A stretch of 64,000 bases of DNA from Coraliomargarita sp. (GTDB lineage Bacteria; Verrucomicrobiota; Verrucomicrobiia; Opitutales; Coraliomargaritaceae). This document shows positions 1-64,000 of this stretch, in pieces. How positions within the stretch are numbered: position 1 is the stretch's first letter; each line of letters opens with the position of its first letter. Where the stretch lies: assembly GCA_965216325.1 (NCBI GenBank), contig OZ244160.1, positions 1,600,001 to 1,664,000 of the forward strand. The letters run 5' to 3'. The notes below the pieces were generated by a model. That model saw only the letters and a program-made list of their open reading frames with translations. It made no database searches and had not been told where the DNA came from. The position numbers were made by a program, and so were the translations under genes.

Positions 1-1309
1 AATCCAGCGCGTCCAAGGTCGCATCCTCCAGATCCAGCGAACCGTCCGGCAAAATATCACACTCGATTCCGGAAAAGACATGGACCGGCGACTCCCCAGA
101 CTCGTTAAAGGCCCGGATCATCTCGACCTGCTTCAGCACCCGCTCGTCGTCCAAGCCCTTGGCCTGGTAACTCGCCTTGGAGTGATCGGCCAGACCGAGG
201 TAGTCAAACCCCAGAGCCTGTGCCGCCTCCGCCATTTCCTCGATCGAAGCACGGCCATCCGAAGCAGTCGTGTGATTGTGAAAAACGCCACGAATGTCCG
301 AAACCTTCACGAGTTCCGGCAACGCCTTCGCCTCCGCAGCTTCCAACTCGCCTAAGCCCTCACGCAATTCCGGCGGAATCTCCGCAAGACCGAGGAATTC
401 AAACAACTCCGCTTCCGAGTTCACCTCAGGTTTCAGGCCTCCACCCTCATCCTTCTCACAGAGTCCCCACTCGCTCAGACTATACCCCCGCGCCAAAGCA
501 CGCTGGCGCATCGCCACGTTGTGCTCTTTGGAACCGGTGAAGTGATGCAGCGCAAAGGCAAACTGCTCAGCTGGCACCACTCGTAGGTCGGCCTGCAGAC
601 CGGATTCGAAGCGCACACTCGACTTGGTCTGACCATGCGCAGTCACTTCCTGCACACCCGCCTGCCCCACGAACCACTCCATGATCGGCTGTGGCTCGGA
701 GGACGCCACGATGAAATCAAGATCGCCCACCGTTTCTTTCAAGCGACGCAGGCTGCCAGCCGCTTCGGCGTGCTCAACCTCGGGCAAAGCACGCAAGCCC
801 GCCAAAATCGCCTCCGCCACCACACGCGCCTCCCACCACAAATGACGCTGCGCGTAGGCCGCACGATTTTCGATGCCGGTCAAAATCTTCTCGGCCGACT
901 TCGCACCAAAGCCCTTCAAGGCGGCAACCTCCCCCGACTCGCAGGCAGCCTTCAACGCATCGATCGACTCAACGCCCAAAGCATCGTGTAGCTTCTTGAC
1001 CTTTTTGCCCCCCAGTCCCGGGATCTGCAGCATCTCAATCAAGCCCGGCGCCACCGAAGCACGCAGCTCACTGTAATACTCTAACTCGCCCGTCGCATGC
1101 AGCGTCTCGATCTTATCTACCAGCGCCGAGCCAATCCCTTTGATTGAGCCCAAGCGCCCCTCCGCAATGATCTCTCCGAGATCATCCTCCAGCGTATCCA
1201 GCACACGTGCACCCGCCGAATAGGCGCGGATCTTAAACGGGTTCTCCCCCTTTAATTCCAGTAGGACCGCAATGTCCTCAAGGATCGCAACAATGTCAGC
1301 TTTGTTCAT
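1..1309 (-). CDS. polX: DNA polymerase X family protein (PolX, probably PolX-PHP); runs off the left edge
   Basis: Not in the ORF track. Manual translation from ATG at 1309 gives [35 protein letters not shown]..., the HhH motifs IKGIGSAL and [24 protein letters not shown] (catalytic DxD), ADLRVV and [14 protein letters not shown]. Confidence 0.92.
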
Positions 1310-1348
1310 ACCGCGAAGCTGTGCCTCCAAGCAGGAAATGCAATCCTA

Positions 1349-2725
1349 TCAGCCTTCCAAGCGCAGCGTTTGATTAATCAGACGCTCCATCCATTTGTGA
1401 TCCACCTTGCCACGGTTATTGAGCGGCAGCAGTGGCACGTGGATCATCAGCTTGGGCAGCTTGTAGTTGGCCAAGTCTGCGCGAATCTCCGCTTCCCACT
1501 TGCGCGCATCGCTGTCGACACCCGCTGTTGTGTAAAACGCGACCAGCTTTTGGCCCCACTCCGGATCGGGCCAACCAATGGCGAGCACATCGCGGACGGC
1601 CCCCGTTTGACGGATCGCCTCTTCGACTTCCCGCGGGTCAATTTTCTCGCCACCACTAATAATCAAACGGTCCGTGCGCCCGACAATGTGCAAGCGCCCC
1701 AGTGCATCGTAATAGCCCTCATCATCGGTCCAATAGCCGTCCTCCGACAAGCCACCGCCAAGACTGCCTCGATAAGAATCAAATAACGACTCCGCTCGAA
1801 TTCGGATCCGGCCGGATTTACCAATTTCACAGACAAAATCATCACCACACATGATATCAATCTGCGCGTGATTGAGAGGACGCCCCGCATTGGTCTGCCC
1901 CGCCAGAAACTCATCCGGAGGCAAGGCGGCCACCATTGCAGCAGTCTCGGTCATCCCGTAACTCAAGACCAGCGGCAGCTTCAGCTCACGAGCCTGCTCG
2001 GCAACGGAATCTGGCAGCGGTCCACCGCCAATGAAAATAGCCCGGCAGTTCTGCAATTGGTCGGATGCCCCTTGTAGCGCCATGAGTCGTTGCAACTGGG
2101 TCGGCACCAAAGACAAACAAAGCGTGCCCGGCTCAAAATCAGGAAAGACTCCCCCCTGCAGCTCTTGAAAATCAGGAAAGGCAATCTGCCCCTGCGATAA
2201 GAACGCCCGCAGCAGCTGCATGAGCCCACTGACATGAAAGAGCGGCAGAATACAGCAAGCATGATACGGCCCTGGACCCATGAAACCACGTAAGCCTTCC
2301 CAAGCCGCAGAAAGAGTCTCCCATTGGTGACGTGAAAATTTCACACCACCGGAACTCCCACCGGTCGCGATATAAATACTCCCCGACGGCAAAGGCTTAA
2401 TCGTATCGCGTGCTTTTGTATTGAGAGGCGTCACACCATAGATCCGCGCCGGATTCATCACAGCGGACACTTCCTCCCATTCGCGCAGGCCCCAACGTCG
2501 GTTCGCCAAAATGACCGGAACATCCAGATACACTGCAGCAAAGAATGCAGCCGCAAAGCGGACCGGGTCCTTCTCCGCAACCATCACGCCGCGCGCACGA
2601 ATATCCGGCCTCGCCTTCAACGCCACAATGCGACGCTTCACCCGAGCGACGAAGGCAGCGCCCGAGACACCGGCGATCCACTCGCGGCGCAGGGCTTTTA
2701 ATTCGAATGGCGGAGTGCGTTCCAT
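1349..2725 (-). CDS. menE: O-succinylbenzoate-CoA ligase (AMP-binding enzyme)
   Basis: [10 protein letters not shown]-loop, [15 protein letters not shown] and [14 protein letters not shown] motifs; adjacent to menC. Confidence 0.85.
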
Positions 2726-3672
2726 ACAGCTTCAGGCTCGAGTGCATTCAAGTTATCCTCGAAAGCATTGGCCGTATCAAACCCAATTGCGTAATGTCGC
2801 ACAGGTATTTGAGCCGCTAAGCGAGTAACATTCTCAACACCCACCGAAGTCTCAAACACCGAAGACAACACCACACGCTCGGCCACAGGCTGCAAGCGCT
2901 CAAGTAGCTTCACCGAGTCCCCCATCAAGAGCGGCTTCACCACCAGTGGGCCTTGCCACTCACTGAACCACTTAGAACCCGAGGCTCCGTTCAGCGACTC
3001 GTCCAGAGCAATCGGCACCTCGAAGCCCTCCATCAAGACAGCCATCTTATGCTCCTGACCAACCGCAAGCGGCTGTTCCAAAAACTCCACCTGCAACCGC
3101 GCCGCCTCGATCGAAGCCAGCCATGCGATTGCCTCACTCAAACTCAGCCCGCCATTCGCATCCAAGCGCAGGCGACCGCCCTGAGGCAGCCGCGCGAGCA
3201 AACGCTCAAAAACTGCCAACTCCTCGGGTACAGCCCCCACCCCAATCTTCCATTTAAAGCTTCGGTAGCCCGCAGCTGCTTTTTCCAACAGCATGGACTC
3301 GGCTGCAGCTCCTGCAGGCAGTAGTGCCGCAATTTCACGACGCGAAAAGGTAGAGACGGCTGCCCCCAGCCGTCCGTCCTCAGGAGCGGACACTTGAGGG
3401 CAAGCGCCCCTGCCCGCAGCACTCAGACCAAACGCACAACAGGGCAACTCCTCCGGAACTGCCAGATCCGGATTCTCTGCCAGCTGGTGCAAAAACTCCG
3501 CAGCCACCTGCACCGTCTCCGTGCCAAAGTCCGGCAAGGGCGCCACCTCGCCAAAACCGACCTGTCCGTCCTGCTCACAGCGAACAATAAAGCCCTCGCG
3601 CACCGACCACAGGCCGTGCGCAGTGCGCAAGGGCTGTCGAAAAACCCGACGATACGGTCGAAAAGAAAACAT
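2698..3672 (-). CDS. menC: O-succinylbenzoate synthase (enolase superfamily), with a 22-aa REP-derived insert
   Basis: [27 protein letters not shown] and IALDES motifs. Start placed at ATG 3672 because the ORF-track extension to 3744 is heptamer-repeat DNA. Confidence 0.88.
3349..3414. repeat. REP-like doublet inside the menC coding sequence
   Basis: Left arm GGTAGAGACGGCTGCCCCCAGCCGTCCG; the reverse complement of the right arm is GGCAGGGGCGCTTGCCCTCAAGTGTCCG. Each arm has an internal hairpin. Length is 66 bp, or 22 codons. Confidence 0.8.
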
Positions 3673-3679
3673 CTGGAGA

Positions 3680-3770
3680 GAAGGCTGAAGCTTGAAACCT
3701 GAAACTTGAAAAAAGAAAACGTGAAAACTGAGTATCCGTTTCACCGTTCAAGTTTCAAGTCTCAGCCTTC
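3680..3770. repeat. Inverted heptamer tandem-repeat element
   Basis: GAAGGCTGAAGCTTGAAACCTGAAACTTGAA ... TTCAAGTTTCAAGTCTCAGCCTTC, with 7-nt periodicity; a related unit lies at about 52014-52050. Confidence 0.7.
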
Positions 3771-3828
3771 ATCACTCTTTTGCCATCTTTCTACTTGAGA
3801 AAAGGCAATCATTTGCTGAGATCGGCCC

Positions 3829-5397
3829 ATGAAAGCTCCCAGCCTTGCAGACTTCTATCAGTCGGCCGACACCTTCTTCGCCGGCAATTTGCCTACGGGC
3901 CTGACTTACGACGACGTGTCGCTCGCCACGCTCTACTCGGAAGTACTCCCGCGTCAGACTAATCTGACCACACGCTTCTCCAAGACTCTGGAGCTGCAGA
4001 TCCCGATCATCTCGTCCGACATGGACACGGTGACCGAGTCCAAGATGGCGATTCAAATGGCGCTTAATGGCGGCATGGGTCTGATCCACTACAACATGAG
4101 CGACGAGAAACAGATCAAGGAAGTCGCTCGTGTCAAAAACCACATTCACGGCTTTATCCAAGAGCCGATCAAAGCCGGCCCGAATCAACAGATCGGCGAA
4201 GTGCTCGAGTTTATTCGCGAGCGCGGCTACGGCTTCAGCACTTTCCCAGTCGTTGATGCCGACGACAAATTGCTCGGTCTGCTGCCAGGTCGTGTCGTGA
4301 AGCCACGCTATGCGGACCGTCTCGTTTCCGAGGCCATGACTCCGCGCGATCAGGTTTACACACTCAACGAGAGCGAGATTAAGCAGGACCCGATTAAGAC
4401 TGCCGACAAGTTCTTCACCGAACACCTTGGCATTCACAAGCTGCTCGTTGTTGATGACAACGACACCCTTCGCGGCCTCTTCACCCTTTCCGACATCGAG
4501 CGTATCGCAGCAGAGCAGCAGCAGTCGGTGAAGCCTGCACGCGATGAGCATTTCCGCCTGCGCTGCGGCGCGGCAATCTCCGCCCACCGCAAGCCCGACG
4601 GCGAACTCGACAAGGATCGTATCTTCGGTCACGTCACACGCCTCGTCGAAGAGGGCGTCGATGCCGTTGCGGTGTCCACGGCGCACGGTTTCTCCAAGGG
4701 CGTCGGCGACACCATCCGTATGCTCCGCGCGGAGTTCCCGGACCTCACACTCATCGCCGGCAACGTTACCAGCGCCGAAGGCGTTGAGTTCCTCGCCGAT
4801 GCGGGTGCCGATGTCATCAAGATCGGTCAGGGCCCGGGGTCCATTTGCACCACACGCATCGTCGCGGGTGTCGGCATCCCTCAGATGACTGCGCTTTACG
4901 TTGCATCCATCGCAGCCAAAGCCAAGGGCGTCACCATCCTCGCTGACGGTGGTATCACCAAGTCCGGCGATATGGTCAAAGCGCTCACCCTCGCTGATGG
5001 CGTCATGTGCGGCAGCCTGCTTGCAGGTTGTAATGAAGCACCTGGTCAGCTTCTCGAAATCAACGGTAAGCTCTACAAGCAATACCGAGGCATGGGCAGC
5101 TCCGCTGCGATGGCTGACGGCTCCGCCGCGCGCTACGGTCACGACCGCAAGGACGTGTCCACCAAGGCAGCCGCTGAAGGCATCGAAGCCCTCAAGGAAT
5201 CCGTTGGTCCGCTCGCAGGTGTGCTCCGCGAACTCGTTGGCGGCATCCAGTCCGGCATGGGCTACCTCGGTGCAGCCACACTCCCAGAGCTCCGCTCCAA
5301 CGCTCGCTACATCCGCGTCAGCCCTGCCGGCCAAAAAGAGTCCGCACCACACGACGTGATTACCGTTAAGACCAGCGAATCGGACGCGACCAAGTAG
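3829..5397 (+). CDS. guaB: IMP dehydrogenase
   Basis: [16 protein letters not shown], a CBS pair, [11 protein letters not shown] (catalytic Cys), ADGGI and YRGMGS. Confidence 0.97.
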
Positions 5398-5416
5398 TTG
5401 CTGCGCCCCTCTAGCA

Positions 5417-5929
5417 ATGGATTCAATCATTCCAGCCGAGCATATTGCGACTGCGATCCATTGGATTCGGAAACAGAAAGTCATCCTCGATCGTGACTTG
5501 GCCGAACTTTACGGCGTTGAAACCCGGACATTAAAGCAGGCCGTCCGCAGAAACATTGAACGATTCCCAGAAGATTTCATGTTCTCTCTCTCAAATGAAG
5601 AGATGGATACCATGGTATCACAATCTGTGATACCATCGAAGAAAATCTTCGGAGGTGCCAGTCCTATGGCCTTTACCGAACAAGGCGTCGCGATGCTCTC
5701 GAGCGTTCTTCGCAGCCCGGAAGCGGTGCAAGTTAACATCGCGATCATGCGAACCTTTGTCGAACTGCGTAACTTAATGGATAGCAACCTAGAGCTCGCA
5801 CGAAAAATCGACGCGCTGGAAGATAAATACGATGAGCAATTTCTTGCCGTATTCGATGCAATTAAGCAGTTACTGGACGACTCAGCAGTAAATCATAAGA
5901 AAAAGAAGAAAATGGGATTTCATCCCTAG
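5417..5929 (+). CDS. ORF6N domain DNA-binding protein
   Basis: [56 protein letters not shown] and a C-terminal MGF. Confidence 0.9.
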
Positions 5930-5939
5930 AAAGCAAAAA

Positions 5940-7487
5940 ATGCTAACTCCATTTCAAAGCCAACTCATTGCCGACACTGGCATCTCTACCGGCGACGAAG
6001 GCAAGGGCCGCGTCATTCTCGAGATCGTCAACGAACTCCGCGACGTCACTGGTCGCGAAGACTCCGTCGCTGCGGTCATGAAAGTCAACGGCGGCTCCAA
6101 CTCCGGCCACACCGTTGCAGGCATTAAGCTCAACCTCCTTCCAGGAGGCGTTGCCGACCCAAAGGTTCCCTATCTGCCAATCGGTTGCGGCGTCGTTGCC
6201 GATCCACGCAAGTTCCTCTGGGAATCCGCTTACGCCGAACTACACGGGCACGTCGCATTGAAGCGCCTAGCGATTGACGAGCGTTGCCTCGTTTCCGACC
6301 TCTGCCACCGCCTGCTCGACCTCGCATGGGAAGACTACCGCGTGCACGTGCAGAAAGGCGACCCACGCGGCTCCACCGGCCGCGGCATTACACCGGCCTA
6401 CCTCGACGAAGTCGGCCAATTCCAAATTTACTACGCCGACTTCCTCGGCAGCAAAGAAGCTTACGTCGCCAAAATGCAGGGCCGCATCGACCGCGCCATG
6501 CGCATCATCGAGCACGTTTGCCAAGTCGCGCCAGAACGCTGGCCAAGCTTCTTTGAAACCCTCAGCGGCGCCGAGACACGCGCCAACGCCGAAGTCATCG
6601 AAGCTGGCAAATTCGACGACGCCGAATTCGACTTCGGTCAATTCGCAGGCGAGGCACCTTTCACACTGAATGCCGAAAAGCTCATCGAGGCTTACTGGGC
6701 CGCAGGACAGATCCTCGCACCACAAGTCTGCGACGTGCGCGAATTGATCCTTCGCGAACAGGACAAGGGCAACTACATCATCGGTGAATTCGGCCAAGCT
6801 TACTGGCTCGATAAGCGGCACGGCTTCCCGCCCAACGTCACCGCCTCCCACACCTTTACACCGGAGTTCTTCCAGTCTGCAGGCATCCCCGCACAACCGA
6901 TCCACAATGTTGGTTGCTGCAAAGCTTACGACACCAAGGTTGGCACCCACGTATTTATTTCCGAGATCGACCTCGAACACCCGCTCAGCACCCAGCTGCG
7001 TAAGATCGAGTTCGGTGCAACTACAGGCCGTCAACGTATGGTCGGTTGGTATGACGCAGTTGAGAAAGGCGACGCCCTCCGCTACGGCGGCTATCAGGAC
7101 CTCGTGCTCAACAAGCTCGACGCCCTCTCCCACTCCGGTGACTGGCAAGGCGAACTGCAAATCTGCGTCGCCTATGAAGATGCAGACGGCAACGTCGTTT
7201 ACCACGTCCCGCGCGACGACAATTACCGCCGCACCCTGAAGCCGGTTTACAAAAACGTCCCAGGCTGGAGCGAAGACATCTCCGGCGTGCGCAGCTTCGA
7301 CGACCTCCCCGAGAACGCGAAGAACTACGTCGCATGGATGATGAAAGCCTTGATCGACGTCGCCAACCACGGCGACCAAAACAAGGACAAGTATCCAAAT
7401 CTCCGATACATCGGCGTCGGCCCCGAACCCAGCCAGATCATCAAGGACGTGCCCGACATCCAAGAATTGCTGAAGCTGGCGAAGTAG
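5940..7487 (+). CDS. purA: Adenylosuccinate synthetase
   Basis: [32 protein letters not shown] and NKLD motifs; longer than the usual ~430 aa. Confidence 0.95.
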
Positions 7488-7488
7488 C

Positions 7489-8235
7489 ATGCTCATTTCC
7501 GACAAGCATCGGCTCATCTTGATGCTACCTGAGAAGTGTGGTTCTTCCACCTTACAGAAGCGGCTAGCATCAATCCATGACGTGACTGAATTCGGGCTGG
7601 GCCATCAATATAGCCCTGAACTAAACAAAACACTCAGCAAACACGTCAGCATCAAGGATGCAAGAAGACTCAAAGCCTTTAAGATACGCTCACATTACCT
7701 CAAGGCTTGCTTTGTAAGAAACCCCTATGACAGAGCTTACTCTTGGTTTCACTGGAACATCAAAACTGTGCCTCAGAAGATTAAACTACTCGAAGAACGC
7801 AGAAGAAATACAGGTAAACTTAACGAGGAAGAGACTACAGCCCTAGACAAAGCTCAAAAACGTTTAGACCTGCTAGAAAAGCTAAACTATGACTTCGAGC
7901 AATTCATAACAGTGAAGCACAAACGCTTGAGGCCGACACACAGATACACCCATCATTGGCGCATGAAACAAGTTAACTTCATTGGCAGAGTAGAGACATT
8001 CGAAGCATGCTATCAACAGCTCTGTAAACGCATCAACTTCAAGCCCCCCTCATTCGAGAATGCAAATATCATCGGCACTCAACATATTAACAAAGCGAAC
8101 GAGGGAGAAAAACCAGAATACCTCAACAAGTATTCTAAAGCTGCCCTTGCAGTAATCAATAGGGCTTACGCAAGAGACTTTAAAATCTTCAATTACAAGA
8201 CATACACCTGCCAGGAAAATGAGCTCTACAATTAG
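7489..8235 (+). CDS. Sulfotransferase family 2 protein
   Basis: PEKCGSST (5'-PSB), FVRNPYDRAYS (3'-PB) and FIGRVETF; visibly AT-rich. Confidence 0.8.
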   Translation: MLISDKHRLILMLPEKCGSSTLQKRLASIHDVTEFGLGHQYSPELNKTLSKHVSIKDARRLKAFKIRSHYLKACFVRNPYDRAYSWFHWNIKTVPQKIKLLEERRRNTGKLNEEETTALDKAQKRLDLLEKLNYDFEQFITVKHKRLRPTHRYTHHWRMKQVNFIGRVETFEACYQQLCKRINFKPPSFENANIIGTQHINKANEGEKPEYLNKYSKAALAVINRAYARDFKIFNYKTYTCQENELYN

Positions 8236-8297
8236 TCACACTGCGAAGCCAATACATCCATTCTTAGACTGCTGAATAGCTCTTGAATCCTATCCAC

Positions 8298-8627
8298 ATG
8301 AACAAAAAAATCCTAGCTGCCTGCGAGGCCTTCTCCACCGGCAAAGCCGAAAAGGCCTTACCACTCATCGCCGACAGTGTCGAGTGGCACATCGTCGGCG
8401 ACCACAGCATCGTCGGCAAAGCAGGCGTTGAGGAGACCTGCGCCGAAGCAGCCGCACAAGGGAACCCTAACTTTGAAAACGGGCGCGTGATCACCAGCAA
8501 ATCACACGTGATCGTTGAAGGACAAGACTTCGACACCGATGTTCACTACTGCGACATCTACACGATCGAAGACGGGCTGATCCACGAAATCACCTCCTAC
8601 TGTCTAGCACCCGCAGCGGAGGAGTAA
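8298..8627 (+). CDS. SnoaL-like / NTF2-family protein
   Basis: ADSVEWHIVG...GKAGV and YCDIYTIEDGLIHEITSY pattern; ATG at 8298. Confidence 0.75.
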   Translation: MNKKILAACEAFSTGKAEKALPLIADSVEWHIVGDHSIVGKAGVEETCAEAAAQGNPNFENGRVITSKSHVIVEGQDFDTDVHYCDIYTIEDGLIHEITSYCLAPAAEE

Positions 8628-8732
8628 GCCAAGCTTAGTAGATGCTCCACTTTGTGGATGCATTTCCAATTAGCGCAAACCGGCTGGGCACTAAAGTGAC
8701 GCACACGTGCGCACGCCACAATGGGGCCCTGC

Positions 8733-9152
8733 TTACTCGCCCTGGTAGCTCAGCACGATCCGGCGACTATGGCTGCGCGCACGGTGCTCCCAGAGGAACA
8801 CGCCCTGCCAAGTGCCGAGACAGAGTCGTCCATCCACAAACGGGATCACCTCTGCCGTTCGAGTCAGCGCCATCTTGATGTGGCTCGGCATATCATCCAG
8901 CCCCTCGTAAGTATGCGTAAAGTCCGGATCATTTTCCGGCACGAGTCGGTCAATAAATCGCTCCAAGTCACGCCGCGCAGAAGGGTCCGCGTTTTCCATG
9001 ATCACTAAGCTGGAGCTCGTGTGGCAGCAGAACACAGTAACCGTCCCCTCACGCAAACCCGAAGCTCGCAAGCCCTGCTCGATCTCATGGGTAATTTCTG
9101 CCGTCGCTTTACCCGGCGCACTGACGCGTATCTCTTTAGTAAAAACTGCCAT
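8733..9152 (-). CDS. yjbQ: YjbQ/UPF0047 family protein
   Basis: HTSSSLVIMENADP, HTYEGLDDMPSHIK and LGTWQGVFLWEHR. Confidence 0.9.
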   Translation of the reverse strand: MAVFTKEIRVSAPGKATAEITHEIEQGLRASGLREGTVTVFCCHTSSSLVIMENADPSARRDLERFIDRLVPENDPDFTHTYEGLDDMPSHIKMALTRTAEVIPFVDGRLCLGTWQGVFLWEHRARSHSRRIVLSYQGE

Positions 9153-9260
9153 TGCTCCAGCAAAGAAGGAACTGCGCGATCTGTGAAGTTTTTAAGCCGA
9201 TCCACGAACAATCGTCCTCTATAATTGCATTTAGCTTATTTGCATACACGCTGGATTTCT

Positions 9261-9812
9261 ATGAAAGCTCGATACCTCATCGCTCTATCTTGCGCTTTGG
9301 CTTGTTTATTTCCCGGCTGCGAAAGCCCCAAGACTGTTGACTACGACAGCGCTATGCTCGGCAAAATGCGGGCTTACAAATGCTACAGCATCGAAAGTCG
9401 CGAGGAGCGCTCTAGCTATCAGCACCTGTCACTCACCGAAATCGTAGATCGTCGCATCGTTACTGCGCTTGAAAACCAACTCAAAGTCCGCGGCTACCGC
9501 AACGACTGCGCCGAACCAGACTTCATCGTAACCTTTTTCACCAAAACCGAAAAGAAGACCACAGTTAACGACCTCGGAATGGCAGGCGGCTACTACCGCC
9601 GCTATCCATATCGTGGATTCTACGGTAGCAGCGCACGCTACAGTGTCGATCAATACGAAGAAGGCACCTTGATCGTCGACATCATCGACAACGAAACCAA
9701 ACAAATGGTCTGGCGGGGCGCAGCCTCACGTCGTTTGGGGCGCCAAGCTCCGCAGCAAGCGGAGATTCACGACATCATTGTCGATATTCTGGCGGAATTC
9801 CCACCGCAGTGA
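9261..9812 (+). CDS. DUF4136-like lipoprotein
   Basis: Signal peptide ending FPGC (lipobox-like) and YEEGTLIVDIIDNETKQMVWRG. Confidence 0.8.
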   Translation: MKARYLIALSCALACLFPGCESPKTVDYDSAMLGKMRAYKCYSIESREERSSYQHLSLTEIVDRRIVTALENQLKVRGYRNDCAEPDFIVTFFTKTEKKTTVNDLGMAGGYYRRYPYRGFYGSSARYSVDQYEEGTLIVDIIDNETKQMVWRGAASRRLGRQAPQQAEIHDIIVDILAEFPPQ

Positions 9813-9866
9813 GCACCAATACCTGATTGGGGTTGACTCTAGAGCCGATTCCAACGCTCTAGAGGC

Positions 9867-10466
9867 ATGAATATCGTTTGCCTCGACCTCGAGGGGGTGC
9901 TCATCCCCGAAATCTGGATCGCATTTGCCGAAAAGACCGGCATCGAAGCCCTGAAACGCACCACACGTGACGAACCCTGCTACGACACGCTGATGCGTTA
10001 CCGCCTAGACATCCTCGACAAAGAAGGCTTCAAACTGTCCGATATTGAAGAAGTCATTGGCACCCTTGACCCACTTCCCGGCGCAAAGGAATTCGTCGAA
10101 TGGGTCACTTCGCAAACTCGTCTAGTCATCCTTTCCGACACCTTCCGTCAATTCGCAGGCCCTTTGATGGCCAAGCTTGGATACCCGACACTCTTCTGTC
10201 ATGATCTCGTAATCGACGAGACTGGCCGCATCGCGGACTACAAGCTCCGCCTTCCAGACCACAAACGCAAGGCAGTCGAAGCCTTCAAGGCACTGAACTT
10301 CGAACCTTTCGCAGCCGGCGACTCCTACAACGATCTCAGTATGATCGATTGCGCGGACAACAAAGCACTCTACTGCCCACCTGAGCGCCTGATTAAGGAG
10401 CGCCCTGATCTCGCAGTCGCAACCACTCACGCAGAACTGCGCGCGATCATCGAAAAGCACCTTTAA
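9867..10466 (+). CDS. thrH: Phosphoserine phosphatase / homoserine phosphotransferase
   Basis: CLDLEGVLIPEIW, TTRDEP and AAGDSYND HAD motifs. Confidence 0.93.
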   Translation: MNIVCLDLEGVLIPEIWIAFAEKTGIEALKRTTRDEPCYDTLMRYRLDILDKEGFKLSDIEEVIGTLDPLPGAKEFVEWVTSQTRLVILSDTFRQFAGPLMAKLGYPTLFCHDLVIDETGRIADYKLRLPDHKRKAVEAFKALNFEPFAAGDSYNDLSMIDCADNKALYCPPERLIKERPDLAVATTHAELRAIIEKHL

Positions 10467-10488
10467 CCCCACAAACCACAAACACCCC

Positions 10489-10785
10489 ATGCTAGTCCAT
10501 ACAGTCCTATTCTGGCTCCGCAAAGACCTTGACCGAGACAAAGTCACCGAGTTCCGCCTCGCACTGGAAACAATGAAAGGCATTGAGCATGCCGAGGCCG
10601 TCTACATTGGCGTGCCGGCAGCCACACCCGAGCGTCCGGTCATCGATACCAGTTATGATTTCTGCCTAACCGTGATTCTGAAAGACATGGCAGCGCACGA
10701 TGCGTATCAGGCGGACCCAATCCACGTTGAGTTCCTCAAGAACAAGGACCTGTGGAAAAAGGTTAAGATCTACGACGCCGACTAA
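10489..10785 (+). CDS. Dabb family stress-responsive A/B barrel protein
   Basis: HTVLFWL...YQADPIH pattern. Confidence 0.85.
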   Translation: MLVHTVLFWLRKDLDRDKVTEFRLALETMKGIEHAEAVYIGVPAATPERPVIDTSYDFCLTVILKDMAAHDAYQADPIHVEFLKNKDLWKKVKIYDAD

Positions 10786-10793
10786 ATGCCCCA

Positions 10794-11408
10794 ATGCTAG
10801 AGACACTTTGCGAACAATTCGCTGCACTGAGTTGGGTGCAATGGCTCGGCTTTGCAACGGGTGTCACTGGTGTTTACCTTAGCATCAAAGAGCGGCTCCT
10901 CGCATGGCCGCTGTTTATCCTTTGCTACAGTTGCTACGTCTATCTGAGCTACCAATACGGGCTCAAATCATTCATGCTGATGAATACGATCTTCATCGGC
11001 ATCTCAATCTACGGCTGGCAAAAATGGGCACGCGGACAACATGCAGGCCAAGGTGATGACATCCCGGTTAGCCATGTGCGCAAACCACACTTACTGATCG
11101 CACTAGCACTCATAGTAGTCGGCACTGTGGGCCTAGGGAGCCTCTTTCAGAAAACAGGCGAAGCTGCGATGCCTTACCTCGACTCGTTTGCCACCTGTTG
11201 CGGCTTCATCGCCCAATGGCTCCTCAGCCGCAAACACGTCGAGACATGGATCGCATGGATCATCACCGACTGCGTATACATCTACCTACTCGCAAAACAA
11301 GGTGCTCTCACGGATGTGCTGCTATTCACCATCTTTATTATACTAGCCCTCAAAGGCTGGAAAGAGTGGCGAGCACCAATACGACAAGCGCAAACCCAAA
11401 CAGCATAA
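10794..11408 (+). CDS. pnuC: Nicotinamide riboside transporter PnuC
   Basis: Hydrophobic protein with YGWQKW, PYLDS and AQWLLSRKHVETWIAWI. Confidence 0.88.
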   Translation: MLETLCEQFAALSWVQWLGFATGVTGVYLSIKERLLAWPLFILCYSCYVYLSYQYGLKSFMLMNTIFIGISIYGWQKWARGQHAGQGDDIPVSHVRKPHLLIALALIVVGTVGLGSLFQKTGEAAMPYLDSFATCCGFIAQWLLSRKHVETWIAWIITDCVYIYLLAKQGALTDVLLFTIFIILALKGWKEWRAPIRQAQTQTA

Positions 11409-11411
11409 AAC

Positions 11412-11924
11412 ATGAGGCGGATCGTGCTAACAGGTGCTGAATCAACCGGCAAGAGCACCGCAGCAAAAGCCCTGGCCGAACACTATTCAGCTCCGCTCAG
11501 CTCCGAGTTCGTCCGCAGTTACGTCGATCAATTGAATCGTGAACTTACTGCAGACGACCTAGTCCCCATCGCCGAGGGACAACTCGCGCTGGAGTCGGAC
11601 GCAGCAGCCAAAGCAACAAGCACCGTCTTTCACGACACCAACATCCTCTCCTCGGTCATCTATGCGGAGCACTACTTCAACAAGTCGGTAGATCTCGCCG
11701 ACCAAGCACTCGCAAACAACCCCTACACCCTCTACCTGCTCTGCGACACGGACATCCCATGGATCGCAGACGATGGACAACGCGAAAGCCCAGAAACTCG
11801 AGACCTGCTACAAGTGCGCTTTCGACAAGAACTGGAGAAACGCAAACTCTGCTACATTACGCTTAGTGGATCAATCGAAGATCGACTTGCAAAAGCAATC
11901 GATGCGATCGATAGGCTCACTTAG
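11412..11924 (+). CDS. NadR-type ribosylnicotinamide kinase / AAA_28 ATPase
   Basis: GAESTGKST P-loop, EFVRSY, HDT and DIPWIADDGQRE; directly after pnuC. Confidence 0.8.
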   Translation: MRRIVLTGAESTGKSTAAKALAEHYSAPLSSEFVRSYVDQLNRELTADDLVPIAEGQLALESDAAAKATSTVFHDTNILSSVIYAEHYFNKSVDLADQALANNPYTLYLLCDTDIPWIADDGQRESPETRDLLQVRFRQELEKRKLCYITLSGSIEDRLAKAIDAIDRLT

Positions 11925-11952
11925 CACTGAGCGTATTCACACTTCAAATACG

Positions 11953-12579
11953 TTATTTCGCAGCAAGCAATGCTGCAATAATCGCTAAGAGTACAAACAG
12001 CACGACCCCAAACGGACGTATTTTATTGATCGACTTCAAGGTGACTTCCTCAGGGACCTTCTTGGCAAACAAGCCAGCCAAAAAGGCCAATTGCCCCCAC
12101 CAATAGATAATTCCAACCAAGCCTCCAACAATCGCCCAAGCAACCGTTTCATAGCTCTGCGGGTGGTTGACGAATACCATAGCTGCCAAAACCAAGGACA
12201 TCGCCAAGGGCAAACGCATGGGCATTGCCAGTGAGCGAACAAAAGCATTTTGAAACAGCACTCCAGCGGAAGGCAACTCGCTCGCATCGCTGAGTGAAAC
12301 AGCCTTAGGCGTGCGCAAGAACTTATACGCTAGGTAGCCTAAATTACCGGCAGCAAAGAGATACATCAATGGCCGTATCGGATGCAAATTAGTCAGCATC
12401 ACACGCAAGCCAGCAACCGCCACGCACATCCAAATTAGGTTCGACAAGGCAAAGCCACTAGAGACCGCAAGCACCTGACGCGCTGAACCACAAACACCGA
12501 CTTTCGCAACCCAGACAGTCCCGGGGAAAAGAGTCAGAGATAAAATACACCCAGCTGCGATGCCTTCCAAAAGTATCAT
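11953..12579 (-). CDS. LysE-like membrane transporter (divergent)
   Basis: About 6 TM segments, N-terminal G..AG..LS...PG; 208 aa. Confidence 0.55.
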   Translation of the reverse strand: MILLEGIAAGCILSLTLFPGTVWVAKVGVCGSARQVLAVSSGFALSNLIWMCVAVAGLRVMLTNLHPIRPLMYLFAAGNLGYLAYKFLRTPKAVSLSDASELPSAGVLFQNAFVRSLAMPMRLPLAMSLVLAAMVFVNHPQSYETVAWAIVGGLVGIIYWWGQLAFLAGLFAKKVPEEVTLKSINKIRPFGVVLFVLLAIIAALLAAK

Positions 12580-12588
12580 TACCTTTAC

Positions 12589-13764
12589 TTATATGCGCTG
12601 AACTCGACGGTTCCAACCTACAAAATTAACAAACATCAAAAGCCCCGCAAACAAACACCATCCAAGAGCCGAAAAAGCGCCGAGACCAAACCACACAACA
12701 ACCGCCCAGCCACAAACACATAGCCCACCCCCCAGAACCAGTGCCCTGACTTCAGACTGGTAGCGCCCAATCAAAGCAAGCGGATATAATGGGGTCGAAA
12801 ACAAGATCGCAGCCAGATCAGACTGCAACCACAAGCCACAGCCAACGGCGATCGCAACCGAGGCAACAACCAACAGCCCAACCCATCGCTGAGCAGACTT
12901 AGCGGCCTCAGGTCCGACACTATCCACATCCGATGAGACAATCGCCCAAACGCGCAAATGGATCCAGCGCACAGCCAACAACAGGAAGATCAGCAATGGC
13001 AACTGCCACAGCGCCGATATATCTGCATCAGCAGAATAATCAACTAAGCCAACAGTGACAACAGAGAGTAAGCCCAAAACCGGCAAGCTATCGTAATGCA
13101 ACAGACGAAGCCTCCAAGATCGCAACACAGGAATCGCAAAATGACTGCCTCCGACAGTAAAACTTAGGGCCACAAATAGCAGCGATAAGAGCGCAAATAT
13201 ATTGGCATATGGCGATAGGTCATCACTGAACCAATTCGGAATTGCCAACAACACTGCATTGACCGCAAAAACAGCAGACAGCAGGACACGCCAAGTAAGT
13301 AAAGACCATTGAGCAACCAAACCGGAGGAGGCATCGCTCAAGGCGTAGCCAAAGGCATGCAAGCGCGTCGCAAGCGATGGCAAATCAAAGCCCTCTCCAT
13401 TCCATTTCAGAGCGAGTCGGTTTTCTTGTAGACTCACACGCGCATGCTGCACACCGGGCATCGCACGTGAAATACGCTCAACCAACCAGACACAGCCCAA
13501 GCATGACATCCCATCCACACGCAGTGTCAGCTCAGAATCCGCACGTCCCGCATCAGCTTGCAGGCGCTTCAACTTAGCCAAATCCTTCGCCTTTCCAAGC
13601 GCATCACCCACCGGCCGGCCCACCCGATCCTGCAGGGCGTAATAATCATCAAGATCCTCAGCACGAATCAACTCATACACTTGCCGACAGCCCGAACAGC
13701 AGAAAGCCCCGTCTCCAGTCCCCTCTTTGTAAGGTGTTGCGCAATGCTGACAGGTATGCTTCAT
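12589..13764 (-). CDS. CcoI/FixI-like metal-binding membrane protein lacking ATPase catalytic domains
   Basis: N-terminal CQHC..FCCSGC..VYELI domain, HMA motif GMSCLGC, then only TM helices; no TGE, DKTGT or GDGxND. Confidence 0.7.
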   Translation of the reverse strand: MKHTCQHCATPYKEGTGDGAFCCSGCRQVYELIRAEDLDDYYALQDRVGRPVGDALGKAKDLAKLKRLQADAGRADSELTLRVDGMSCLGCVWLVERISRAMPGVQHARVSLQENRLALKWNGEGFDLPSLATRLHAFGYALSDASSGLVAQWSLLTWRVLLSAVFAVNAVLLAIPNWFSDDLSPYANIFALLSLLFVALSFTVGGSHFAIPVLRSWRLRLLHYDSLPVLGLLSVVTVGLVDYSADADISALWQLPLLIFLLLAVRWIHLRVWAIVSSDVDSVGPEAAKSAQRWVGLLVVASVAIAVGCGLWLQSDLAAILFSTPLYPLALIGRYQSEVRALVLGGGLCVCGWAVVVWFGLGAFSALGWCLFAGLLMFVNFVGWNRRVQRI

Positions 13765-13831
13765 GTAAAATTTATTTCAGAGATGTAAATACGCGTTGCA
13801 AAGTGGCAGCGCCAGATTTTCTTAAGATCAC

Positions 13832-14278
13832 ATGCAAGAATCCTTATATCAGCTAGTCTATATGAGCGCCGCAGCCCCGGAGCTTACTAAAGATGCGCTG
13901 ATTGACATTCTTGCCGCCGCCCAGAAAAACAACGCTAAACGCGGCATTACGGGTTTATTGCTGCATTCCGACGGCAACGTAATTCAAGTTATTGAAGGCC
14001 AGAAAGAAGACGTCGAGGCACTCTACAGCAAAATTGAGAACGACAGTCGCCACGAAAACCCGATGGTGCTTTATCGTAAAGCCATTACCGAGCGCGACTT
14101 TCCTGAGTTCAAAATGGGCTTCCGAACCGCCAAGCTCTCCGAACTCGAAGCCAACTTCCCCGCCTTCACTGACTTGGTCCAAAAGCGCCAACTCCCCAAA
14201 GAGACCATGGATAAGATCTCCAAGCGGGCTGCGACTTTTCTGCGCACCTTCGCGCGCACGACCCGATTGGAAAACTAA
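13832..14278 (+). CDS. BLUF domain blue-light sensor
   Basis: LVYMS, NNAKRGITGLL, IQVIEG, IENDSRH and FPEFKMGF. Confidence 0.92.
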   Translation: MQESLYQLVYMSAAAPELTKDALIDILAAAQKNNAKRGITGLLLHSDGNVIQVIEGQKEDVEALYSKIENDSRHENPMVLYRKAITERDFPEFKMGFRTAKLSELEANFPAFTDLVQKRQLPKETMDKISKRAATFLRTFARTTRLEN

Positions 14279-14428
14279 ATGCCGACAGGTAGCCGCTACT
14301 GGACCCGACGACTACAGCACACCAGCTACCTGATTTCCAAATCCAAAAAAGTTCTAATAAAACCACTCCTCACACGTTGTTCATGTGAAACCGCTTGGTA
14401 GCGCTGCCAGGCATCACCTCAAATCACA

Positions 14429-14950
14429 ATGAAAGATGAACAACCCAGCACCGATTCAGAGTGGATGCACTCCATGGTGGAAACCCATGCGGCTGACCTT
14501 ACCCGCTATGCCGCATCCATCCTTGGCAATGCCGAAAGCGCCAAAGATGTTGTCCAAGACAGCTTCATTCGCCTATGGCGCGAACCCCGCGAGAAAGTCA
14601 AAGGGCACGTGCGCCCTTGGCTTTTTAAAGTATGCCGCAACCGCGCATTTGACCTGCGCCGGAAGGGAGGCCGCATGAAACCGCTCAACGAAGTCATGGT
14701 CGCAACGACCGCAAGCGACGAACGCAACCCCGAAGAAGCCACCGAGCAACGCGACAACCAAGCGCAAGTCCTCGGCCTCATGCAGCAGCTCCCCGAGAAC
14801 CAACGAGAAGTCGTGCGGCTCAAATTCCAGAACGGGCTCAGCTACAAAGAAATCGCCTCCGTCACCGAACTATCGGTTAGCAACGTAGGCTTTTTGCTCC
14901 ACACCGCGATCCAGACCCTGCGCGCACAAGTCGCTGCCTCGGGCGAGTAA
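14429..14950 (+). CDS. ECF sigma-70 factor
   Basis: [25 protein letters not shown] and [23 protein letters not shown]. Confidence 0.92.
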
Positions 14951-14967
14951 CCAAAGGAGACCATACC

Positions 14968-17253
14968 ATGAAACTTTTACCAGATGATCCAAAATTAACC
15001 GCCTACGCGCTCGGCGAAATCGACGACGAACACGAGCGCAAGACAATCCAACAAGCCATCCAGCAAGATCCAGCCCTCCAGGCTGAAGTTGAAAATATAC
15101 GGAGTTTCAGCCAGCTGCTCAGCGACGAGTTGAGGTCTGAAACCAGCCCCGAGCTGAGCGAATTCGAAAAAGCACAGCTACAGCAAGAGCCCACCCCTGA
15201 GCCACAAATGGCCAATCGGCGCATACGACTCGCATGGCCTGTGATTACAGGGATTGCGGCTATCTTAGCTCTAATGCTCTACCTGAACACGTCACATGTA
15301 GAGCATATCCAATACGAAATGGCTTTTCGTGACAGCGACGCAGATGAAGTCCACGAAGAAGTTCACTACCGTATGCTAGAGGTAGAGATACCAGCCGAAG
15401 TCATCGAAGGCACACCACAGCCGATCAAAGTGCCCGGCTTGGAACCCGAAGCTACGCAAGCACCACGATTAATCGTTGCCGAAAGCAAGCCTTACAAAGC
15501 TGAGCGTATGGCCGAGATCGGCAGAGATCAGCCCGCCCCTAGTGCACCCGCAAGCATACCAAGTCAGACTTCAGTCTTAGCGAAAGGCAAAATCAGCGGC
15601 ATGCAGTCAAGCGCAGCCACAGGCGTGAATAACATTCAAGTTGCCGATGTGCCTGTCGTCTCGGCGGACATGGAAGATTCCTTTACGCTCACCGCGGGGC
15701 TTGGTGGTGTGGGCAACAATCAACCCCTAGGTGGAGCAAGAGGCAGTCTTAGCATGATCGAACCAGCAGCCGTGGCCTGCTTCATGCCACCTCCAACCGC
15801 CGAGCCAACGCCTCGCACAGAATGGAACACCGAGAAATACGATCCCATCGAAGAATCTGACTTCCGTTCGCCCTTCGTTGCGCCACTTTCGACCTTCTCA
15901 ATCGATGTCGACACCGCGAGCTACGCCAACGTGCGCCGCTTCCTCAATCAGGGGCAACTGCCGCCCGCTGATGCCGTTCGCATCGAAGAGCTCATCAACT
16001 ACTTCCCCTACAACGATGCGGCTCCAACGGAATCGCTCAAGGAAGGTGGCGATCCGTTTGCCGTTCACATGGCGCAGACCACTGCGCCGTGGAACGACCA
16101 ACACCATCTGCTACGCATCGCCCTCAAAGGCTACGAGATGCCTTGGGAAGAGCGCCCAGCCTCCAACCTCGTCTTCCTGCTCGACGTATCCGGCTCCATG
16201 AACAGCCAGAATAAGCTACCCCTGGTCAAGGACGCCATGAACATGTTGGTGCAACGCCTCGACCAGCGTGACCGTGTTGCCATCGTCGTCTACGCAGGCG
16301 CATCCGGACTGGCATTACCGTCGACTACCGCGAACAACGGCAAGACGATCGAACATGCGATCAATCAACTCGAATCCGGAGGCTCCACGAACGCCGGCGA
16401 AGGCATCGCCCTCGCCTACAAAGTTGCTCGAGAGAACTTCATCGAAGGCGGCAACAACCGCGTCATCCTCTGCACCGACGGAGACTTCAACGTCGGCCAA
16501 ACGAATCGAGGCGACCTCGCAAAGATCGCAGAGGCACAGGCTGAACAAGGCACCTCACTAACCATACTCGGATTCGGCATGGGCAACTACAAAGACGACA
16601 TGCTCGAGACACTCTCCAACAAGGGCAAAGGCAGCTACGCCTACGTCGACTCACGCAAGGAGGCTCGCAAGGTATTCCTCGAAGACCTCACCAGCAATCT
16701 GTTCAAGATCGCCAAAGACGTAAAAATACAAGTCGAATTCAACCCAGCACAAGTGTCTGCCTATCGACTTATCGGATATGAAAATCGACGCCTCAAAGCA
16801 GAGGACTTCAATAACGACCAAAAGAAGGCTGGCGACATTGGCCCCGGACACTCCATCGTTGCACTCTACGAACTCATTCCAAGCGACGTATCCATCGCAC
16901 TGCCTGAAGTCGACGCACTTCGCTACCAGCAGCATGCCAAGCCAGAGCAGCTTGATAGTGAAGTCGCCACGGTCAAACTGCGCTATAAGCAACCGGATGA
17001 AACAGTCAGTCAACTGATTCAAAAGGCCGTCCACACTACTGAGCTTACTGAAATCGACGCTGCAAATGACGACTTCCGATTCAGCGCAGCAGTCGCAGCA
17101 TTTGGTCTACGCCTCAGAGAATCAGAATCGATTGGAGACTACAGCTACGCAGAGATTGACCGCTTAGCAGCCTCCGCACTCGCCAAAGATTCCGGCGGCC
17201 ACCGCAGTGAATTCTTGGAATTGGTCCACCAAGCGAAGCAGCTGTCCCAATAG
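14968..17253 (+). CDS. Membrane-anchored VWA-domain protein (YfbK-like), putative anti-sigma partner
   Basis: N-terminal LTAYALGE anti-sigma-like helix, one [33 protein letters not shown] and YRLIGYENR. Confidence 0.85.
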
Positions 17254-17276
17254 CTCAAAATCTCCTCGAGTTCAAC

Positions 17277-17365
17277 GGTAGCGCAGCTGCGGCTCGCAGC
17301 GCACTGTATCATCTCTGGTAAATCCACACCTAAGCGCATGCGGTGCCAGAGGCACCTGCGCTACC
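17277..17365. repeat. REP-like doublet (GTAG ends)
   Basis: GGTAGCGCAG...CTGCGCTACC terminal inverted repeat with internal hairpins (GGTGCCAGAGGCACC). Confidence 0.7.
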
Positions 17366-17399
17366 CACTCATGGCAACTTAGCAAGGGTCTGTCTTTGT

Positions 17400-17505
17400 T
17401 GGAACCACCCAGTCCCGCTCCGCGATTCACCTCTCCTCACCAAAGAGCTAAAAGCTCCTCCCCTGAGAAGGGGAGGTCACCTGCTTGCCAGGTGAGAGGG
17501 GTCTC
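17400..17505. repeat. Palindromic element with CCTCCCCT-GAGA-AGGGGAGG hairpin
   Basis: Hairpins CCTCCCCTgagaAGGGGAGG and TCACCTG...CAGGTGA between convergent genes. Confidence 0.55.
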
Positions 17506-17513
17506 CCCGAAGG

Positions 17514-20500
17514 CTAGACCAGATCAAAACGCTCGATGCCCTTGCGCACGTCCGACAAGAACGCTGCGGCCCCCACACCATTCACCCAACGGTGGTCAAA
17601 GGTCAGCACCAAGGAAACCACTTCCATCGTCCCACCCTCTTTAGACTTCGGATCCGGCAGGGTAAACGGCGCGCCAATAAACAAGGTCGCCACCGAAGGT
17701 GGCACCACAACTGGTATCGCCGAGCGCACATTGTAGGCGCCCATACTTGAAATCGACAAGGAAACGCGATTCTTGGAGACAATCTCACCATGACGTGTAT
17801 CGCGTAGCGACTTATTGAATACATCAGGAAACTCACTCCACTCCAAAGCATTCGCATTTTGCACGACTGCAGTTTCAAGAACATCACCAGGCAAGGCGAC
17901 CGCAACCCCAAGATCGAGGCGCTCCGAATCGTGCATCAGCTGTCCGCCTCGAATGTAGGACGCGAAGCGCTCATGCTTCTTCATCGCCTGCACCACAGCC
18001 CATGCAGTCATCGTGGCAGTCGAGAGCGTGCCACCGGGTGTCTTTTTACTACGCAGCCGTGCATCGCGCACGGCTTCCCAACGGCAGGTCATATCAATCG
18101 TTGCCGGCACAATCCCTTCAAGCTGCTTAATCGCCTCCATAGAAAGACCAGCAGCCTTCTTTAAGGTATTATACGCCTGTGCCTCCTCAGGCTCAGCGAC
18201 TTTAATCGTTGCCGGCTCAGCCTTACGGCTCAGACGAAGCACCACAAGGTCCTGACCAACATTCACCTCATCGTCTTCGGCGACGTTCCACGACTCGAGA
18301 ATGCCGTCCTCATCACTCTCAATCGGGAAGACGGCCTTATCGGTTTCAACTTCACAAAGTGCATCATCGGCCTTCACCTCGTCGCCGACTTGCTTGAGCA
18401 CCGAAACCACACGCGCCACTCGAATGCCTTCGCCAAGAATCGGCACAGTGATCACCTTGGTCGACTCTTCGAGACTGGGATTATCTTCAGACATATCAGT
18501 AGGCGGTAAATCAGTTATTTGTGGTGATGGTGCAACAGAGCACTCGACATCCAATTGCAAAGCACTCTCTAAAGTAGCCGAGAGTAAACGCTCGATCGCT
18601 GCAGACACTCGCTCCTTATCCGGCAACGCGGCATATTCGTAAATCGGGTTAAAGCCGACATGCACATCTTCCTTCGACACGATGATTGGCGACGCCTTCA
18701 AGGCCTGCAACACAGCTTGATCGGAACACAGCTCTGCAACAATCATTTGCCCGACACTCGCAGAAATGTTATCTTCCTGCACAATGATCAAGCGGCCGGT
18801 CTTCTGCACCGAAGCCGCAATGGCCTCACGGTCCCATGGAGCAATCGAACGCAAGTCTATCAACTCAACATCAAGCTCAGCCGACATGCCCTCAAGCGTT
18901 TCCTCGACAAGCTCAATACAATTACCCCAAGTCACCAAGGTCAGCAACTCACCCTCGCGTACCATACGTGCTTTACCGAGCGGCACAGCTGCCGCAGGCT
19001 CTGCGACCTTCTGATCAGCCCACATCAAATGCTTGGGCAACAGAATAATCGTCGGATCCTCTCCGTGCAGTGCAGTCCAGAAAAGCCCTGCTGTATCTTG
19101 CGGAGTCGATGGCACCACCACGCGAATACCCGGCACACGTGCAAATGAGGCCTCACCCGCTTGACTGTGCCATAGCGCACCGCCAGGCAAGTAACCACCA
19201 CAGGGCGCATAAATCACCAAGGGGCACTTCCAATGGCCAAAGCTACGCCAGCGCAAGGTAGCCATATTCGAGACCAGCTGATTCCAACCAGGATAAATAA
19301 AGTCAACAAACTGGATCTCAAAACACGGCCGCTTACCATAGGATGCCAAGCCAACCGAAACCCCCATAATCGTGGACTCTGCCAAGGGTGAGTTCACCGC
19401 ACGCGAGGGATCTTTCGTGGATAGACCTTTAGTCAAGTTGAAGACGCCACCCTTAGGATCCGCAATGTCTTCTCCGAAGAAGACGACGTCGCTCAATTCA
19501 TCCATTGCAGCATGGAAGGTCTTGTTGACCGCATCAAGCATGCGACAAGACTCGCCTAATTCGATGCGAGTGTCGCTCGGGCTAGGTTCATCACCTACTA
19601 AATGTAAGGTGCTCTCATCGGCTCGTGGATCTTCGGAAGTGCTTACTTCACGATATGCCGCACGAATCTCTTCACGTAGCGCCTCTTCGCCAGCCGTCGC
19701 TTCCTCACGACTGAGCACACCTTCTTCGATCAAACGGTTTTGGTAAATGGTAATCGGATCACGCTCATGCATTGACTCCAATTCGTCAACGGAGCGATAC
19801 ATACGTTGATCGTCTGCACTCGAGTGATTGGAGAAACGCTCCACGTCACACCAGATAAAAGCAGGACCTTTTCCAGAGCGCGCATGCTCAACAGCAACTC
19901 GACCAGCTTCGGCGACTGCCTCAACGTCACTGCCATCAACACGTACCCACTCATCGCGGTTAAAGACATTCAACGCGAGTGGATTCGTCCGCTGAGTCGA
20001 TGTGCTAATTGCAATTCGGTTATCCTCTACAACAAAAACCATCGGCAAGTTCCGCTCCTTGGCGAAGCAAATGGCTTCATAAAAATCACCTTGACGCGTT
20101 GCTGCCTCACCAATCGAAGCATAGACAATATTCTGCTTACCGTCTAATTGCATGCCCCATGCTGCGCCACAAGCAGGCAACATATGCACGCCCACGGGTG
20201 AGGGATGACTCCAGATGTTCAGCTCACGATCACTAAAGTGCCCCGTTAACTGACGCCCACCACTGGACGAATCACGCTTTGCATAAAAAGCTAGAGCAAG
20301 GTCACGATCGGTTAAGCCGCGTTGTAAGCAAAAGGCCCGATCCCGATAATATGGAAAGGCATAATCATCCGGCTCCATATGTAAGGCGATCGCAGCGAGT
20401 GCCTCGTGGCCCATGCCCGAAATATGAAACCAGCCCTTTCCCTGACGAATCAAGCTCTGCTCACGAAGATCACCAATACGGCTGCGCCACAGCGTGTTTA

Positions 20501-20561
20501 AGAGGGATTTACGTGACGCAGCATCGAGCAGCGCCTTCGCGGATGGATCTGAATTAGGCAT
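17514..20561 (-). CDS. Fused 2-oxoacid dehydrogenase: E1-alpha + E1-beta + lipoyl domain + E2 acyltransferase core
   Basis: GHEA, YYRD, GEAA..GDFYE..N (TPP site) and HSSADD; FGEDI..GGVF, PLAE and EIQF; EVETDKA (lipoyl Lys); SSMG and TFDHRWVNG. Confidence 0.9.
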
Positions 20562-20651
20562 TGATAGTTTGTCGTGACAGGCCGGTTACATGCCTTACTC
20601 GCTCTGATAAAACGCGGGCTCTCGGCAACGAGCAAGGCTGAACAACAGCTT

Positions 20652-20735
<84 letters not shown>

Positions 20736-20953
20736 GCCTACACCCTAGCAAATAAGATCTACTTATCAAGACATATTATTGTAAAAGAATTTCTTATGAT
20801 AAAAACTACGAAAGAGGGTAAGTTCCTCTAATAGGCTACATTCCTCAGCATTCGTAAGGGGTTACGTGGACGGCACATGAAAATAACATAAAACCACTTG
20901 CAACCACACTGCTTTCCTTGCGCTTCCGAGAGGAACAATCACAGTCTAACAGC

Positions 20954-21328
20954 ATGCAACATCGTGAAGAATTCCGTCCAGGAGCCACTATCATCAAACA
21001 AGGCGATGAGGGAGTTGGCTTTTACATTCTCGAGAAAGGCTCAGTCGAGGTCTACAAGGACGACATTAAGCTCAACGTCTTGATGTTTCCCGGCACGATT
21101 TTCGGCGAAATGGGCAACATCACCAATAAACCGCGCACCTGCACGGTGAAAGCGCGTACTCCGACCGTCGTGACCCGCTATGAAGCAGCAGGCATGGACG
21201 AGATTATCCGCGAATATCCCGACATTGCACTCCGCATCTTCATGACACTCGCCAGCCGACTAGAGCGAACCACACAGAAGCTGGCGGATCTCTCGCAAGC
21301 CGCATTGTTGATCTCCGAAGAAGAATAG
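20954..21328 (+). CDS. Stand-alone cyclic nucleotide-binding domain protein
   Basis: IIKQGDEG..FYILEKGSVEV and FGEM..PRTCTV; ATG at 20954. Confidence 0.87.
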   Translation: MQHREEFRPGATIIKQGDEGVGFYILEKGSVEVYKDDIKLNVLMFPGTIFGEMGNITNKPRTCTVKARTPTVVTRYEAAGMDEIIREYPDIALRIFMTLASRLERTTQKLADLSQAALLISEEE

Positions 21329-21383
21329 CTCCAGCCACTTGCAAAGCTGTAAGTGCACGGCAGTTTCCTGCGTTATATTTCGC

Positions 21384-21890
21384 ATGATCAAATTCACACT
21401 CGCTGTTCTCTTTCTTACCTGCACAGGCACGCTCTTCGCCAAAGGCCTCGCCGTCGGCGCAGCAGCGCCTCAAGTCACCGCGCTTGATCAAGACGGCAAC
21501 GAAGTTGACCTTGGCAAAGTCCTCAGCGAAGGCACCACAGTTGTCTTTTTCTACCCCAAAGCCGATACGCCCGGCTGCACCAAACAAGCTTGCAGCCTCG
21601 GCGAAGGATTCATGGACCTTAAACTCCGAGGCGTAAACGTCTACGGCGTATCAGGCGACAGCGCCAAGGCACAAGCGAAATTCAAAGAGAAGTATTCGCT
21701 TCCTTACCCACTGATTGCCGACAGCGAACTCAAAGTGAGTGAAGCCTTCAGCAAGAGCCGCTGGGCACGCCAAGCTTACATCTTTAATGACGGCAAAGTT
21801 GCCTGGGCAGACCATAAAGCCGCGACAGCCAAGCAATTCGAGGAAGTCATCGCAGCGCTCGACGAACTTGGTATCGCTCCCAAGTCATAA
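21384..21890 (+). CDS. Peroxiredoxin (BCP/PrxQ) with signal peptide
   Basis: FFYPKADTPGCTKQAC. Confidence 0.88.
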   Translation: MIKFTLAVLFLTCTGTLFAKGLAVGAAAPQVTALDQDGNEVDLGKVLSEGTTVVFFYPKADTPGCTKQACSLGEGFMDLKLRGVNVYGVSGDSAKAQAKFKEKYSLPYPLIADSELKVSEAFSKSRWARQAYIFNDGKVAWADHKAATAKQFEEVIAALDELGIAPKS

Positions 21891-21895
21891 GGCAC

Positions 21896-22966
21896 TTACA
21901 GACGAGTAAAACTACCTGTCGCCACCTTCCAAACGGCCCACTCGTCCACCAGCTCCGGCAACTCGGTGCCAGTGGCAATGATCTGCAGCTCAGCCGGGCA
22001 GGCGCGCCAAAAGCCAGCTTTGCGATGCGGGTCGAGCTCACCAAGCACATCGTCCGCCAATAACACCGGCGCAACACCTAAGCTCTGCTGAAAAATTTGC
22101 GCTTGTGCGATCCGCAGCGCGACACAAAGCCCCCGCTGCTGCCCGTCAGAGGCGTATTCCTTCGCACCGCCAATATCCAGCAAGAGCGTATAGTCATCAC
22201 GGTGCGGCCCTTTCTGCGTCGAACCAACAATTTGATCACGCTTACGATTACGCGCCAGCAAGTCCCGCACGGCGTCGGCATCCTCAGCCTGCACGCTTAG
22301 CTTGAAATCCAACGCAGGACCCTCGTCCTTTTCCGCGATATCCGAATACACTGAAGTCAACACGGCACGGAGTCGCTCGATTCCAGCGAGACGTTTCTGA
22401 TTCACCATTAATAGATGCGGAGCGATCTCCGCCTCAAACGCAGCAAACTCAGCATCCGTCCCGCCCCTCTTCAGTAGACGATTTCGCTCTGCCACACCCC
22501 GATGATACAAACGCAAGGCGTGATAGTAATCCTTATCAATTGCCGACAAGGTCAGATCCAGGAAACGACGACGCTCCGCGGGGGAACCGCGCAAAATCAT
22601 TAAATCCCCCGCACTGAGAGGCACTACTGGAAATCGCCCAATAAAGTCACCAAGCCGAGACATTTTCTCCCCATCCAGTAGCACACGACGTCCATCAGAA
22701 CCGGAACGCACTTCTAATTCGCAGCCCCCCTGCAGGTCATGCTCGATCGAATAGACCGCCGCAAAGCCCGCGCTCCCCTGCCGCGGCAGTGCTCCCATGT
22801 TTTGTGTGCGAAATGAGCGAAGCGCTGTCACTAACCCCAAAGCCTCGAGCATATTCGATTTCCCCTGCCCATTTCGGCCGAGCAGAAAGCTTCGCCGCGC
22901 ACTCAAGTCGAGCTCGGCAAATTCAACATTCCGAAAATCCTGCAAGCGGATAGTTTGAAAACGCAT
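21896..22966 (-). CDS. recF: DNA replication/repair protein RecF
   Basis: FRN, GRNGQGKSN, SFRT, GSPAERRRFLD, GPHRDD, SDGQQR and DDVLGELD. Confidence 0.95.
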   Translation of the reverse strand: MRFQTIRLQDFRNVEFAELDLSARRSFLLGRNGQGKSNMLEALGLVTALRSFRTQNMGALPRQGSAGFAAVYSIEHDLQGGCELEVRSGSDGRRVLLDGEKMSRLGDFIGRFPVVPLSAGDLMILRGSPAERRRFLDLTLSAIDKDYYHALRLYHRGVAERNRLLKRGGTDAEFAAFEAEIAPHLLMVNQKRLAGIERLRAVLTSVYSDIAEKDEGPALDFKLSVQAEDADAVRDLLARNRKRDQIVGSTQKGPHRDDYTLLLDIGGAKEYASDGQQRGLCVALRIAQAQIFQQSLGVAPVLLADDVLGELDPHRKAGFWRACPAELQIIATGTELPELVDEWAVWKVATGSFTRL

Positions 22967-22974
22967 ACAGTTCC

Positions 22975-24150
22975 CTAAATCGAAATCACTGTTGAGTCAG
23001 AGCGATCAGCCTCCGCCTTCAACTCGTCATAAACCGTCCGAATCGCTGCAGCCAAGTCCATCCAATCCTGTACCTGCAGCTCTGGCCCCGCACTCATGCG
23101 TAATGAACGACGCATCGACGCCGCTTCATAACCCATCGCCGCCAGCACATGTGATGGACCGTCCTTCCCCGTTGAACAAGCCGAGCCAGCCGAAACGAGG
23201 AAGCCACGCTTCTCCAGACCACGTATCCAGCGCACGCTGCCAAACTCAGGGGCAATCAGCATTGCAGTATTCCACAAGCGCTCAGCTCCCCCGCCCACCA
23301 ACTCAAATTCAGGCAAAGCGGCAACAAATCGGTCACGCCCCTCTGTAGAGCCGGTGGGAGTCCCGACTTTAGCCGGATTCAAATCAGACTGTGGGCCCCA
23401 AAAAGGCCTAAACCCAGCCCTTAACGCCGCTACCATTGCCAAAGCACTGGCGACATCCTCAGTCCCCGCGCGATGCGATGACTCCTGCCCTCCACCACGC
23501 AGCGAAACAAAGCTACTCGATGCATCCGGCAATAAGCACGCACCCACACCTCGAGGCCCACCAAACTTATGTCCACATAAAGTGACAAAACTACAGCACT
23601 TCAGCTCCTGAAGCGGCATTTTCCCCACCCATTGCGACGCATCACAATGATAGGGAACCCCGGCCTGACTTGCCTTCGTGGCGATCAACTGCCACGGATT
23701 CAGCACACCGGTTTCATTATTGGCCGCCATCACCGAGATCGCGGCAACTTGATCAAAGGGAATGGCATCGACATCAACTGCACCCTGCGCATCGAGTTCC
23801 AACCATAGAATACGGCCCGCGAACCAGTGTGTCGCCGCCTCGATGACACTCGGATGCTCAGTGGGACTAACACCGACCTTAGCACCGGCAGGCAAGCGAC
23901 CTGCCCAGTGCGCAAAGACCGCGTTGTTACCCTCAGTCGCACCAGAGTTGAACACCACACGGGCGGGCTCGACCTCAAATGCGGCGGCGAGCTGCTCGCG
24001 CGCTTGATCCAAATGGACTTTCACCCGCGCAGCTGCACGGTATGGACTCGACGGGTTCAACCACAACTCACTAGCCGCATGTAGCCATGCTGCTTTCGCA
24101 TCAGCGCAAAGCGGCGTCGTGGCATTATAATCGAAAAAGCGGGTATTCAC
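22975..24150 (-). CDS. Cysteine desulfurase (IscS/NifS family) with a REP-derived segment
   Basis: DYNATTP, NPSS, SGATEGNN, ANNETG, GHKFGGPRG, RAGTE and SAGSAC. Confidence 0.92.
   Translation of the reverse strand: MNTRFFDYNATTPLCADAKAAWLHAASELWLNPSSPYRAAARVKVHLDQAREQLAAAFEVEPARVVFNSGATEGNNAVFAHWAGRLPAGAKVGVSPTEHPSVIEAATHWFAGRILWLELDAQGAVDVDAIPFDQVAAISVMAANNETGVLNPWQLIATKASQAGVPYHCDASQWVGKMPLQELKCCSFVTLCGHKFGGPRGVGACLLPDASSSFVSLRGGGQESSHRAGTEDVASALAMVAALRAGFRPFWGPQSDLNPAKVGTPTGSTEGRDRFVAALPEFELVGGGAERLWNTAMLIAPEFGSVRWIRGLEKRGFLVSAGSACSTGKDGPSHVLAAMGYEAASMRRSLRMSAGPELQVQDWMDLAAAIRTVYDELKAEADRSDSTVISI
23354..23380. repeat. REP-like unit inside the cysteine desulfurase gene
   Basis: GTGGGAGTCCCGACTTTAGCCGGATTC matches the intergenic GTCGGGGTCCCGCCTTTAGGCGGATTC (39918-39944) at 23 of 27 positions. 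Confidence 0.75.
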
Positions 24151-24161
24151 GCCCGGATAAC

Positions 24162-24959
24162 TTATGGGATACGCAGCTCCTGACCAACCCGCAGCGCATT
24201 TTCACTGGAGAGGCGGTCACGATTCGCTTGGTAAATATCAATCCAGCGCGATGGCGTGCCATAGAATTTGCGACTGATCGTGCTGAGCGAATCACCGGAC
24301 TGCACGGTATAACTGCGTGGCACCGATTCCGGCGCGGGGCTAGCCTGTGGGGCTGGCGCAGGCGCTGCTGTCACCGTAGTTGTTGGAGCCGGACGAGTCT
24401 GCTGAAGTGGTGCGATCTGAGTAGTCTGCACTGGTGCCGGCCGGCGCGCGTCTCCCAACATGGATTCCAACTGGCGAACACGCTTCTGTGACTCCACCAG
24501 CTCGCGCTTCATGCTCTCATTCTCTTTACGCAAGTTGTTGATCAGTTCCATCAAATCGAGTCGATCCAGCTCACCGGAATACGGCTGCGCCGGCAACTGA
24601 CGGGCGAATTCCTTCTGCGCGGTTTCAATCAGCTGACGCACCTGCGGTGCCTGATCCGACTGCGGGTTGAACTCCAAGTAGCGGTTAAAGTGATAGATCG
24701 CACGCACGGGATCCTTCATCTCACGCAAATAGATGTACCCCGCCTCTAGGTGTGACTCAGGCGCATCTCGGCGCGCATCAATTACACCGAGAAAAGCCGT
24801 CAACGCGTCTGAAGTCCGGCCTTGATCCTTGTAATGCTTGGCACGCTGATACTGCTTTTCGTCCGTTTCACTCACCACTTCAACAGAGCTCGGGGCACAG
24901 GCCGAGAGCACAAACAGGCAGAGGAGTGAAAGAGAGGTGAGGCTACGGAGCGGTCGCAT
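24162..24959 (-). CDS. TPR + coiled-coil + LysM lipoprotein
   Basis: LSAC lipobox, TPR-like helices and YTVQSGDSLSTISRKFYG...IYQANR. Confidence 0.88.
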   Translation of the reverse strand: MRPLRSLTSLSLLCLFVLSACAPSSVEVVSETDEKQYQRAKHYKDQGRTSDALTAFLGVIDARRDAPESHLEAGYIYLREMKDPVRAIYHFNRYLEFNPQSDQAPQVRQLIETAQKEFARQLPAQPYSGELDRLDLMELINNLRKENESMKRELVESQKRVRQLESMLGDARRPAPVQTTQIAPLQQTRPAPTTTVTAAPAPAPQASPAPESVPRSYTVQSGDSLSTISRKFYGTPSRWIDIYQANRDRLSSENALRVGQELRIP

Positions 24960-25031
24960 GTGTCAAATAAAGGTCAATTGTGCGCACAGGTTTAAGCATC
25001 CCCGCACAACAATCAACCCCCAAGAACAACA

Positions 25032-26012
25032 CTAGGGACGCAGCAGAATCTTGCCCAAGCGTGGTTGCTTGTCGTGCGCAAAGGCTTCCGCGTATTGATC
25101 GAACGAATACGTCGCCTCAATCGGCAACCTCAGGCTCCCGTCTTTCATCATGCCATAGACTGCATCCATGACCTGACGTAGCCCATCCGGGCCTGCCTGC
25201 TTGCTCCATTTATCCCACCAAAAACCAACGAGACGCACATCATTAAAAATCAAGAAACGCGTCGGGAAGCGCACCGGATCCCCGACCATCCCACCAAAAG
25301 TGACCTGAGTGCCACCTTCGCCGAGCGCCTTAATCTGGTCACTGGCGCTTTCGCCACCAATCGAATTGAGCGCCAAACGAATCGGTTCACCACCAGTTAA
25401 CTCCTTGGCAGTCTTCGCCCAGCCGCTCCCTTCGATCACCACCTCATCGGCGCCAAGCACCTTGAGCGGTTCGATCAGCTCTTCACGACGCACTTGATTG
25501 ATGGTTTTAAAGCCGAGCGCCTTGGCCATCTGAATGACGGATAGGCCCACCGCCGAGTTACCGGCATTCTGCACCACCCAGCTACCCTTAGGCAGATCAA
25601 CGATCTTGCTGAGCAAGCAATACGCAGTCGGCGGATTGATAAACGAAATCGCGGTCTGCTCGACCGGTAATTCCGAAGGCACCTGCAACAAATCCTTGGC
25701 TGGAATACAGGCGTATTCCTGCCATGTCCCCTCCTCGGGAAAACGCACGTGAGCCCCAACACCGACATTAAACACACCTGAGCCAAGCGCATCAACCTGA
25801 CCAACTCCCTCACGCCCGGCAACCGCTGGCAACTCCCGCAGACGGCCGTAGCTGCCGCCAATCATTCCGTAGTCCGACGGATTGATCGCCGCCGCAAGCA
25901 GTTTCACCCGCACCTCGCCAGGCCCAGGCTCGGGCTTGCCGACGGTCTCGACCTTGAGGACCTCTTGAGGCTTTCCAAAACTGTGGTGGCGAATCGCTTT
26001 TTGTTGGCTCAT
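25032..26012 (-). CDS. MDR-family 2-enoyl thioester reductase (MECR/Etr1-like)
   Basis: AAAINPSD..I.G.YG, GREGVG, INPPTAY and QNAGNSAVG; start placed at ATG 26012. Confidence 0.8.
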   Translation of the reverse strand: MSQQKAIRHHSFGKPQEVLKVETVGKPEPGPGEVRVKLLAAAINPSDYGMIGGSYGRLRELPAVAGREGVGQVDALGSGVFNVGVGAHVRFPEEGTWQEYACIPAKDLLQVPSELPVEQTAISFINPPTAYCLLSKIVDLPKGSWVVQNAGNSAVGLSVIQMAKALGFKTINQVRREELIEPLKVLGADEVVIEGSGWAKTAKELTGGEPIRLALNSIGGESASDQIKALGEGGTQVTFGGMVGDPVRFPTRFLIFNDVRLVGFWWDKWSKQAGPDGLRQVMDAVYGMMKDGSLRLPIEATYSFDQYAEAFAHDKQPRLGKILLRP

Positions 26013-26155
26013 AAGCGTGGCACATTGCCCAAAAGCGCCTGTCTCGCAAAGCAGATTCAACATTTTCGCCCACAGAAATAAGCATCCGTGGTTGCTTCCA
26101 TCAGTAACAAGGCACTAATCACCTTCACACTTTTCCACTTTTCACCTTCACACCC

Positions 26156-28189
26156 ATGACCCATCCATTCCTCACTGACGACTTCCACATCCGCTGGTCG
26201 ACCCTGACCCCTGACGCAATTGAGCCAGACATCAGTAAGGCACTAGCCGATGCCCAAGCAGCTGTGGATGCCGTAGCCGCCCTGAGCGATACCGATACTG
26301 AACTGACTTACACGAACACCATCGCAGCACTCGACGATGGACTCGACACGCTCAATCGCGCCTGGGGCCTCGTCAACCACCTCGACTCGGTCAGCAACAG
26401 CCCCGAACTCCGCGAGCCCTTCAACAAAATGCTGCCAGCGGTCTCTGAGTTCTTCGCAGCCATCCCGCTCAACGAACAACTGTGGAAGACCCTCAAGGCA
26501 TTCGGCAGCAGCGAAGCCGTGCTCGAGCTCTCTGCCACCAAGCAGCGCTACGTGCATGAGACCATGGCGGACTTCCGCGAAGCCGGCGCCGACTTGCCAC
26601 CTGAGCAGAAGCAGCGCGCAGCCGAAGTACAAAAGCGCCTCGCAGAACTCACCCAGAAATACTCCGAGAACTGCCTCGATGCCACCAACGCTTGGGAAAA
26701 GCTCATCACCGACGAGTCCGAACTCACCGGCCTTCCAAAGTCCGCCCTTGCCGCCGCCAAGCAAAGCGCCGCGCAAAAGGACAAGGAGGGCTGGCGTTTC
26801 ACACTGCAGGCCCCGTCCTACATTCCGGTCATGACTTACGCCGACAACGATGCTCTGCGCGAAGAAGTCTGGAAGGCCTACGGCGCAATCGGCCGCGAGG
26901 GCGAGACCGACAACCGCGAACTCGTCCGCGAAATCCTCGACCTGCGCCACGAATTTGCCCAGCTCGTCGGCCAAGCAAACTTTGCCGACCACGTCACCGA
27001 GCGCCGTATGGCGGCCTCCGGTGATGCCGCACTGCAATTTGGCGAGACCATATTCAGCCGCGTGCGCGAGGCCTTCGAAAACGAAGTCCAGCAGCTGCGC
27101 AACTTCAAGAGTGCCGACCTGCTTGAGCCATGGGAAGTCGGCTACTGGGCCGAGAAACAACGCCTTGCCAACTACGACTTCGACGAAGAGGCCCTGCGCC
27201 CCTACTTCCCGATCGACCGCGTCATCAGCGGTATGTATGACATCGCCCAACAGCTGTTTGACCTGCGTATCGAAGAGCGCAGCGACGTCGAGACTTGGCA
27301 CGAGGAGGTCAAATTTTACGACCTGTTCGACAGCGAAAGCGGCGAAGTGCTCGGCGGATTCTATGCGGATTGGCATCCACGCGAGTCCAAGCGCGGCGGC
27401 GCATGGATGAACTACCTAATCACAGGCAACCGCGATGCATCTCTAGGCGAGCGCACGCCACACCTCGGCCTGATCTGCGGCAACCTCACTCCTTCCGTCG
27501 GCGATACGCCTGCGCTGCTCACCCACCGTGAGGTCGAAACCATCTTCCACGAATTCGGCCACTTACTCCATCACCTCTGCGGCGAAGTCGAAGTAAAGTC
27601 ACTAAATGGTGTCAACGTACCGTGGGACTTTGTCGAACTTCCCTCACAGATCATGGAAAACTGGTGCTGGGATCGCGAGAGCCTCGATCTGTTTGCCCGC
27701 CACCACGAAACTGGCGAGCCAATCCCACAGGAGTTATTCGACAAGATGTTGGCTGCTCGCAACTACATGAAAGCCAGCGCCAACGTGCGCCAGCTTTCCT
27801 TCGGGAAAATGGACCTGGAACTGCACATCAACTGGCCAAAGTCAGCCAAGGGCGACCTCGACAGCTTCATCAAGCAGGTGCTCGACGGCTACACACCGGA
27901 ATACAAGACCGAGCCGAAGAGCAACGTCTTCAATTTCAGCCACCTCTTCAGCAGCCCAACCGGCTACGCGGCGGGCTACTACAGCTATAAATGGGCCGAG
28001 GTACTGGACGCCGATGCATTCACCCGCTTCCAAAAAGAAGGGATCCTCAACGCCGAGACCGGTCGCGACTTCCGCGCCAAGATCCTCGCCAAGGGCAACT
28101 CGGAAGATCCCGCCAAGCTGTTCAAAGACTTCATGGGGCGCAGCCCGGATCCCGACGCGCTCCTGCGCCGCGACGGCCTACTCAACTAA
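26156..28189 (+). CDS. prlC: M3 oligopeptidase A
   Basis: KRGGAWM, FHEFGHLLH (HExxH), DFVELPSQIMENW and YAAGYYSYKWAEVL. Confidence 0.93.
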   Translation: MTHPFLTDDFHIRWSTLTPDAIEPDISKALADAQAAVDAVAALSDTDTELTYTNTIAALDDGLDTLNRAWGLVNHLDSVSNSPELREPFNKMLPAVSEFFAAIPLNEQLWKTLKAFGSSEAVLELSATKQRYVHETMADFREAGADLPPEQKQRAAEVQKRLAELTQKYSENCLDATNAWEKLITDESELTGLPKSALAAAKQSAAQKDKEGWRFTLQAPSYIPVMTYADNDALREEVWKAYGAIGREGETDNRELVREILDLRHEFAQLVGQANFADHVTERRMAASGDAALQFGETIFSRVREAFENEVQQLRNFKSADLLEPWEVGYWAEKQRLANYDFDEEALRPYFPIDRVISGMYDIAQQLFDLRIEERSDVETWHEEVKFYDLFDSESGEVLGGFYADWHPRESKRGGAWMNYLITGNRDASLGERTPHLGLICGNLTPSVGDTPALLTHREVETIFHEFGHLLHHLCGEVEVKSLNGVNVPWDFVELPSQIMENWCWDRESLDLFARHHETGEPIPQELFDKMLAARNYMKASANVRQLSFGKMDLELHINWPKSAKGDLDSFIKQVLDGYTPEYKTEPKSNVFNFSHLFSSPTGYAAGYYSYKWAEVLDADAFTRFQKEGILNAETGRDFRAKILAKGNSEDPAKLFKDFMGRSPDPDALLRRDGLLN

Positions 28190-28196
28190 GCGCACC

Positions 28197-28225
28197 TTGA
28201 CAGCAGCATCATTTGATGCTTTGAT
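28197..28225 (+). promoter_or_regulatory. Sigma70-like promoter with palindromic operator for the TA operon
   Basis: TTGACA, 17-nt spacer, TTTGAT; AGCATCA-TT-TGATGCT (28205-28220) lies between them. Confidence 0.65.
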
Positions 28226-28231
28226 GGCTAC

Positions 28232-28507
28232 ATGCGAACAACGGTCACATTGGACCCAGATGTAGCTGAATACATCCGCGAGGCTTGCCACAAACGCAAC
28301 AAGAGCTTCAAGCGCGTGCTCAACGACGCTCTACGTGAATCACTAAAGCCTGCAAGCACGCAAAAACCCGGTTTGCTAGCCCCTCGATCGATGGGACAAG
28401 CGCCCGGTGTCGATCCGCGCCGACTGAGTGAACTGGCCGACGATTTGGAAGCCGAAGCCTATCTCGCGGCCGAAGAGCAACGCGCCTATAATCGTAAACA
28501 GCAGTGA
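28232..28507 (+). CDS. Antitoxin, RHH/CopG-like (VapB-type)
   Basis: MRTTVTLDPDV...SFKRVLNDALR; overlaps the PIN gene by 4 nt. Confidence 0.85.
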   Translation: MRTTVTLDPDVAEYIREACHKRNKSFKRVLNDALRESLKPASTQKPGLLAPRSMGQAPGVDPRRLSELADDLEAEAYLAAEEQRAYNRKQQ

Positions 28508-28935
28508 TCCTCCCCGACGCCAATCTATTGCTCTATTCGGTCAATAGCGACAGTCTAGACCACCAATGCGCATTCACCTGGTGGAGCGAGCTAATTCAAA
28601 GCGAAGCCCCAATTGGCATCTACACGGGAGTCGCCTTTGCATTTATTCGACTATCAACTAATCGTCGAGTCTTCGCTCAACCCCTGAGTGTTGAAGAAGC
28701 CTTCGCGTATTTGAACAATTGGTTGAGCTTTCCTAACGTGCGCTGGATCGAAGCCGAGTTGGACGACCTCGCTACAGCCGAAACACTGCTTGAAGCCGCT
28801 GGAACTGGTGGCAATTTGGTTAGCGACGCTCAGATCGCAACCGCTGCACTCAGGCTGGATGCCACGGTTTACAGCGCCGATGCCGATTTCGACCGCTTTC
28901 CAAATTTGAAATGGGAAAATCCACTTCACAATTAA
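28504..28935 (+). CDS. vapC: PIN-domain toxin (VapC family)
   Basis: ILPDANLLLY, NLVSDAQIA and SADADFDRF. Confidence 0.9.
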   Translation: MILPDANLLLYSVNSDSLDHQCAFTWWSELIQSEAPIGIYTGVAFAFIRLSTNRRVFAQPLSVEEAFAYLNNWLSFPNVRWIEAELDDLATAETLLEAAGTGGNLVSDAQIATAALRLDATVYSADADFDRFPNLKWENPLHN

Positions 28936-28950
28936 GCCACCCGCAAAAAC

Positions 28951-29409
28951 ATGATCCGCATTGCTCGCCTAATCTACCTGCTGATCGCCAGTCAACTCTA
29001 CGCCGAGATCACAATCCACAAAGACAGCAAGGACAAGCTCCTCGGAGTGTAAAAGATCGGCGAATTGAGCTTTACTGCGTTCCAGTTCACCGACTCTAAG
29101 GAAAACAAAAGAGTTCACTTCGCATTAAGAGAGGGGGAGCGTTTGATCTTCAGCTACTCATCCGAAGGAGATACCTCCTACTTCCCTGAAAGCGGCTTCC
29201 GAATAGGTGTAACTGAAGTGAATAATACCCTACAAAAAGTCGCGGTTTTGCGCGACAAGCCGCAAAAGGAAATTTACGTAGTCGAGTTAAAAAAAGGCGC
29301 CTTCGTCTTCACCCAATGGCCCGAGGGACTTGAAAAAACCGACTCTTCTCTGATGCTCGACATTACTGAGATACCGTGGCTGCAGAACGCGGCGCCAGAC
29401 ACCCAGTGA
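28951..29409 (+). pseudogene. Secreted hypothetical protein interrupted by an in-frame TAA
   Basis: ATG 28951 gives the signal-like MIRIARLIYLLIASQLYA...LLGV, then TAA at 29050-29052; the same frame continues as ORF 29065-29409. Confidence 0.6.
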
Positions 29410-29487
29410 TTTATACCTCCACGCACACACACATCGCGTCCGTTAGACCACGCAGAGCGCTTGCTGAAGCTGCGCGCTACGCAGCGC

Positions 29488-30090
29488 CTAGAAGCTCACA
29501 AAGCCCTGCGCCAGTTTGACCACGAACACGCCGAGATTACTCGCCGCGTGGGCAATCATACAGGGAAACAGCGAGCGGGTCGGGTTCCACGGGCCGAAGC
29601 GCACCGCATAGAACCACAGTGAGTTCAAAAACAGAATTGAGGTCGTGAAGATCGCCTTGGTTGTGAAGGTGAACTCAAAGCCATTTTCAGTACTCCACAA
29701 GTGCATGTGGATAATCGCAAACAGCAGCGAGAAGCCCACGCAACTGCCGATCAGCGCCGCCTTGCCCTTTTTGTCGACCACGAGGAAGCCGCGAAAGATA
29801 ATTTCCTCCACGACGCCCGCCCCGAGGCTAGCGAAGAGGAAATACCAGACCATCGTGCTCTGCTCCGAGGCAATGCCCAAGGCAATCTCGCCGCCGGTCT
29901 CAATGCCCAGAATCAGCAGCGCGCCTACGACACCAATCAGGATCGCCCCCACAGTGCAGGGAGTCGCGCCCGGCATCGGCGAGCTGTTAGGCTCGCCAGC
30001 GCGCACAGCTTTTAAATCGGCCCAATACATCTGCAGCACGTAGACAGCAATGCCCACATACATCAGAATCATGATCGGGTTCTCGTTCAT
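29488..30090 (-). CDS. CPBP/CAAX-family intramembrane glutamic endopeptidase
   Basis: VVEEIIFRG, FAIIH and IAHAASN. Confidence 0.88.
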   Translation of the reverse strand: MNENPIMILMYVGIAVYVLQMYWADLKAVRAGEPNSSPMPGATPCTVGAILIGVVGALLILGIETGGEIALGIASEQSTMVWYFLFASLGAGVVEEIIFRGFLVVDKKGKAALIGSCVGFSLLFAIIHMHLWSTENGFEFTFTTKAIFTTSILFLNSLWFYAVRFGPWNPTRSLFPCMIAHAASNLGVFVVKLAQGFVSF

Positions 30091-30094
30091 CTAA

Positions 30095-30186
30095 AAGAAG
30101 GTAGAATTTAGGAGTTAGAAGCTAGAAGAATGAATACGTCAGCGTAGATTCTTACTCCTAACTTCTGCCTTCTAACTTCTCACATT
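30095..30186. repeat. Inverted heptamer tandem-repeat element
   Basis: GTAGAAT TTAGGAG TTAGAAG CTAGAAG ... CTCCTAA CTTCTGC CTTCTAA CTTCTCA. Confidence 0.7.
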
Positions 30187-30200
30187 GAAGTGCGAAGCAC

Positions 30201-30572
30201 TTAAATGTGACGGGAGTCCGCCTCGTCCTTCTCGGTGTAGCCACTGTCCTGACGGTTGTGGTTCACCTTGTTCTTTTTGACGTAGGCTTCGTAAACATCT
30301 TCCGGAGTCATGCCGAGCACCTGAGCAATCGAGATCAGGAAGTGGAACAGATCCACGACCTCGACCTTGGCATTCTGCTCGTCGAACTCCTGATACTTTG
30401 CCCACCACTTCCACGGCACCGAGTCGATCAACTCAGCGATCTCTTGCTGCATCGCGCGAGTGTAATTGAGCACCCACTGCGCCTTTTCTTCGTCCGACAT
30501 ATTGTCGGTATTCACGCCAATGCGCTTATTGAGCGCGTCCTGTTGAGCAAAAATTTCGTCGAGTTTGTCCAT
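30201..30572 (-). CDS. Dimeric all-alpha dUTPase family protein
   Basis: QEIAEL, WKWW, VEVVDLFHF and YVKKNKVNHNRQ..GY. Confidence 0.88.
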   Translation of the reverse strand: MDKLDEIFAQQDALNKRIGVNTDNMSDEEKAQWVLNYTRAMQQEIAELIDSVPWKWWAKYQEFDEQNAKVEVVDLFHFLISIAQVLGMTPEDVYEAYVKKNKVNHNRQDSGYTEKDEADSRHI

Positions 30573-30700
30573 GCGCAAGTGCCTAGGTGAGCAACCCTAT
30601 GCAAGCAAGCGCATTCAACGCATCCAAGCAACTTTCAGCCAACAACTAGCAACAATCCCAACTTAACCCTTGCGGGACAAAATTTCCTACTCTACCGATA

Positions 30701-30847
30701 GCCGCGTTGATAGTGGCCCCGCGCAGCAACCGACCTCAGTCGAATTCTCTTCGAGACCCTCTGCGCCGCGTCTCACCGACCAGCCCACATCAACCTCTCA
30801 TGCGGCACCTTGCGTGATGGACTGCTCCAGCGCTCGCCGTGCACGCA
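30701..30847 (+). promoter_or_regulatory. Structured 5' leader RNA (putative cis-regulatory element)
   Basis: Nested helices GCCGC/GCGGC, GTTGAT.GTGG/CCAC.ATCAAC and GCGCAG/CTGCGC, two small hairpins, then a TGCGTG/CACGCA stem. Confidence 0.5.
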
Positions 30848-30881
30848 CCAAACATAATCACATAGATATAGAATAGAACCG

Positions 30882-31631
30882 ATGCCAGAATTCGAAGAAA
30901 CCAGCTCCACGAGCAATCCTTCGCACAGTTACACGCCTAGCACCGACGCCAAACCACGCACTCGCCGCCGTAGCGGTGGATTCAAAAAAGAATACGGCAG
31001 CGCCCCCAAGGGTAACATGGGCGAAGTCGATCCAGTCGATGCTCTCAAATCTGAAAAGCTAAGCGGCGGCACTGAAGCTCCAGCAGCCGAAGCGCCGAAG
31101 CAGGAACGCACGCCAAAGGCTGACAAACCTGAGCGCAAAGAGCGCGCACCTCGCCAGAAGCGTGAGCCTCGCGAAGACGACACACCACGCGGCAACGCCG
31201 ATCCAAGCGAAGCCACCCTCGCTTCCATCAAGGTAGTCGAAGGCCGCATCGCTGAGCGTAAAGCTGAGCGTGACGCACGCTACGAAGAGCGCAAGAAGGC
31301 CCGCGCTGTAGAAAAGAAGGACAAGCCAGCGGCAAAGAAGACTGCCAACAAGCCTAAGGCTGCAGCAAAGAAGCAGCCAGCCAAGAAGAAGGGCTTGCTC
31401 GCATCCATCCTCAGCCTCTTTGGCCTCGGCCCAAAGGAGCCAGTCAAGAAGTCCGGCGGCAACCGCCAGGGCGGAGGCAACAAGGGCGGTCGCCCACAAG
31501 GTAAAGGCGGCAACCGCGGAGGCCAAAACCGCCGAGGCGGCAAGGGAGGCAATCGCGGTGGTCAAGGCCGTCGCGGTGGACGCGGCGGACAAAACCGTCG
31601 CCGTCGCCCAGAAGGCGCTCGCAGCGAATAA
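30882..31631 (+). CDS. Low-complexity basic protein with amphipathic helix and RGG-rich tail
   Basis: Strongly biased codons, own terminator, KKGLLASILSLFGLG helix and GGNRGGQNRRGG repeats. Confidence 0.8.
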   Translation: MPEFEETSSTSNPSHSYTPSTDAKPRTRRRSGGFKKEYGSAPKGNMGEVDPVDALKSEKLSGGTEAPAAEAPKQERTPKADKPERKERAPRQKREPREDDTPRGNADPSEATLASIKVVEGRIAERKAERDARYEERKKARAVEKKDKPAAKKTANKPKAAAKKQPAKKKGLLASILSLFGLGPKEPVKKSGGNRQGGGNKGGRPQGKGGNRGGQNRRGGKGGNRGGQGRRGGRGGQNRRRRPEGARSE

Positions 31632-31644
31632 GCTTTAGTAAGTC

Positions 31645-31678
31645 AGGAGCCGCAGCCCAAAACTGCGGCTCCTTTTTT
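31645..31678 (+). terminator. Intrinsic terminator
   Basis: AGGAGCCGCAG-loop-CTGCGGCTCC-TTTTTT. Confidence 0.88.
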
Positions 31679-31727
31679 CCCAATTCTACTTCTAACTTCT
31701 CACTCCCAGCTTCATACTTCTCAAACA

Positions 31728-33023
<1,296 letters not shown>

Positions 33024-33060
33024 GGTTGATCATCCAGCTTCTTTGTAGTGAATTTACCGT

Positions 33061-34107
33061 ATGCCATCCATTCCTGACGACCAACCCACTGGATCCGAGT
33101 TCATCGAAAAGTCGCTCTCCGAGCCCGAGAACTCGCAGGAGTCGATGCTTCGGCCGCTATCCTTTGACGACTTCGCTGGACAGGCTAAAACCTTGGAACG
33201 CCTAAAGGTGATGGTTGGTGCGGCCAAGAGTCGCGGCGAGCCACTGAATCACATTTTACTCAGCGGCCCTCCTGGTCTGGGAAAAACCACCCTCTCCTTA
33301 ATTCTCGGCAATGAGATGGAGAAGCAGGTCAGTATCACCTCCGGCCCCGTCATCGATAAGCCAGCCGACCTTGCCGGCCTTCTGACCAATCTGAACGAAG
33401 GCGACATTCTCTTTATCGACGAGATCCATCGTATTCCCAAGACCGTCGAAGAGTATCTCTACTCGGCTATGGAAGACTTCCGGATCGATATCATGATCGA
33501 TCAGGGGCCCAACGCCCGTAGCGTCCGGCTCAACCTGCCGCGCTTTACCCTACTCGGCGCAACCACTCGCATGGGCCTACTGACTGCACCGCTGCGCAGC
33601 CGATTCACGTTGCAGTCGCGCCTGAGCTACTACGACCAGAAGACTTTACAGGGCATTGTTGCCCGCACCTGCGGGCTGCTGGACGTCCAATTCACTCCAG
33701 CAGGTGCTTCCGAAATTGCCCGCCGTGCACGTGGCACGCCTCGTATTGCCAACAATTTGGTGAACTTCTGTCGCGACTATGCTCAACAGCGTAGTAATGG
33801 CACCATTTCCGAGAACTCGGCAATGGCCGCACTGGAACTCCTCGAAATCGACCAACGCGGACTCGACGAAATGGACAAGCAAATCATGCGCGTGATGGCA
33901 GAGAATTACAAAGGCGGCCCCGTTGGACTCCGCACCGTAGCGGTCGCCGTTGGCGAGGAAGCGCACACGCTGGAGGAAGTGCACGAGCCGTTTCTAATAC
34001 AGGAAGGCTACATCCAACGCACCGCCCAAGGTCGCGTCCTTACCGACCGCGGCTGGCATGTCGTCGGACTTGAGCCCGAGTCAGGCCTGCAAAGCGAGTT
34101 TTTATAG
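33061..34107 (+). CDS. ruvB: Holliday junction helicase RuvB
   Basis: LRP, GPPGLGKTT, FIDEIHR, YSAMEDF and RGTPRIAN. Confidence 0.97.
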   Translation: MPSIPDDQPTGSEFIEKSLSEPENSQESMLRPLSFDDFAGQAKTLERLKVMVGAAKSRGEPLNHILLSGPPGLGKTTLSLILGNEMEKQVSITSGPVIDKPADLAGLLTNLNEGDILFIDEIHRIPKTVEEYLYSAMEDFRIDIMIDQGPNARSVRLNLPRFTLLGATTRMGLLTAPLRSRFTLQSRLSYYDQKTLQGIVARTCGLLDVQFTPAGASEIARRARGTPRIANNLVNFCRDYAQQRSNGTISENSAMAALELLEIDQRGLDEMDKQIMRVMAENYKGGPVGLRTVAVAVGEEAHTLEEVHEPFLIQEGYIQRTAQGRVLTDRGWHVVGLEPESGLQSEFL

Positions 34108-34145
34108 GCTTTCCACGCCCCAACTTCCACTTTCTACTCTCCTCC

Positions 34146-34712
34146 ATGGGACGCAATTCAGTCAAAAAAATCAAAAAAGCACCTCGCTATTCAGCGCGTG
34201 CATCCGTGCTGCACTTAGAAACCGAGGATGATTTGTTCGACCTGATTGAACGCACCGAAAACCCACTCATCCTTCTTCTCGAAGGTGTGCAGGACCCCCA
34301 CAACCTAGGCGCCTGCCTGCGCACAGCATCCGGTGCGGGTGTGACGGCAGTTTTGGTGCCAATGAAGGGCGCCTGCAGTATCACACATACTGTGCGCGAC
34401 GTCTCCTGTGGCGGAGCCGATGAGGTGCCGTTCCTTAAGATCAAGAACACGAGTATGCTGCTGCGTAAGTTCAAAGATCGCGACATCCAGATCGTCGGCA
34501 CAATGGATAAAGGCGAAGGCAATCTCTACGATGTCGATTTCAGCCCGCCAACCTGCATCGTGCTCGGTAGCGAAGGATGGGGCATCCGCAAGGTAACCAG
34601 CGATCTCTGCGATGAGCTCGTTAGCATCCCGATGGCTGGCCAAGTGGATTGCCTGAACGTTTCTGTGTCCGCGGGAGTTTGTCTTTACGAAGCCGTGCGT
34701 CAGCGTCTATAA
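34146..34712 (+). CDS. rlmB: SPOUT/TrmH rRNA methyltransferase, RlmB-like (catalytic domain only)
   Basis: DPHNLGACLRT, GSEGWG and IPMAGQVDCLNVSVSAG. Confidence 0.75.
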   Translation: MGRNSVKKIKKAPRYSARASVLHLETEDDLFDLIERTENPLILLLEGVQDPHNLGACLRTASGAGVTAVLVPMKGACSITHTVRDVSCGGADEVPFLKIKNTSMLLRKFKDRDIQIVGTMDKGEGNLYDVDFSPPTCIVLGSEGWGIRKVTSDLCDELVSIPMAGQVDCLNVSVSAGVCLYEAVRQRL

Positions 34713-34739
34713 GCTGCAGCTTCAGTTCTTCTACCCTCT

Positions 34740-35825
34740 ATGAAAAAAGTCTTTATTTCCGGATGCTACGACATCCTCCACGGCGGCCACATCCAATTCT
34801 TCAAAGAAGCCAGAGCACTCGGCGACCACCTGACCGTCTCGTTTGCGTCCGACAAAGTACTCTGGGAGCACAAAAAGCGCCGCACCTCAATTCCTCAGGA
34901 TCACAAACTGGCACTAATGACGTCTTTAGATATCGTCGACCAAGTTGTCATCGGTGATTGCGACGAACTTGGACTGGATTTCAAAGAGCACTTCTTGAAG
35001 GTGCGCCCTGACATTCTGGCGGTCACCGAAGACGATCAGTATGCTGATGCGAAGAAAGCCCTTTGCGCTGAGGTCGGTGCTGAATACATCGTGCTTCCCA
35101 AGACGCCACCGCAGTTTACGCCGGTGTCCACCACATCTATCGTGCGCAACATACGCACTCCGGCCTATGCGCCACTACGCGTCGATTTTGGCGGCGGTTG
35201 GCTCGACGTCCCTCGTCATGCACGCGAAGGTGGCTTTATCGTGAATTGTGCCATCTCGCCACTTGTTTCCCTGAATGACTGGGGTTACGAGCAAAAGGCC
35301 GGCCTTGGCGGCAGCGGCGCATGGGCACTGTTGAATGGCAATGATGGCGTTGAAAGTGAACTCAACCTCGGGGTTGGCTGGCAAGACCCAGCTGTCATTC
35401 GCGAGACCGGGCTCTGTGTCTGGCGCAGCGGCCCCAAGCCGGTGCTTCACTTCAAGCGCAACGGTGATTTCCTACGCGGACACATGGCACTGCACTACAC
35501 CGACATCCCGCACGACACTCCGTCAAACGCCGACAACAAGCGGGACTATGACTTAATCGAGAAAGCGGGACTGACTGCCAAGCAAGCCGTGTTCGAGGGC
35601 AGCGTGCCCAAGCTAGGCGAAGCTATTCAGCTCAGCTATGAAGCTCAACTCGGCGAAGGCATGCAAGAGCTCCCCAACGCACCAGGCTGCATCGGACGTA
35701 AATACGTCGGCGGTGGCTGGGGCGGCTATGCCCTCTACCTATTTGAGCACAGCGAAGACCGTGATACCTTTGTCGCCTCGGCGAACAACAATCGTCCGAT
35801 CGAGCCGTATATCACGATTCGCTAA
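34740..35825 (+). CDS. Cytidylyltransferase-family nucleotidyltransferase fused to a compact GHMP sugar-kinase-like domain
   Basis: GCYDILHGGH and VSTT; APLRVDFGGGWLDVP, GLGGSGA, GWQDP and GGGWGGY. Confidence 0.8.
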   Translation: MKKVFISGCYDILHGGHIQFFKEARALGDHLTVSFASDKVLWEHKKRRTSIPQDHKLALMTSLDIVDQVVIGDCDELGLDFKEHFLKVRPDILAVTEDDQYADAKKALCAEVGAEYIVLPKTPPQFTPVSTTSIVRNIRTPAYAPLRVDFGGGWLDVPRHAREGGFIVNCAISPLVSLNDWGYEQKAGLGGSGAWALLNGNDGVESELNLGVGWQDPAVIRETGLCVWRSGPKPVLHFKRNGDFLRGHMALHYTDIPHDTPSNADNKRDYDLIEKAGLTAKQAVFEGSVPKLGEAIQLSYEAQLGEGMQELPNAPGCIGRKYVGGGWGGYALYLFEHSEDRDTFVASANNNRPIEPYITIR

Positions 35826-35835
35826 TCCCGGTCGA

Positions 35836-35923
35836 AGTGGCAGCGACCGCTAGCCAGAAATGAGCCAGTCGAACTGCCACTAAAACGTGCCAAGCACTGG
35901 GAGCGGCTGGAAGCCGCTTCTAC
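35836..35923. repeat. REP-like palindromes
   Basis: AGTGGCAG...CTGCCACT and GAGCGGCTGGAAGCCGCTTCTAC (ends in CTAC). Confidence 0.6.
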
Positions 35924-36029
35924 TTTTTCCTTTACGGATTTGGCGAGGGGCTCAGTTTGTTGCGTTTCACTGATTACATAGACTGAGGTGCTTCTGGCCT
36001 CCGCCTTCTGATCGCTGACTTCTGAAACC

Positions 36030-37211
36030 ATGAGCCTGATAGAAACAATTCGCCAAAACACCGACACCATCATCGGTGAAACCGAACTGGAAGACCGCCT
36101 GCACGGCAATCGCCCGCTGCGCGTCAAACTCGGCGTCGACCCGACACGTCCAGACCTGACCTTCGGACACCTCGTGGTGTTCAACAAGTTACGCCAATTT
36201 CAAGATCTCGGACACGAAGCGATTTTAATCATCGGCGACTTCACAACCCTAATCGGCGACCCATCCGGTCGCTCCAGCACGCGTCCGGTGCTCACCAAAG
36301 AGCAGATCATCGATAATGCGAAGACTTACCTCGACCAAGCCTTCAAAATTCTCGATGAGGACAAGACCACGGTGCACTTCAACAGTGAGTGGTTCAACGA
36401 GATGGGCTTCGAAGACTGCCTCAAGCTCGCCCGCAAGATGACCGTGGCTCGGATGCTCGAGCGCGATGACTTCGCGAAGCGCTACGCCAGCAACGCGCCG
36501 ATCTCCATCATCGAATTTCTCTACCCGCTCATTCAAGGCTACGACTCGCTCGTACTAAACGCCGATGTTGAAATCGGCGGCACCGACCAGCTGTTCAATA
36601 TGCTCGTCGGCCGCGCACTTCAAAAGGATGCCGGCAAGATGGAGCAAGCGGTCATCACCATGCCATTGCTCGTCGGCCTTGACGGCGTAAAAAAGATGTC
36701 CAAGAGCCAGGACAACTACATCGCCTTCACGGACACTCCGAAGGAAATGTTCGGCAAGATCATGTCGATCAGCGACGACACGATGTGGCTTTACTACAAG
36801 CTGCTCCTTGAACTGGACGAGGAAAAGATCGAACGCCACAAGGCAGACCACCCTATGGCTGCCAAAAAGCACCTGGCTTGTGCACTTGTTGGTCAGTTCC
36901 ACTCCATGAAAGAAGCCAAGCATGAGCTTGAACAATTCGAGCAGGTATTCTCCAAGAACAAAATTCCATCCGACATGCCAACCTTCAGCTGGAGTGATCT
37001 GGCTGGCGATAATGACAGCGCAACACTCGTTGACATCATGGGCGCCTCCGAACTCTTTAAGAGCAAGGGCGATGTGCGTCGCTTGATCCAACAGGGCGGC
37101 GTCAAAGTCGATGGCGAAAAGCAAAGCGATCTCAACATGGAATTCAGCCGCCCGGACGGAGAGCAAATCTTCCAGGCCGGCAAACGTGTGTTTTTCAAAG
37201 TCGTCGGCTAA
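36030..37211 (+). CDS. tyrS: Tyrosine--tRNA ligase
   Basis: GVDPT, TFGH (HIGH variant), YPLIQGYD, GGTDQ, KMSKS and an S4 domain. Confidence 0.97.
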   Translation: MSLIETIRQNTDTIIGETELEDRLHGNRPLRVKLGVDPTRPDLTFGHLVVFNKLRQFQDLGHEAILIIGDFTTLIGDPSGRSSTRPVLTKEQIIDNAKTYLDQAFKILDEDKTTVHFNSEWFNEMGFEDCLKLARKMTVARMLERDDFAKRYASNAPISIIEFLYPLIQGYDSLVLNADVEIGGTDQLFNMLVGRALQKDAGKMEQAVITMPLLVGLDGVKKMSKSQDNYIAFTDTPKEMFGKIMSISDDTMWLYYKLLLELDEEKIERHKADHPMAAKKHLACALVGQFHSMKEAKHELEQFEQVFSKNKIPSDMPTFSWSDLAGDNDSATLVDIMGASELFKSKGDVRRLIQQGGVKVDGEKQSDLNMEFSRPDGEQIFQAGKRVFFKVVG

Positions 37212-37294
37212 AATCGTCCGCGAACGCTTTACAAGGCCATCGATCCCGCTACCTAAATACCTTCAACTAACACCTATCAACTACGTATACTACC

Positions 37295-37768
37295 ATGGCA
37301 CTCGCAACTGGAACTAAAGCACCTGAATTTACACTGAAAACCAAGACTGCTGAAGGTCTTGAGGACGTCGCACTCGCTGATAACTTCGGCAAGCAAAAGA
37401 CTGTCCTGCTCTTCTTCCCACTGGCATTCACCAGTGTCTGCATGGAAGAAATGTGCTCCGTCAGCTCTGGCATTCAAGACTACAAGGACCTCAACGCTGC
37501 AGTTTACGGCATCTCGGTAGACAGCCCATTCACACTAGAAAAGATGGCAGCTGTAGACGGCCTGCAATTCCCACTGCTTAGCGACTTCAACAAGGATGTT
37601 TCTACAGCCTACGATGTGCTCTTCGAAGACCTGATCGGCTTCAAGGGTGTCTCCAAGCGCTCGGCTTTCGTCATCGATGAAGAAGGCACGATCATCTACG
37701 CAGAGTCCTCTGACGACCCAAAGCAACTTCCTGATTTCGACGCAATCAAGGCAGCGTTGAAGGCTTAA
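37295..37768 (+). CDS. Peroxiredoxin (AhpC/TSA, AhpE-like)
   Basis: FFPLAFTSVCMEEMC, GISVDS and LLSDFN. Confidence 0.88.
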   Translation: MALATGTKAPEFTLKTKTAEGLEDVALADNFGKQKTVLLFFPLAFTSVCMEEMCSVSSGIQDYKDLNAAVYGISVDSPFTLEKMAAVDGLQFPLLSDFNKDVSTAYDVLFEDLIGFKGVSKRSAFVIDEEGTIIYAESSDDPKQLPDFDAIKAALKA

Positions 37769-37812
37769 GCCCGACAAAGTTGACTAAGAAAGCAGCTGTC
37801 GACACACATAAG

Positions 37813-37857
37813 ATTGACCTCAAGGCGGGAATCGATTCCGCTATTGAGGTCAATTAT
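37813..37857. terminator. Long hairpin, probable terminator
   Basis: ATTGACCTCAA-GGCGGGAATCGATTCCGCT-ATTGAGGTCAAT. Confidence 0.6.
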
Positions 37858-37934
37858 TATCGTCGTTGAATCTGCCAAGTAGCAGGTTTAACAACACCAC
37901 CACAGAAGTATAACATACGCAATCGCTCCATCGC

Positions 37935-38453
37935 ATGAGTGACCCCCAACAGCCGACCTTCCTAGTCAGCGCCTACTCCGACCCTGTGGCGGTTCGGATC
38001 AACGGCAAAGCGAATTACTTGAACTGCAACAACTTCCGCGAGTTCATGGAGAAAATGGTGGCTGACGGCAAGCGTAGCTTCCTTCTCGACTTCGAGCACT
38101 GTCGCGGAATGGACAGCACCTTCCTCGGTATTCTTGCGGGGACCGCAATTGAGCTGCAAAAGCAGGAGCCCGCAGGAAAACTAACACTTTGCAAACTAGG
38201 TGAGCGGAATCACGACCTGATCTGCAACTTAGGCCTGCAGACCTTGCTCGACATCCTCGAACCAGATGAAGAATGCGGCCACCGCAAAGAGGACAACGAC
38301 TTCTCCAGCTTGGAGAATCAAGAAGTCTCCAACGCCGCCAACGTTCTGAAAGCTCACGAAAACCTCGTGCATGCAGACGATGAGAACGCAGCTAAGTTTC
38401 AAGACGTTATTGCATTCCTGAAAAATCAGGTCAAATCTGACGAAAATAAGTGA
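37935..38453 (+). CDS. STAS domain anti-sigma factor antagonist
   Basis: LDFEHCRGMDSTFLG (phospho-Ser motif). Confidence 0.87.
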   Translation: MSDPQQPTFLVSAYSDPVAVRINGKANYLNCNNFREFMEKMVADGKRSFLLDFEHCRGMDSTFLGILAGTAIELQKQEPAGKLTLCKLGERNHDLICNLGLQTLLDILEPDEECGHRKEDNDFSSLENQEVSNAANVLKAHENLVHADDENAAKFQDVIAFLKNQVKSDENK

Positions 38454-38488
38454 CTCGTTTCACGGCAAACGATTAGGATAAGCAAAGT

Positions 38489-39913
38489 ATGATCCTTTCG
38501 TTTGTGTTCGGAGCCCTGACTGGAGCATTCCTGCTCTGGGTGTTTTATTTGGGCAAACGTAAGCAGATCAAACTGCTCGACGAAGAGAAACAATTGCTCG
38601 TTCAAGAGAAGCAAATTGTGGTCGAGTTCATGCACAACATGGTCGAAGCCGTGGTCGAAGAAGGCGATCGCAAGGGCATGTTCCAGCGCATCATCCATGC
38701 GGCCATCCTCAGCACTGGGGCAATGAGTGCGGCCATTTTTGAACGCCGTGAGAATAACTGCCTCCACGGTGTGGCCGTCGAAGGCCTCTTTCCTCCCCAG
38801 CGCCCACTGAATAGCACAAATACTGAGGTTGCCGCAACACGCTCAAAGCACATTGCCGAGATCCTCAAGTCCGAAACATTTCAAATGGGCGAAGGCCTGA
38901 TCGGCGCAGTTGCGAAAAGCCGGCGCGCAGTTTTGATTTCTGATGCGAGCACCGATCCCCGTGTAGTTCAACATGACGACCCTGCACTCCACGTGCGCTC
39001 GATCATAGTAGCCCCTGTTATCTTTAAAGAGGAGCTTATCGCCGTGCTCGCGGTCGCCAACCCATCCGATGGGCTGGCCTTTACTGACACCGATTTCTCA
39101 CTCGTCGAATCACTCGCTGAACAAGTGGGACTCGCCGTCCACAATAGCGACTCACTGAACCTACAACTGGAAAAGAACAAACTCGACCTCGACATCGAAG
39201 TCGCTGGAAACATCCAGAACCTGCTACTCCCCAACACCTTCCCGACATCCAAGTCTCTCGAATTTGCCGCACACTATACCGCAGCGCAGAAAGTCGGTGG
39301 CGACCTTTACGACATTTTTCCAGTCAACTCACATAAGATTGGCGTCGTCGTCGCCGATGTCTCCGGCAAAGGCATCTCCGCTTCTCTCGTGATGGCAATC
39401 TGCCAAACGAACCTGCGACATCTCTCGCGCCAAGAGGAATCCCCAGCCAAAGTGCTCAAAGCAATCAACACCGCGATGCAAAGCTCCATGCGGCGCGACA
39501 TGTTCATCACAATGATCTACGCGATCATCGACACTGAGGGAGGCACACTCACTCTTGCGCGCGCCGGGCACGAACTCCCACTCCTAAGCCGACGTTCAGG
39601 AGTAGAAAGCATCAGCTCCAAAGGCATGGCAGTTGGCATGGTGCCTCCAGAGATCTTCGACCTGAACATCGAGGACTTCACACTCCAGTTCGAGAAAGGC
39701 GATTGCCTGATGCTCTACACCGATGGAGTGACTGAGAGCATCAACGATAACGGAGATGAATATAGCACCGCTCGACTGGCGCAAACACTGCAAGCGAACA
39801 ACGATAAACCTGCTCAGCTAATTCTCGATAATTGCCTGAAGGACGTCGAAAGCTTCGCGTCAATTGAAGGCCAACTGGACGATATCACACTGATCACGGT
39901 GAAGCACCGCTAA
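38489..39913 (+). CDS. GAF + PP2C/SpoIIE (RsbU-like) phosphatase
   Basis: N-terminal TM, GAF (GEGLIG, DPR), VGGDLYD, ADVSGKG, RAGH, YTDGVTE and DDIT. Confidence 0.92.
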   Translation: MILSFVFGALTGAFLLWVFYLGKRKQIKLLDEEKQLLVQEKQIVVEFMHNMVEAVVEEGDRKGMFQRIIHAAILSTGAMSAAIFERRENNCLHGVAVEGLFPPQRPLNSTNTEVAATRSKHIAEILKSETFQMGEGLIGAVAKSRRAVLISDASTDPRVVQHDDPALHVRSIIVAPVIFKEELIAVLAVANPSDGLAFTDTDFSLVESLAEQVGLAVHNSDSLNLQLEKNKLDLDIEVAGNIQNLLLPNTFPTSKSLEFAAHYTAAQKVGGDLYDIFPVNSHKIGVVVADVSGKGISASLVMAICQTNLRHLSRQEESPAKVLKAINTAMQSSMRRDMFITMIYAIIDTEGGTLTLARAGHELPLLSRRSGVESISSKGMAVGMVPPEIFDLNIEDFTLQFEKGDCLMLYTDGVTESINDNGDEYSTARLAQTLQANNDKPAQLILDNCLKDVESFASIEGQLDDITLITVKHR

Positions 39914-39914
39914 A

Positions 39915-39940
39915 CAGGTCGGGGTCCCGCCTTTAGGCGG
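39915..39940. repeat. REP-like unit, left arm of the doublet flanking the intron
   Basis: CAGGTCGGGGTCCCGCCTTTAGGCGG; inverted copy at 41189-41214 matches at 25 of 26 positions. Confidence 0.8.
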
Positions 39941-39979
39941 ATTCACGCAGCACAGGCATCCTGCCCGTGTTTCCTGAAC

Positions 39980-41135
39980 ATCGAGTAGCCGGGAGCGGTT
40001 GCCCGCTCCAAGCTCTCACACCACCGGACGTACGGTTCACGTATCACGGCGGTTCCGAAGAAGGATTTCGGCTCTCATCAATTCGAGCAAATCATAGACA
40101 GATAGGAGCTTCATTTGCGTGAAGGCTTTGCGTGGGAGGGCTTGGTTCATGTGAGAGGCTCCGGCTGTTAAACCACGCCCCGCGTCCGTTGTAGCTGCTT
40201 TTGCGTGCACATTCGGGGCTGAGCCCAAGCTGCACCAGCTTCCTGTAGCGGGTGTGGGGACGTTTCCACTGTCGCCAGAGGATGCACCGCAAGCGATGTC
40301 GCAACCATTCGTCCAGTTCCCCGGCGAAGGTTTTCGTCTGACTCAGGCGGAAGTAGTTCGTCCAGCCGCGTAGCACTGGATTGAGCGTCTCAGCGATGAA
40401 GCGGCGCAGGTTGCGCCCGCGCCCTTTGCGGCAGAGTTTCCGCAGCTTGGACTTCATCTTTTGAGTCGTCTGTTTGGGCACGCGAATGCGGCTATGCTTG
40501 CCCCCAGTGAAGCTGTAGCCGAGGAAGATCCGGCGGCTCGGACGATCCACAGCGCTTTTGAGGTGGTTGACCTTCAGCTTCAGTTTGGTCTCCAAGGCCG
40601 ATGGCGCGCTTGATGCGCCCGCATGGACTCGCCCCAGATGCCGTCCGGTTCCTTCCACGCGGGTCTGACGGGTGGTGCCGCCAGCTTCTGCTTCCCTGCT
40701 CTCGCTCATGGTCTCAGTCCTTGTTGTCGTTCTTCGGTTCGATCCTTCGCCCGCGACCTGTGCAGGCTACTATGATCTCGGCTGACTTCTCTAAACACAT
40801 CCCAGTGCCTCGCGACACTGGTAGCCAGTAGCATGTTCAGAGACCTCCCCGGGTAATGCGCACTTACCGTCACACTTATGCCTGCCGCATATACGCCTGC
40901 GCTTTCCGGGCAAGTTTCGGACTTTGAAGTTCTGTGCCTCCTCATCCAACGCAAACGCCTCTTATGCGATTCCTGTTCGTCAGGCCAGTGCTTTGCCATA
41001 GGCTTCCTTCCCACGAACACCTCGCGATGCCGCAGTTGCCCTTCGGCTAACTCTTCCCCTTGCCGGGCGAGTAACAGACTTTCATCAATTTCCATTAATA
41101 ATCACTGTCGAGTAAGTGCGCCCTGCCGGGCGCAC
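39980..41135 (-). mobile_element. Group II intron, class C-like, internally deleted (~1156 nt)
   Basis: 5' end GTGCGCCCGGCAGGGCGCA directly after a terminator U-tract (the boundary could be 41137); domain V GAACCGCCGTGATACGTGAACCGTACGTCCGGTGGTGTG; domain VI ending CTACTCGAT; remnant of an intron-encoded protein. Confidence 0.92.
40037..40709 (-). pseudogene. ltrA: Intron-encoded RT/maturase remnant: RT core deleted, thumb/X domain retained, C-terminal frameshift
   Basis: The N-terminal leader joins directly to LETKLKLKVN..KS..FLGYSF and LNPVLRGWTNYF..WLRHRLR..WRQWK; there is no YADD. The tail ASHMNQALP continues in another frame after about 40163. Confidence 0.85.
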
Positions 41136-41137
41136 AC

Positions 41138-41169
41138 AAAAAAGCCACGAACTCATCCGAATTCGTGGC
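41138..41169 (-). terminator. Intrinsic terminator after acnB (intron target site)
   Basis: GCCACGAAUUC-GGAU-GAGUUCGUGGC-UUUUUU on the minus strand. Confidence 0.85.
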
Positions 41170-41188
41170 GTTGAAAATGATGGCTAAA

Positions 41189-41214
41189 CCGCCTAAAGGC
41201 GGGACCCCAACCTG
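41189..41214. repeat. REP-like unit, right arm
   Basis: CCGCCTAAAGGCGGGACCCCAACCTG. Confidence 0.8.
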
Positions 41215-41217
41215 CTC

Positions 41218-43986
41218 TTAGAGGCTAAGCTCCTTTTGCGAAGGCGCAAACTTAGTCAGGTTGATGCCAACCACGGCATCCTTATACTCATCCATGTTCG
41301 GGATGCGGCCAAGGATTGCGGAAAGCACGACCACCGGAGTCGATGCGAGCAGGGACTCACCCTTCTTGCGCTCGGAGTCTTCCACCACGCGACCTTGGAA
41401 CAGGCGTGTGGAGGTTGCGAGCACGGTGTCACCCTTCGCAGCCTTTTCTTGGTTACCCATACAAAGGTTACAACCTGGACGCTCCAGATACATCATGTTC
41501 TCGTATTCAGTGCGGGCAGTGTCCTTCGGCGCATTGTCGTCGAACTCGAAACCAGAATACTTCTCAAGCAACTCCCAGTCACCTTCCGCCTTCAGCTCAT
41601 CAATGATGTTGTAAGTCGGCGCAGCAACCACCAGTGGTGCATTGAACTCAACCTTGCCCTGCTGAGCTTCGAGGTTCTTGAGCATTTGCGAAACGATCTT
41701 CAAGTCACCCTTGTGCACCATGCAGGAACCGACGAAACCGAGGTCCACCTTCTTATCACCACCGTAGTAGGAAACCGGGCGAATCGTGTCGTGGGTGTAG
41801 CGCTTGGAAACGTCGTCGTTGTTCACGTCCGGGTCAGCAATCATTGGCTCGTCGATGATGTCCAGATCGACCACGAACTCAGCGAAATACTTCGCATTGC
41901 TGTCCGGCATGAGCGCAGGCTTCTCGCCGGAGCGGATCTCAGCGATACGTGCGTCGGCACGATCAACGAGGCCTTGCAGCACCTTCGCGTCGTTGTCCAT
42001 ACCCTTCTCGATCATGATCTGGATACGGCTCTTTGCGATTTCGAGCGATTCGATCAGCGTCTCGTCCTCAGAAATGCAGATCGCGGCCTTAGCCTTCATT
42101 TCTGCAGTCCAGTCAGTGAAGGTGAACGCCTGGTCGGCTGGAAGTGTGCCGATGTGAACTTCGATCACGCGGCCCTGGAAAACGTTGTCACCAAATTTCT
42201 TGAGCATCTGCGCCTGTGTGGCGTGCACCACATCGCGGAAGTCCATGTGGTCCTTCAGGTCGCCCTGGAAAGTCACCTTTACCGATTCTGGGATCGGCAT
42301 GGTTGCCTCACCGGTTGCGAGCGCGAGCGCCACCGTGCCGGAGTCCGCACCGAATGCAACACCCTTGGACATACGCGTGTGGGAGTCACCACCGATGATG
42401 ATCGCCCACTCATCCACAGTCAGGTCATTGAGCACCTTGTGGATCACGTCAGTCATCGCGTGGTATTCACCTTGCGGGTCACGCGCAGTGATCAGGCCGA
42501 AGTTGTTCATGAACTTCATCAGCTTCGGGATATTGGCCTGCGCCTTCTTATCCCAGACAGATGCAGTGTGACAGCCAGACTGGTAAGAACCGTCAACGGT
42601 TGGTGAAACTACAGTCGCTGCCATCGCCTCAAGCTCCTGCATGGTCATGAGACCAGTCGTGTCCTGAGAACCGACGATGTTGACCTTTACGCGGACGTCG
42701 GAGCCAGCGTGAAGCGTGAGCCCCTCAGTCGTGCCGACTGCATTCTTGTTGAAGATCTTCTCAACTGCAGTGAGGCCTTGGTCCTCGTGGGAGATTTCCT
42801 TGGAGGGTGCAAAGACCGCATCTGGAGCCACACCGAGTGTCGCTGCTGCGAAGCTTTGGAGCTTCTTACCGAAGACAATCGCGTAGGAGCCACCCGCCTT
42901 GATGAACTCAACCTTCTGCGGAGTGAGCGCGGAGGAGATGTCGACGAGCTCTTGGTCGCCGTTGTAGAGCTTCTTGGTCTTGGTGTTGATCGTCAGAACA
43001 GTGCCGGTTTCAACCGAGTAAGCTTGCTCCAACACGGCATCGCCGTTCTCGTCGAGCACTGGCTTGCCGTCGGCGTCGAGCTTCTTGACCCAGTTCTTCA
43101 GGTCGATGCCGATACCGCCTGTAACACTGACAGTGGTCAGGAAGATCGGTGAAATGCCATTGGTGCCTGCAACGACTGGAGCGATGTTCACGAACGGCAC
43201 ATAGGGGCTCGCTTGCTTACCAGTCCAGAGCGCGACGTTGTTCACGCCCGACATACGGGAAGAGCCCACGCCCATGGTGCCCTTTTCAGCGATCAGCATC
43301 ACACGCTTGCCCGGATGCTGTGCCTGCAGGCCTTGAATCTCAATTTGTGCCTCCGGAGAGATCATACACTTACCGTGCAGCTCGCGATCGGAGCGGGAGT
43401 GGGCCTGGTTACCCGGGGAAAGCAAGTCGGTAGAGATGTCGCCTTCGGCCGCGATGTAGGTGACGACCTCGATCTCTTCGTCCACATCTGGAAGCTTGGT
43501 GAAGAATTCAGCCTTCGCATAGCTCTCAAGAATGTCCTTGGCGATTGCATTGCCGTCTTTGAAAGCAGTTGCGAGACGGTCGGTATCCGCGTCGTAGAGG
43601 AACACCTGAGTCTTAAGCACATCCGCAGCTTGAGCAGCGATGCCGGCATCATCACCTAGCGCTAGGTCAAGCAGCACCTCAACGGACGGGCCACCCTTCA
43701 TGTGCGAGAGTAGTTCGAACGCGAACTCCGGAGTGATCTCTTCCACGACGGTCTCGCCGAGAATGATTTCCTTCAGAAACGCAGCCTTCACACCCGCGGC
43801 ACTAGTGGTGCCCGGCAAAGTGTTGTAGATGAAAAAGTTGAGGGAGTCCTTACGATGCTCACTCGAGGCATCTTTGATCTGCTCGATAATTGCAGCCACT
43901 AGCTCGCCGCCGTCGATCGGCTTCGGGCTCAAGCCTTGAGCTTTGCGCTCTTCGATTTCTGTTAAATAGTCAGTATATGTGTCCAT
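41218..43986 (-). CDS. acnB: Aconitate hydratase 2 / 2-methylisocitrate dehydratase
   Basis: N-terminal HEAT-like domain, STDLLSP, GSSR, SQDTTG, GDSHTR, VGSCM and PGCNLCMGNQ; likely start ATG 43986. Confidence 0.95.
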   Translation of the reverse strand: MDTYTDYLTEIEERKAQGLSPKPIDGGELVAAIIEQIKDASSEHRKDSLNFFIYNTLPGTTSAAGVKAAFLKEIILGETVVEEITPEFAFELLSHMKGGPSVEVLLDLALGDDAGIAAQAADVLKTQVFLYDADTDRLATAFKDGNAIAKDILESYAKAEFFTKLPDVDEEIEVVTYIAAEGDISTDLLSPGNQAHSRSDRELHGKCMISPEAQIEIQGLQAQHPGKRVMLIAEKGTMGVGSSRMSGVNNVALWTGKQASPYVPFVNIAPVVAGTNGISPIFLTTVSVTGGIGIDLKNWVKKLDADGKPVLDENGDAVLEQAYSVETGTVLTINTKTKKLYNGDQELVDISSALTPQKVEFIKAGGSYAIVFGKKLQSFAAATLGVAPDAVFAPSKEISHEDQGLTAVEKIFNKNAVGTTEGLTLHAGSDVRVKVNIVGSQDTTGLMTMQELEAMAATVVSPTVDGSYQSGCHTASVWDKKAQANIPKLMKFMNNFGLITARDPQGEYHAMTDVIHKVLNDLTVDEWAIIIGGDSHTRMSKGVAFGADSGTVALALATGEATMPIPESVKVTFQGDLKDHMDFRDVVHATQAQMLKKFGDNVFQGRVIEVHIGTLPADQAFTFTDWTAEMKAKAAICISEDETLIESLEIAKSRIQIMIEKGMDNDAKVLQGLVDRADARIAEIRSGEKPALMPDSNAKYFAEFVVDLDIIDEPMIADPDVNNDDVSKRYTHDTIRPVSYYGGDKKVDLGFVGSCMVHKGDLKIVSQMLKNLEAQQGKVEFNAPLVVAAPTYNIIDELKAEGDWELLEKYSGFEFDDNAPKDTARTEYENMMYLERPGCNLCMGNQEKAAKGDTVLATSTRLFQGRVVEDSERKKGESLLASTPVVVLSAILGRIPNMDEYKDAVVGINLTKFAPSQKELSL

Positions 43987-44197
43987 AGATAGCACACATA
44001 TGTCCTTTCAGGCCTGTATTTTACAAGAAGATTCTCGCGCTGCGGACATGAATCGCTTTCGAATTATTCATCGCACGGATGAATTGATTACGAGAAGCCC
44101 CAGAAGCGTTCACCACTTGACAATCAAAGGCTTTCGGTGAAAAACATTGCCACACCCATTTTCTGGGACGCGACGTTACTCACTTACTATTGGCACT

Positions 44198-45220
44198 GTG
44201 CTGGGACTTATCTCCAACGACATCGGAATCGACTTAGGAACTGCAAACACCCTCGTGTTTGCTAAGGACAAAGGCATTGTCCTGCGCGAGCCCAGTGTGG
44301 TAGCGGTCTACACGTCGACGAAGAAAGTCTGCGCAGTGGGCGCCGAGGCGAAGAAAATGCTTGGCCGCACCCCGGGCAACATCAGTGCCATCCGCCCGAT
44401 GAAAGACGGCGTGATCGCCGATTTTGAGATTACCGAGGCAATGCTGCGCTACTTCATCAACAAGGTGAACCGCACAAAAACGTTTGTAGCTCCCCGTATT
44501 GTGGTCGCAGTGCCTTCGGGCATCACCGAAGTGGAACGCCGCGCAGTGAAAGATTCCGCGATTCGTGCCGGTGCGCGCGATGTGGTGCTGATCGAAGAAC
44601 CCATGGCGGCTGCAATCGGCGTGGGCCTGCCGATCGATGAACCAGCAGCCAACATGATCGTCGATATCGGCGGTGGCACCACGGAAGTCGCGATCATCTC
44701 GCTGGCGGGCGTGGTTTACACCAAGAGTATCCGTGTCGGTGGCGACGAAATCGACAATGCGATCGTCAACTACATGAAGCGTGCCTACAATTTGCTGATT
44801 GGCGAGCGCACCGCGGAAGAGATCAAGATCAAGGTTGGCTCTGCCTACCCACTCGAAGAAGAAATTTCCATGGACGTGCGTGGCCGCGACTCGGTTGCTG
44901 GCCTACCAAAGTCCATTACAATCAGCTCACAGGAGATCCGCGAAGCGCTCTCCGACACAATGGCCTCCATCACCGAGTTGGTTCGCAACGCTTTGGAGCG
45001 CTGCCCACCTGAACTTTCTGCCGACTTGATCGACCGTGGCTTCGTCCTCGCGGGCGGTGGCGCGCAGATTCGCGGCCTGGATCAAAAGCTGAGTGATGCG
45101 ACCGGCCTACCGGTGGTCATTGCCGATTCGCCGCTCACAGCGGTTGCGAATGGCACTGGCTTGGTGCTGCAAGAATTGGCCTTCTTGCTGAAGGACCTCA
45201 CGAGAACCCCTAAAAGCTAG
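44198..45220 (+). CDS. mreB: Rod shape-determining protein MreB
   Basis: IDLGTANT, EPSVVA, RPMKDGVIADF and DIGGGTTE; likely GTG start at 44198. Confidence 0.97.
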   Translation: MLGLISNDIGIDLGTANTLVFAKDKGIVLREPSVVAVYTSTKKVCAVGAEAKKMLGRTPGNISAIRPMKDGVIADFEITEAMLRYFINKVNRTKTFVAPRIVVAVPSGITEVERRAVKDSAIRAGARDVVLIEEPMAAAIGVGLPIDEPAANMIVDIGGGTTEVAIISLAGVVYTKSIRVGGDEIDNAIVNYMKRAYNLLIGERTAEEIKIKVGSAYPLEEEISMDVRGRDSVAGLPKSITISSQEIREALSDTMASITELVRNALERCPPELSADLIDRGFVLAGGGAQIRGLDQKLSDATGLPVVIADSPLTAVANGTGLVLQELAFLLKDLTRTPKS

Positions 45221-45229
45221 GCTCCGGAC

Positions 45230-46078
45230 GTGGCGAAACACCGCCTCGATAAATTGAAGCCACTGGTTGCGCTCGGCGTCTTCCTGCTCGCTTGGTGGAT
45301 CGTGCCAACGATCTTCAAATCCTTCCTGAGGATTAGCTTCACAGAATTCCAAGCTCCCTCATGGGTGGCGACGTCTTACCTCAACGACCTCGAGGACTTC
45401 TGGGCCCGTCGCAGCCACTCCAAAGTCGAGCTCATCGAAGCTGGCAAAGAACTAGAGCGTAACAACGCCCGCTACCAAGTGATGGCGCAGCGCTATGAAA
45501 CGCTCGAAGCCGAAGTCGAACGCCTGCAAGCCATTCTCGACCTACCCAATCAGCGCGAGTTTCGCAATGAAGTCGCCCGCGTCATCCGCCGCGATCACAA
45601 CGCGTGGTGGAGCCAACTCATCATACGCAAAGGACGCGACTTCGGCGTAACCGAGGGAGCCGCCGTCATCTTCTCCGGTGGCGTCGTCGGCCGCGTGGTC
45701 GAAGTCAACGCCTTCACCTCCCGCGTCGACCTCATTACCAGCCCGAACTTCCGCATCGCGGCGCAATTTGAGAAAGATCAACGCCCGGTCATTTATCAGG
45801 GTATCCCGCAAAGCAGCTTCGGCGACCCAAGCGGCAGCGTGCGCGATGCGCCACAGGATCTCGTCGCCAATTCCCACGATCCGCTCAAACTGGTCACCAC
45901 CCACTTGGGCGGCACCTTCCCCGCAGGACTGACCATCGGCACTGTCTCCTGGCTCGAACCGGACAGCTCCGGCATTTTTCAAACGGGCGATGTAGTGCTC
46001 GATAAGCGCTTATTAAATCTTCGCGAAGTCACTATCCTGATTCCGCTCAACCCAAGCACCGAGGCCGATGTATTTTGA
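45230..46078 (+). CDS. mreC: Rod shape-determining protein MreC
   Basis: TM, coiled coil, GVVGRVVEV and GGTFPAGLTIG; synteny. Confidence 0.9.
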   Translation: MAKHRLDKLKPLVALGVFLLAWWIVPTIFKSFLRISFTEFQAPSWVATSYLNDLEDFWARRSHSKVELIEAGKELERNNARYQVMAQRYETLEAEVERLQAILDLPNQREFRNEVARVIRRDHNAWWSQLIIRKGRDFGVTEGAAVIFSGGVVGRVVEVNAFTSRVDLITSPNFRIAAQFEKDQRPVIYQGIPQSSFGDPSGSVRDAPQDLVANSHDPLKLVTTHLGGTFPAGLTIGTVSWLEPDSSGIFQTGDVVLDKRLLNLREVTILIPLNPSTEADVF

Positions 46079-46598
46079 TCCACGAGGCATCGTTCTGTTT
46101 GGGGCCAATGCACTGCTGCTCCACCTGACCCTCATGGTCAATTCGGCTCTGGCAGGCAGCTCGCTCTATCTACTGCTACTCGGGCCAATGCTTGTGATTC
46201 CGGCGCTCTACATGCGCCACTCCGCTTACTTCCTCTGCACCTTGATTACAGGACTCTGGGTCGATGCAGCACTGCCAACACCATTTGGGCTATTCACACT
46301 AAGCTTCCTTGCCGCCGGAGCGGCGACCTTTGCCCTACGCATGCGCTTTCGCGCCGAGAAGAACTACCACCCAGCGCTCATCGCACACGCGAGCAATGCA
46401 TTCTGCTTTCTCACGCTAACTATCAGCCAGGGCAGCGAGCTTTTTAGCGTATCAACCTTTTGGATACAAGCGGCACTCTCACTGCTGCTCTCTCACCTCG
46501 CGTTGTCCATCATTGCTCCGTGGTTCTTCAACCTCGAGCGCCTGCTCTTCGAAATCTTCCGCCTCGATCCGGACCCCGAAGACCTACCTTTGCTATAG
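46068..46598 (+). CDS. mreD: Probable MreD membrane protein
   Basis: Hydrophobic 176-aa protein with GLWVD..PFG, between mreC and mrdA. Confidence 0.75.
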   Translation: MYFDPRGIVLFGANALLLHLTLMVNSALAGSSLYLLLLGPMLVIPALYMRHSAYFLCTLITGLWVDAALPTPFGLFTLSFLAAGAATFALRMRFRAEKNYHPALIAHASNAFCFLTLTISQGSELFSVSTFWIQAALSLLLSHLALSIIAPWFFNLERLLFEIFRLDPDPEDLPLL

Positions 46599-48551
46599 AT
46601 GAGCGACTTCGATGTGCATCGGGGTGAAAATCCCCGCGTTCTCTTCTTTCTGTGGATCATCCTAGCAGCATCCACCGTACTCATCGTCGGACTTGGCTGG
46701 CGCCAACTGATCGCAAAAGACGAGTTCGATGAAATCGAGAAGCGTCAAACCGAACGCCGAATTCTCAAGCCCGGACCACGCGGCGACATTTACGACCGCG
46801 AAGGTCGCCTCCTTGTCGGCAACCGCCCACACTACTCGGCGGTCGTCTACCTCGACGACCTCCGCCCTGAGTTCCGCTCCGAATATTCGAGAATCATCAA
46901 GGCAGAGCGTGCCCGCATTAAGGAAGAATTCGAAGGAACCCCACCAAGCGTCCGCCCCGCTGATCCACCACACCCGAACTATAACGAACTGCAATGGGTC
47001 GCGCGCCAGAACGTGATCCAGCACTACATTGATCTGATCAATTACATAACCGGGCGCGATGATGCCCTCAGGCTCTCGACAATCATCCGACACTTCAACG
47101 AGCGCCTGCTCCTCCCGCTCCCCCTCGTTCAGGACCTGACACCCGATCAGTATGCGCGCTTGGTCGAACAATTGCCCGTCAACTCGCCAGTCAAAGTCCA
47201 CACCGACACCGCGCGCCATTACCCGTATCGCGACCTAGCTGCGCACGTGCTCGGCTATGTGCAGAGCAGACTCCCCGACCCCGAGGAAATCCCCAACGAC
47301 GGCATCAAAACCTTCACCTTTAAAAAGAAGGTCGGAAAAACCGGACTGGAGCGCAGTTTCGACGAACACCTATCCGGCACAACAGGAATGGAGATCTGGC
47401 GCGTCGATCCACTTGGCTTCCAAGACACACGCCTAGAATCTATTACCCCGCAGCAAGGCAACAACCTGATCACCAGCATCGACATCGATCTGCAGCAAGC
47501 CGCCGAAATCGCACTGGGTGAGCGCACCGGAGCGGCCGTGGCACTCGATGTTCAGAGCGGTGAGGTGCTTGCGATCGCAAGCCACCCAACTTACGACCTC
47601 AACCGACTAAGCCCCTACATTCCTCGAGCGACCTTCCAAGAAATCAACGAACTCGGCGCATGGCTCAACCGCAGCGTGCAACTGTCCTACCCACCCGGCT
47701 CCACTTTCAAGTTGATTACCTCGATTGCTGGCCTCCGCAACGGCAGCATCCGCATGGACAGCGAACACGACTGTGGCGGCGTCTATCGAGTCGGTAACCG
47801 TATCTTCCGCTGCCACTCGCGCTGGGGACATGGAGTCACCAATCTCGCAGGCGCGATCGAAGGAAGCTGTAACGTTTTCTACTACGCCGAGGGCCTCAAG
47901 ATGGGTATCGACGTGCTGAGCGCAGAAGCAAAACGCTTCGGTCTCGATCAGAAAACCGGCATCGAACTGCCCTTTGAAACCAGACGCCTCGTCGTGCCCT
48001 CGAAAGACTGGAAGCGCGAGGAGATCGGCGTCGGTTGGGTCCCCGGCGATACCGCCAACACCGGCATCGGTCAGGGCTTCCTTCTCGTGACGCCTCTACA
48101 GATGGCCACGGTCATCGCCTCCATCGCGCGAGATGAAACCCGCACCAAACCAACCTTGCGCGCGCTCTCCCGCGAGCAAGCCATGCAAGTCAACCACGGC
48201 GGCGAACCCATTGGGCTCACTCCCGAGCAAAGGGCACTCCTTTGGGAAGGCATGGAACGTGTGGTCGGTCCCGACGGCACCGGCCGCCTCGTGCAGATCG
48301 ATGGCCTGCGTATCGGAGGCAAAACCGGCACTGCAGACTTCCGTGCGCACGGGCAAGAGGTCAACCTCGCTTGGTTTGTTGGTTTCGCGCCAATCGAAAA
48401 CCCAAAGATTGCGGTCGCCGTGATGGTCGAAGGCACACGAGCCAGCCAGACCTACCAAGGCGGCTCCACCGCAGGCCCTGTGGCTAAAGACATCTTCCTC
48501 AAGTATCTTGAGAAGTTCCCGGAACGCATGGGCTTCGCAGTTGCGGAGTAA
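46599..48551 (+). CDS. mrdA: Penicillin-binding protein 2
   Basis: [22 protein letters not shown] (SxxK), SCN and GKTGTA. Confidence 0.95.
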
Positions 48552-48617
48552 TTGCTACCCAGAACCTAATAACGCATTGAAGAAGGTTTGGCCCAGTTGG
48601 TGCGAACCATCGATTGA

Positions 48618-48687
48618 GCAGGACAGGAATGCCCTGCCTCCTGAATCAAGTGCCTCTTTTCAAGGAGGACGGACATTCTTGTCCGTC
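48618..48687. repeat. REP-like doublet (GGAG type)
   Basis: GCAGGACAGGAATGCCCTGCCTCC and the inverted GGAGGACGGACATTCTTGTCCGTC. Confidence 0.7.
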
Positions 48688-48729
48688 TTAAAGCTCATAC
48701 CTTATTCAAAGAGGTATAAGCAGCCAGCC

Positions 48730-48824
48730 GTAGGGCTTTCCTTGGGAAGCCCGAGAGCCGACGGTGCATTTAGACCGACCGGAGTCGCCCGACTCTTCGC
48801 GGGTGGCGCAAGCACCACCCCTAC
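48730..48824. repeat. REP-like doublet (GTAG ends)
   Basis: GTAGGGCTTTCCTTGGGAAGCCCG ... CGGGTGGCGCAAGCACCACCCCTAC. Confidence 0.7.
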
Positions 48825-49528
48825 ATCTTGCGAATATCCGCGTAGCTACCGCTTTCCAGTTCCAGCAAACGAGGGAAGACTGCGATCAACTTGCGAGCGC
48901 AGGTTTCACCATCGGGCATGCTCTCGGTGCCCTTGGCAGCCTTCAACACTTCCAACGGTTCATAGCGCTCATCGGCAGGCAGTGCCGTCAGATAGTCCTG
49001 CATCGCGGTATCGACTAAGCCCGGCGCAAAGGAGGTAAAGTGCGTTCGCGGACGCTCGCCGGCATAGAGTTTGATCAACATATTCAAGGCCGCCTTGGAG
49101 AGGCTATAGCCATTCCAGCCACGGCTACCTGAGAGCGATGCACCCGACGAAATCGCCACCACTTGCTTCACCTTACGCCCCGATGCGAAGATCAGGTCCA
49201 ACATCCACTTATTCGCCAACACGTTGATTTCCATGGTCTCGCGGACATCGCTCAGCGGCGTCGCCTGCATGTCGCGAATTTCGCCCAACTTGCCCGCATT
49301 CAAGATGACCCGATGGAGGTGCCCCGCATCGGCCAACAAGCGGCCCACGGCGACACTCGCAGAGGCGGAATCCGACAGATCGACCGACTCAAAAAGCATA
49401 CCTTGATCGATCAAATCCTGTGGCGCACGGCGGCTGCAGCCATACACCCGCGCACCTTGCTCGAGATAGACCTTCGCCAAGCCATAGCCCAGGCCAGAAC
49501 TCACACCAGTAATAAAGACTTTTTCCAT
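48821..49528 (-). CDS. Short-chain dehydrogenase/reductase
   Basis: [22 protein letters not shown] and [10 protein letters not shown]; start ATG 49528. Confidence 0.9.
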
Positions 49529-49670
49529 GTAACTTATTCGTATGCACAACGATATATAAAACACAAACCTACTCTGTATCCGGATCATGAACGCACCACA
49601 AAAACCGCTCCCCATCTACCCGAGCAGCTCGTTTGTTTGGGCGATCCGCGAATCCGCTGAAAACAATCCC

Positions 49671-49742
49671 GTAAGGGCGCGACTTGACGCGCCCGCCCAG
49701 AGCACGGCCTCACCAAACGGGCGCGTCAAGTCGCGCCCCTAC
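49671..49742. repeat. REP-like doublet
   Basis: GTAAGGGCGCGACTTGACGCGCCCG and CGGGCGCGTCAAGTCGCGCCCCTAC are inverted copies matching at 24 of 25 positions. Confidence 0.85.
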
Positions 49743-49765
49743 TCCTACAGGACTGAACCCTGCAC

Positions 49766-50553
49766 TTACCCCAGCAACTCAGGGATAGTGAAGTAAAAAG
49801 TACTCCCCTTCCCTTCGGTCGACACCCAGGTCAGATGGCCACCGTGGCGCTGAATGAAGTCCTCACAGAGCAGCAGGCCAAAACCCGAGCCGGATTCCCC
49901 GGAAGTGCCCGTTTTTTATTTCCGGCTATCAATCTTCAGCAGTCGCTCCTGAACCTCGGCGCTCATCCCCATTCCCTTATCACACACCTGAAATTCCCAG
50001 AGCCCAGGCTGACGATAGACACGGATACAAACTTCGCCGCCCTCATGTGAGAACTTGAGCGCATTCGTGATCAGATTCTGAAAGATTCCTTGTAGCATGT
50101 AGCGGTCGGCACGGATCAAGCCTGTGTCGTAGGGCTCCAGCCGCACTCGAATGTTCTTCCGCTGCGCCACGGACTTTAAACGCGAGACTTCAGTCTCCAT
50201 GAGCTCAACGATATCCATCGATTCCAAGCGAAAGCTCACATTTTGCCCATAGCTACGCGTCCATGCGACCAAGTCGGACAGCAAATCATCCGCATCGTGA
50301 GAGGCACGGCAAATCAAACCACTCAATCGCTTCGCCTCTTCGAGATCCCCAGCCTCAAGGCGTTTGTCCAACATCCTGACGATTGCCAATACACCGCAGA
50401 GCGTAGATCGTGCCCCACAATCGAAAGGAGCTTATCCTTTGTATGGTTGAGGGCCTGAAGCCGAATCTCCTCGTCGGTTGGGCTACCGTGGTAGAGGCGT
50501 TCTTCAGTCTGCTCAGGCTCACCCGTAACGGGTGGAGCATAATTCAGGAGCGC
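49766..50553 (-). pseudogene. Sensor histidine kinase pseudogene
   Basis: H-box KDKLLSIVGHDLRSA in one frame, a frameshift near 50393, NLITNALKF and DKGMGM, an in-frame TAA at 49916-49918, then GSGFGLLLC...GKGSTFYFTIP and a stop at 49766. Confidence 0.85.
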
Positions 50554-50610
50554 CTAGTTGTCGACATAAGCAAGTCTGTATTACAGATCTTAATACTAAG
50601 TCCGACTGAC

Positions 50611-51195
50611 TTAACCACGCCAGGTAAAGGCATGGCACAGCGCAACCGCTGCAGCATCGGACTCATCGTAATGCTTGCCCACATCCATACCCGTCAGGCT
50701 ATAAATCGTGCGGGCCACCTGCTCTTTGCTAGCACGCCCGGCACCAACCACCGCTTGTTTCACACGCAGCGGCGCGTATTCGAATACCGACAAGCCCGAC
50801 ATTACAGCAGCAGCAATCGCAGCACCACGCGCTGCGCCCAAAATCTGTGCGGTCTGAAAGTTTTGCACGTAGATCGTCTGCTCAATCGCAACATGTTGGA
50901 TCTTGTGCTGGTTGATGTAGTCCTCGACCTGATTGCCAATCGCGCCGAGGCACTCCGGCATCGTCAGCGAACGGTGCAGGCGAAGCGTCGAGCATTCGAG
51001 CACCGTCACTTCGTTGGCCGCCTGATAATCGATCACAGCAAAGCCACTGCCCCGCAGACTCGGGTCGATCCCAAGCACCACCCCCTGAAACTTGCCAGGC
51101 AGATCGACGACTGTTTGCGCAGTCTTTTTCTTCGGCCCCGAGGTGCCCTCGCGAGCCACATACTCGGCCCAAAGCTTGCGTGAGGATTTTGCCAT
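50611..51195 (-). CDS. ruvC: Crossover junction endodeoxyribonuclease RuvC
   Basis: [29 protein letters not shown] and [12 protein letters not shown]. Confidence 0.95.
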
Positions 51196-51944
51196 TAAAA
51201 GATCAGTTTAAGTCCACCCACGATCACAAAGAACCAGATCAAAAACTCAAACACCTTCTGGTTGATCCGCTTCACAATGAGCGGTGCTAGCAAGGCACCA
51301 ACAATAGCGAAGGGCATTAGGCTGGCACTGAGTTGAATCGACTTAAAATCGATGATTCCTAGCTGCATCATAAACGGCACCTTGAACAAATTGACCAAAA
51401 AGAAGAACCATGCCGCGGTGCCGATGTAGGCATACTTGGGCAAACCTGCGGCGATAAAATACAAGGCCGCAACTGGGCCGGCCGCATTGGCAACCATCGT
51501 CGCAAATCCGCCAATGATACCGGTTGAAGCCACAAAGGCCGGATGATGGGGCAAATGATCTTCACCATCATGATTGCGGCGCTGCCACTTGCGAAAGAAG
51601 TGCACCCCGGTCATGGACAGCAAAATAACACCGATCAAGATCCTCACCTGGCCGTCGTCGACTCGGCTAAACACCAACCAACCGATCAAAATCCCAAGCA
51701 CCGTCCACGGCGCAAGCTTCCCGATATAGGACCACAGTGCGTGCTTACGATACACCACAACGGCCACAATATCCGCAGAAATCAAGATCGGCAGCAACAC
51801 CCCAACCGACGCCTTGGCATCGATCGCCAACGCAAACAGCACCACGGTAATATTGCCAACGCCGGGCAGGCCGCCCTTGCCCAAGCCGACGCACAAGGCC
51901 CCCAGAGCGACCACCACTAGCTGCCATACTTCCATAGATTCCAT
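51195..51944 (-). CDS. TauE/SafE family membrane protein
   Basis: GLGKGGLPG and [13 protein letters not shown]; about 8 TM segments. Confidence 0.85.
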
Positions 51945-52059
51945 ATACTAAGCTATTCGGAATCAAAATCCGGATCGCAATCGAAATCCGATCTTGTCGT
52001 CCGATCACTCGGACTTTCAAATTTCAGGTTTCAAGTATCAGCCCTCATCCCTCAAGATA

Positions 52060-52797
52060 ATGCGTTGGAAATGCACATGCGCCTATGACGGCACCGACTT
52101 CGACGGCTGGCAACGCCAGCGCGGCGGCGAGGCCGTGCAAAACTACATCGAGCGGGCCCTCTCTCAGATTTTCAATCAACCGATTAAAATTCACGGCAGC
52201 GGCCGCACCGATGCCGGCGTCCACGCCCGTGGACAATGCTTCCACTTCGACGGCAACTGGCCCCACAATGGGGGGAAACTGATCCGTGCGCTGCACTCCA
52301 TGCTGCCGGAGACACTGAAGATCACTTCAATCCAGCACGTCTCCGACGACTTTCATGCGCGCCACTCCGCAATCGGCAAGCGCTACGTCTACCGCTACTA
52401 CCTCGGCCGCGCCAACCCCTTGGAACAGCGCTACGTCTGGGCCTGCCGTGATGTGCCAATGAATTTCGAGGCCATGCAAGAAGCCGCCAAGCGCCTAACC
52501 GGCAAGCACGACTTCTCCGCCTACGGGGCGACTCACGGCAAGGACAGTGATCCGAATCCGGTCAAAGACATCTACCGCCTCGATCTCGTTAAAAAAGGTA
52601 AGCACATCACCATGACCACTGAGGGCAGCGGTTATCTCTACCGCATGGTGCGCAGTTTCGCAGGCGCGCTCTACTGGACCGGCCGCGGACGCCTGACCCC
52701 GGACGACATTAGCGAAATCCTCGAGTCCAAGACCCGCACCCAGCGTATCGTCACCGCGCCTGGCACAGGTCTGTGCCTCGACCGTGTGTTTTATTAA
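52060..52797 (+). CDS. truA: tRNA pseudouridine(38-40) synthase
   Basis: [28 protein letters not shown] and YLYRMVR; start ATG 52060. Confidence 0.95.
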
Positions 52798-54077
52798 TAG
52801 GCGACAACGACTAGATTTGGAAGTGCTGCCCGCAATGCCGCGAGTTGCTCCTCGGAACAGGTCCCTTTAGACAACTCCAGCTGCTCAAGACTTCCAAGCT
52901 CCTGCAACGCTTCAACATTCTGCAAGGTTGCGCCCTTCAACATCAAGCGCTTGAGATAGGGCTGTTCCGACAACGCCCCCAGATCGACATTCTCTAATTC
53001 TCGCGCGTCGATCAATTCAAGCTGAGGGATCAGCGGCAGCGTATTGAAATCAACTCGACCCGCGCGCACCAGCGACAAGCGCTTTAGGTAAGGCTTGCGC
53101 GCGAGCGGCGACAAATCCGTTACTAAACTCGAACCAACATCGATTTTCTGTAATCCAGTTGCATCACTTAAAGGAGCTAGATCGGTAAGCGCTGTCGAGG
53201 ACACGCTCAAGTCCTGAAGGTAGGGTTTGCCCGCCAAAGCACCGATTTCGCTAACCGCAGTGTTCTGCAGATAAGCAATCCGAAGATAACTCATTCCCGC
53301 AAGCCCGTCGATATTCGCCAACTGCTCATTTCTCGACATAGCGACACGCTCCATCAGCAAACAATTCCGCAGAAAATCCAATGAACTCAGCGCCGACTTG
53401 GAACAACTAAACTCGCGTAGTTGGGTCAATTTCGCCAGCGAAGCCAATGAAGCGTCATTGACCTTGTCGTTGCCCACAATTGACAGCTTTCTAAGTCCAC
53501 TGAGTTCAGCAATAGGCACGTAGGACTCAATCGCAACATCCGCATTCCCGACACTCAACGCCTGCACTGCGTGCATCGAACGAAGAAAATCCAAGGATCC
53601 AATCCCCGACTCCGGCACATCCAAAAAGCGAAGTTTCGTGCACGCGCGAAGACTGTCCCAATCACTCACAAGCGTCCGATTCAGCCTCAGCGAAACCAAA
53701 TCAGGGCAGTTCTCGAATGGACGCAAGCTCCACGGGCGGTCATGGTTGTTTTGGGAGTAAGCTCCGAAACGGACGAGCTGTTTCAACGAGCCCACTGGTT
53801 CGAGGCTGGTAATCTGCTGATTGCCGTTTGCGAAACCAAGGTAACGCAGCTCTGGAAGCTTAGCGATCGAAGCAAATGCCGCGTCATCAGCATCCTTCGC
53901 GATCTCGACCCCGACATAGGGCCAACTCTTGAGTTCGCGAATCGCAACAACTTCCGTATCACTTAATGGCTGACTGATCCGGATTGAAGAGTTGGAAATC
54001 TTATTACTCGCGGCATCCAGCCCCAGCGATAGGGCAAAAGCTGACAACAAGACGACGTTGAAAAATTTGCGAAACAT
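52794..54077 (-). CDS. Secreted leucine-rich-repeat protein (internalin-like)
   Basis: Signal peptide from ATG 54077 and repeated LxxLxxLxLxxTxVxDLxPL units. Confidence 0.85.
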
Positions 54078-54193
54078 GCCAACAACCAAGACAAGAATTA
54101 GACTTTCGCACAACCATCGAAAGGCCCTTTTTGCACTTGAACTTACAGGCCAATGCCGAATCCTAACGCAAAGATTAACCAACTACTTTTATT

Positions 54194-54640
54194 ATGGGCC
54201 TCTTCGACAAAGTAAAATCCATGGCAAATGCCATCACTGGTAACGCAGCTAAAGTCTCTCTGACGGCAGCCCCTGTCCGCATTGGCGAGCCATTCGAGCT
54301 TACGATCCAAGCACTCGCCAACGACAGCGAGGTTAACTACAGCCGCGTTTACGTAAAAGTGCGTGGCCGCGAAAAGGTCGAGCTGCACGATCGCGACAGC
54401 GATGGCACCGAACGCATTCGCCGCAAGGAAACCACTTACGAATCGGAAATCGTCGCCGAGGGCGCAGGCACACTCGCAGCCAACGAAAATCAAACCTGGA
54501 CCTGCGAGCTGACCATTCCAAGCACCGCGCCAGCCTTCTATCGAGGTAAATATGCGGAGCACTATTACGAAGTCCAAGCTGGTCTAGACTGCACTGGCAA
54601 CGACCCGGATTCCGGCTGGGTCCGCCTTCATCTCGCCTAA
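54194..54640 (+). CDS. Spo0M/arrestin-fold-like protein
   Basis: Beta-rich 148-aa protein with MGLFDK N-terminus and C-terminal LD...DP; family call is tentative. Confidence 0.55.
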   Translation: MGLFDKVKSMANAITGNAAKVSLTAAPVRIGEPFELTIQALANDSEVNYSRVYVKVRGREKVELHDRDSDGTERIRRKETTYESEIVAEGAGTLAANENQTWTCELTIPSTAPAFYRGKYAEHYYEVQAGLDCTGNDPDSGWVRLHLA

Positions 54641-54664
54641 GCTCAACCGCAATTTAACAACACT

Positions 54665-55807
54665 ATGGCAGCAGACAGTTTCACCGAAGTAAGCAGCGAA
54701 TCTTGGTTCTCTCGCATTGGAAATTCAATTAAAGGCATTGTTGTCGGCATCGTATTGATTGTCGTCTCAATCGGCCTGCTTAGCTGGAACGAGGGACGCG
54801 CCGTCAAGCGCTACAAGACCCTCAACGAAGGCGCGGGAGCGGTGATCTCCCTCCAGTCTGCCAGCGTCGACAGCACTAAAGACGGAAAACTTGTGCACAC
54901 AACTGGCTTTGCATCGACCGAAGATCGGCCCACCGACGCAGTATTCGGCCTCTCATGCAACGCCCTGCAATTGATCCGCTCGGTTGAAATGTATCAGTGG
55001 CAAGAGAACAAAAGCGAAGAAACAAAGAAGAAGCTCGGCGGCGGCACGGAGACCGTGACGACTTACAACTACGTCAAAGAGTGGAGCTCTCACCACCAGA
55101 ATTCCGCCAACTTCAAAGAGCCAACCGGCCACAGCAACCCAGACTTTGCCTACAACAGTCAAACCTTTACAGCCAAACCAGTTACACTTGGTGCCTACAC
55201 GCTGACAGACTCACAGGTAAACAGCATCGGCGGAGCACAGCCATTTACTTTTCCATCAGACTATAAAAGTCCGGCCTCCCTCGGCCAAGCAACAGTCAGC
55301 GGCACTACGATCTACATCGGTAAAGACCCCAGCGCCCCCGCAATCGGCGATCTCCGTATCAGCTTCAAAGAGGTGCCCCAACAGGATATCAGCCTCGTTG
55401 CCGCTCAAATCGGCAGCACCTTTGAACCTTACCTAACCGAGGCAGGTGGCACTATCAGCCTACTCGAACGCGGAACGGTGTCTGCCGGTGCGATGTTCCA
55501 AACCGCACAAGACAGCAACAAGACCCTCACATGGATTCTGCGCGGCGCCGGCCTCTTCCTAATGTGCATCGGTTTCAATATGATCATGGCACCACTCTCC
55601 GTGCTAGCCGATATCGTTCCCTTTATCGGAAATCTAGTCGGAGCAGGCACAGCCATCGTCGCAATGCTACTGACCGCAGTTGCAGGGCTCATCACCATTG
55701 CAGTCGCATGGATCGTATTTCGTCCAATCTTGGCAGTAAGCTTACTACTCATCGCTGGAGGAGCACTCTTCATGATCTTTAGCAAGATGAAGGCAAAAAG
55801 CGCCTAA
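54665..55807 (+). CDS. TMEM43/DUF1625 family membrane protein
   Basis: SWFSRI, WNEGRAV, GKLVHTTG, RSVEMYQWQE, IGDLRISF and TWILR. Confidence 0.88.
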   Translation: MAADSFTEVSSESWFSRIGNSIKGIVVGIVLIVVSIGLLSWNEGRAVKRYKTLNEGAGAVISLQSASVDSTKDGKLVHTTGFASTEDRPTDAVFGLSCNALQLIRSVEMYQWQENKSEETKKKLGGGTETVTTYNYVKEWSSHHQNSANFKEPTGHSNPDFAYNSQTFTAKPVTLGAYTLTDSQVNSIGGAQPFTFPSDYKSPASLGQATVSGTTIYIGKDPSAPAIGDLRISFKEVPQQDISLVAAQIGSTFEPYLTEAGGTISLLERGTVSAGAMFQTAQDSNKTLTWILRGAGLFLMCIGFNMIMAPLSVLADIVPFIGNLVGAGTAIVAMLLTAVAGLITIAVAWIVFRPILAVSLLLIAGGALFMIFSKMKAKSA

Positions 55808-55879
55808 GCTCACCTCTTATCTTAACTGTTTCAAAGAGCAGCTTGCCCACGCCGGACTGCGCTGTCTTCATGCAGTGGC

Positions 55880-56329
55880 ATGCTGGCAATTGAGACAGTC
55901 ATCCCTTTCGTGATCGCCTCCATCGGGCTCGCGATCGCCCCCGGTCCGGACAACATCTTCGTCCTCACTCAATCGATCACCCACGGCCCCAGAGCCGGGA
56001 TTCTCGTCGTGCTAGGGCTCTGCACCGGCCTGATCGCCCATACGCTCGCCGTCACGCTCGGCTTGGCAGCTCTGTTTCAGAACTCAGTCCTAGCGTTCAC
56101 CTTGCTGAAGCGCACAGGTGCCGCCTATCTGCTGTTCCTCGCATGGCAGGCATTCCGAGCTCCGACTCAAGACCTCAGCACCTTCGTCGTCTTTGGGCTC
56201 ATCGCATTGCTCTCCGGCAAACTCAGCAGCGCCCTTAAGCGTTCCCCAAAAGCCCAATCGCGCCTCAACAAACTCGCGGGCCTAATCTTTATCACGCTTG
56301 CATTGAAAATTCTCAGTTCACAGCTATAA
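55880..56329 (+). pseudogene. LysE/RhtB translocator with an apparent in-frame internal deletion
   Basis: APGPDNIFVL and GAAYLLFLAWQAFR join directly to the C-terminal part; the central NPK motif region is missing; 149 aa versus about 200-210 typical. Confidence 0.6.
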
Positions 56330-56330
56330 T
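56303..56330 (+). promoter_or_regulatory. Sigma70-like promoter for comF (leaderless geometry)
   Basis: TTGAAA, 16-nt spacer, TATAAT, then 6 nt to the GTG start. Confidence 0.65.
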
Positions 56331-56336
56331 TGAGCT

Positions 56337-57062
56337 GTGCCATTGCTGAAACCGCTCCTCAATGCGACTGCCGACCTGCTCTTCCCACGCAGCTGCGTGC
56401 ACTGCGCCGATATTGTTGAAGACTCCCCCTACGAATTTCTCTGCCGCCACTGTGCCCGAGAGATCTTCTTTTCGACTCCACCCGCCTGTAGTCACTGTGG
56501 CTATCCCTACTGGGGCCAACTCGCCGGCCACAAGGTCTGCCCCCACTGCGTCGAGCTGAATCCGGCCTTCGACGAGGGTAAGACCCTGTTTCTGGCCAAA
56601 GGGCCCGCGCGCAGCCTACTCCATACACTCAAATATCAGGACGGCTTCTATGTGCTGCGCGACATCGCCCGCATGACTACCGAACAGACACATTATCAGG
56701 ACTATCTGCAGGATGCCCACCTGATCCCCGTGCCACTCCATGCCGACAAAGCGCGCGAGCGCGGCTTCAATCAAAGCGCAAAGATCGCCCAAATGCTGGC
56801 AAAAACCGCTCAATCCAAGCTCTCAGAGCTCCTAATCCGCACCAAATATACCCAAACACAGACTCGGCTCGACCGGAAATCCCGTCACCAAAACGTAAAA
56901 AATGCCTTTGCGTTGGCACCGGATGCAGTTGTAATCCCCACCCAACAATACATTCTCATCGACGACGTGTTCACCACCGGTTCGACCCTCAACGCCTGCG
57001 CCAGCGTCCTCCGCAAAGCAGGCGCCAAATACCTGAAGGTCGCCACCATCGGACACGGCTAA
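56337..57062 (+). CDS. comF: ComF family protein
   Basis: Double zinc ribbon, PVPLH, RGFNQS and [12 protein letters not shown]. Confidence 0.9.
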
Positions 57063-57111
57063 TCAATTTCTACCTTAACACATTTTCCTTTCACACCTTC
57101 CCACCTGAATT

Positions 57112-57969
57112 ATGGCACTTTTCGGCAAACCACAGTATTCGACCGTCACCGTTAAGAAGAAGGACATCCCCAAAGACCTTTGGACCAAATGCCCGAAGAC
57201 CGGCGAAATCATCTACAATAAGGTTCTCAAAGAAAACCTTATGGTTGTGCCCAACAGCGGCTACCACTTCCCAATCGATGCCCGCACACGCATCGCATCG
57301 ATGCTCGACGAGGGTTCTTTTGAGGAAATGGACACAGGTGTGAGCTCACTCGACCCACTCGAGTTCAACGCCACCGCTTCTTACCCGGAAAAGCTCAAGG
57401 CCAGCCAAGCAAAGACCAAGGAAACCGATACAGTTATCTCTGGAATGGGCACGATGGACGGTATGCCTGTCAGCCTCGCAGTGATGGACTTCCGCTTCAT
57501 GGCCGCCTCGCTTGGTTCTGCGGCCGGCGAAAAGTTGACCCGTGCAATCGAACGCGGCCTCGAAAAGAAGTGCCCGGTCATCATCGTTTGCGCCTCCGGT
57601 GGTGCTCGCATGCAGGAAGGCATCCTGAGCCTCATGCAGATGGCAAAGACCAGTGCGGCGCTTGCCCGTCTCTCCGAAGCAGGCCTGCCTTACATTTCCA
57701 TCCTGACCAATCCAACCATGGCAGGTGTCATGGCGAGCTTCGCTTCCTTGGGTGATGTCATCATCGCCGAACCCGAAGCCCTCATCGGTTTCGCTGGCCC
57801 ACGCGTGATCAAGGAAACCACTCAACAGGATCTGCCGGCAGGCTTCCAAACCTCGGAGTTCCTACTCGATCGCGGACTGATCGACATGATCACACCACGC
57901 GGCGAAATGCGCGACAGCCTAATCGGCCTGCTCAAGGCCTTCGGCAACAACACCGCGAAATCCGCTTAA
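57112..57969 (+). CDS. accD: Acetyl-CoA carboxylase carboxyltransferase beta subunit
   Basis: [27 protein letters not shown] and IGFAGPRVI. Confidence 0.96.
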
Positions 57970-57980
57970 GTTAGTTTGGA

Positions 57981-58043
57981 TTGGAGGGCAACGCTCCGTC
58001 GTTGCCACCAGACGTGCGGCAACGACAGAGCGTTGCCCTCCAA
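57981..58043. repeat. REP-like doublet abutting the folC start
   Basis: TTGGAGGGCAACGCTCCGTCGTTGCC and GGCAACGACAGAGCGTTGCCCTCCAA are inverted copies matching at 25 of 26 positions. Confidence 0.85.
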
Positions 58044-58044
58044 C

Positions 58045-59313
58045 ATGAAGTCATTTGCAGACACCCGCGAGTATCTCTATTCGCTCAAAAACGCCGGCTC
58101 CAAGTATGGCATCGACCGCATGCGCCTGCTCGTCGAAGCGCTCGGACATCCGGAAAAACAATTCCCGCTCATTCACGTTGCAGGCACCAACGGCAAGGGC
58201 TCCGTCTGCGCCATGCTGGAGTCGCTGTATCGAACAAACGGATACAAAACCGGATTCTTCAGCTCCCCGCACCTGGTGCACCTCGGCGAACGCGCACAAG
58301 TGAACCGTCAGATCCTCACCGAATCCGGCATCGTCGAATACACCAAGCAGCTCAAGCCCATCGCAGCCAAACTCGGCAAAGAAGACCCCGACTGTCATCC
58401 GTCCTTCTTCGAATTCATGGCGGCCATGGCCTTCCAACGCTTTGCCTCGGAACAAGTCGACATCGCTTGCATCGAAACAGGTCTAGGCGGCAGACTCGAC
58501 GCCACGAACGTCGTTGACCCAGAGCTCTCAATCATCACTACCGTCAGCCTCGATCACACCGAGTTGCTTGGGGACCGCATTGAGATCATCGCCCGCGAAA
58601 AAGCCGGCATCATCAAACCCGGTAAGCCGGTTCTCATTGGACGACTTCCCGCAGAAGCCGAATCGGTCGTGCGCGAAATTGCTACTGAGCGAGGCAGCAC
58701 CGTTTACGCATTGCGAGATCGATTCCCCGACGAATCCACACTCCCGGCAACGAACCTTGCAGGCTCCTTCCAACGCTGGAATGCAGCCCTCGCGCTCTAC
58801 GCCACCGAACTACTGGCAGATCGCTTTCCAATTCAATCAACTGCAGGACTCAAGCAAATCGACTGGCCCGGCCGCTGGCAGCGCATCCCACTCAAAGACC
58901 GCACCCTGATTCTTGACGCCACGCATAATCCCGAAGGAGCACAGATGTTGGCAGAAAATCTCAGCCAATTGGACGAGAAACCGATCATCGTAGCCGGCAC
59001 ACTCGGCGAAGACCGTGGCCGCAGTTTAATGGACGCAATCGCTCCCTATGCAAAAGAGCTCCACCTGGTCCAACCCAACCAACCACGGGCCACAACGACT
59101 AGATTCCTAGAGAGCTGCCTGCCCGCGGACCGAGACTTTAGCGTCACCCACAGCTCACTCGAGCAAGTGATCCCTGCACCACAAAGCTGCAGCCTCGGCA
59201 TGCCAGGCGACACGATCGTTCTCACTGGATCGCTCTACCTGATCGGCGAAGCCCTCGAACGCCTGCAGGCGGAGCGGCCCAAAGAACTCGGCAGCCTTCA
59301 GGATTTGTTATAA
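58045..59313 (+). CDS. folC: Folylpolyglutamate synthase / dihydrofolate synthase
   Basis: [31 protein letters not shown] and LDATHN; start ATG 58045. Confidence 0.95.
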
Positions 59314-59320
59314 AATAGAG

Positions 59321-59388
59321 CCCACTAATCTCACCAATCAACACGAATGACATAAGCTTCCTTCGTGAAGATTCGTGTAATTCGTGGG
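59321..59388. repeat. Inverted nonamer-repeat element between convergent genes
   Basis: CCACTAATC TCACCAATC AACACGAAT ... GATTCGTGT AATTCGTGG. Confidence 0.55.
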
Positions 59389-59405
59389 CGCCCCCCTCAG
59401 CCAAA

Positions 59406-59966
59406 CTACAAATCCACTTTAATCGCTTCGCGCTCGACCGGATCGACCTCAAAGAACTCCTCCGCCTCGGGCGGAAAACCAAACATGTTGGCCACGATGT
59501 TACTCGGGAAGCTCTGCGTTTTATTGCGATAATCACGCACGTTGCCATTGTAAAAACGGCGCGCTGCTTGAATGCGATCCTCCGTGTTAATCAACTCTTC
59601 CTGTAACTGACGAAAGTTCGCATCGGCCTTTAGATCGGGATACGACTCCGACAACGCAAACAGGCCATTCAAACTCGAAACCAGACGCTTCTCCGTGCTC
59701 GCCTGCTCGACCGGTGAACCGTTGTTGGCACGGCATTGGTTACGCAACGCAATGACCTTTTCTAAAGTATCCCGCTCGTGCTTCGCGTAGGCCTTGGTCG
59801 TCTCCACTAAATTGGGGATCAGATCATAACGACGCTTCAACTCCGTATCAATATTCGCCCACGCATCACGGATGTGATTCCGAATCGCGACCAAGCCATT
59901 ATAGGTTACGATCAAGAACATGACGGGCAACCCGACCACCAAAAGAAGAATAACTAGACCAGCCAT
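59406..59966 (-). CDS. lemA: LemA family protein
   Basis: YNGLV, LKRRYDLIPNLV, ESYPDLKA and EDRIQAARRFYN. Confidence 0.95.
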   Translation of the reverse strand: MAGLVILLLVVGLPVMFLIVTYNGLVAIRNHIRDAWANIDTELKRRYDLIPNLVETTKAYAKHERDTLEKVIALRNQCRANNGSPVEQASTEKRLVSSLNGLFALSESYPDLKADANFRQLQEELINTEDRIQAARRFYNGNVRDYRNKTQSFPSNIVANMFGFPPEAEEFFEVDPVEREAIKVDL

Positions 59967-59987
59967 ATAAGTCTTTATATGGCAGCG

Positions 59988-60656
59988 TTAGCGCGTGAAC
60001 AGATAATTCGGCATCAGCGAGCGGATGCGTTGAATCCGAGTGATGTTCGGACGGATCTGCTCGACAGCCAATCGCCCACGAAAGGTCAGAGACAAGACAT
60101 CGCGCTCGACTTCGATGATCAGATTCTGCTGGGTCAGCAGAAACTCAATCATCTGTGCGTTGCAGAAATCGTAGGCGAACTTCTTATCCCGCGACTTCAC
60201 ACTGTATCGCTTGGAAAACTCATGCGACTCAAAGTCGATATCATCAAATCCAAGCATCTGCCCCAACTTTGAGAATAAGCCCTCAGGCTTAATGATCAGT
60301 TCTGGGAAACGCTCTGACAGCTGCAAGGTGAAGACGGAGAACCAGTGGTGATTTGTCTGCCGACGCCCCTTGCTGTCACGCGAATAGGTCTCGTAGTGAT
60401 AATCGAAGATGTAGGCACGTCGGCCATCCAGCTCACCATACAGAATGTTCTCGGCATAGCGATTCGACCCGTCGTCAAGATGCTGGAGGAAGTGAAATTT
60501 ATCAGCGAGACTGGTATCACGCTCAGACTGGAAGCGAAAGCCCAACTCTAGGGCCAGAAGCTGGAAGGCTTCACGGCGCTTCTTCGCCTGAATCGCACCG
60601 AAGACAATCAGCCCAATGACTAGAGCAGCAAATCCGATAAAGATGAGTGGCGTCAT
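59988..60656 (-). CDS. Membrane-anchored hypothetical protein co-oriented with lemA (DUF3137-like)
   Basis: N-terminal TM and DIDFESHEFSKRY. Confidence 0.7.
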   Translation of the reverse strand: MTPLIFIGFAALVIGLIVFGAIQAKKRREAFQLLALELGFRFQSERDTSLADKFHFLQHLDDGSNRYAENILYGELDGRRAYIFDYHYETYSRDSKGRRQTNHHWFSVFTLQLSERFPELIIKPEGLFSKLGQMLGFDDIDFESHEFSKRYSVKSRDKKFAYDFCNAQMIEFLLTQQNLIIEVERDVLSLTFRGRLAVEQIRPNITRIQRIRSLMPNYLFTR

Positions 60657-60684
60657 GGTGTGGCACTCAACTCAAATGACAGGC

Positions 60685-61575
60685 TTAGTTCAAGCGCTTA
60701 ACTAAAAGTGTATAGGCTTTCACAAAATCGCCAGCCGACACGAAGTGTATGTCCCGCGCATATCCACCCGGAATACTCACCACCTGAAAATCCGAACCTG
60801 CGCTGCGATCACTAGTCGAACGGAAGTCACAGCCCACTTTAATATCCAAATCGCGGTCGGTTATATTTTGAATGCGCACCCAAACCCGAAGCCGATCGCC
60901 ATCGATTGGATGTGCTTCAATCCGGTCTAAACGAACGGCCGAAGAGAAGGCCCGCGACAAGCGCACATTATCCGGCACCAGCACCACTCCACCCCAGTCA
61001 CGCTGCGCAAGTAGACCCATTTCAATGACGGTCGGCGCCACAACAACCACTTCTTCTACCTCAGCAGTTTCCAGAACCGGTGCAGCCAGCTCAGCTACTG
61101 GAACCTCGACAACAATCTCGGCCTGCTCCGCAACAACAGAGCTCTCCACCGACAGCGTCGGCTCTTGTTTCATCACAGTTGGCAGCTCCTCATGAACAAC
61201 CGCCCCACTGCTCAAGCTTGGCCTTGCCACCTCCCGAACTTCGGGAGCACGGATGCCTTCCTTCAGATAGGTAATCGAATCGCTAAACTCGGTCTTATCA
61301 TCTACAACATGGGGCAATGCTCCAGTCGCTTCAGCCTCTTCCTCTGACACAAGCAAGCGTTCCGCGGTCTCATTCAACTCCGGCAACTGCTCTCTTCCAA
61401 GAAACAGCCATAGGCCAATCGCACCCATGACGACGACCAGGATGAAGGGCAGGACCCATCCTTTAGTCGATGTATCATCCGTTCCGTGTATTTGCCCAGG
61501 CGTCAGCTCGGAATCCGCGAGTTCTTCAAAACTAATGCTCATTTGGGGTCTTGGGTAAGGGGTTTGAGCATTCAT
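60685..61575 (-). CDS. Membrane-anchored hypothetical protein with acidic linker and C-terminal beta-sandwich (YcfL-like)
   Basis: Single TM, E/V/A/P-rich linker and LRVWVRIQN domain. Confidence 0.6.
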   Translation of the reverse strand: MNAQTPYPRPQMSISFEELADSELTPGQIHGTDDTSTKGWVLPFILVVVMGAIGLWLFLGREQLPELNETAERLLVSEEEAEATGALPHVVDDKTEFSDSITYLKEGIRAPEVREVARPSLSSGAVVHEELPTVMKQEPTLSVESSVVAEQAEIVVEVPVAELAAPVLETAEVEEVVVVAPTVIEMGLLAQRDWGGVVLVPDNVRLSRAFSSAVRLDRIEAHPIDGDRLRVWVRIQNITDRDLDIKVGCDFRSTSDRSAGSDFQVVSIPGGYARDIHFVSAGDFVKAYTLLVKRLN

Positions 61576-61776
61576 TGCTGGAGTATCGGGAAGCCGTCTG
61601 CAAACCCCACAGTCAGCGACAACTCCCTTTCACCATTTAATAACGCCAGATAGCAGTTTGCCCTCACGATTTGTAGATCAGATCACTGACTCAACTCTCA
61701 CGCAAATCCCCTAGATCAAGATGATTTTTCACTGAGAAAGATTGCCTCACCTCCGAGGCATTCTGAGTATCCTAAA

Positions 61777-62619
61777 ATGCCTAAAGAGAAACGAATTGCT
61801 CCAGACTTATTTATTCCCGATTCCGTCGTAGCACCCGAAGCCTACGCGCGTTGCTCACACATGGGCATCGGCGCACACCAGGACGATCTGGAGTTTATGG
61901 CGTTTCATGGCATTAGCAGCTGCTACGACAATGACGGTCTGTGGTTCGGCGGTGTCACCTGTACCGATGGGGGCGGCAGCGCACGGGCTGGAAAATACGC
62001 CGATACAACTGACGACGAAATGAAGGCGATCCGCGCTGACGAACAGCGCAAGGCCGCCGAAATCGGCCAATATAGTTTCGTCAATCAACTCGGACTCAGC
62101 AGCGCCCAAATCAAAGACCCCGAACAACGCAGCACATTGGTCGACCAGCTCGAAACCATCCTGCTGCAATCACAGCCGGAAGTGCTCTACACCCACAACC
62201 CTGCCGATAAGCATGCCACACATGTCGCCGTCTTCTTAGCAGTCATAGAAGCCATTCGACGCATTCCGCCGTATTCGCGCCCGAAGAAAGTCTACGGCTG
62301 TGAAGTCTGGCGCGACCTTGATTGGCTCGCACCCCAAGATAAAATTGCACTCGATGTCAGCGGCCACCCGGACTTGGCCAAACAGCTAAACGCCTGCTTC
62401 GACTCCCAAATCGCTGGCGGTAAGAACTACGGCGACGCCGTCCTTGGCCGTCGCAAAGCCAACGCAACCTTCCACGATTCACACGCCACGGACGTCATTG
62501 ATCAACTCTGGTTCGCAATCGACCTGACGCCACTGGTCGAAAACGAAGCGCTCAGCATCAAAGACTTTATTGAGTCGAAATTGAATGCCTTCACAAACGA
62601 CGTGCTTGATCGGCTCTAA
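61777..62619 (+). CDS. PIG-L family N-acetyl deacetylase
   Basis: GAHQDDLE, TDG, R..EQ and HNPADKHATH. Confidence 0.88.
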   Translation: MPKEKRIAPDLFIPDSVVAPEAYARCSHMGIGAHQDDLEFMAFHGISSCYDNDGLWFGGVTCTDGGGSARAGKYADTTDDEMKAIRADEQRKAAEIGQYSFVNQLGLSSAQIKDPEQRSTLVDQLETILLQSQPEVLYTHNPADKHATHVAVFLAVIEAIRRIPPYSRPKKVYGCEVWRDLDWLAPQDKIALDVSGHPDLAKQLNACFDSQIAGGKNYGDAVLGRRKANATFHDSHATDVIDQLWFAIDLTPLVENEALSIKDFIESKLNAFTNDVLDRL

Positions 62620-62685
62620 AAGCCTCGTAGCGTGCGCACTTGTGCGTCACCACCGAGCATCCGCACTCGGCAGTCACACCCTCTT

Positions 62686-63032
62686 TCAGGCGGCAACGGC
62701 AGACTTCACTACTTTTACGTTGAACACGATCACTGTTGAATCCTGATCAGCTGTGGTGGCGCGCACCACCACTCGTGTCGATTCGCCGAAAGCACATTCA
62801 TCGGAAGCCATCAACACTAGGACACCGCGCTGATTCATCACCGAGAGCTCCACAACATCAGCAATTTCGGCTGCCGCAGAAAAACGTAATTCGTCGCACC
62901 AAAGACCTGATTCAGATCAACCAAAGTCGGCCCCAATTCCTCAATCAGCTGAATTTCGACGACATCGCTAAGCGAATTTAAAACAAGTGTATTACAACGA
63001 GCAGTATTCTTTGGTTGGTTAAGTGTATTCAT
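62686..63032 (-). pseudogene. Small Ig/cadherin-like beta-sandwich protein split by a 1-nt frameshift
   Basis: Adding one T to the T5 tract at 62880-62884 gives a 115-aa reading ...VDLNQVFGATNYVFSAAAEIADVVELSV...TRVVVRATT...VFNVKVV. Confidence 0.5.
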
Positions 63033-63191
63033 GGTTGGCAGCTTGGTTAAATTAATTCTGCCGCCATCCTAGCAGAAGAAACCTGAACTAAAGATGAATG
63101 CGTTAGATTTCCGCGAAAAAACACTCCACCCGACCCCATTTTCTGGATTCATCTAGCATTCAGGTTAGAGTGTGTATGCTGCCGTGTTACC

Positions 63192-64000
63192 ATGAAATCA
63201 AAATATCCCATTTCCCTTCACTGCCTCGCATTACTAAACCTGACAACAAGCCTATGCGCTCAGTGGCCACCTGCTCCCGTGGTCGATACCGGACAAGTGC
63301 TTTGCTTTGACGACCTCGAGCCCATGCGCCCGCCTCAAGCGGGCCGTAAATATTTTGGTCAAGATGCCCAATACCAGGGAGTGCAGGCCAGTTATACCGA
63401 TAACAAGGACGGCACCATCACCGACAATCGCACCGGACTCATGTGGTCACAGGCCTGCGCTGCACAAAAAGTAACTTTGGCTCAGGCAATCGATACCGCC
63501 TCGCAGATGACGCTTGGTGGGCATAGCGACTGGCGCGTGCCAACCATCAAGGAGCTCTACTCGTTGATTGACTTTCGAGGCGTCACTGGCATCGCAGGTC
63601 GATCGATGAATTCAGTGCCCGACACGGCCATACCTTACATCAACACGGACTACTTTGAGTTCCGCTATGGTGATGTTGAAAATGGCGAACGCTTCATCGA
63701 TGGCCAGTGGCTGACCCAAACACTCAATGTCAGCCCAGTCATGCATGGGCAGAACGGCTTATTTGGCGTCAACTTCGCCGATGGCCGCATCAAGTGTTAC
63801 CCCAATGGCGTAGATCGGCGTGGCATTGAGAAAACCTTCTATGTTCGCTATGTTCGCGGCCGCAGCAACTATGGGCACAACGACTATCAGGACAATGGTG
63901 ACGGCACGATTACCGACAAGTCAACCGGACTGATTTGGATGCAGATCGACAGCAAAGAAGGCATGCACTGGGAAGACGCACTGAAATATGCCGAGCGCTC
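63192..64000 (+). CDS. DUF1566 (Lcl C-terminal domain) secreted protein; runs off the right edge
   Basis: Not in the ORF track. Signal peptide, VVDTGQ, GQDAQY, DNKDGTITDNRTGLMW, GGHSDWRVPTIKELYSL and a second DNGDGTITDKSTGLIW. Confidence 0.88.
   Translation, partial: MKSKYPISLHCLALLNLTTSLCAQWPPAPVVDTGQVLCFDDLEPMRPPQAGRKYFGQDAQYQGVQASYTDNKDGTITDNRTGLMWSQACAAQKVTLAQAIDTASQMTLGGHSDWRVPTIKELYSLIDFRGVTGIAGRSMNSVPDTAIPYINTDYFEFRYGDVENGERFIDGQWLTQTLNVSPVMHGQNGLFGVNFADGRIKCYPNGVDRRGIEKTFYVRYVRGRSNYGHNDYQDNGDGTITDKSTGLIWMQIDSKEGMHWEDALKYAER

Follow-up and report, generated by a model that had tools for sequence, protein, structure and literature searches.

2-Oxoacid dehydrogenase complexes are the textbook large multienzyme assembly, in which an E2 core (a 24- or 60-mer) docks both E1 and E3 through a peripheral subunit-binding domain (PSBD). 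In canonical E2s, this domain follows the lipoyl domain and precedes the core. In the window analyzed here, a stretch of 64,000 nucleotides from the marine verrucomicrobium Coraliomargarita sp., an earlier note had reported all parts of E1 and E2 in one chain with no PSBD. The locus therefore raises the question of whether such a chain is a real enzyme and, if so, what it acts on, how it meets E3, and how it assembles.

Frame integrity and domain content

The gene is one intact open reading frame (ORF) on the minus strand, with an ATG start and 1015 amino acids plus a stop. As had been claimed, this single frame holds all the parts: five Pfam domains make up, in order, E1-alpha, E1-beta, a lipoyl domain, and an E2 core (Table 1). 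The motifs quoted in the earlier note are all present in the translation. They are ETDKA, with the predicted lipoyl-lysine Lys742 (codon 18336-18338); DHRWVNG, with the catalytic His990 (codon 17592-17594); and MSEDN, whose ATG at 18494 (18492-18494) encodes Met690 inside the first linker.

Table 1. Window positions of the fused gene, its parts, and a feature in its 3' flank.
Feature	Window position	Strand	Evidence
Whole ORF, E1-alpha + E1-beta + lipoyl domain + E2 core	17514..20561	-	ORF and Pfam; no indels, 4/4 runs
E1-alpha, ThDP-binding domain, residues 28-312	19626..20480	-	Pfam E1_dh 1.8e-58
E1-beta pyrimidine-binding domain, residues 341-512	19026..19541	-	Pfam Transket_pyr 1.3e-29
E1-beta C-terminal domain, residues 529-651	18609..18977	-	Pfam Transketolase_C 4e-19
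Linker 1, disordered, residues 667-698, contains Met690	18468..18563	-	AlphaFold pLDDT <50
Lipoyl domain, residues 703-775	18237..18455	-	Pfam Biotin_lipoyl 5.1e-17
Linker 2, disordered, residues 780-806	18144..18224	-	pLDDT <50, no helix pair; no PF02817 match
E2 acyltransferase core, residues 793-1013	17523..18185	-	Pfam 2-oxoacid_dh 3.6e-26
Double-hairpin repeat, ~52 nt, directly 3' of stop codon	17450..17502		depth spike, BLAST, RNA fold

Residues expected of each module are conserved. The E1-alpha part contains the G151-E152...D180-N181 stretch and an HSSADD...YR loop, and G151, D180, N181, and H246 are invariant among 71 aligned sequences that are 32-78% identical to the window protein. 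In the same alignment, E739 and K742 of the lipoyl domain are invariant in all 71 sequences, as are D989, H990, and G995 of the E2 core. Within that core, Asn994 occupies a position that is Asp in many E2s, ISSMG aligns to ITNIG of Corynebacterium glutamicum E2p (HMMER alignment to 6zzl), and only 5 residues of C-terminal tail follow the last helix. Linker 1, on the other hand, varies in length and sequence (alignment A1).

The earlier note had called for a check of the assembly at the linker between E1-beta and the lipoyl domain, and the frame passed it. Contigs from 4 of 4 public runs had no inserted or deleted letters over 17300-20800. One isolate-run contig (X2) was identical across 17376-19631, a stretch that includes the E1-beta/lipoyl/E2 junction, and an independent metagenome contig (X5; 10,525 nt) spanned 17476-20799 without a gap, differing by 29 substitutions. 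Given these contigs and the conservation in homologues, we rejected a frameshift or mis-assembly.

The double-hairpin repeat is a feature of the flank and lies outside the enzyme. It coincides with a spike in depth and with many contig ends, returned 27 BLAST rows in the genome (its own copy included), and forms hairpins in the RNA fold. It is possibly a terminator.

The absence of a PSBD was borne out. No PF02817 (E3_binding) match was obtained in the 1015-aa protein at E <= 0.01, while the same profile did detect a PSBD in each of the two conventional E2 genes of the genome (69.2 and 53.2 bits). A PSBD hidden in the linkers was rejected on the strength of this in-genome control and of the AlphaFold model, in which both linkers are disordered. 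The model has a mean pLDDT of 88.2, and its disorder is limited to the two linkers besides residues 1-3 and 458-462. Without a PSBD, E1 is held covalently and the chain offers no docking site for E3.

Nor was an E3 gene found among the 15 flanking ORFs scanned (window 10794 to 28189, 7-8 kb on each side of the gene), in agreement with the earlier note. These neighbors encode a VWA/YfbK protein, an ECF sigma factor, a BLUF protein, a cNMP-binding protein, AhpC, and others. Scanning the 15 ORFs gave no functional hint and no genes for acyl-CoA catabolism. E3 genes are present elsewhere in the host genome (G000:C1:2557403-2558812 and 322722-324119), and two host proteins score above the lipoamide-dehydrogenase cut-off (588.7 and 533.5 bits versus 408.8).

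Distribution, relatives, and gene context

The one-chain layout is real and conserved. The earlier note had proposed a survey of its taxonomic spread. Of 401 genomes sampled from the phylum, 46 have the fused single frame, among them 23 of the 26 that belong to the same family as the window; the frame also occurs in named Opitutales and Chthoniobacterales records. All 120 of the listed homologues (74-99% identity, 989-1060 aa) have the five domains, and one complete frame was present at 58 of 80 related loci. In a phylogeny, the fused sequences formed one clade (SH-aLRT 99). In Planctomycetota, the enzyme is encoded by two adjacent genes, E1-alpha-beta followed by lipoyl-E2. The two planctomycete split E2s that were scanned gave no PF02817 match at E <= 0.001.

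More distant relatives carry other modules behind E1. Among 37 relatives scanned from a representative search, 12 have an E2 core, two of which run on into an ACP or PKS/NRPS line (P0129 and P0213), and 16 have KAS III instead. The nearest relatives outside the family have KAS III, ACP, or a thioesterase joined to the E1-lipoyl unit. The KAS III fusions, which are uncharacterized, share the E1-alpha-beta plus lipoyl unit with the window protein at 32-39% identity, with a FabH-like ketosynthase in place of the E2 core. The two that were included in the tree (P0148 and P0156) fall outside the clade that contains the window protein.

Gene neighborhoods of the related loci are more informative than the one in the window. 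An ORF of one cluster (enoyl-CoA hydratase and/or 3-hydroxyacyl-CoA dehydrogenase, an identity that rests on 3 members scanned) was found within ~4 kb at 22 of 81 loci, and an ORF of a carboxyltransferase cluster (identity from 2 members scanned) at 12 of 81. At one locus from Planctomycetota (L089), the split pair is followed by a thiolase gene. We found no B12 mutase in 10 ORFs further out at five Opitutaceae-type loci (L044, L056, L058, L066, and L071). Of these outer ORFs, which lie beyond the FadB-like gene and the fusion, five had no Pfam match; matches of the others were to pseudouridine synthase, an AMP-binding enzyme, GFO/IDH/MocA oxidoreductase, and DNA methylase.

Substrate, acceptor, and the role of E3

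The E2 cores of the host genome number exactly three, as do its clear E1 genes, and they fall into a pyruvate dehydrogenase (PDH) set, a 2-oxoglutarate dehydrogenase (OGDH) set with Lpd, and the 1015-aa fusion. It also has two matches to the BPL_LplA_LipB family. With PDH, OGDH, and two E3s in the host and acyl-CoA genes beside the relatives, the fusion is best read as a branched-chain-type dehydrogenase that uses E3 in trans. We therefore consider it probable that the chain is a self-contained E1 plus E2 unit, a 2-oxoacid dehydrogenase of the heterotetrameric-E1 class that most likely acts on branched-chain 2-oxoacids.

The earlier note had described the E1 as branched-chain-like, a description that agrees with the acyl-CoA catabolic genes adjoining the relatives' genes and with the solved structure that both E1 halves match best, the 2-oxo acid dehydrogenase of Thermus thermophilus. 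E1-alpha scored 145.9 bits against 1um9_A, with the HSSADD stretch and the ThDP motif aligned, and E1-beta scored 211.9 bits against 1um9_B over residues 340-644. As a substrate test, we discarded E1 bit scores because they do not separate PDH from branched-chain (BCKDH) structures; E1-alpha scored 113.7 against Geobacillus PDH, 112 against human PDH, 102 against Pseudomonas putida BCKDH, and 88.8 against human BCKDH. All 25 listed NCBIfam models fell below their cut-offs. The best scores were 201.6 for a PDH E1-alpha model (cut-off 411.35) and 194.8 for a PDH E1-beta model (cut-off 454). With no model at its cut-off, the enzyme is not an equivalog of any named complex.

The same machine could act on another substrate, such as pyruvate, 2-oxobutyrate, 2-oxoadipate, or an aromatic or sulfur-containing 2-oxoacid. 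The top NCBIfam matches are PDH-type models, all of them far under cut-off, the E1-alpha half scores slightly higher against the two PDHs than against the two BCKDHs, and the window context is uninformative. However, the genome already has an OGDH set and a PDH set whose E1-alpha exceeds the curated cut-off, 1um9 is the top solved match of both halves, and the gene in relatives adjoins those for hydratase, 3-hydroxyacyl-CoA dehydrogenase, thiolase, and carboxyltransferase. On balance, we regard a different substrate as unlikely.

We infer the substrate, CoA as acceptor, the oligomeric state, and the mode of E3 use of the preferred branched-chain enzyme, which would work as follows. The fused E1-alpha/E1-beta part would pair with its counterpart on another chain to give the customary pair of ThDP sites, decarboxylate the 2-oxoacid, and reductively acylate the lipoyl-Lys742. 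On its 32-residue and 27-residue disordered tethers, the lipoyl domain would then deliver the acyl moiety to the E2 core. The core would trimerize with His990 at the subunit interface and transfer the acyl moiety to CoA. A free dihydrolipoyl dehydrogenase encoded elsewhere, of which the genome has two, would reoxidize the reduced lipoyl group. Because there is no PSBD, E3 would make contact by transient encounter, as it does with the lipoyl carrier of the glycine cleavage system.

The resulting acyl-CoA may enter the genome's one beta-oxidation set, serve as a primer for branched fatty acids, or both. One host cluster encodes an acyl-CoA dehydrogenase (the only one in the genome), a FadB-like enzyme, a thiolase, and an AMP-binding enzyme. 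Searching the host genome with PF01039 revealed no methylcrotonyl-CoA carboxylase. Its only full-length carboxyltransferase lies in a methylmalonyl-CoA mutase/OAD_beta (propionate) cluster, and two further, partial matches (169 and 195 of 493 profile positions) are likely acetyl-CoA carboxylase subunits. With a single acyl-CoA dehydrogenase, and with the sole full-length carboxyltransferase in the methylmalonyl-CoA/propionate cluster, no complete leucine pathway was found in the host genome with the queries used.

Since relatives outside the family join KAS III, ACP, or thioesterase to the E1-lipoyl unit, CoA as the acceptor is not guaranteed. The chain could act as a loader that delivers the lipoyl-bound acyl group to a carrier protein or some other thiol, so priming lipid or natural-product synthesis. 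A precedent is the QncN/QncL/QncM system, in which QncL is a characterized chain of E1-beta-like, lipoyl, and acyltransferase parts with an ACP partner (PMC6335953). The ACP or PKS/NRPS extensions of P0129 and P0213 and the replacement of the E2 core by KAS III in 16 relatives point the same way. Against this, no ACP, PKS, NRPS, or KAS III gene was found among the 15 window ORFs scanned or among the ORFs scanned beside the 80 related loci, the context in relatives is acyl-CoA catabolism, and the verrucomicrobial clade behaves as a housekeeping-like single-copy gene across the family. We consider the loader reading very improbable.

Hardly credible, and already contradicted, is the reading of the locus as a mis-assembly or decaying gene, i.e., a recent read-through of two genes whose pieces function alone: the two planctomycete genes part precisely within the linker that precedes the lipoyl domain, and the ATG of Met690 sits in that linker, but the contigs without indels, the metagenome contig that covers the whole ORF, the five-domain homologues, the complete frames at related loci, and the single clade of fused sequences all contradict it. 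We found no support for a second start at Met690, a possibility raised in the earlier note. Among the 11 other sequences of A1, a Met in linker 1 occurs only in the 78%-identical P0074. RNA-library contigs (X11) cross 18442-18630; such contigs cannot show transcript ends, the library may hold DNA, and the gaps in their coverage are not interpretable.

Known layouts, assembly, and significance

The fusion matches heterotetrameric-E1 complexes (branched-chain dehydrogenase and the PDH of Gram-positive bacteria and mitochondria) in its four catalytic and carrier modules and in their chemical order. It keeps the ThDP motif, the lipoyl-Lys, and the E2 His, and its E2 fold is alike (TMq ~0.8), with a trimer predicted. 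In contrast to the three chains of those complexes, it is one chain, it lacks a PSBD, its single lipoyl domain is tethered at both ends, its C-terminal tail has only the 5 residues noted above, and it scores far under the curated family cut-offs. In NF008854-type PDH E1-beta, too, an E1 subunit carries a lipoyl domain; the model, of 464 positions, gave its 194.8 bits over residues 304-659. In that alphaproteobacterial type, the lipoyl domain precedes E1-beta and a separate E2 carries the PSBD.

The closest characterized layouts are QncN/QncL, which the earlier note had missed, and OdhA. QncL of Streptomyces melanovinaceus (quinocarcin type) combines E1-beta-like, lipoyl, and acyltransferase parts in one chain, and works with a separate ThDP-binding (E1-alpha-like) subunit and an ACP acceptor in a natural-product cluster, on a substrate proposed to be a ketose phosphate; SclQ1-4 of scleric acid is grouped with the same type of ThDP-lipoyl-ACP system (PMC6335953). 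The fusion shares the E1-beta/lipoyl/E2 part with QncL, a likeness in described layout. It differs in having E1-alpha joined too, with no ACP or NRPS among the neighbors scanned.

OdhA/KGD also places E1 and E2 activities on one polypeptide. It has an N-terminal E2 domain and a homodimeric E1o but no lipoyl domain, borrows the lipoyl groups of E2p, and closes its 2-fold and 3-fold units into a D3 homohexamer (PMC10415282). Its E2 domain is a structural match to that of the fusion (8p5r and 8p5t; TMq 0.77-0.81), whereas the OdhA model NF008907 scores only 51.6 bits against the fusion (cut-off 878). With E1 before E2, an E1 of the alpha-beta type, and a lipoyl domain of its own, the fusion is indeed unlike both OdhA and plain alpha-beta fusions, as the earlier note had stated.

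A model of the E2 part by itself has a pLDDT of 92 and a TMq of 0.77-0.84 to solved E2 cores (Foldseek). Its top match is Listeria 3mae, deposited as a 2-oxoisovalerate dehydrogenase E2. We set Foldseek aside as a means of typing the core, since E2p, E2o, and E2b all fall within this range and are not separable. Prediction of the E2 trimer scored 0.91 against 0.02 for the best control; in calibration, the mark was reached by 20 of the 30 solved pairs and by one of the 23 single chains. The passing score rests on resemblance to E2 trimers already solved. Three trimer runs shared at least 95% of contacts (of the smaller set), with partner pLDDT of at least 87.

One claim was not supported as worded. 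The 2-fold symmetry of E1 and the 3-fold symmetry of E2 had been thought to require a non-standard assembly, but the two disordered linkers uncouple them, and a 1:1 ratio of E1(alpha-beta) to E2 would also suit a conventional core. An exotic assembly is therefore possible, not required. Tentatively, and with more doubt than conviction, we suggest that Verrucomicrobiota and Planctomycetota have in common a separate class of 2-oxoacid dehydrogenases in which a PSBD is never used. In Verrucomicrobiota, E1 would be held covalently, and in Planctomycetota, by another contact; E3 would engage by collision only, and the short-tailed E2 would assemble no further than trimers. On this view, the fused chain would form small closed particles in which E1 dimers bridge E2 trimers, like the hexamers of OdhA. 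If true, this would be a minimal, genetically one-piece complex.

In a literature search based mostly on paper listings and the beginnings of abstracts, we found no description of an E1-alpha-beta/lipoyl/E2 single chain or of its KAS III variant, and the one-chain layout is apparently unstudied. In public records, the proteins are listed as "thiamine pyrophosphate-dependent enzyme," "2-oxoisovalerate dehydrogenase E1 component," "2-oxo acid dehydrogenase subunit E2," or simply "hypothetical." Where the generic or E1-type names are taken at face value, such genomes could be scored as lacking the E2 of a third complex. As a one-gene, acyl-CoA-forming dehydrogenase, the chain could suit metabolic engineering as a part. 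With one recombinant protein, it becomes testable how little scaffolding substrate channeling needs, how E3 is engaged without a PSBD, and what particle 2-fold and 3-fold modules form on flexible tethers.

Departure from the plan of a PSBD-docked E2 core was known so far only from actinobacteria (PMC10415282). Here, a whole lineage has E1, the swinging arm, and E2 on one chain with the docking domain absent, and in its planctomycete relatives, the E2 is PSBD-less even where the genes are split.

The reading frame and its domains

The fusion is encoded by a single open reading frame on the minus strand of the window (17514..20561; 1015 aa, ATG start). Pfam models found five domains along it, bearing out the E1-alpha, E1-beta, lipoyl, and E2 parts that the earlier note had read from the sequence, and the motifs quoted there are all in the translation: ETDKA with Lys742, DHRWVNG with His990, and MSEDN with Met690 (ATG at 18494). 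The reported absence of a peripheral subunit-binding domain (PSBD) also held. The Pfam E3_binding model gave no match in the fusion, while the same model detected the PSBDs of the two ordinary E2 genes of the host genome at 69.2 and 53.2 bits. Likewise, an AlphaFold model of the fusion (71-sequence alignment; mean pLDDT 88.2, pTM 0.73) has no additional folded element at the PSBD position. Its sole long low-confidence stretches, residues 667-698 and 780-806, are the linkers on either side of the lipoyl domain.

Domains of the fusion and related proteins in other loci (L) and among proteins from the representative search (P)
Feature	Location	Strand	Length	Source
E1_dh	fusion, residues 28-312	-		Pfam
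Transket_pyr	fusion, residues 341-512	-		Pfam
Transketolase_C	fusion, residues 529-651	-		Pfam
Biotin_lipoyl	fusion, residues 703-775	-		Pfam
2-oxoacid_dh	fusion, residues 793-1013	-		Pfam
Stand-alone lipoyl-E2, Planctomycetota	L083:5950-7329		459 aa	
Stand-alone lipoyl-E2, Planctomycetota	L089:5951-7138		395 aa	
E1-alpha-beta + lipoyl + FabH-like KAS III	L104:894-4394	-		
E1-alpha-beta + lipoyl + FabH-like KAS III	L105:235-4386	+		
E1-alpha-beta + lipoyl + FabH-like KAS III	L106:515-3937	+		
E1-lipoyl-E2-ACP	P0129		1227 aa	
Cassette at head of KS/MT/C/A megasynthase	P0213		2895 aa	
Cassette with KAS III + KR + ACP	P0185		1942 aa	
Cassette with thioesterase	P0153		1091 aa	

An artefactual frame was ruled out by indel-free contigs from four public runs, together with the five-domain layout conserved in relatives. 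Over 17300-20800, those contigs differ from the window by substitutions only, with zero inserted or deleted letters. A 10,525-nt metagenome contig covers 17476-20799 without gaps (29 substitutions), and an isolate-run contig is identical to the window across 17376-19631, including the E1-beta/lipoyl junction that the earlier note had marked for a read-level check. An RNA library yielded contigs over 17595-19206, 19313-19464, and 19794-20603, including 18442-18630 over linker 1, although such contigs are no proof of transcription. In a word-indexed protein search, all 120 of the 120 matches listed (74-99% identity, 989-1060 aa) share the five Pfam families; their source names include Coraliomargarita, Lentimonas, Puniceicoccaceae, and Opitutae.

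Judged from aligned residues, the catalytic equipment is complete and conserved. Invariant in the 71 aligned sequences are G151, D180, and N181 of the ThDP motif, His246 of the HSSADD loop, Lys742, Asp989, and His990; Arg991 and Asn994 are conserved in at least 90% of them. DHK replaces DHR in some Opitutaceae-type copies (L044, L055, L056, L057, L067, L069, L071, and L072). For an Asn four residues past the E2 His, Azotobacter E2p offers a precedent (Ser558, His610, and Asn614 appear in the title of PDB 1dpb), and the ISSMG stretch of the fusion aligned to ITNIG of C. glutamicum E2p. Modeled on its own (pLDDT 92), the E2 part superposes on solved E2 cores (TMq 0.77-0.84), with the best match to 3mae, a Listeria structure deposited as 2-oxoisovalerate dehydrogenase E2. 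The core was predicted to form a trimer of the usual form with the His region at the interface, scoring 0.91 versus 0.02 for the best control, a pass that rests on likeness to solved E2 trimers. Contacts agreed between runs at 95% or more, partner pLDDT was at least 87, and in calibration 20 of 30 solved pairs passed the mark used, against 1 of 23 single chains.

Twelve nucleotides downstream of the fusion stop codon lies a repeat of about 52 nt with two GC-rich hairpins (window 17450-17502). It returned 27 BLAST rows in the 3.06-Mb genome, its own copy included; assembly contigs from several runs end or pile up there, and it may be a REP-like intergenic element or a terminator. Beyond the 3' end of the fusion, on the opposite strand, window 13832-17253 encodes a BLUF blue-light sensor, an ECF sigma factor, and a 761-aa VWA/YfbK protein, and a small cNMP-binding protein is found on the other side (20918-21328). 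No link between these neighbors and the dehydrogenase is evident at the locus.

Distribution and relatives of the fusion

Among 401 sampled genomes of the phylum (the host counted), 37 matched residues ~1-1014 in one stop-free frame: 23 of the 26 from the window's family, 12 spread over four further families of its order, and 2 from another family of the class. Nine further genomes, all from one sampled family, matched only to residue ~790. In all nine, the E2 core follows in the same open frame past a longer linker, as confirmed with our own HMM from alignment A3 (E 1e-94 to 1e-106), bringing the single-frame fusion to 46 of 401 genomes. Named records with the single frame include Puniceicoccaceae, Coraliomargarita, Lentimonas, Thalassobacterium, Opitutaceae, Lacunisphaera, Opitutus, Oleiharenicola, and Didemnitutus in the Opitutales, as well as Chthoniobacterales/Spartobacteria MAGs. 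The complete frame was present in 58 of 80 fetched loci, most others being cut by contig ends or not resolved by our script.

A stop codon between E1-beta and the lipoyl domain, which the earlier note had set against its own reading, does occur, but only in another phylum at ~50-54% identity, and the fusion stands. Of ten Planctomycetota loci (Pirellulaceae, Planctomycetaceae, Aureliella, and Pirellula), nine have an E1-alpha-beta frame that ends after 663-720 residues, and the script could not resolve L085. At the two loci read in detail, a separate lipoyl-E2 gene begins 3-5 nt behind the fused E1-alpha-beta gene. Both products carry Biotin_lipoyl and 2-oxoacid_dh, and Pfam found no PSBD in either. 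These split genes place a PSBD-less E2 outside the fused lineage as well, and they do not make the fusion spurious.

Phylogenetic analysis of the E1 part (IQ-TREE quick, LG+G4; 92 rows) united the fused verrucomicrobial sequences in a single clade (66 rows, SH-aLRT 99). Its sister group (SH-aLRT 86) comprises 10 rows of Planctomycetota, where the genes are split, and 3 of Armatimonadota, which have E1-alpha-beta only. This topology fits a single fusion event at the base of the verrucomicrobial clade, with a direction that hangs on rooting the tree on distant, long-branched relatives. A 73%-identical copy in a record titled Polaribacter sp. MAG (L034) nests within the Puniceicoccaceae clade and probably reflects mis-binning rather than presence of the gene in Bacteroidota.

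The E1-alpha-beta/lipoyl unit emerged as a mobile cassette. In 37 scanned matches from an exhaustive representative search, its C-terminal end was a KAS III in 16, an E2 core in 12, and a thioesterase in 1; 6 had no recognized C-terminal domain and 2 had no lipoyl domain. Two of the 12 E2-core forms run on into an ACP or a PKS/NRPS line. The KAS III form was found in all three long ORFs fetched from other classes of the phylum and in metagenome proteins P0148, P0156, and P0159-P0174. Its domain order suggests that acyl groups may pass from the lipoyl domain directly to the ketosynthase, and the cassette variants would appear to provide modular loading of 2-oxoacid-derived units. Another protein, P0218 (1196 aa), joins E1-alpha-beta to a CHASE2 domain and an adenylate/guanylate cyclase domain, and may be a genuine sensor fusion or a chimeric gene call.

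Assembly, E3 use, and known systems

The earlier note had concluded that the fusion requires a non-standard assembly, which is too strong. In the AlphaFold model, 32 disordered residues tether E1 to the lipoyl domain and 27 tether the lipoyl domain to the core, which mechanically uncouples the 2-fold E1 pair from the 3-fold E2 trimer. A cubic core with a full complement of E1 pairs would be compatible with the fixed 1:1 ratio; for mammalian BCKDC, the ratio given is 24 E2 to 12 E1 heterotetramers. A reduced particle is also plausible, and OdhA is a precedent for an E1-E2 fusion closing into a D3 hexamer. The fusion model terminates with helix 995-1010 and five residues. Four residues lie past the last aligned column (HMMER), compared with 6 in fungal E2p constructs and 9 in a C. 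glutamicum construct, and at least 90% of the 71 sequences keep Phe1012. A preprint describes a C-terminal hydrophobic 3-10 helix as needed for higher-order E2 cores (bioRxiv 10.1101/2020.07.24.212647).

A docking domain for E3 (dihydrolipoyl dehydrogenase) would be dispensable in principle. In the glycine cleavage system, E3 acts on the lipoylated H-protein via transient contact. Two dihydrolipoyl dehydrogenases scored above the cut-off in the host genome, with a third related flavoprotein below it, and there are two BPL_LplA_LipB-family matches. Overall, what the earlier note had observed is confirmed, and its interpretation is supported in part.

Identity with OdhA was rejected: the fusion has another domain order and another type of E1, and unlike OdhA it carries a lipoyl domain. 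The fusion shares every catalytic feature with heterotetrameric-E1 complexes, whereas the PSBD and separate subunits are theirs alone and the fusion falls below all curated family thresholds. The closest characterized layout, missed by the earlier note, is QncL as described in PMC6335953, with E1-beta-like, lipoyl, and acyltransferase parts on one chain and the ThDP subunit QncN and the ACP QncM as partners. No paper on a single-chain E1-lipoyl-E2 was found in the literature searched, subscription journals and supplements being outside its coverage.

Substrate and metabolic role

The host genome (one contig, 3.06 Mb, 99.98% complete) contains three E2 cores and three clear E1 genes, which make up a PDH set, an OGDH set, and the fusion. 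The PDH set has an E1-alpha above the curated cut-off, an E2 with a PSBD, and an ORF in the E1-beta position; the OGDH set has E1o, SucB, and Lpd. This inventory supports a third complex; where such a complex has an E1 of the heterotetrameric type, it is classically the branched-chain one. The Thermus 2-oxo acid dehydrogenase 1um9 was the best match for both E1 halves of the fusion. In relatives, branched or short acyl-CoA catabolic genes adjoin the gene. In Opitutaceae-type loci, the gene immediately upstream, on the same strand, encodes a FadB-like hydratase/3-hydroxyacyl-CoA dehydrogenase, and in Chthoniobacterales a hydratase and carboxyltransferase lie downstream. The planctomycete genes are accompanied by those for a thiolase, a 3-hydroxyacyl-CoA dehydrogenase, and a carboxyltransferase.

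Elsewhere in the host genome, G000:C1:2357040-2367172 (L094 2040-12172) holds two methylmalonyl-CoA mutase subunits, a carboxyltransferase, a Na+-pump OAD_beta subunit, and an acetyl-CoA hydrolase/transferase, and looks like a succinate-to-propionate pathway.

Our confidence in the branched-chain reading is only moderate because every curated NCBIfam score for the fusion was far below cut-off, bit scores against PDH and BCKDH structures did not separate the two, its neighbors within the window are unrelated genes, and the host has just one acyl-CoA dehydrogenase/FadB/thiolase cluster, with no methylcrotonyl-CoA carboxylase found in its genome. Beside a role in catabolism, the fusion may supply branched fatty-acid primers. 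The fusion is an uncharacterized, lineage-wide variant of a known enzyme system and most likely a branched-chain-type 2-oxoacid dehydrogenase that would use E3 in trans.

Follow-up and report, generated by a model that had tools for sequence, protein, structure and literature searches.

The window analysed here, a stretch of 64,000 nt from the genome of Coraliomargarita sp. (GCA_965216325.1 OZ244160.1:1600001-1664000), carries on its plus strand a gene (30882..31631) that starts with ATG and encodes a protein of 249 aa plus the stop codon, hereafter protein X. The gene is preceded by a putative leader and followed, on the same strand, by a terminator and by murA, its conserved downstream partner. 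In agreement with the sequence-only reading, which had noticed no enzyme motif, protein X matched 0 Pfam families at E<=1. Furthermore, the only NCBIfam match was a sub-threshold one to TolA low-complexity sequence, and a search of the PDB with the family profile yielded nothing but the RGG tail of LSm4 (E=0.32).

Anatomy of protein X

The protein begins with the sequence MPEFEE (30882..30899, plus strand), in which M1, P2, F4 and E5 are invariant and the synonymous sites of the codons are conserved too. Farther along, Y17 and P19 are also invariant, and an Arg patch, KPRTRRRSGGFK (residues 24-35; 30951..30986, plus), represents a candidate arginine-rich motif for binding RNA or protein. The patch had been noticed before and contains seven consecutive residues, R28, R29, R30, S31, G32, G33 and F34, that are invariant in alignments of 22, 24 and 30 sequences. 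The next conserved element is a short linear motif, MGEVDPxxALKxEKLSG (residues 46-62; 31017..31067, plus), weakly predicted to form a helix at residues 51-57, in which G47 and E58 are invariant and conservation is 90% or more at L55, L60 and S61.

A disordered linker rich in P, E, R, K and A and variable in length (residues 63-107; 31068..31202, plus; conservation 0.33, pLDDT 47-62) leads to a conserved long helix (residues 108-146; 31203..31319, plus), which opens with a docking-like PSxxTLAxIxxVE and continues as an E/R/K-rich helix. P108, T112, A114, V119 and R126 are invariant, the mean conservation of the helix is 0.74 and AlphaFold2 predicts residues 110-146 with a block pLDDT of 85-91. 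Thus, the short coiled coil suggested earlier holds as a confidently predicted helix, but its coiled-coil nature is not demonstrated, because the hydrophobic face is confined to the first ~12 residues of the helix, the remainder being E/R/K-rich. The helix is followed by a poorly conserved (0.32) K/A/P-rich basic block (residues 147-167; 31320..31382, plus); residues 141-168 have a net charge of +9, with 10 K and 8 A. The charged low-complexity blocks of the earlier description were accordingly located at residues 63-107 and 141-168.

A candidate membrane-targeting helix, KKKGLLASILSLFGLGPKEP (residues 168-187; 31383..31442, plus), is predicted to be helical at residues 172-179; G171, F180 and G183 are invariant and the mean column conservation of the segment is 0.68. 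The sole hydrophobic stretch of protein X, GLLASILSLFGLG, consists of 13 residues flanked by KKK and PKE. Integral membrane proteins cross the bilayer with a hydrophobic span of about 18-20 residues, and the stretch in protein X is therefore too short to span the membrane. The segment had been called amphipathic; it is present and conserved, but in the window's own family its hydrophobic character is more evenly spread than in a classical amphipathic helix (hydrophobic moment 0.28-0.54). The protein ends with an Arg/Gly/Asn/Gln tail (residues 188-249; 31443..31628, plus) with a net charge of +17, which had likewise been recognised from the sequence and which comprises 62 residues, including 24 G, 14 R, 6 N, 5 K and 5 Q. 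A recent repeat expansion as the source of the tail was discarded, Tandem Repeats Finder having returned only two trivial 2-copy rows. AlphaFold2 modelling on the 22-sequence alignment gave a mean pLDDT of 58 and a pTM of 0.23, with 83 residues below 50. Helices were predicted only at residues 51-57, 110-146 and 172-179, and the remainder of the protein was predicted to be disordered.

Codon usage of the gene is biased, albeit moderately and not to the extreme degree that 'strongly biased codons' would suggest. Measured against EF-Tu, EF-G and the ribosomal cluster, of which only EF-Tu, EF-G and L2 were placed by search, the gene has a CAI of 0.708 and ranks 179th of 2163 in a crude set of ORFs of at least 150 aa (top ~8%); protein X is probably well expressed. 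The CAI-type index was used because the main axis of a codon-usage PCA did not behave as an expression axis: ribosomal genes and EF-Tu fell in mid-range and the axis tracked GC3 (r=-0.60). The RNA-library contigs X1 and X2 matched parts of the coding sequence with 90-99% identity at low depth; they are contigs of relatives and carry neither expression level nor transcript ends. In the RNA libraries X7 and X8, no contig matched the coding sequence of protein X.

Family and distribution

A word-index search retrieved 274 proteins similar to protein X at E<=1e-3. The named records among these homologues are 'hypothetical proteins' of Coraliomargarita, Puniceicoccaceae, Opitutales or Verrucomicrobiota, and one JGI record carries the automatic label 'ribonuclease E'. 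The gene was found at 72 public genomic loci; conservation on this scale indicates that its features did not arise by chance. An exhaustive profile search of 1.84 billion (1.84e9) representatives gave 75 matches, 66 of them at E<=1e-10. All 75 were at most 340 aa long and almost all aligned from residue 1, none being fused to another domain, and no longer proteins sharing residues 160-249 were found. Thus, protein X is a stand-alone protein, neither a domain nor the fragment of a known gene that the sequence-only reading had considered it might be. Among 30 family members scanned against Pfam, 29 matched no family and one had a marginal match to DUF6481 (E=0.0021).

Conservation within the family is distributed in islands. 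Across 68 sequences, column conservation reached 0.73 in the N-terminal 62 residues, 0.74 in the long helix and 0.68 in the amphipathic segment, compared to 0.33 and 0.32 in the two linkers and 0.48 in the tail. The conserved microdomains asked about earlier are present as islands (0.68-0.74) between linkers (0.32-0.33). In the same 68 members, R, G, N, Q and K account for 51-89% of the last 55 aa, which have a net charge of +9 to +18.

To delimit the distribution of the gene, a profile of the N-terminal 64 residues (A2) was run over 401 Verrucomicrobiota genomes. It gave one match each in 25 of 25 genomes of the window's GTDB family and in the window's genome, and only three marginal partial matches (E 1e-3 to 1e-2) in the remaining 375. 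However, the position upstream of murA is occupied by a protein-X-like disordered protein of 225-384 aa in 9 of 10 Opitutales genomes from other families (G001, G066, G189, G057, G165, G309, G033, G180 and G012); none of the nine counterparts matched a Pfam family. Their N-terminus is acidic and frequently opens with MP.FE, and they also possess a Phe-containing Arg patch, a string resembling -VVENP...LSG-, an amphipathic helix and a tail rich in RG. A counterpart of the helix at residues 168-187 is present in every Opitutales family examined, as exemplified by GFWASLKRKLATLFG, KKPGGFLGWLKGLFGG and SLWRKFANWLTSLF. In the tenth genome, G192, murA is not preceded by a protein-X-like gene, and the same holds for all five genomes examined outside the Opitutales (0/5).

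Positional counterparts with the same order of parts were recognised in families f2-f8 and in Pelagicoccus. Three weak profile matches (P0185, P0187 and P0188) are such Opitutales (Pelagicoccus) counterparts and do not come from another phylum; under a stricter first look, P0185 had been absent from 400 sampled Verrucomicrobiota genomes. The helix and the RG tail around which the sequence-only reading was built are therefore conserved across the family and, as an architecture, across the order Opitutales. Judging from these counterparts, the gene is older than the window's GTDB family, and protein X is, by sequence comparison, the founder of a narrow, order-restricted family so far annotated as 'hypothetical'. 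A full-text literature search, judged at the level of abstracts, returned no description of such a protein.

Leader, terminator and the linkage to murA

Upstream of the gene lies a conserved promoter-like block, TTAACNCTTGC ... AAAA ... CTCTAnCnATA (30663..30702, plus), which is situated 178-230 nt ahead of the ATG in 47 of 73 loci, the window among them; in 3 more, the distance is 63-64 nt. The block probably sets the transcription start. A scan of 30100-32000 for the sigma-70 consensus found no site. The distance from the block to the ATG thus defines a putative 5' leader of about 175 nt (30710..30881, plus), with a presumed start site; it is A/C-rich near the start codon, has no obvious Shine-Dalgarno sequence and, in an Rfam scan of 29000-33000, matched no family at E<=1.

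The leader contains a hairpin (30801..30847, plus) identified by MFE folding and covariation. In the MFE fold of the window, its apex, UGGA-CUGC-UCCA (at about 30817-30830), sits within a longer imperfect stem, and the apical motif GACUGYUC recurs family-wide: 60 distinct sequences have it at 37-66 nt upstream of the ATG (seven loose regex matches were dropped and three duplicates collapsed; three further loci had no match). RNAalifold found 0 pairs in the whole-leader alignment (A3), which was too gappy, and the hairpin was detected only after the alignment had been anchored on the motif. The anchored alignment (A4) has eight pairs, with 79.6% of cells paired, and a covariation score of 0.315, compared to 0.107 for shuffled alignments (0 of 500 reached 0.315) and at most 0.121 for slid controls. 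Six of the eight pairs show compensatory changes, for example GCUA/UAGC, GCCG/CGGC, ACUC/GAGU and AGAGG/CCUCU. The hairpin is, by this measure, a covariation-supported structure.

Searches for further copies of the hairpin were less discriminating. In the organism's own genome, the covariance model (R1) scored the true site at 16 bits (E=1.6) and five other places equally or better, and a scan combining the regex with complementarity returned 49 hairpin-like sites without a pattern while missing the window's own imperfect stem. As the model cannot separate the real site from genome noise, a regulon cannot be defined with it. The start of the message appears to be constrained as RNA as well, because the first six codons are almost fixed (across 73 sequences, CCA in 63, GAA in 72, TTC in 71 and GAA in 70 at the codons following ATG), whereas the invariant RRRSGGF motif is encoded by mixed codons.

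Downstream, murA (31728..33023, plus; Pfam EPSP_synthase, E=2.6e-102) directly follows the protein X gene in 69 of 72 loci, the three others being contigs that end inside or just after the protein X gene. The stop codon and the start of murA lie 8-30 nt apart in 49 of 70 loci (median 21). Such a gap is too small to hold a terminator or a promoter, so that the two genes form an operon in most relatives and, as far as the gene spacing tells, protein X is usually co-transcribed with murA, a linkage that the sequence-only reading had missed. In 19 of 70 loci, including one broken and one masked locus, the gap is at least 61 nt. In the window, an intrinsic terminator with an 11-bp stem and a T-run (31645..31683, plus) separates the two genes. 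The terminator attributed to the gene by the sequence-only reading is therefore real in this strain but not a property of the family: among 70 loci scanned, 12 were flagged and only those of the window and its nearest relative, L002, were strong, the other ten having 5-6 bp stems with a mismatch or lying inside murA.

Upstream, in divergent orientation, lie genes for a dUTPase_2/MazG-like protein (in 66 of 72 loci) and for a CPBP protease (in 62 of 72). Within the 5 kb of downstream flank retrieved, murA is followed by ruvB in 29 of 72 loci. In 9 loci, an insert of ~4 kb separates the dUTPase-like gene from the protein X gene; in L046, the only one read, it holds a long helicase-like ORF and a second ORF, named by eye only as a SNF2-type helicase and a SWIM-type protein, and looks unrelated to protein X.

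MurA itself carries a conserved extra acidic C-terminal tail (...ERLxxxxMPK[DE]Lxx[ED]) in families f1, f2, f5 and f7. Prediction of a complex between MurA (A6) and residues 1-190 of protein X (A5), run without controls, gave ipSAE values of 0.00 and 0.01, the mark being 0.32, and favours neither side.

RNA-decay enzymes and possible roles of protein X

In kind, protein X resembles the non-catalytic C-terminal region of RNase E from E. coli and other gamma-Proteobacteria. As presented in PMC4435900, that scaffold is disordered and compositionally biased, and its defining elements are a helix that targets the membrane, Arg-rich sites for RNA and microdomains that dock proteins, the helix and the Arg-rich segments being inferred to be ancestral. 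Protein X likewise combines predicted intrinsic disorder and compositional bias with a short, predicted amphipathic helix, Arg-rich segments and conserved microdomains embedded in variable linkers. It differs in being a free-standing protein of 249 aa without an S1 or RNase_E_G (PF10150) domain and without sequence homology, in the order of its parts (the motifs, then the helix, with the Arg-rich tail last) and in being encoded with murA. The resemblance is thus not one of homology, as far as sequence searches reach: no Pfam, NCBIfam or PDB match connected protein X to RNase E C-terminal regions, no docking-site family such as PF12111 was present and no homology to any RNA-binding family was detectable. 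The only named neighbour of protein X in the ESM Atlas was a cluster with PF12111, identified in PMC4435900 as the PNPase-binding site of RNase E, in 15% of its members; its score of 0.78 falls short of a level attained by one in three shuffled sequences, and the neighbour is therefore only a lead. The Arg patch, RTRRRSGGF, is comparable to the nonapeptide RRRRRRSSA in the C4 segment of cyanobacterial RNase E, which docks PNPase (PMC3964918): both are an Arg run followed by small neutral residues in a disordered context, but the patch lies near the N-terminus of protein X and the nonapeptide at the C-terminus of a nuclease, and the likeness amounts to a few residues.

The genome encodes a single RNase E/G, of 584 aa, adjoining rodA; this only PF10150 gene is located about 716 kb from the protein X gene. 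As the sequence-only reading had suggested checking, the enzyme has no C-terminal scaffold. However, RNase E/G was scaffold-less and present in one copy in 201 of 201 genomes of the phylum, mostly as open frames of 520-620 aa and including lineages without protein X, and in Opitutales with protein X the enzyme is 585-651 aa long, not shorter. Because a short RNase E/G is the phylum-wide norm, there is no complementary 'split' pattern, and the split degradosome contemplated earlier is weakened. The Opitutales enzymes do carry an acidic N-terminal extension of ~45 residues with EEL..PP and P.EL+..A.ERAKK.P strings (11 of 11 in the order versus 0 of 6 outside); it is followed by the short amphipathic helix with which the protein begins in other lineages. 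The co-occurrence of this extension with protein X is a single clade-level coincidence and only a lead.

Besides RNase E/G, the genome encodes RNase Y, PNPase and four DEAD-box helicases, and from their sequences its other RNA-decay enzymes look membrane-associated. RNase Y (G000 C1:1597937-1599478) can be likened to protein X in that a membrane anchor adjoins a disordered or coiled region, but it has a true N-terminal transmembrane helix together with catalytic KH and HD domains; it would probably lie beside protein X at the membrane. The four DEAD-box genes lie elsewhere than the protein X gene. One of the helicases (G000 C1:1169734-1171128, minus strand) has a strongly basic, G/R/N/Q-rich C-terminal tail of 50-60 residues, of the GGNRGG type, that by eye resembles the tail of protein X, which in turn has no helicase core (no PF00270 match) and adds the candidate membrane helix. 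BLASTP of protein X against this tail produced no alignment (E=33), and the likeness is thus compositional only. No synteny of the protein X gene with rng, rny, pnp or helicase genes was found in the window's family; rny lies upstream of the protein X counterpart in one genome of family f7 only.

We tentatively propose, with a probability of about 0.4, that protein X is a peripheral-membrane, nucleic-acid-binding disordered hub or scaffold. It would reside on the cytoplasmic face of the inner membrane, into which the helix at residues 168-187, aided by the flanking Lys-rich block, would insert in-plane. The +17 Arg/Gly tail and the N-terminal Arg patch would bind nucleic acid, most likely RNA, whereas MPEFEE, YTPSTDA, GEVDPxxALKxEKLSG and the start of the long helix may dock protein partners. 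Protein X would thus gather RNA, together with the enzymes that handle it, at the membrane, as a free-standing counterpart of the non-catalytic half of RNase E in Proteobacteria. The long structured leader would set expression, and its conserved hairpin is a plausible operator for autoregulation; a structured leader with a hairpin is an arrangement known for autoregulated RNA-binding proteins.

What the sequence data themselves show is the anatomy of protein X and how it is conserved, the disorder and helices as predictions, the operon with murA and the hairpin of the leader. The architecture is kept while the sequence drifts (islands at 0.68-0.74, linkers at 0.32-0.33), and the Arg patch with Phe, the amphipathic helix and the RG tail recur in the counterparts from f2-f8 and Pelagicoccus. 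The predicted disorder (mean pLDDT 58, three helices only), the codon adaptation in the top ~8% and the covarying hairpin in the 5' leader all point in the same direction. So do the RG-rich tail of the organism's own helicase, the hydrophobic N-terminal helix of RNase Y, the short amphipathic helix of RNase E/G and, at clade level, the acidic extension of the latter. The similarity of the Arg patch to the PNPase-docking motif RRRRRRSSA (PMC3964918) is also consistent with the proposal, as are the JGI label 'ribonuclease E' and, as a lead only, the PF12111 cluster. From these features we infer membrane binding, RNA binding, partners and autoregulation of protein X. Several observations argue in the opposite direction: neither the non-catalytic region of RNase E nor any RNA-binding family showed detectable homology, the helicase-tail likeness is compositional, scaffold-less RNase E/G is unspecific to lineages with protein X, the helix in the window's family is more uniformly hydrophobic than amphipathic, acidic lipids, DNA or ribosomes are equally conceivable ligands of a polybasic tail, and the covariance model of the hairpin (16 bits, E=1.6) is indistinct from genome noise. 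Moreover, the strongest signal from gene context favours murA (adjacent in 69 of 72 loci, with a gap of at most 30 nt in 49 of 70) rather than RNA metabolism.

The main rival to the hub is accordingly a role linked to MurA and the cell envelope, in which protein X would tether, regulate or scaffold MurA, the enzyme that commits precursors to peptidoglycan synthesis in its first dedicated step, at the membrane, or couple it there to another envelope pathway, with the N-terminal motifs docking MurA and the helix and polybasic tail serving as a membrane anchor on acidic lipids. MurA regulators acting through protein contact are known in other phyla. Besides the adjacency, which fails only at contig ends, and the 8-30 nt gap (median 21) that implies an operon in most relatives, 9 of the 10 other Opitutales genomes retain the protein-X-like gene in this position, even at a MurA identity of only 35-37%, and the extra acidic tail on MurA of f1, f2, f5 and f7 also fits. 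We nevertheless consider this role unlikely. The 62-residue, +17 tail far exceeds the needs of a lipid anchor, and conserved synteny need not mean shared function; furthermore, the Opitutales genome G192 has murA without a protein-X-like gene upstream, and tight coupling of the two genes is evidently dispensable, given the strong terminator inserted between them in the window and its nearest relative and the gaps of at least 61 nt in 19 of 70 loci. A bolder version that would unite both contexts is, in our view, improbable: a membrane-tethered RNA hub, or 'scaffold without a nuclease', coupling membrane RNA turnover to the first committed cell-wall step. Here, the Arg patch would recognise the CUGY-loop hairpin of its own leader, autoregulating the operon with murA, and the motifs would recruit RNase Y, PNPase and, via the Opitutales-specific acidic N-terminus, RNase E/G.

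Slimmer still is the chance that protein X is the detached scaffold of RNase E/G and brings this enzyme together with PNPase and a DEAD-box helicase in an RNA decay machine bound to the membrane. The lack of a C-terminal region in the 584-aa enzyme, its clade-specific acidic extension (11/11 vs 0/6) and the presence of PNPase, RNase Y and four DEAD-box helicases are compatible with this idea, as is the presence in protein X of the two kinds of microdomain for which an ancestral status in the RNase E scaffold is inferred (PMC4435900) and of an Arg patch resembling the cyanobacterial PNPase-docking nonapeptide (PMC3964918). However, nothing can have been 'split off' in the Opitutales when a short RNase E/G is universal in the phylum (201/201), including lineages without protein X; sequence homology was not found, synteny with rng, rny, pnp and helicase genes is absent in the window's family, and co-transcription with murA is not predicted by a degradosome. 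Finally, protein X may be an abundant polycation that tethers the nucleoid or ribosomes to the membrane in compartmentalised PVC bacteria, with the K/A/P block, likened to histone H1, and the RG tail holding the DNA. The charges of block 141-168 (+9) and tail (+17), the high codon adaptation and the occurrence of ruvB after murA within the 5 kb flank in 29 of 72 loci could be read in this way, but conservation of the K/A/P block is among the lowest in the protein (0.32), Pfam and NCBIfam searches (30 members being scanned with Pfam) gave no match to a histone-like, HU-type or ribosome-associated family, and nothing specific links protein X to DNA or ribosomes; such a tether seems rather improbable. 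The remaining probability belongs to some explanation other than those considered here.

To our knowledge, little is known about the spatial organisation of bacterial RNA metabolism outside Proteobacteria, and almost nothing for the PVC superphylum, the members of which have unusual internal membranes. Protein X, which is conserved, encoded by a single-copy gene and combines a candidate membrane helix, an RG tail and invariant motifs, offers a testable entry point. New findings are the frequent operon with murA and the covarying leader hairpin; the family itself is uncharacterised and order-restricted, and it echoes the principle of the RNase E scaffold in a separate gene and in an unexpected operon. 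Should protein X prove to be an RNA hub, it would show that a gene of its own can embody this principle; should it act with MurA, peptidoglycan synthesis would have a regulator of a new type. Either reading, if true, would give a function to an order-wide gene annotated only as 'hypothetical'.

RNA features of the X leader and translation start

The leader of the gene for X, the 249-aa predicted disordered protein encoded upstream of murA, contains a hairpin at window positions 30801-30847 (apex at about 30817-30830), which is unannotated and supported by covariation. Its apex consists of the conserved sequence GACUGYUC, in which the CUGY loop is closed by G-C and A-U pairs. The hairpin was found at the equivalent position in about 60 related loci, 37-66 nt 5' of the X start codon, and a search of Rfam yielded no match for it. 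At the same position, family f3 (loci L089 and L090) carries a different hairpin, GAGCGCGC...GCGCGCTC. Elsewhere in the window's genome (G000), a small hairpin whose loop is GACTGTTC is present in two identical copies, at C1:483396 and C1:489204. The copies are separated by 5.8 kb, and each is located about 240 nt 5' of an ORF, the two ORFs being neighbours.

Comparison of 73 sequences showed that the synonymous positions of X codons 1-6 (window 30882-30899) are nearly fixed, in contrast to other invariant residues of X, which display no such synonymous fixation. This pattern points to a constraint that acts at the RNA level around the translation start of X. No Shine-Dalgarno sequence was visible before X, where the ~40 nt ahead of the start codon are rich in A and C.

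Variation in the surrounding loci

An overlapping pair of VapB-like and VapC-like (PIN-type) ORFs, named by eye, occupies window positions 28232-28935, flanked by an M3 peptidase gene and a 114-aa ORF. Given that it was found in only 3-4 of the 72 related loci, the pair is probably a mobile toxin-antitoxin insertion. In nine loci (L021, L046, L050, L057, L065, L066, L068, L070 and L072), about 4 kb of inserted DNA separates the dUTPase-like gene from X; the insertion is located 5' of the conserved promoter-like block that precedes the X leader. The content of the insertion was read in L046 only, where it comprises two ORFs, a helicase-like one of 879 aa and another of 242 aa (SNF2-type and SWIM-type, named by eye only). 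The X-murA spacer of locus L020 (5059-5157) is a run of heptamer repeats with the variants CAGCCAT, CAGTCAT and TAGTCAT.

In the window's genome, rny lies upstream of X at a distance of about 31 kb. In one genome of family f7 (G189), the order is rny, X-like, murA, ruvB, with the RNase Y gene directly 5' of the X-like gene and in the same orientation (L088 3848-4282, minus strand).

Terminal extensions of MurA and RNase E/G

In Opitutales families f1, f2, f5 and f7, the C-terminus of MurA carries an extra conserved acidic tail, ERLxxxxMPK[DE]Lxx[ED] (window 32980-33020; also L086, L087 and L088), which is missing in family f3, whose MurA is divergent, and in one same-class genome outside Opitutales. 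In all sampled Opitutales, RNase E/G has an additional acidic segment of about 45 aa at its N-terminus, which contains several conserved strings; one of these strings, [IV][DN]P.EL[KR], loosely resembles the VDPxxALK part of the short linear motif of X. In Verrucomicrobiota RNase E/G, as judged from the gene of the window's genome (C1:2346305-2348059, minus strand; L001 1165-2919) and loci L121-L136, the N-terminus forms a short amphipathic helix immediately followed by the S1 domain. This helix may serve as the enzyme's own membrane anchor.
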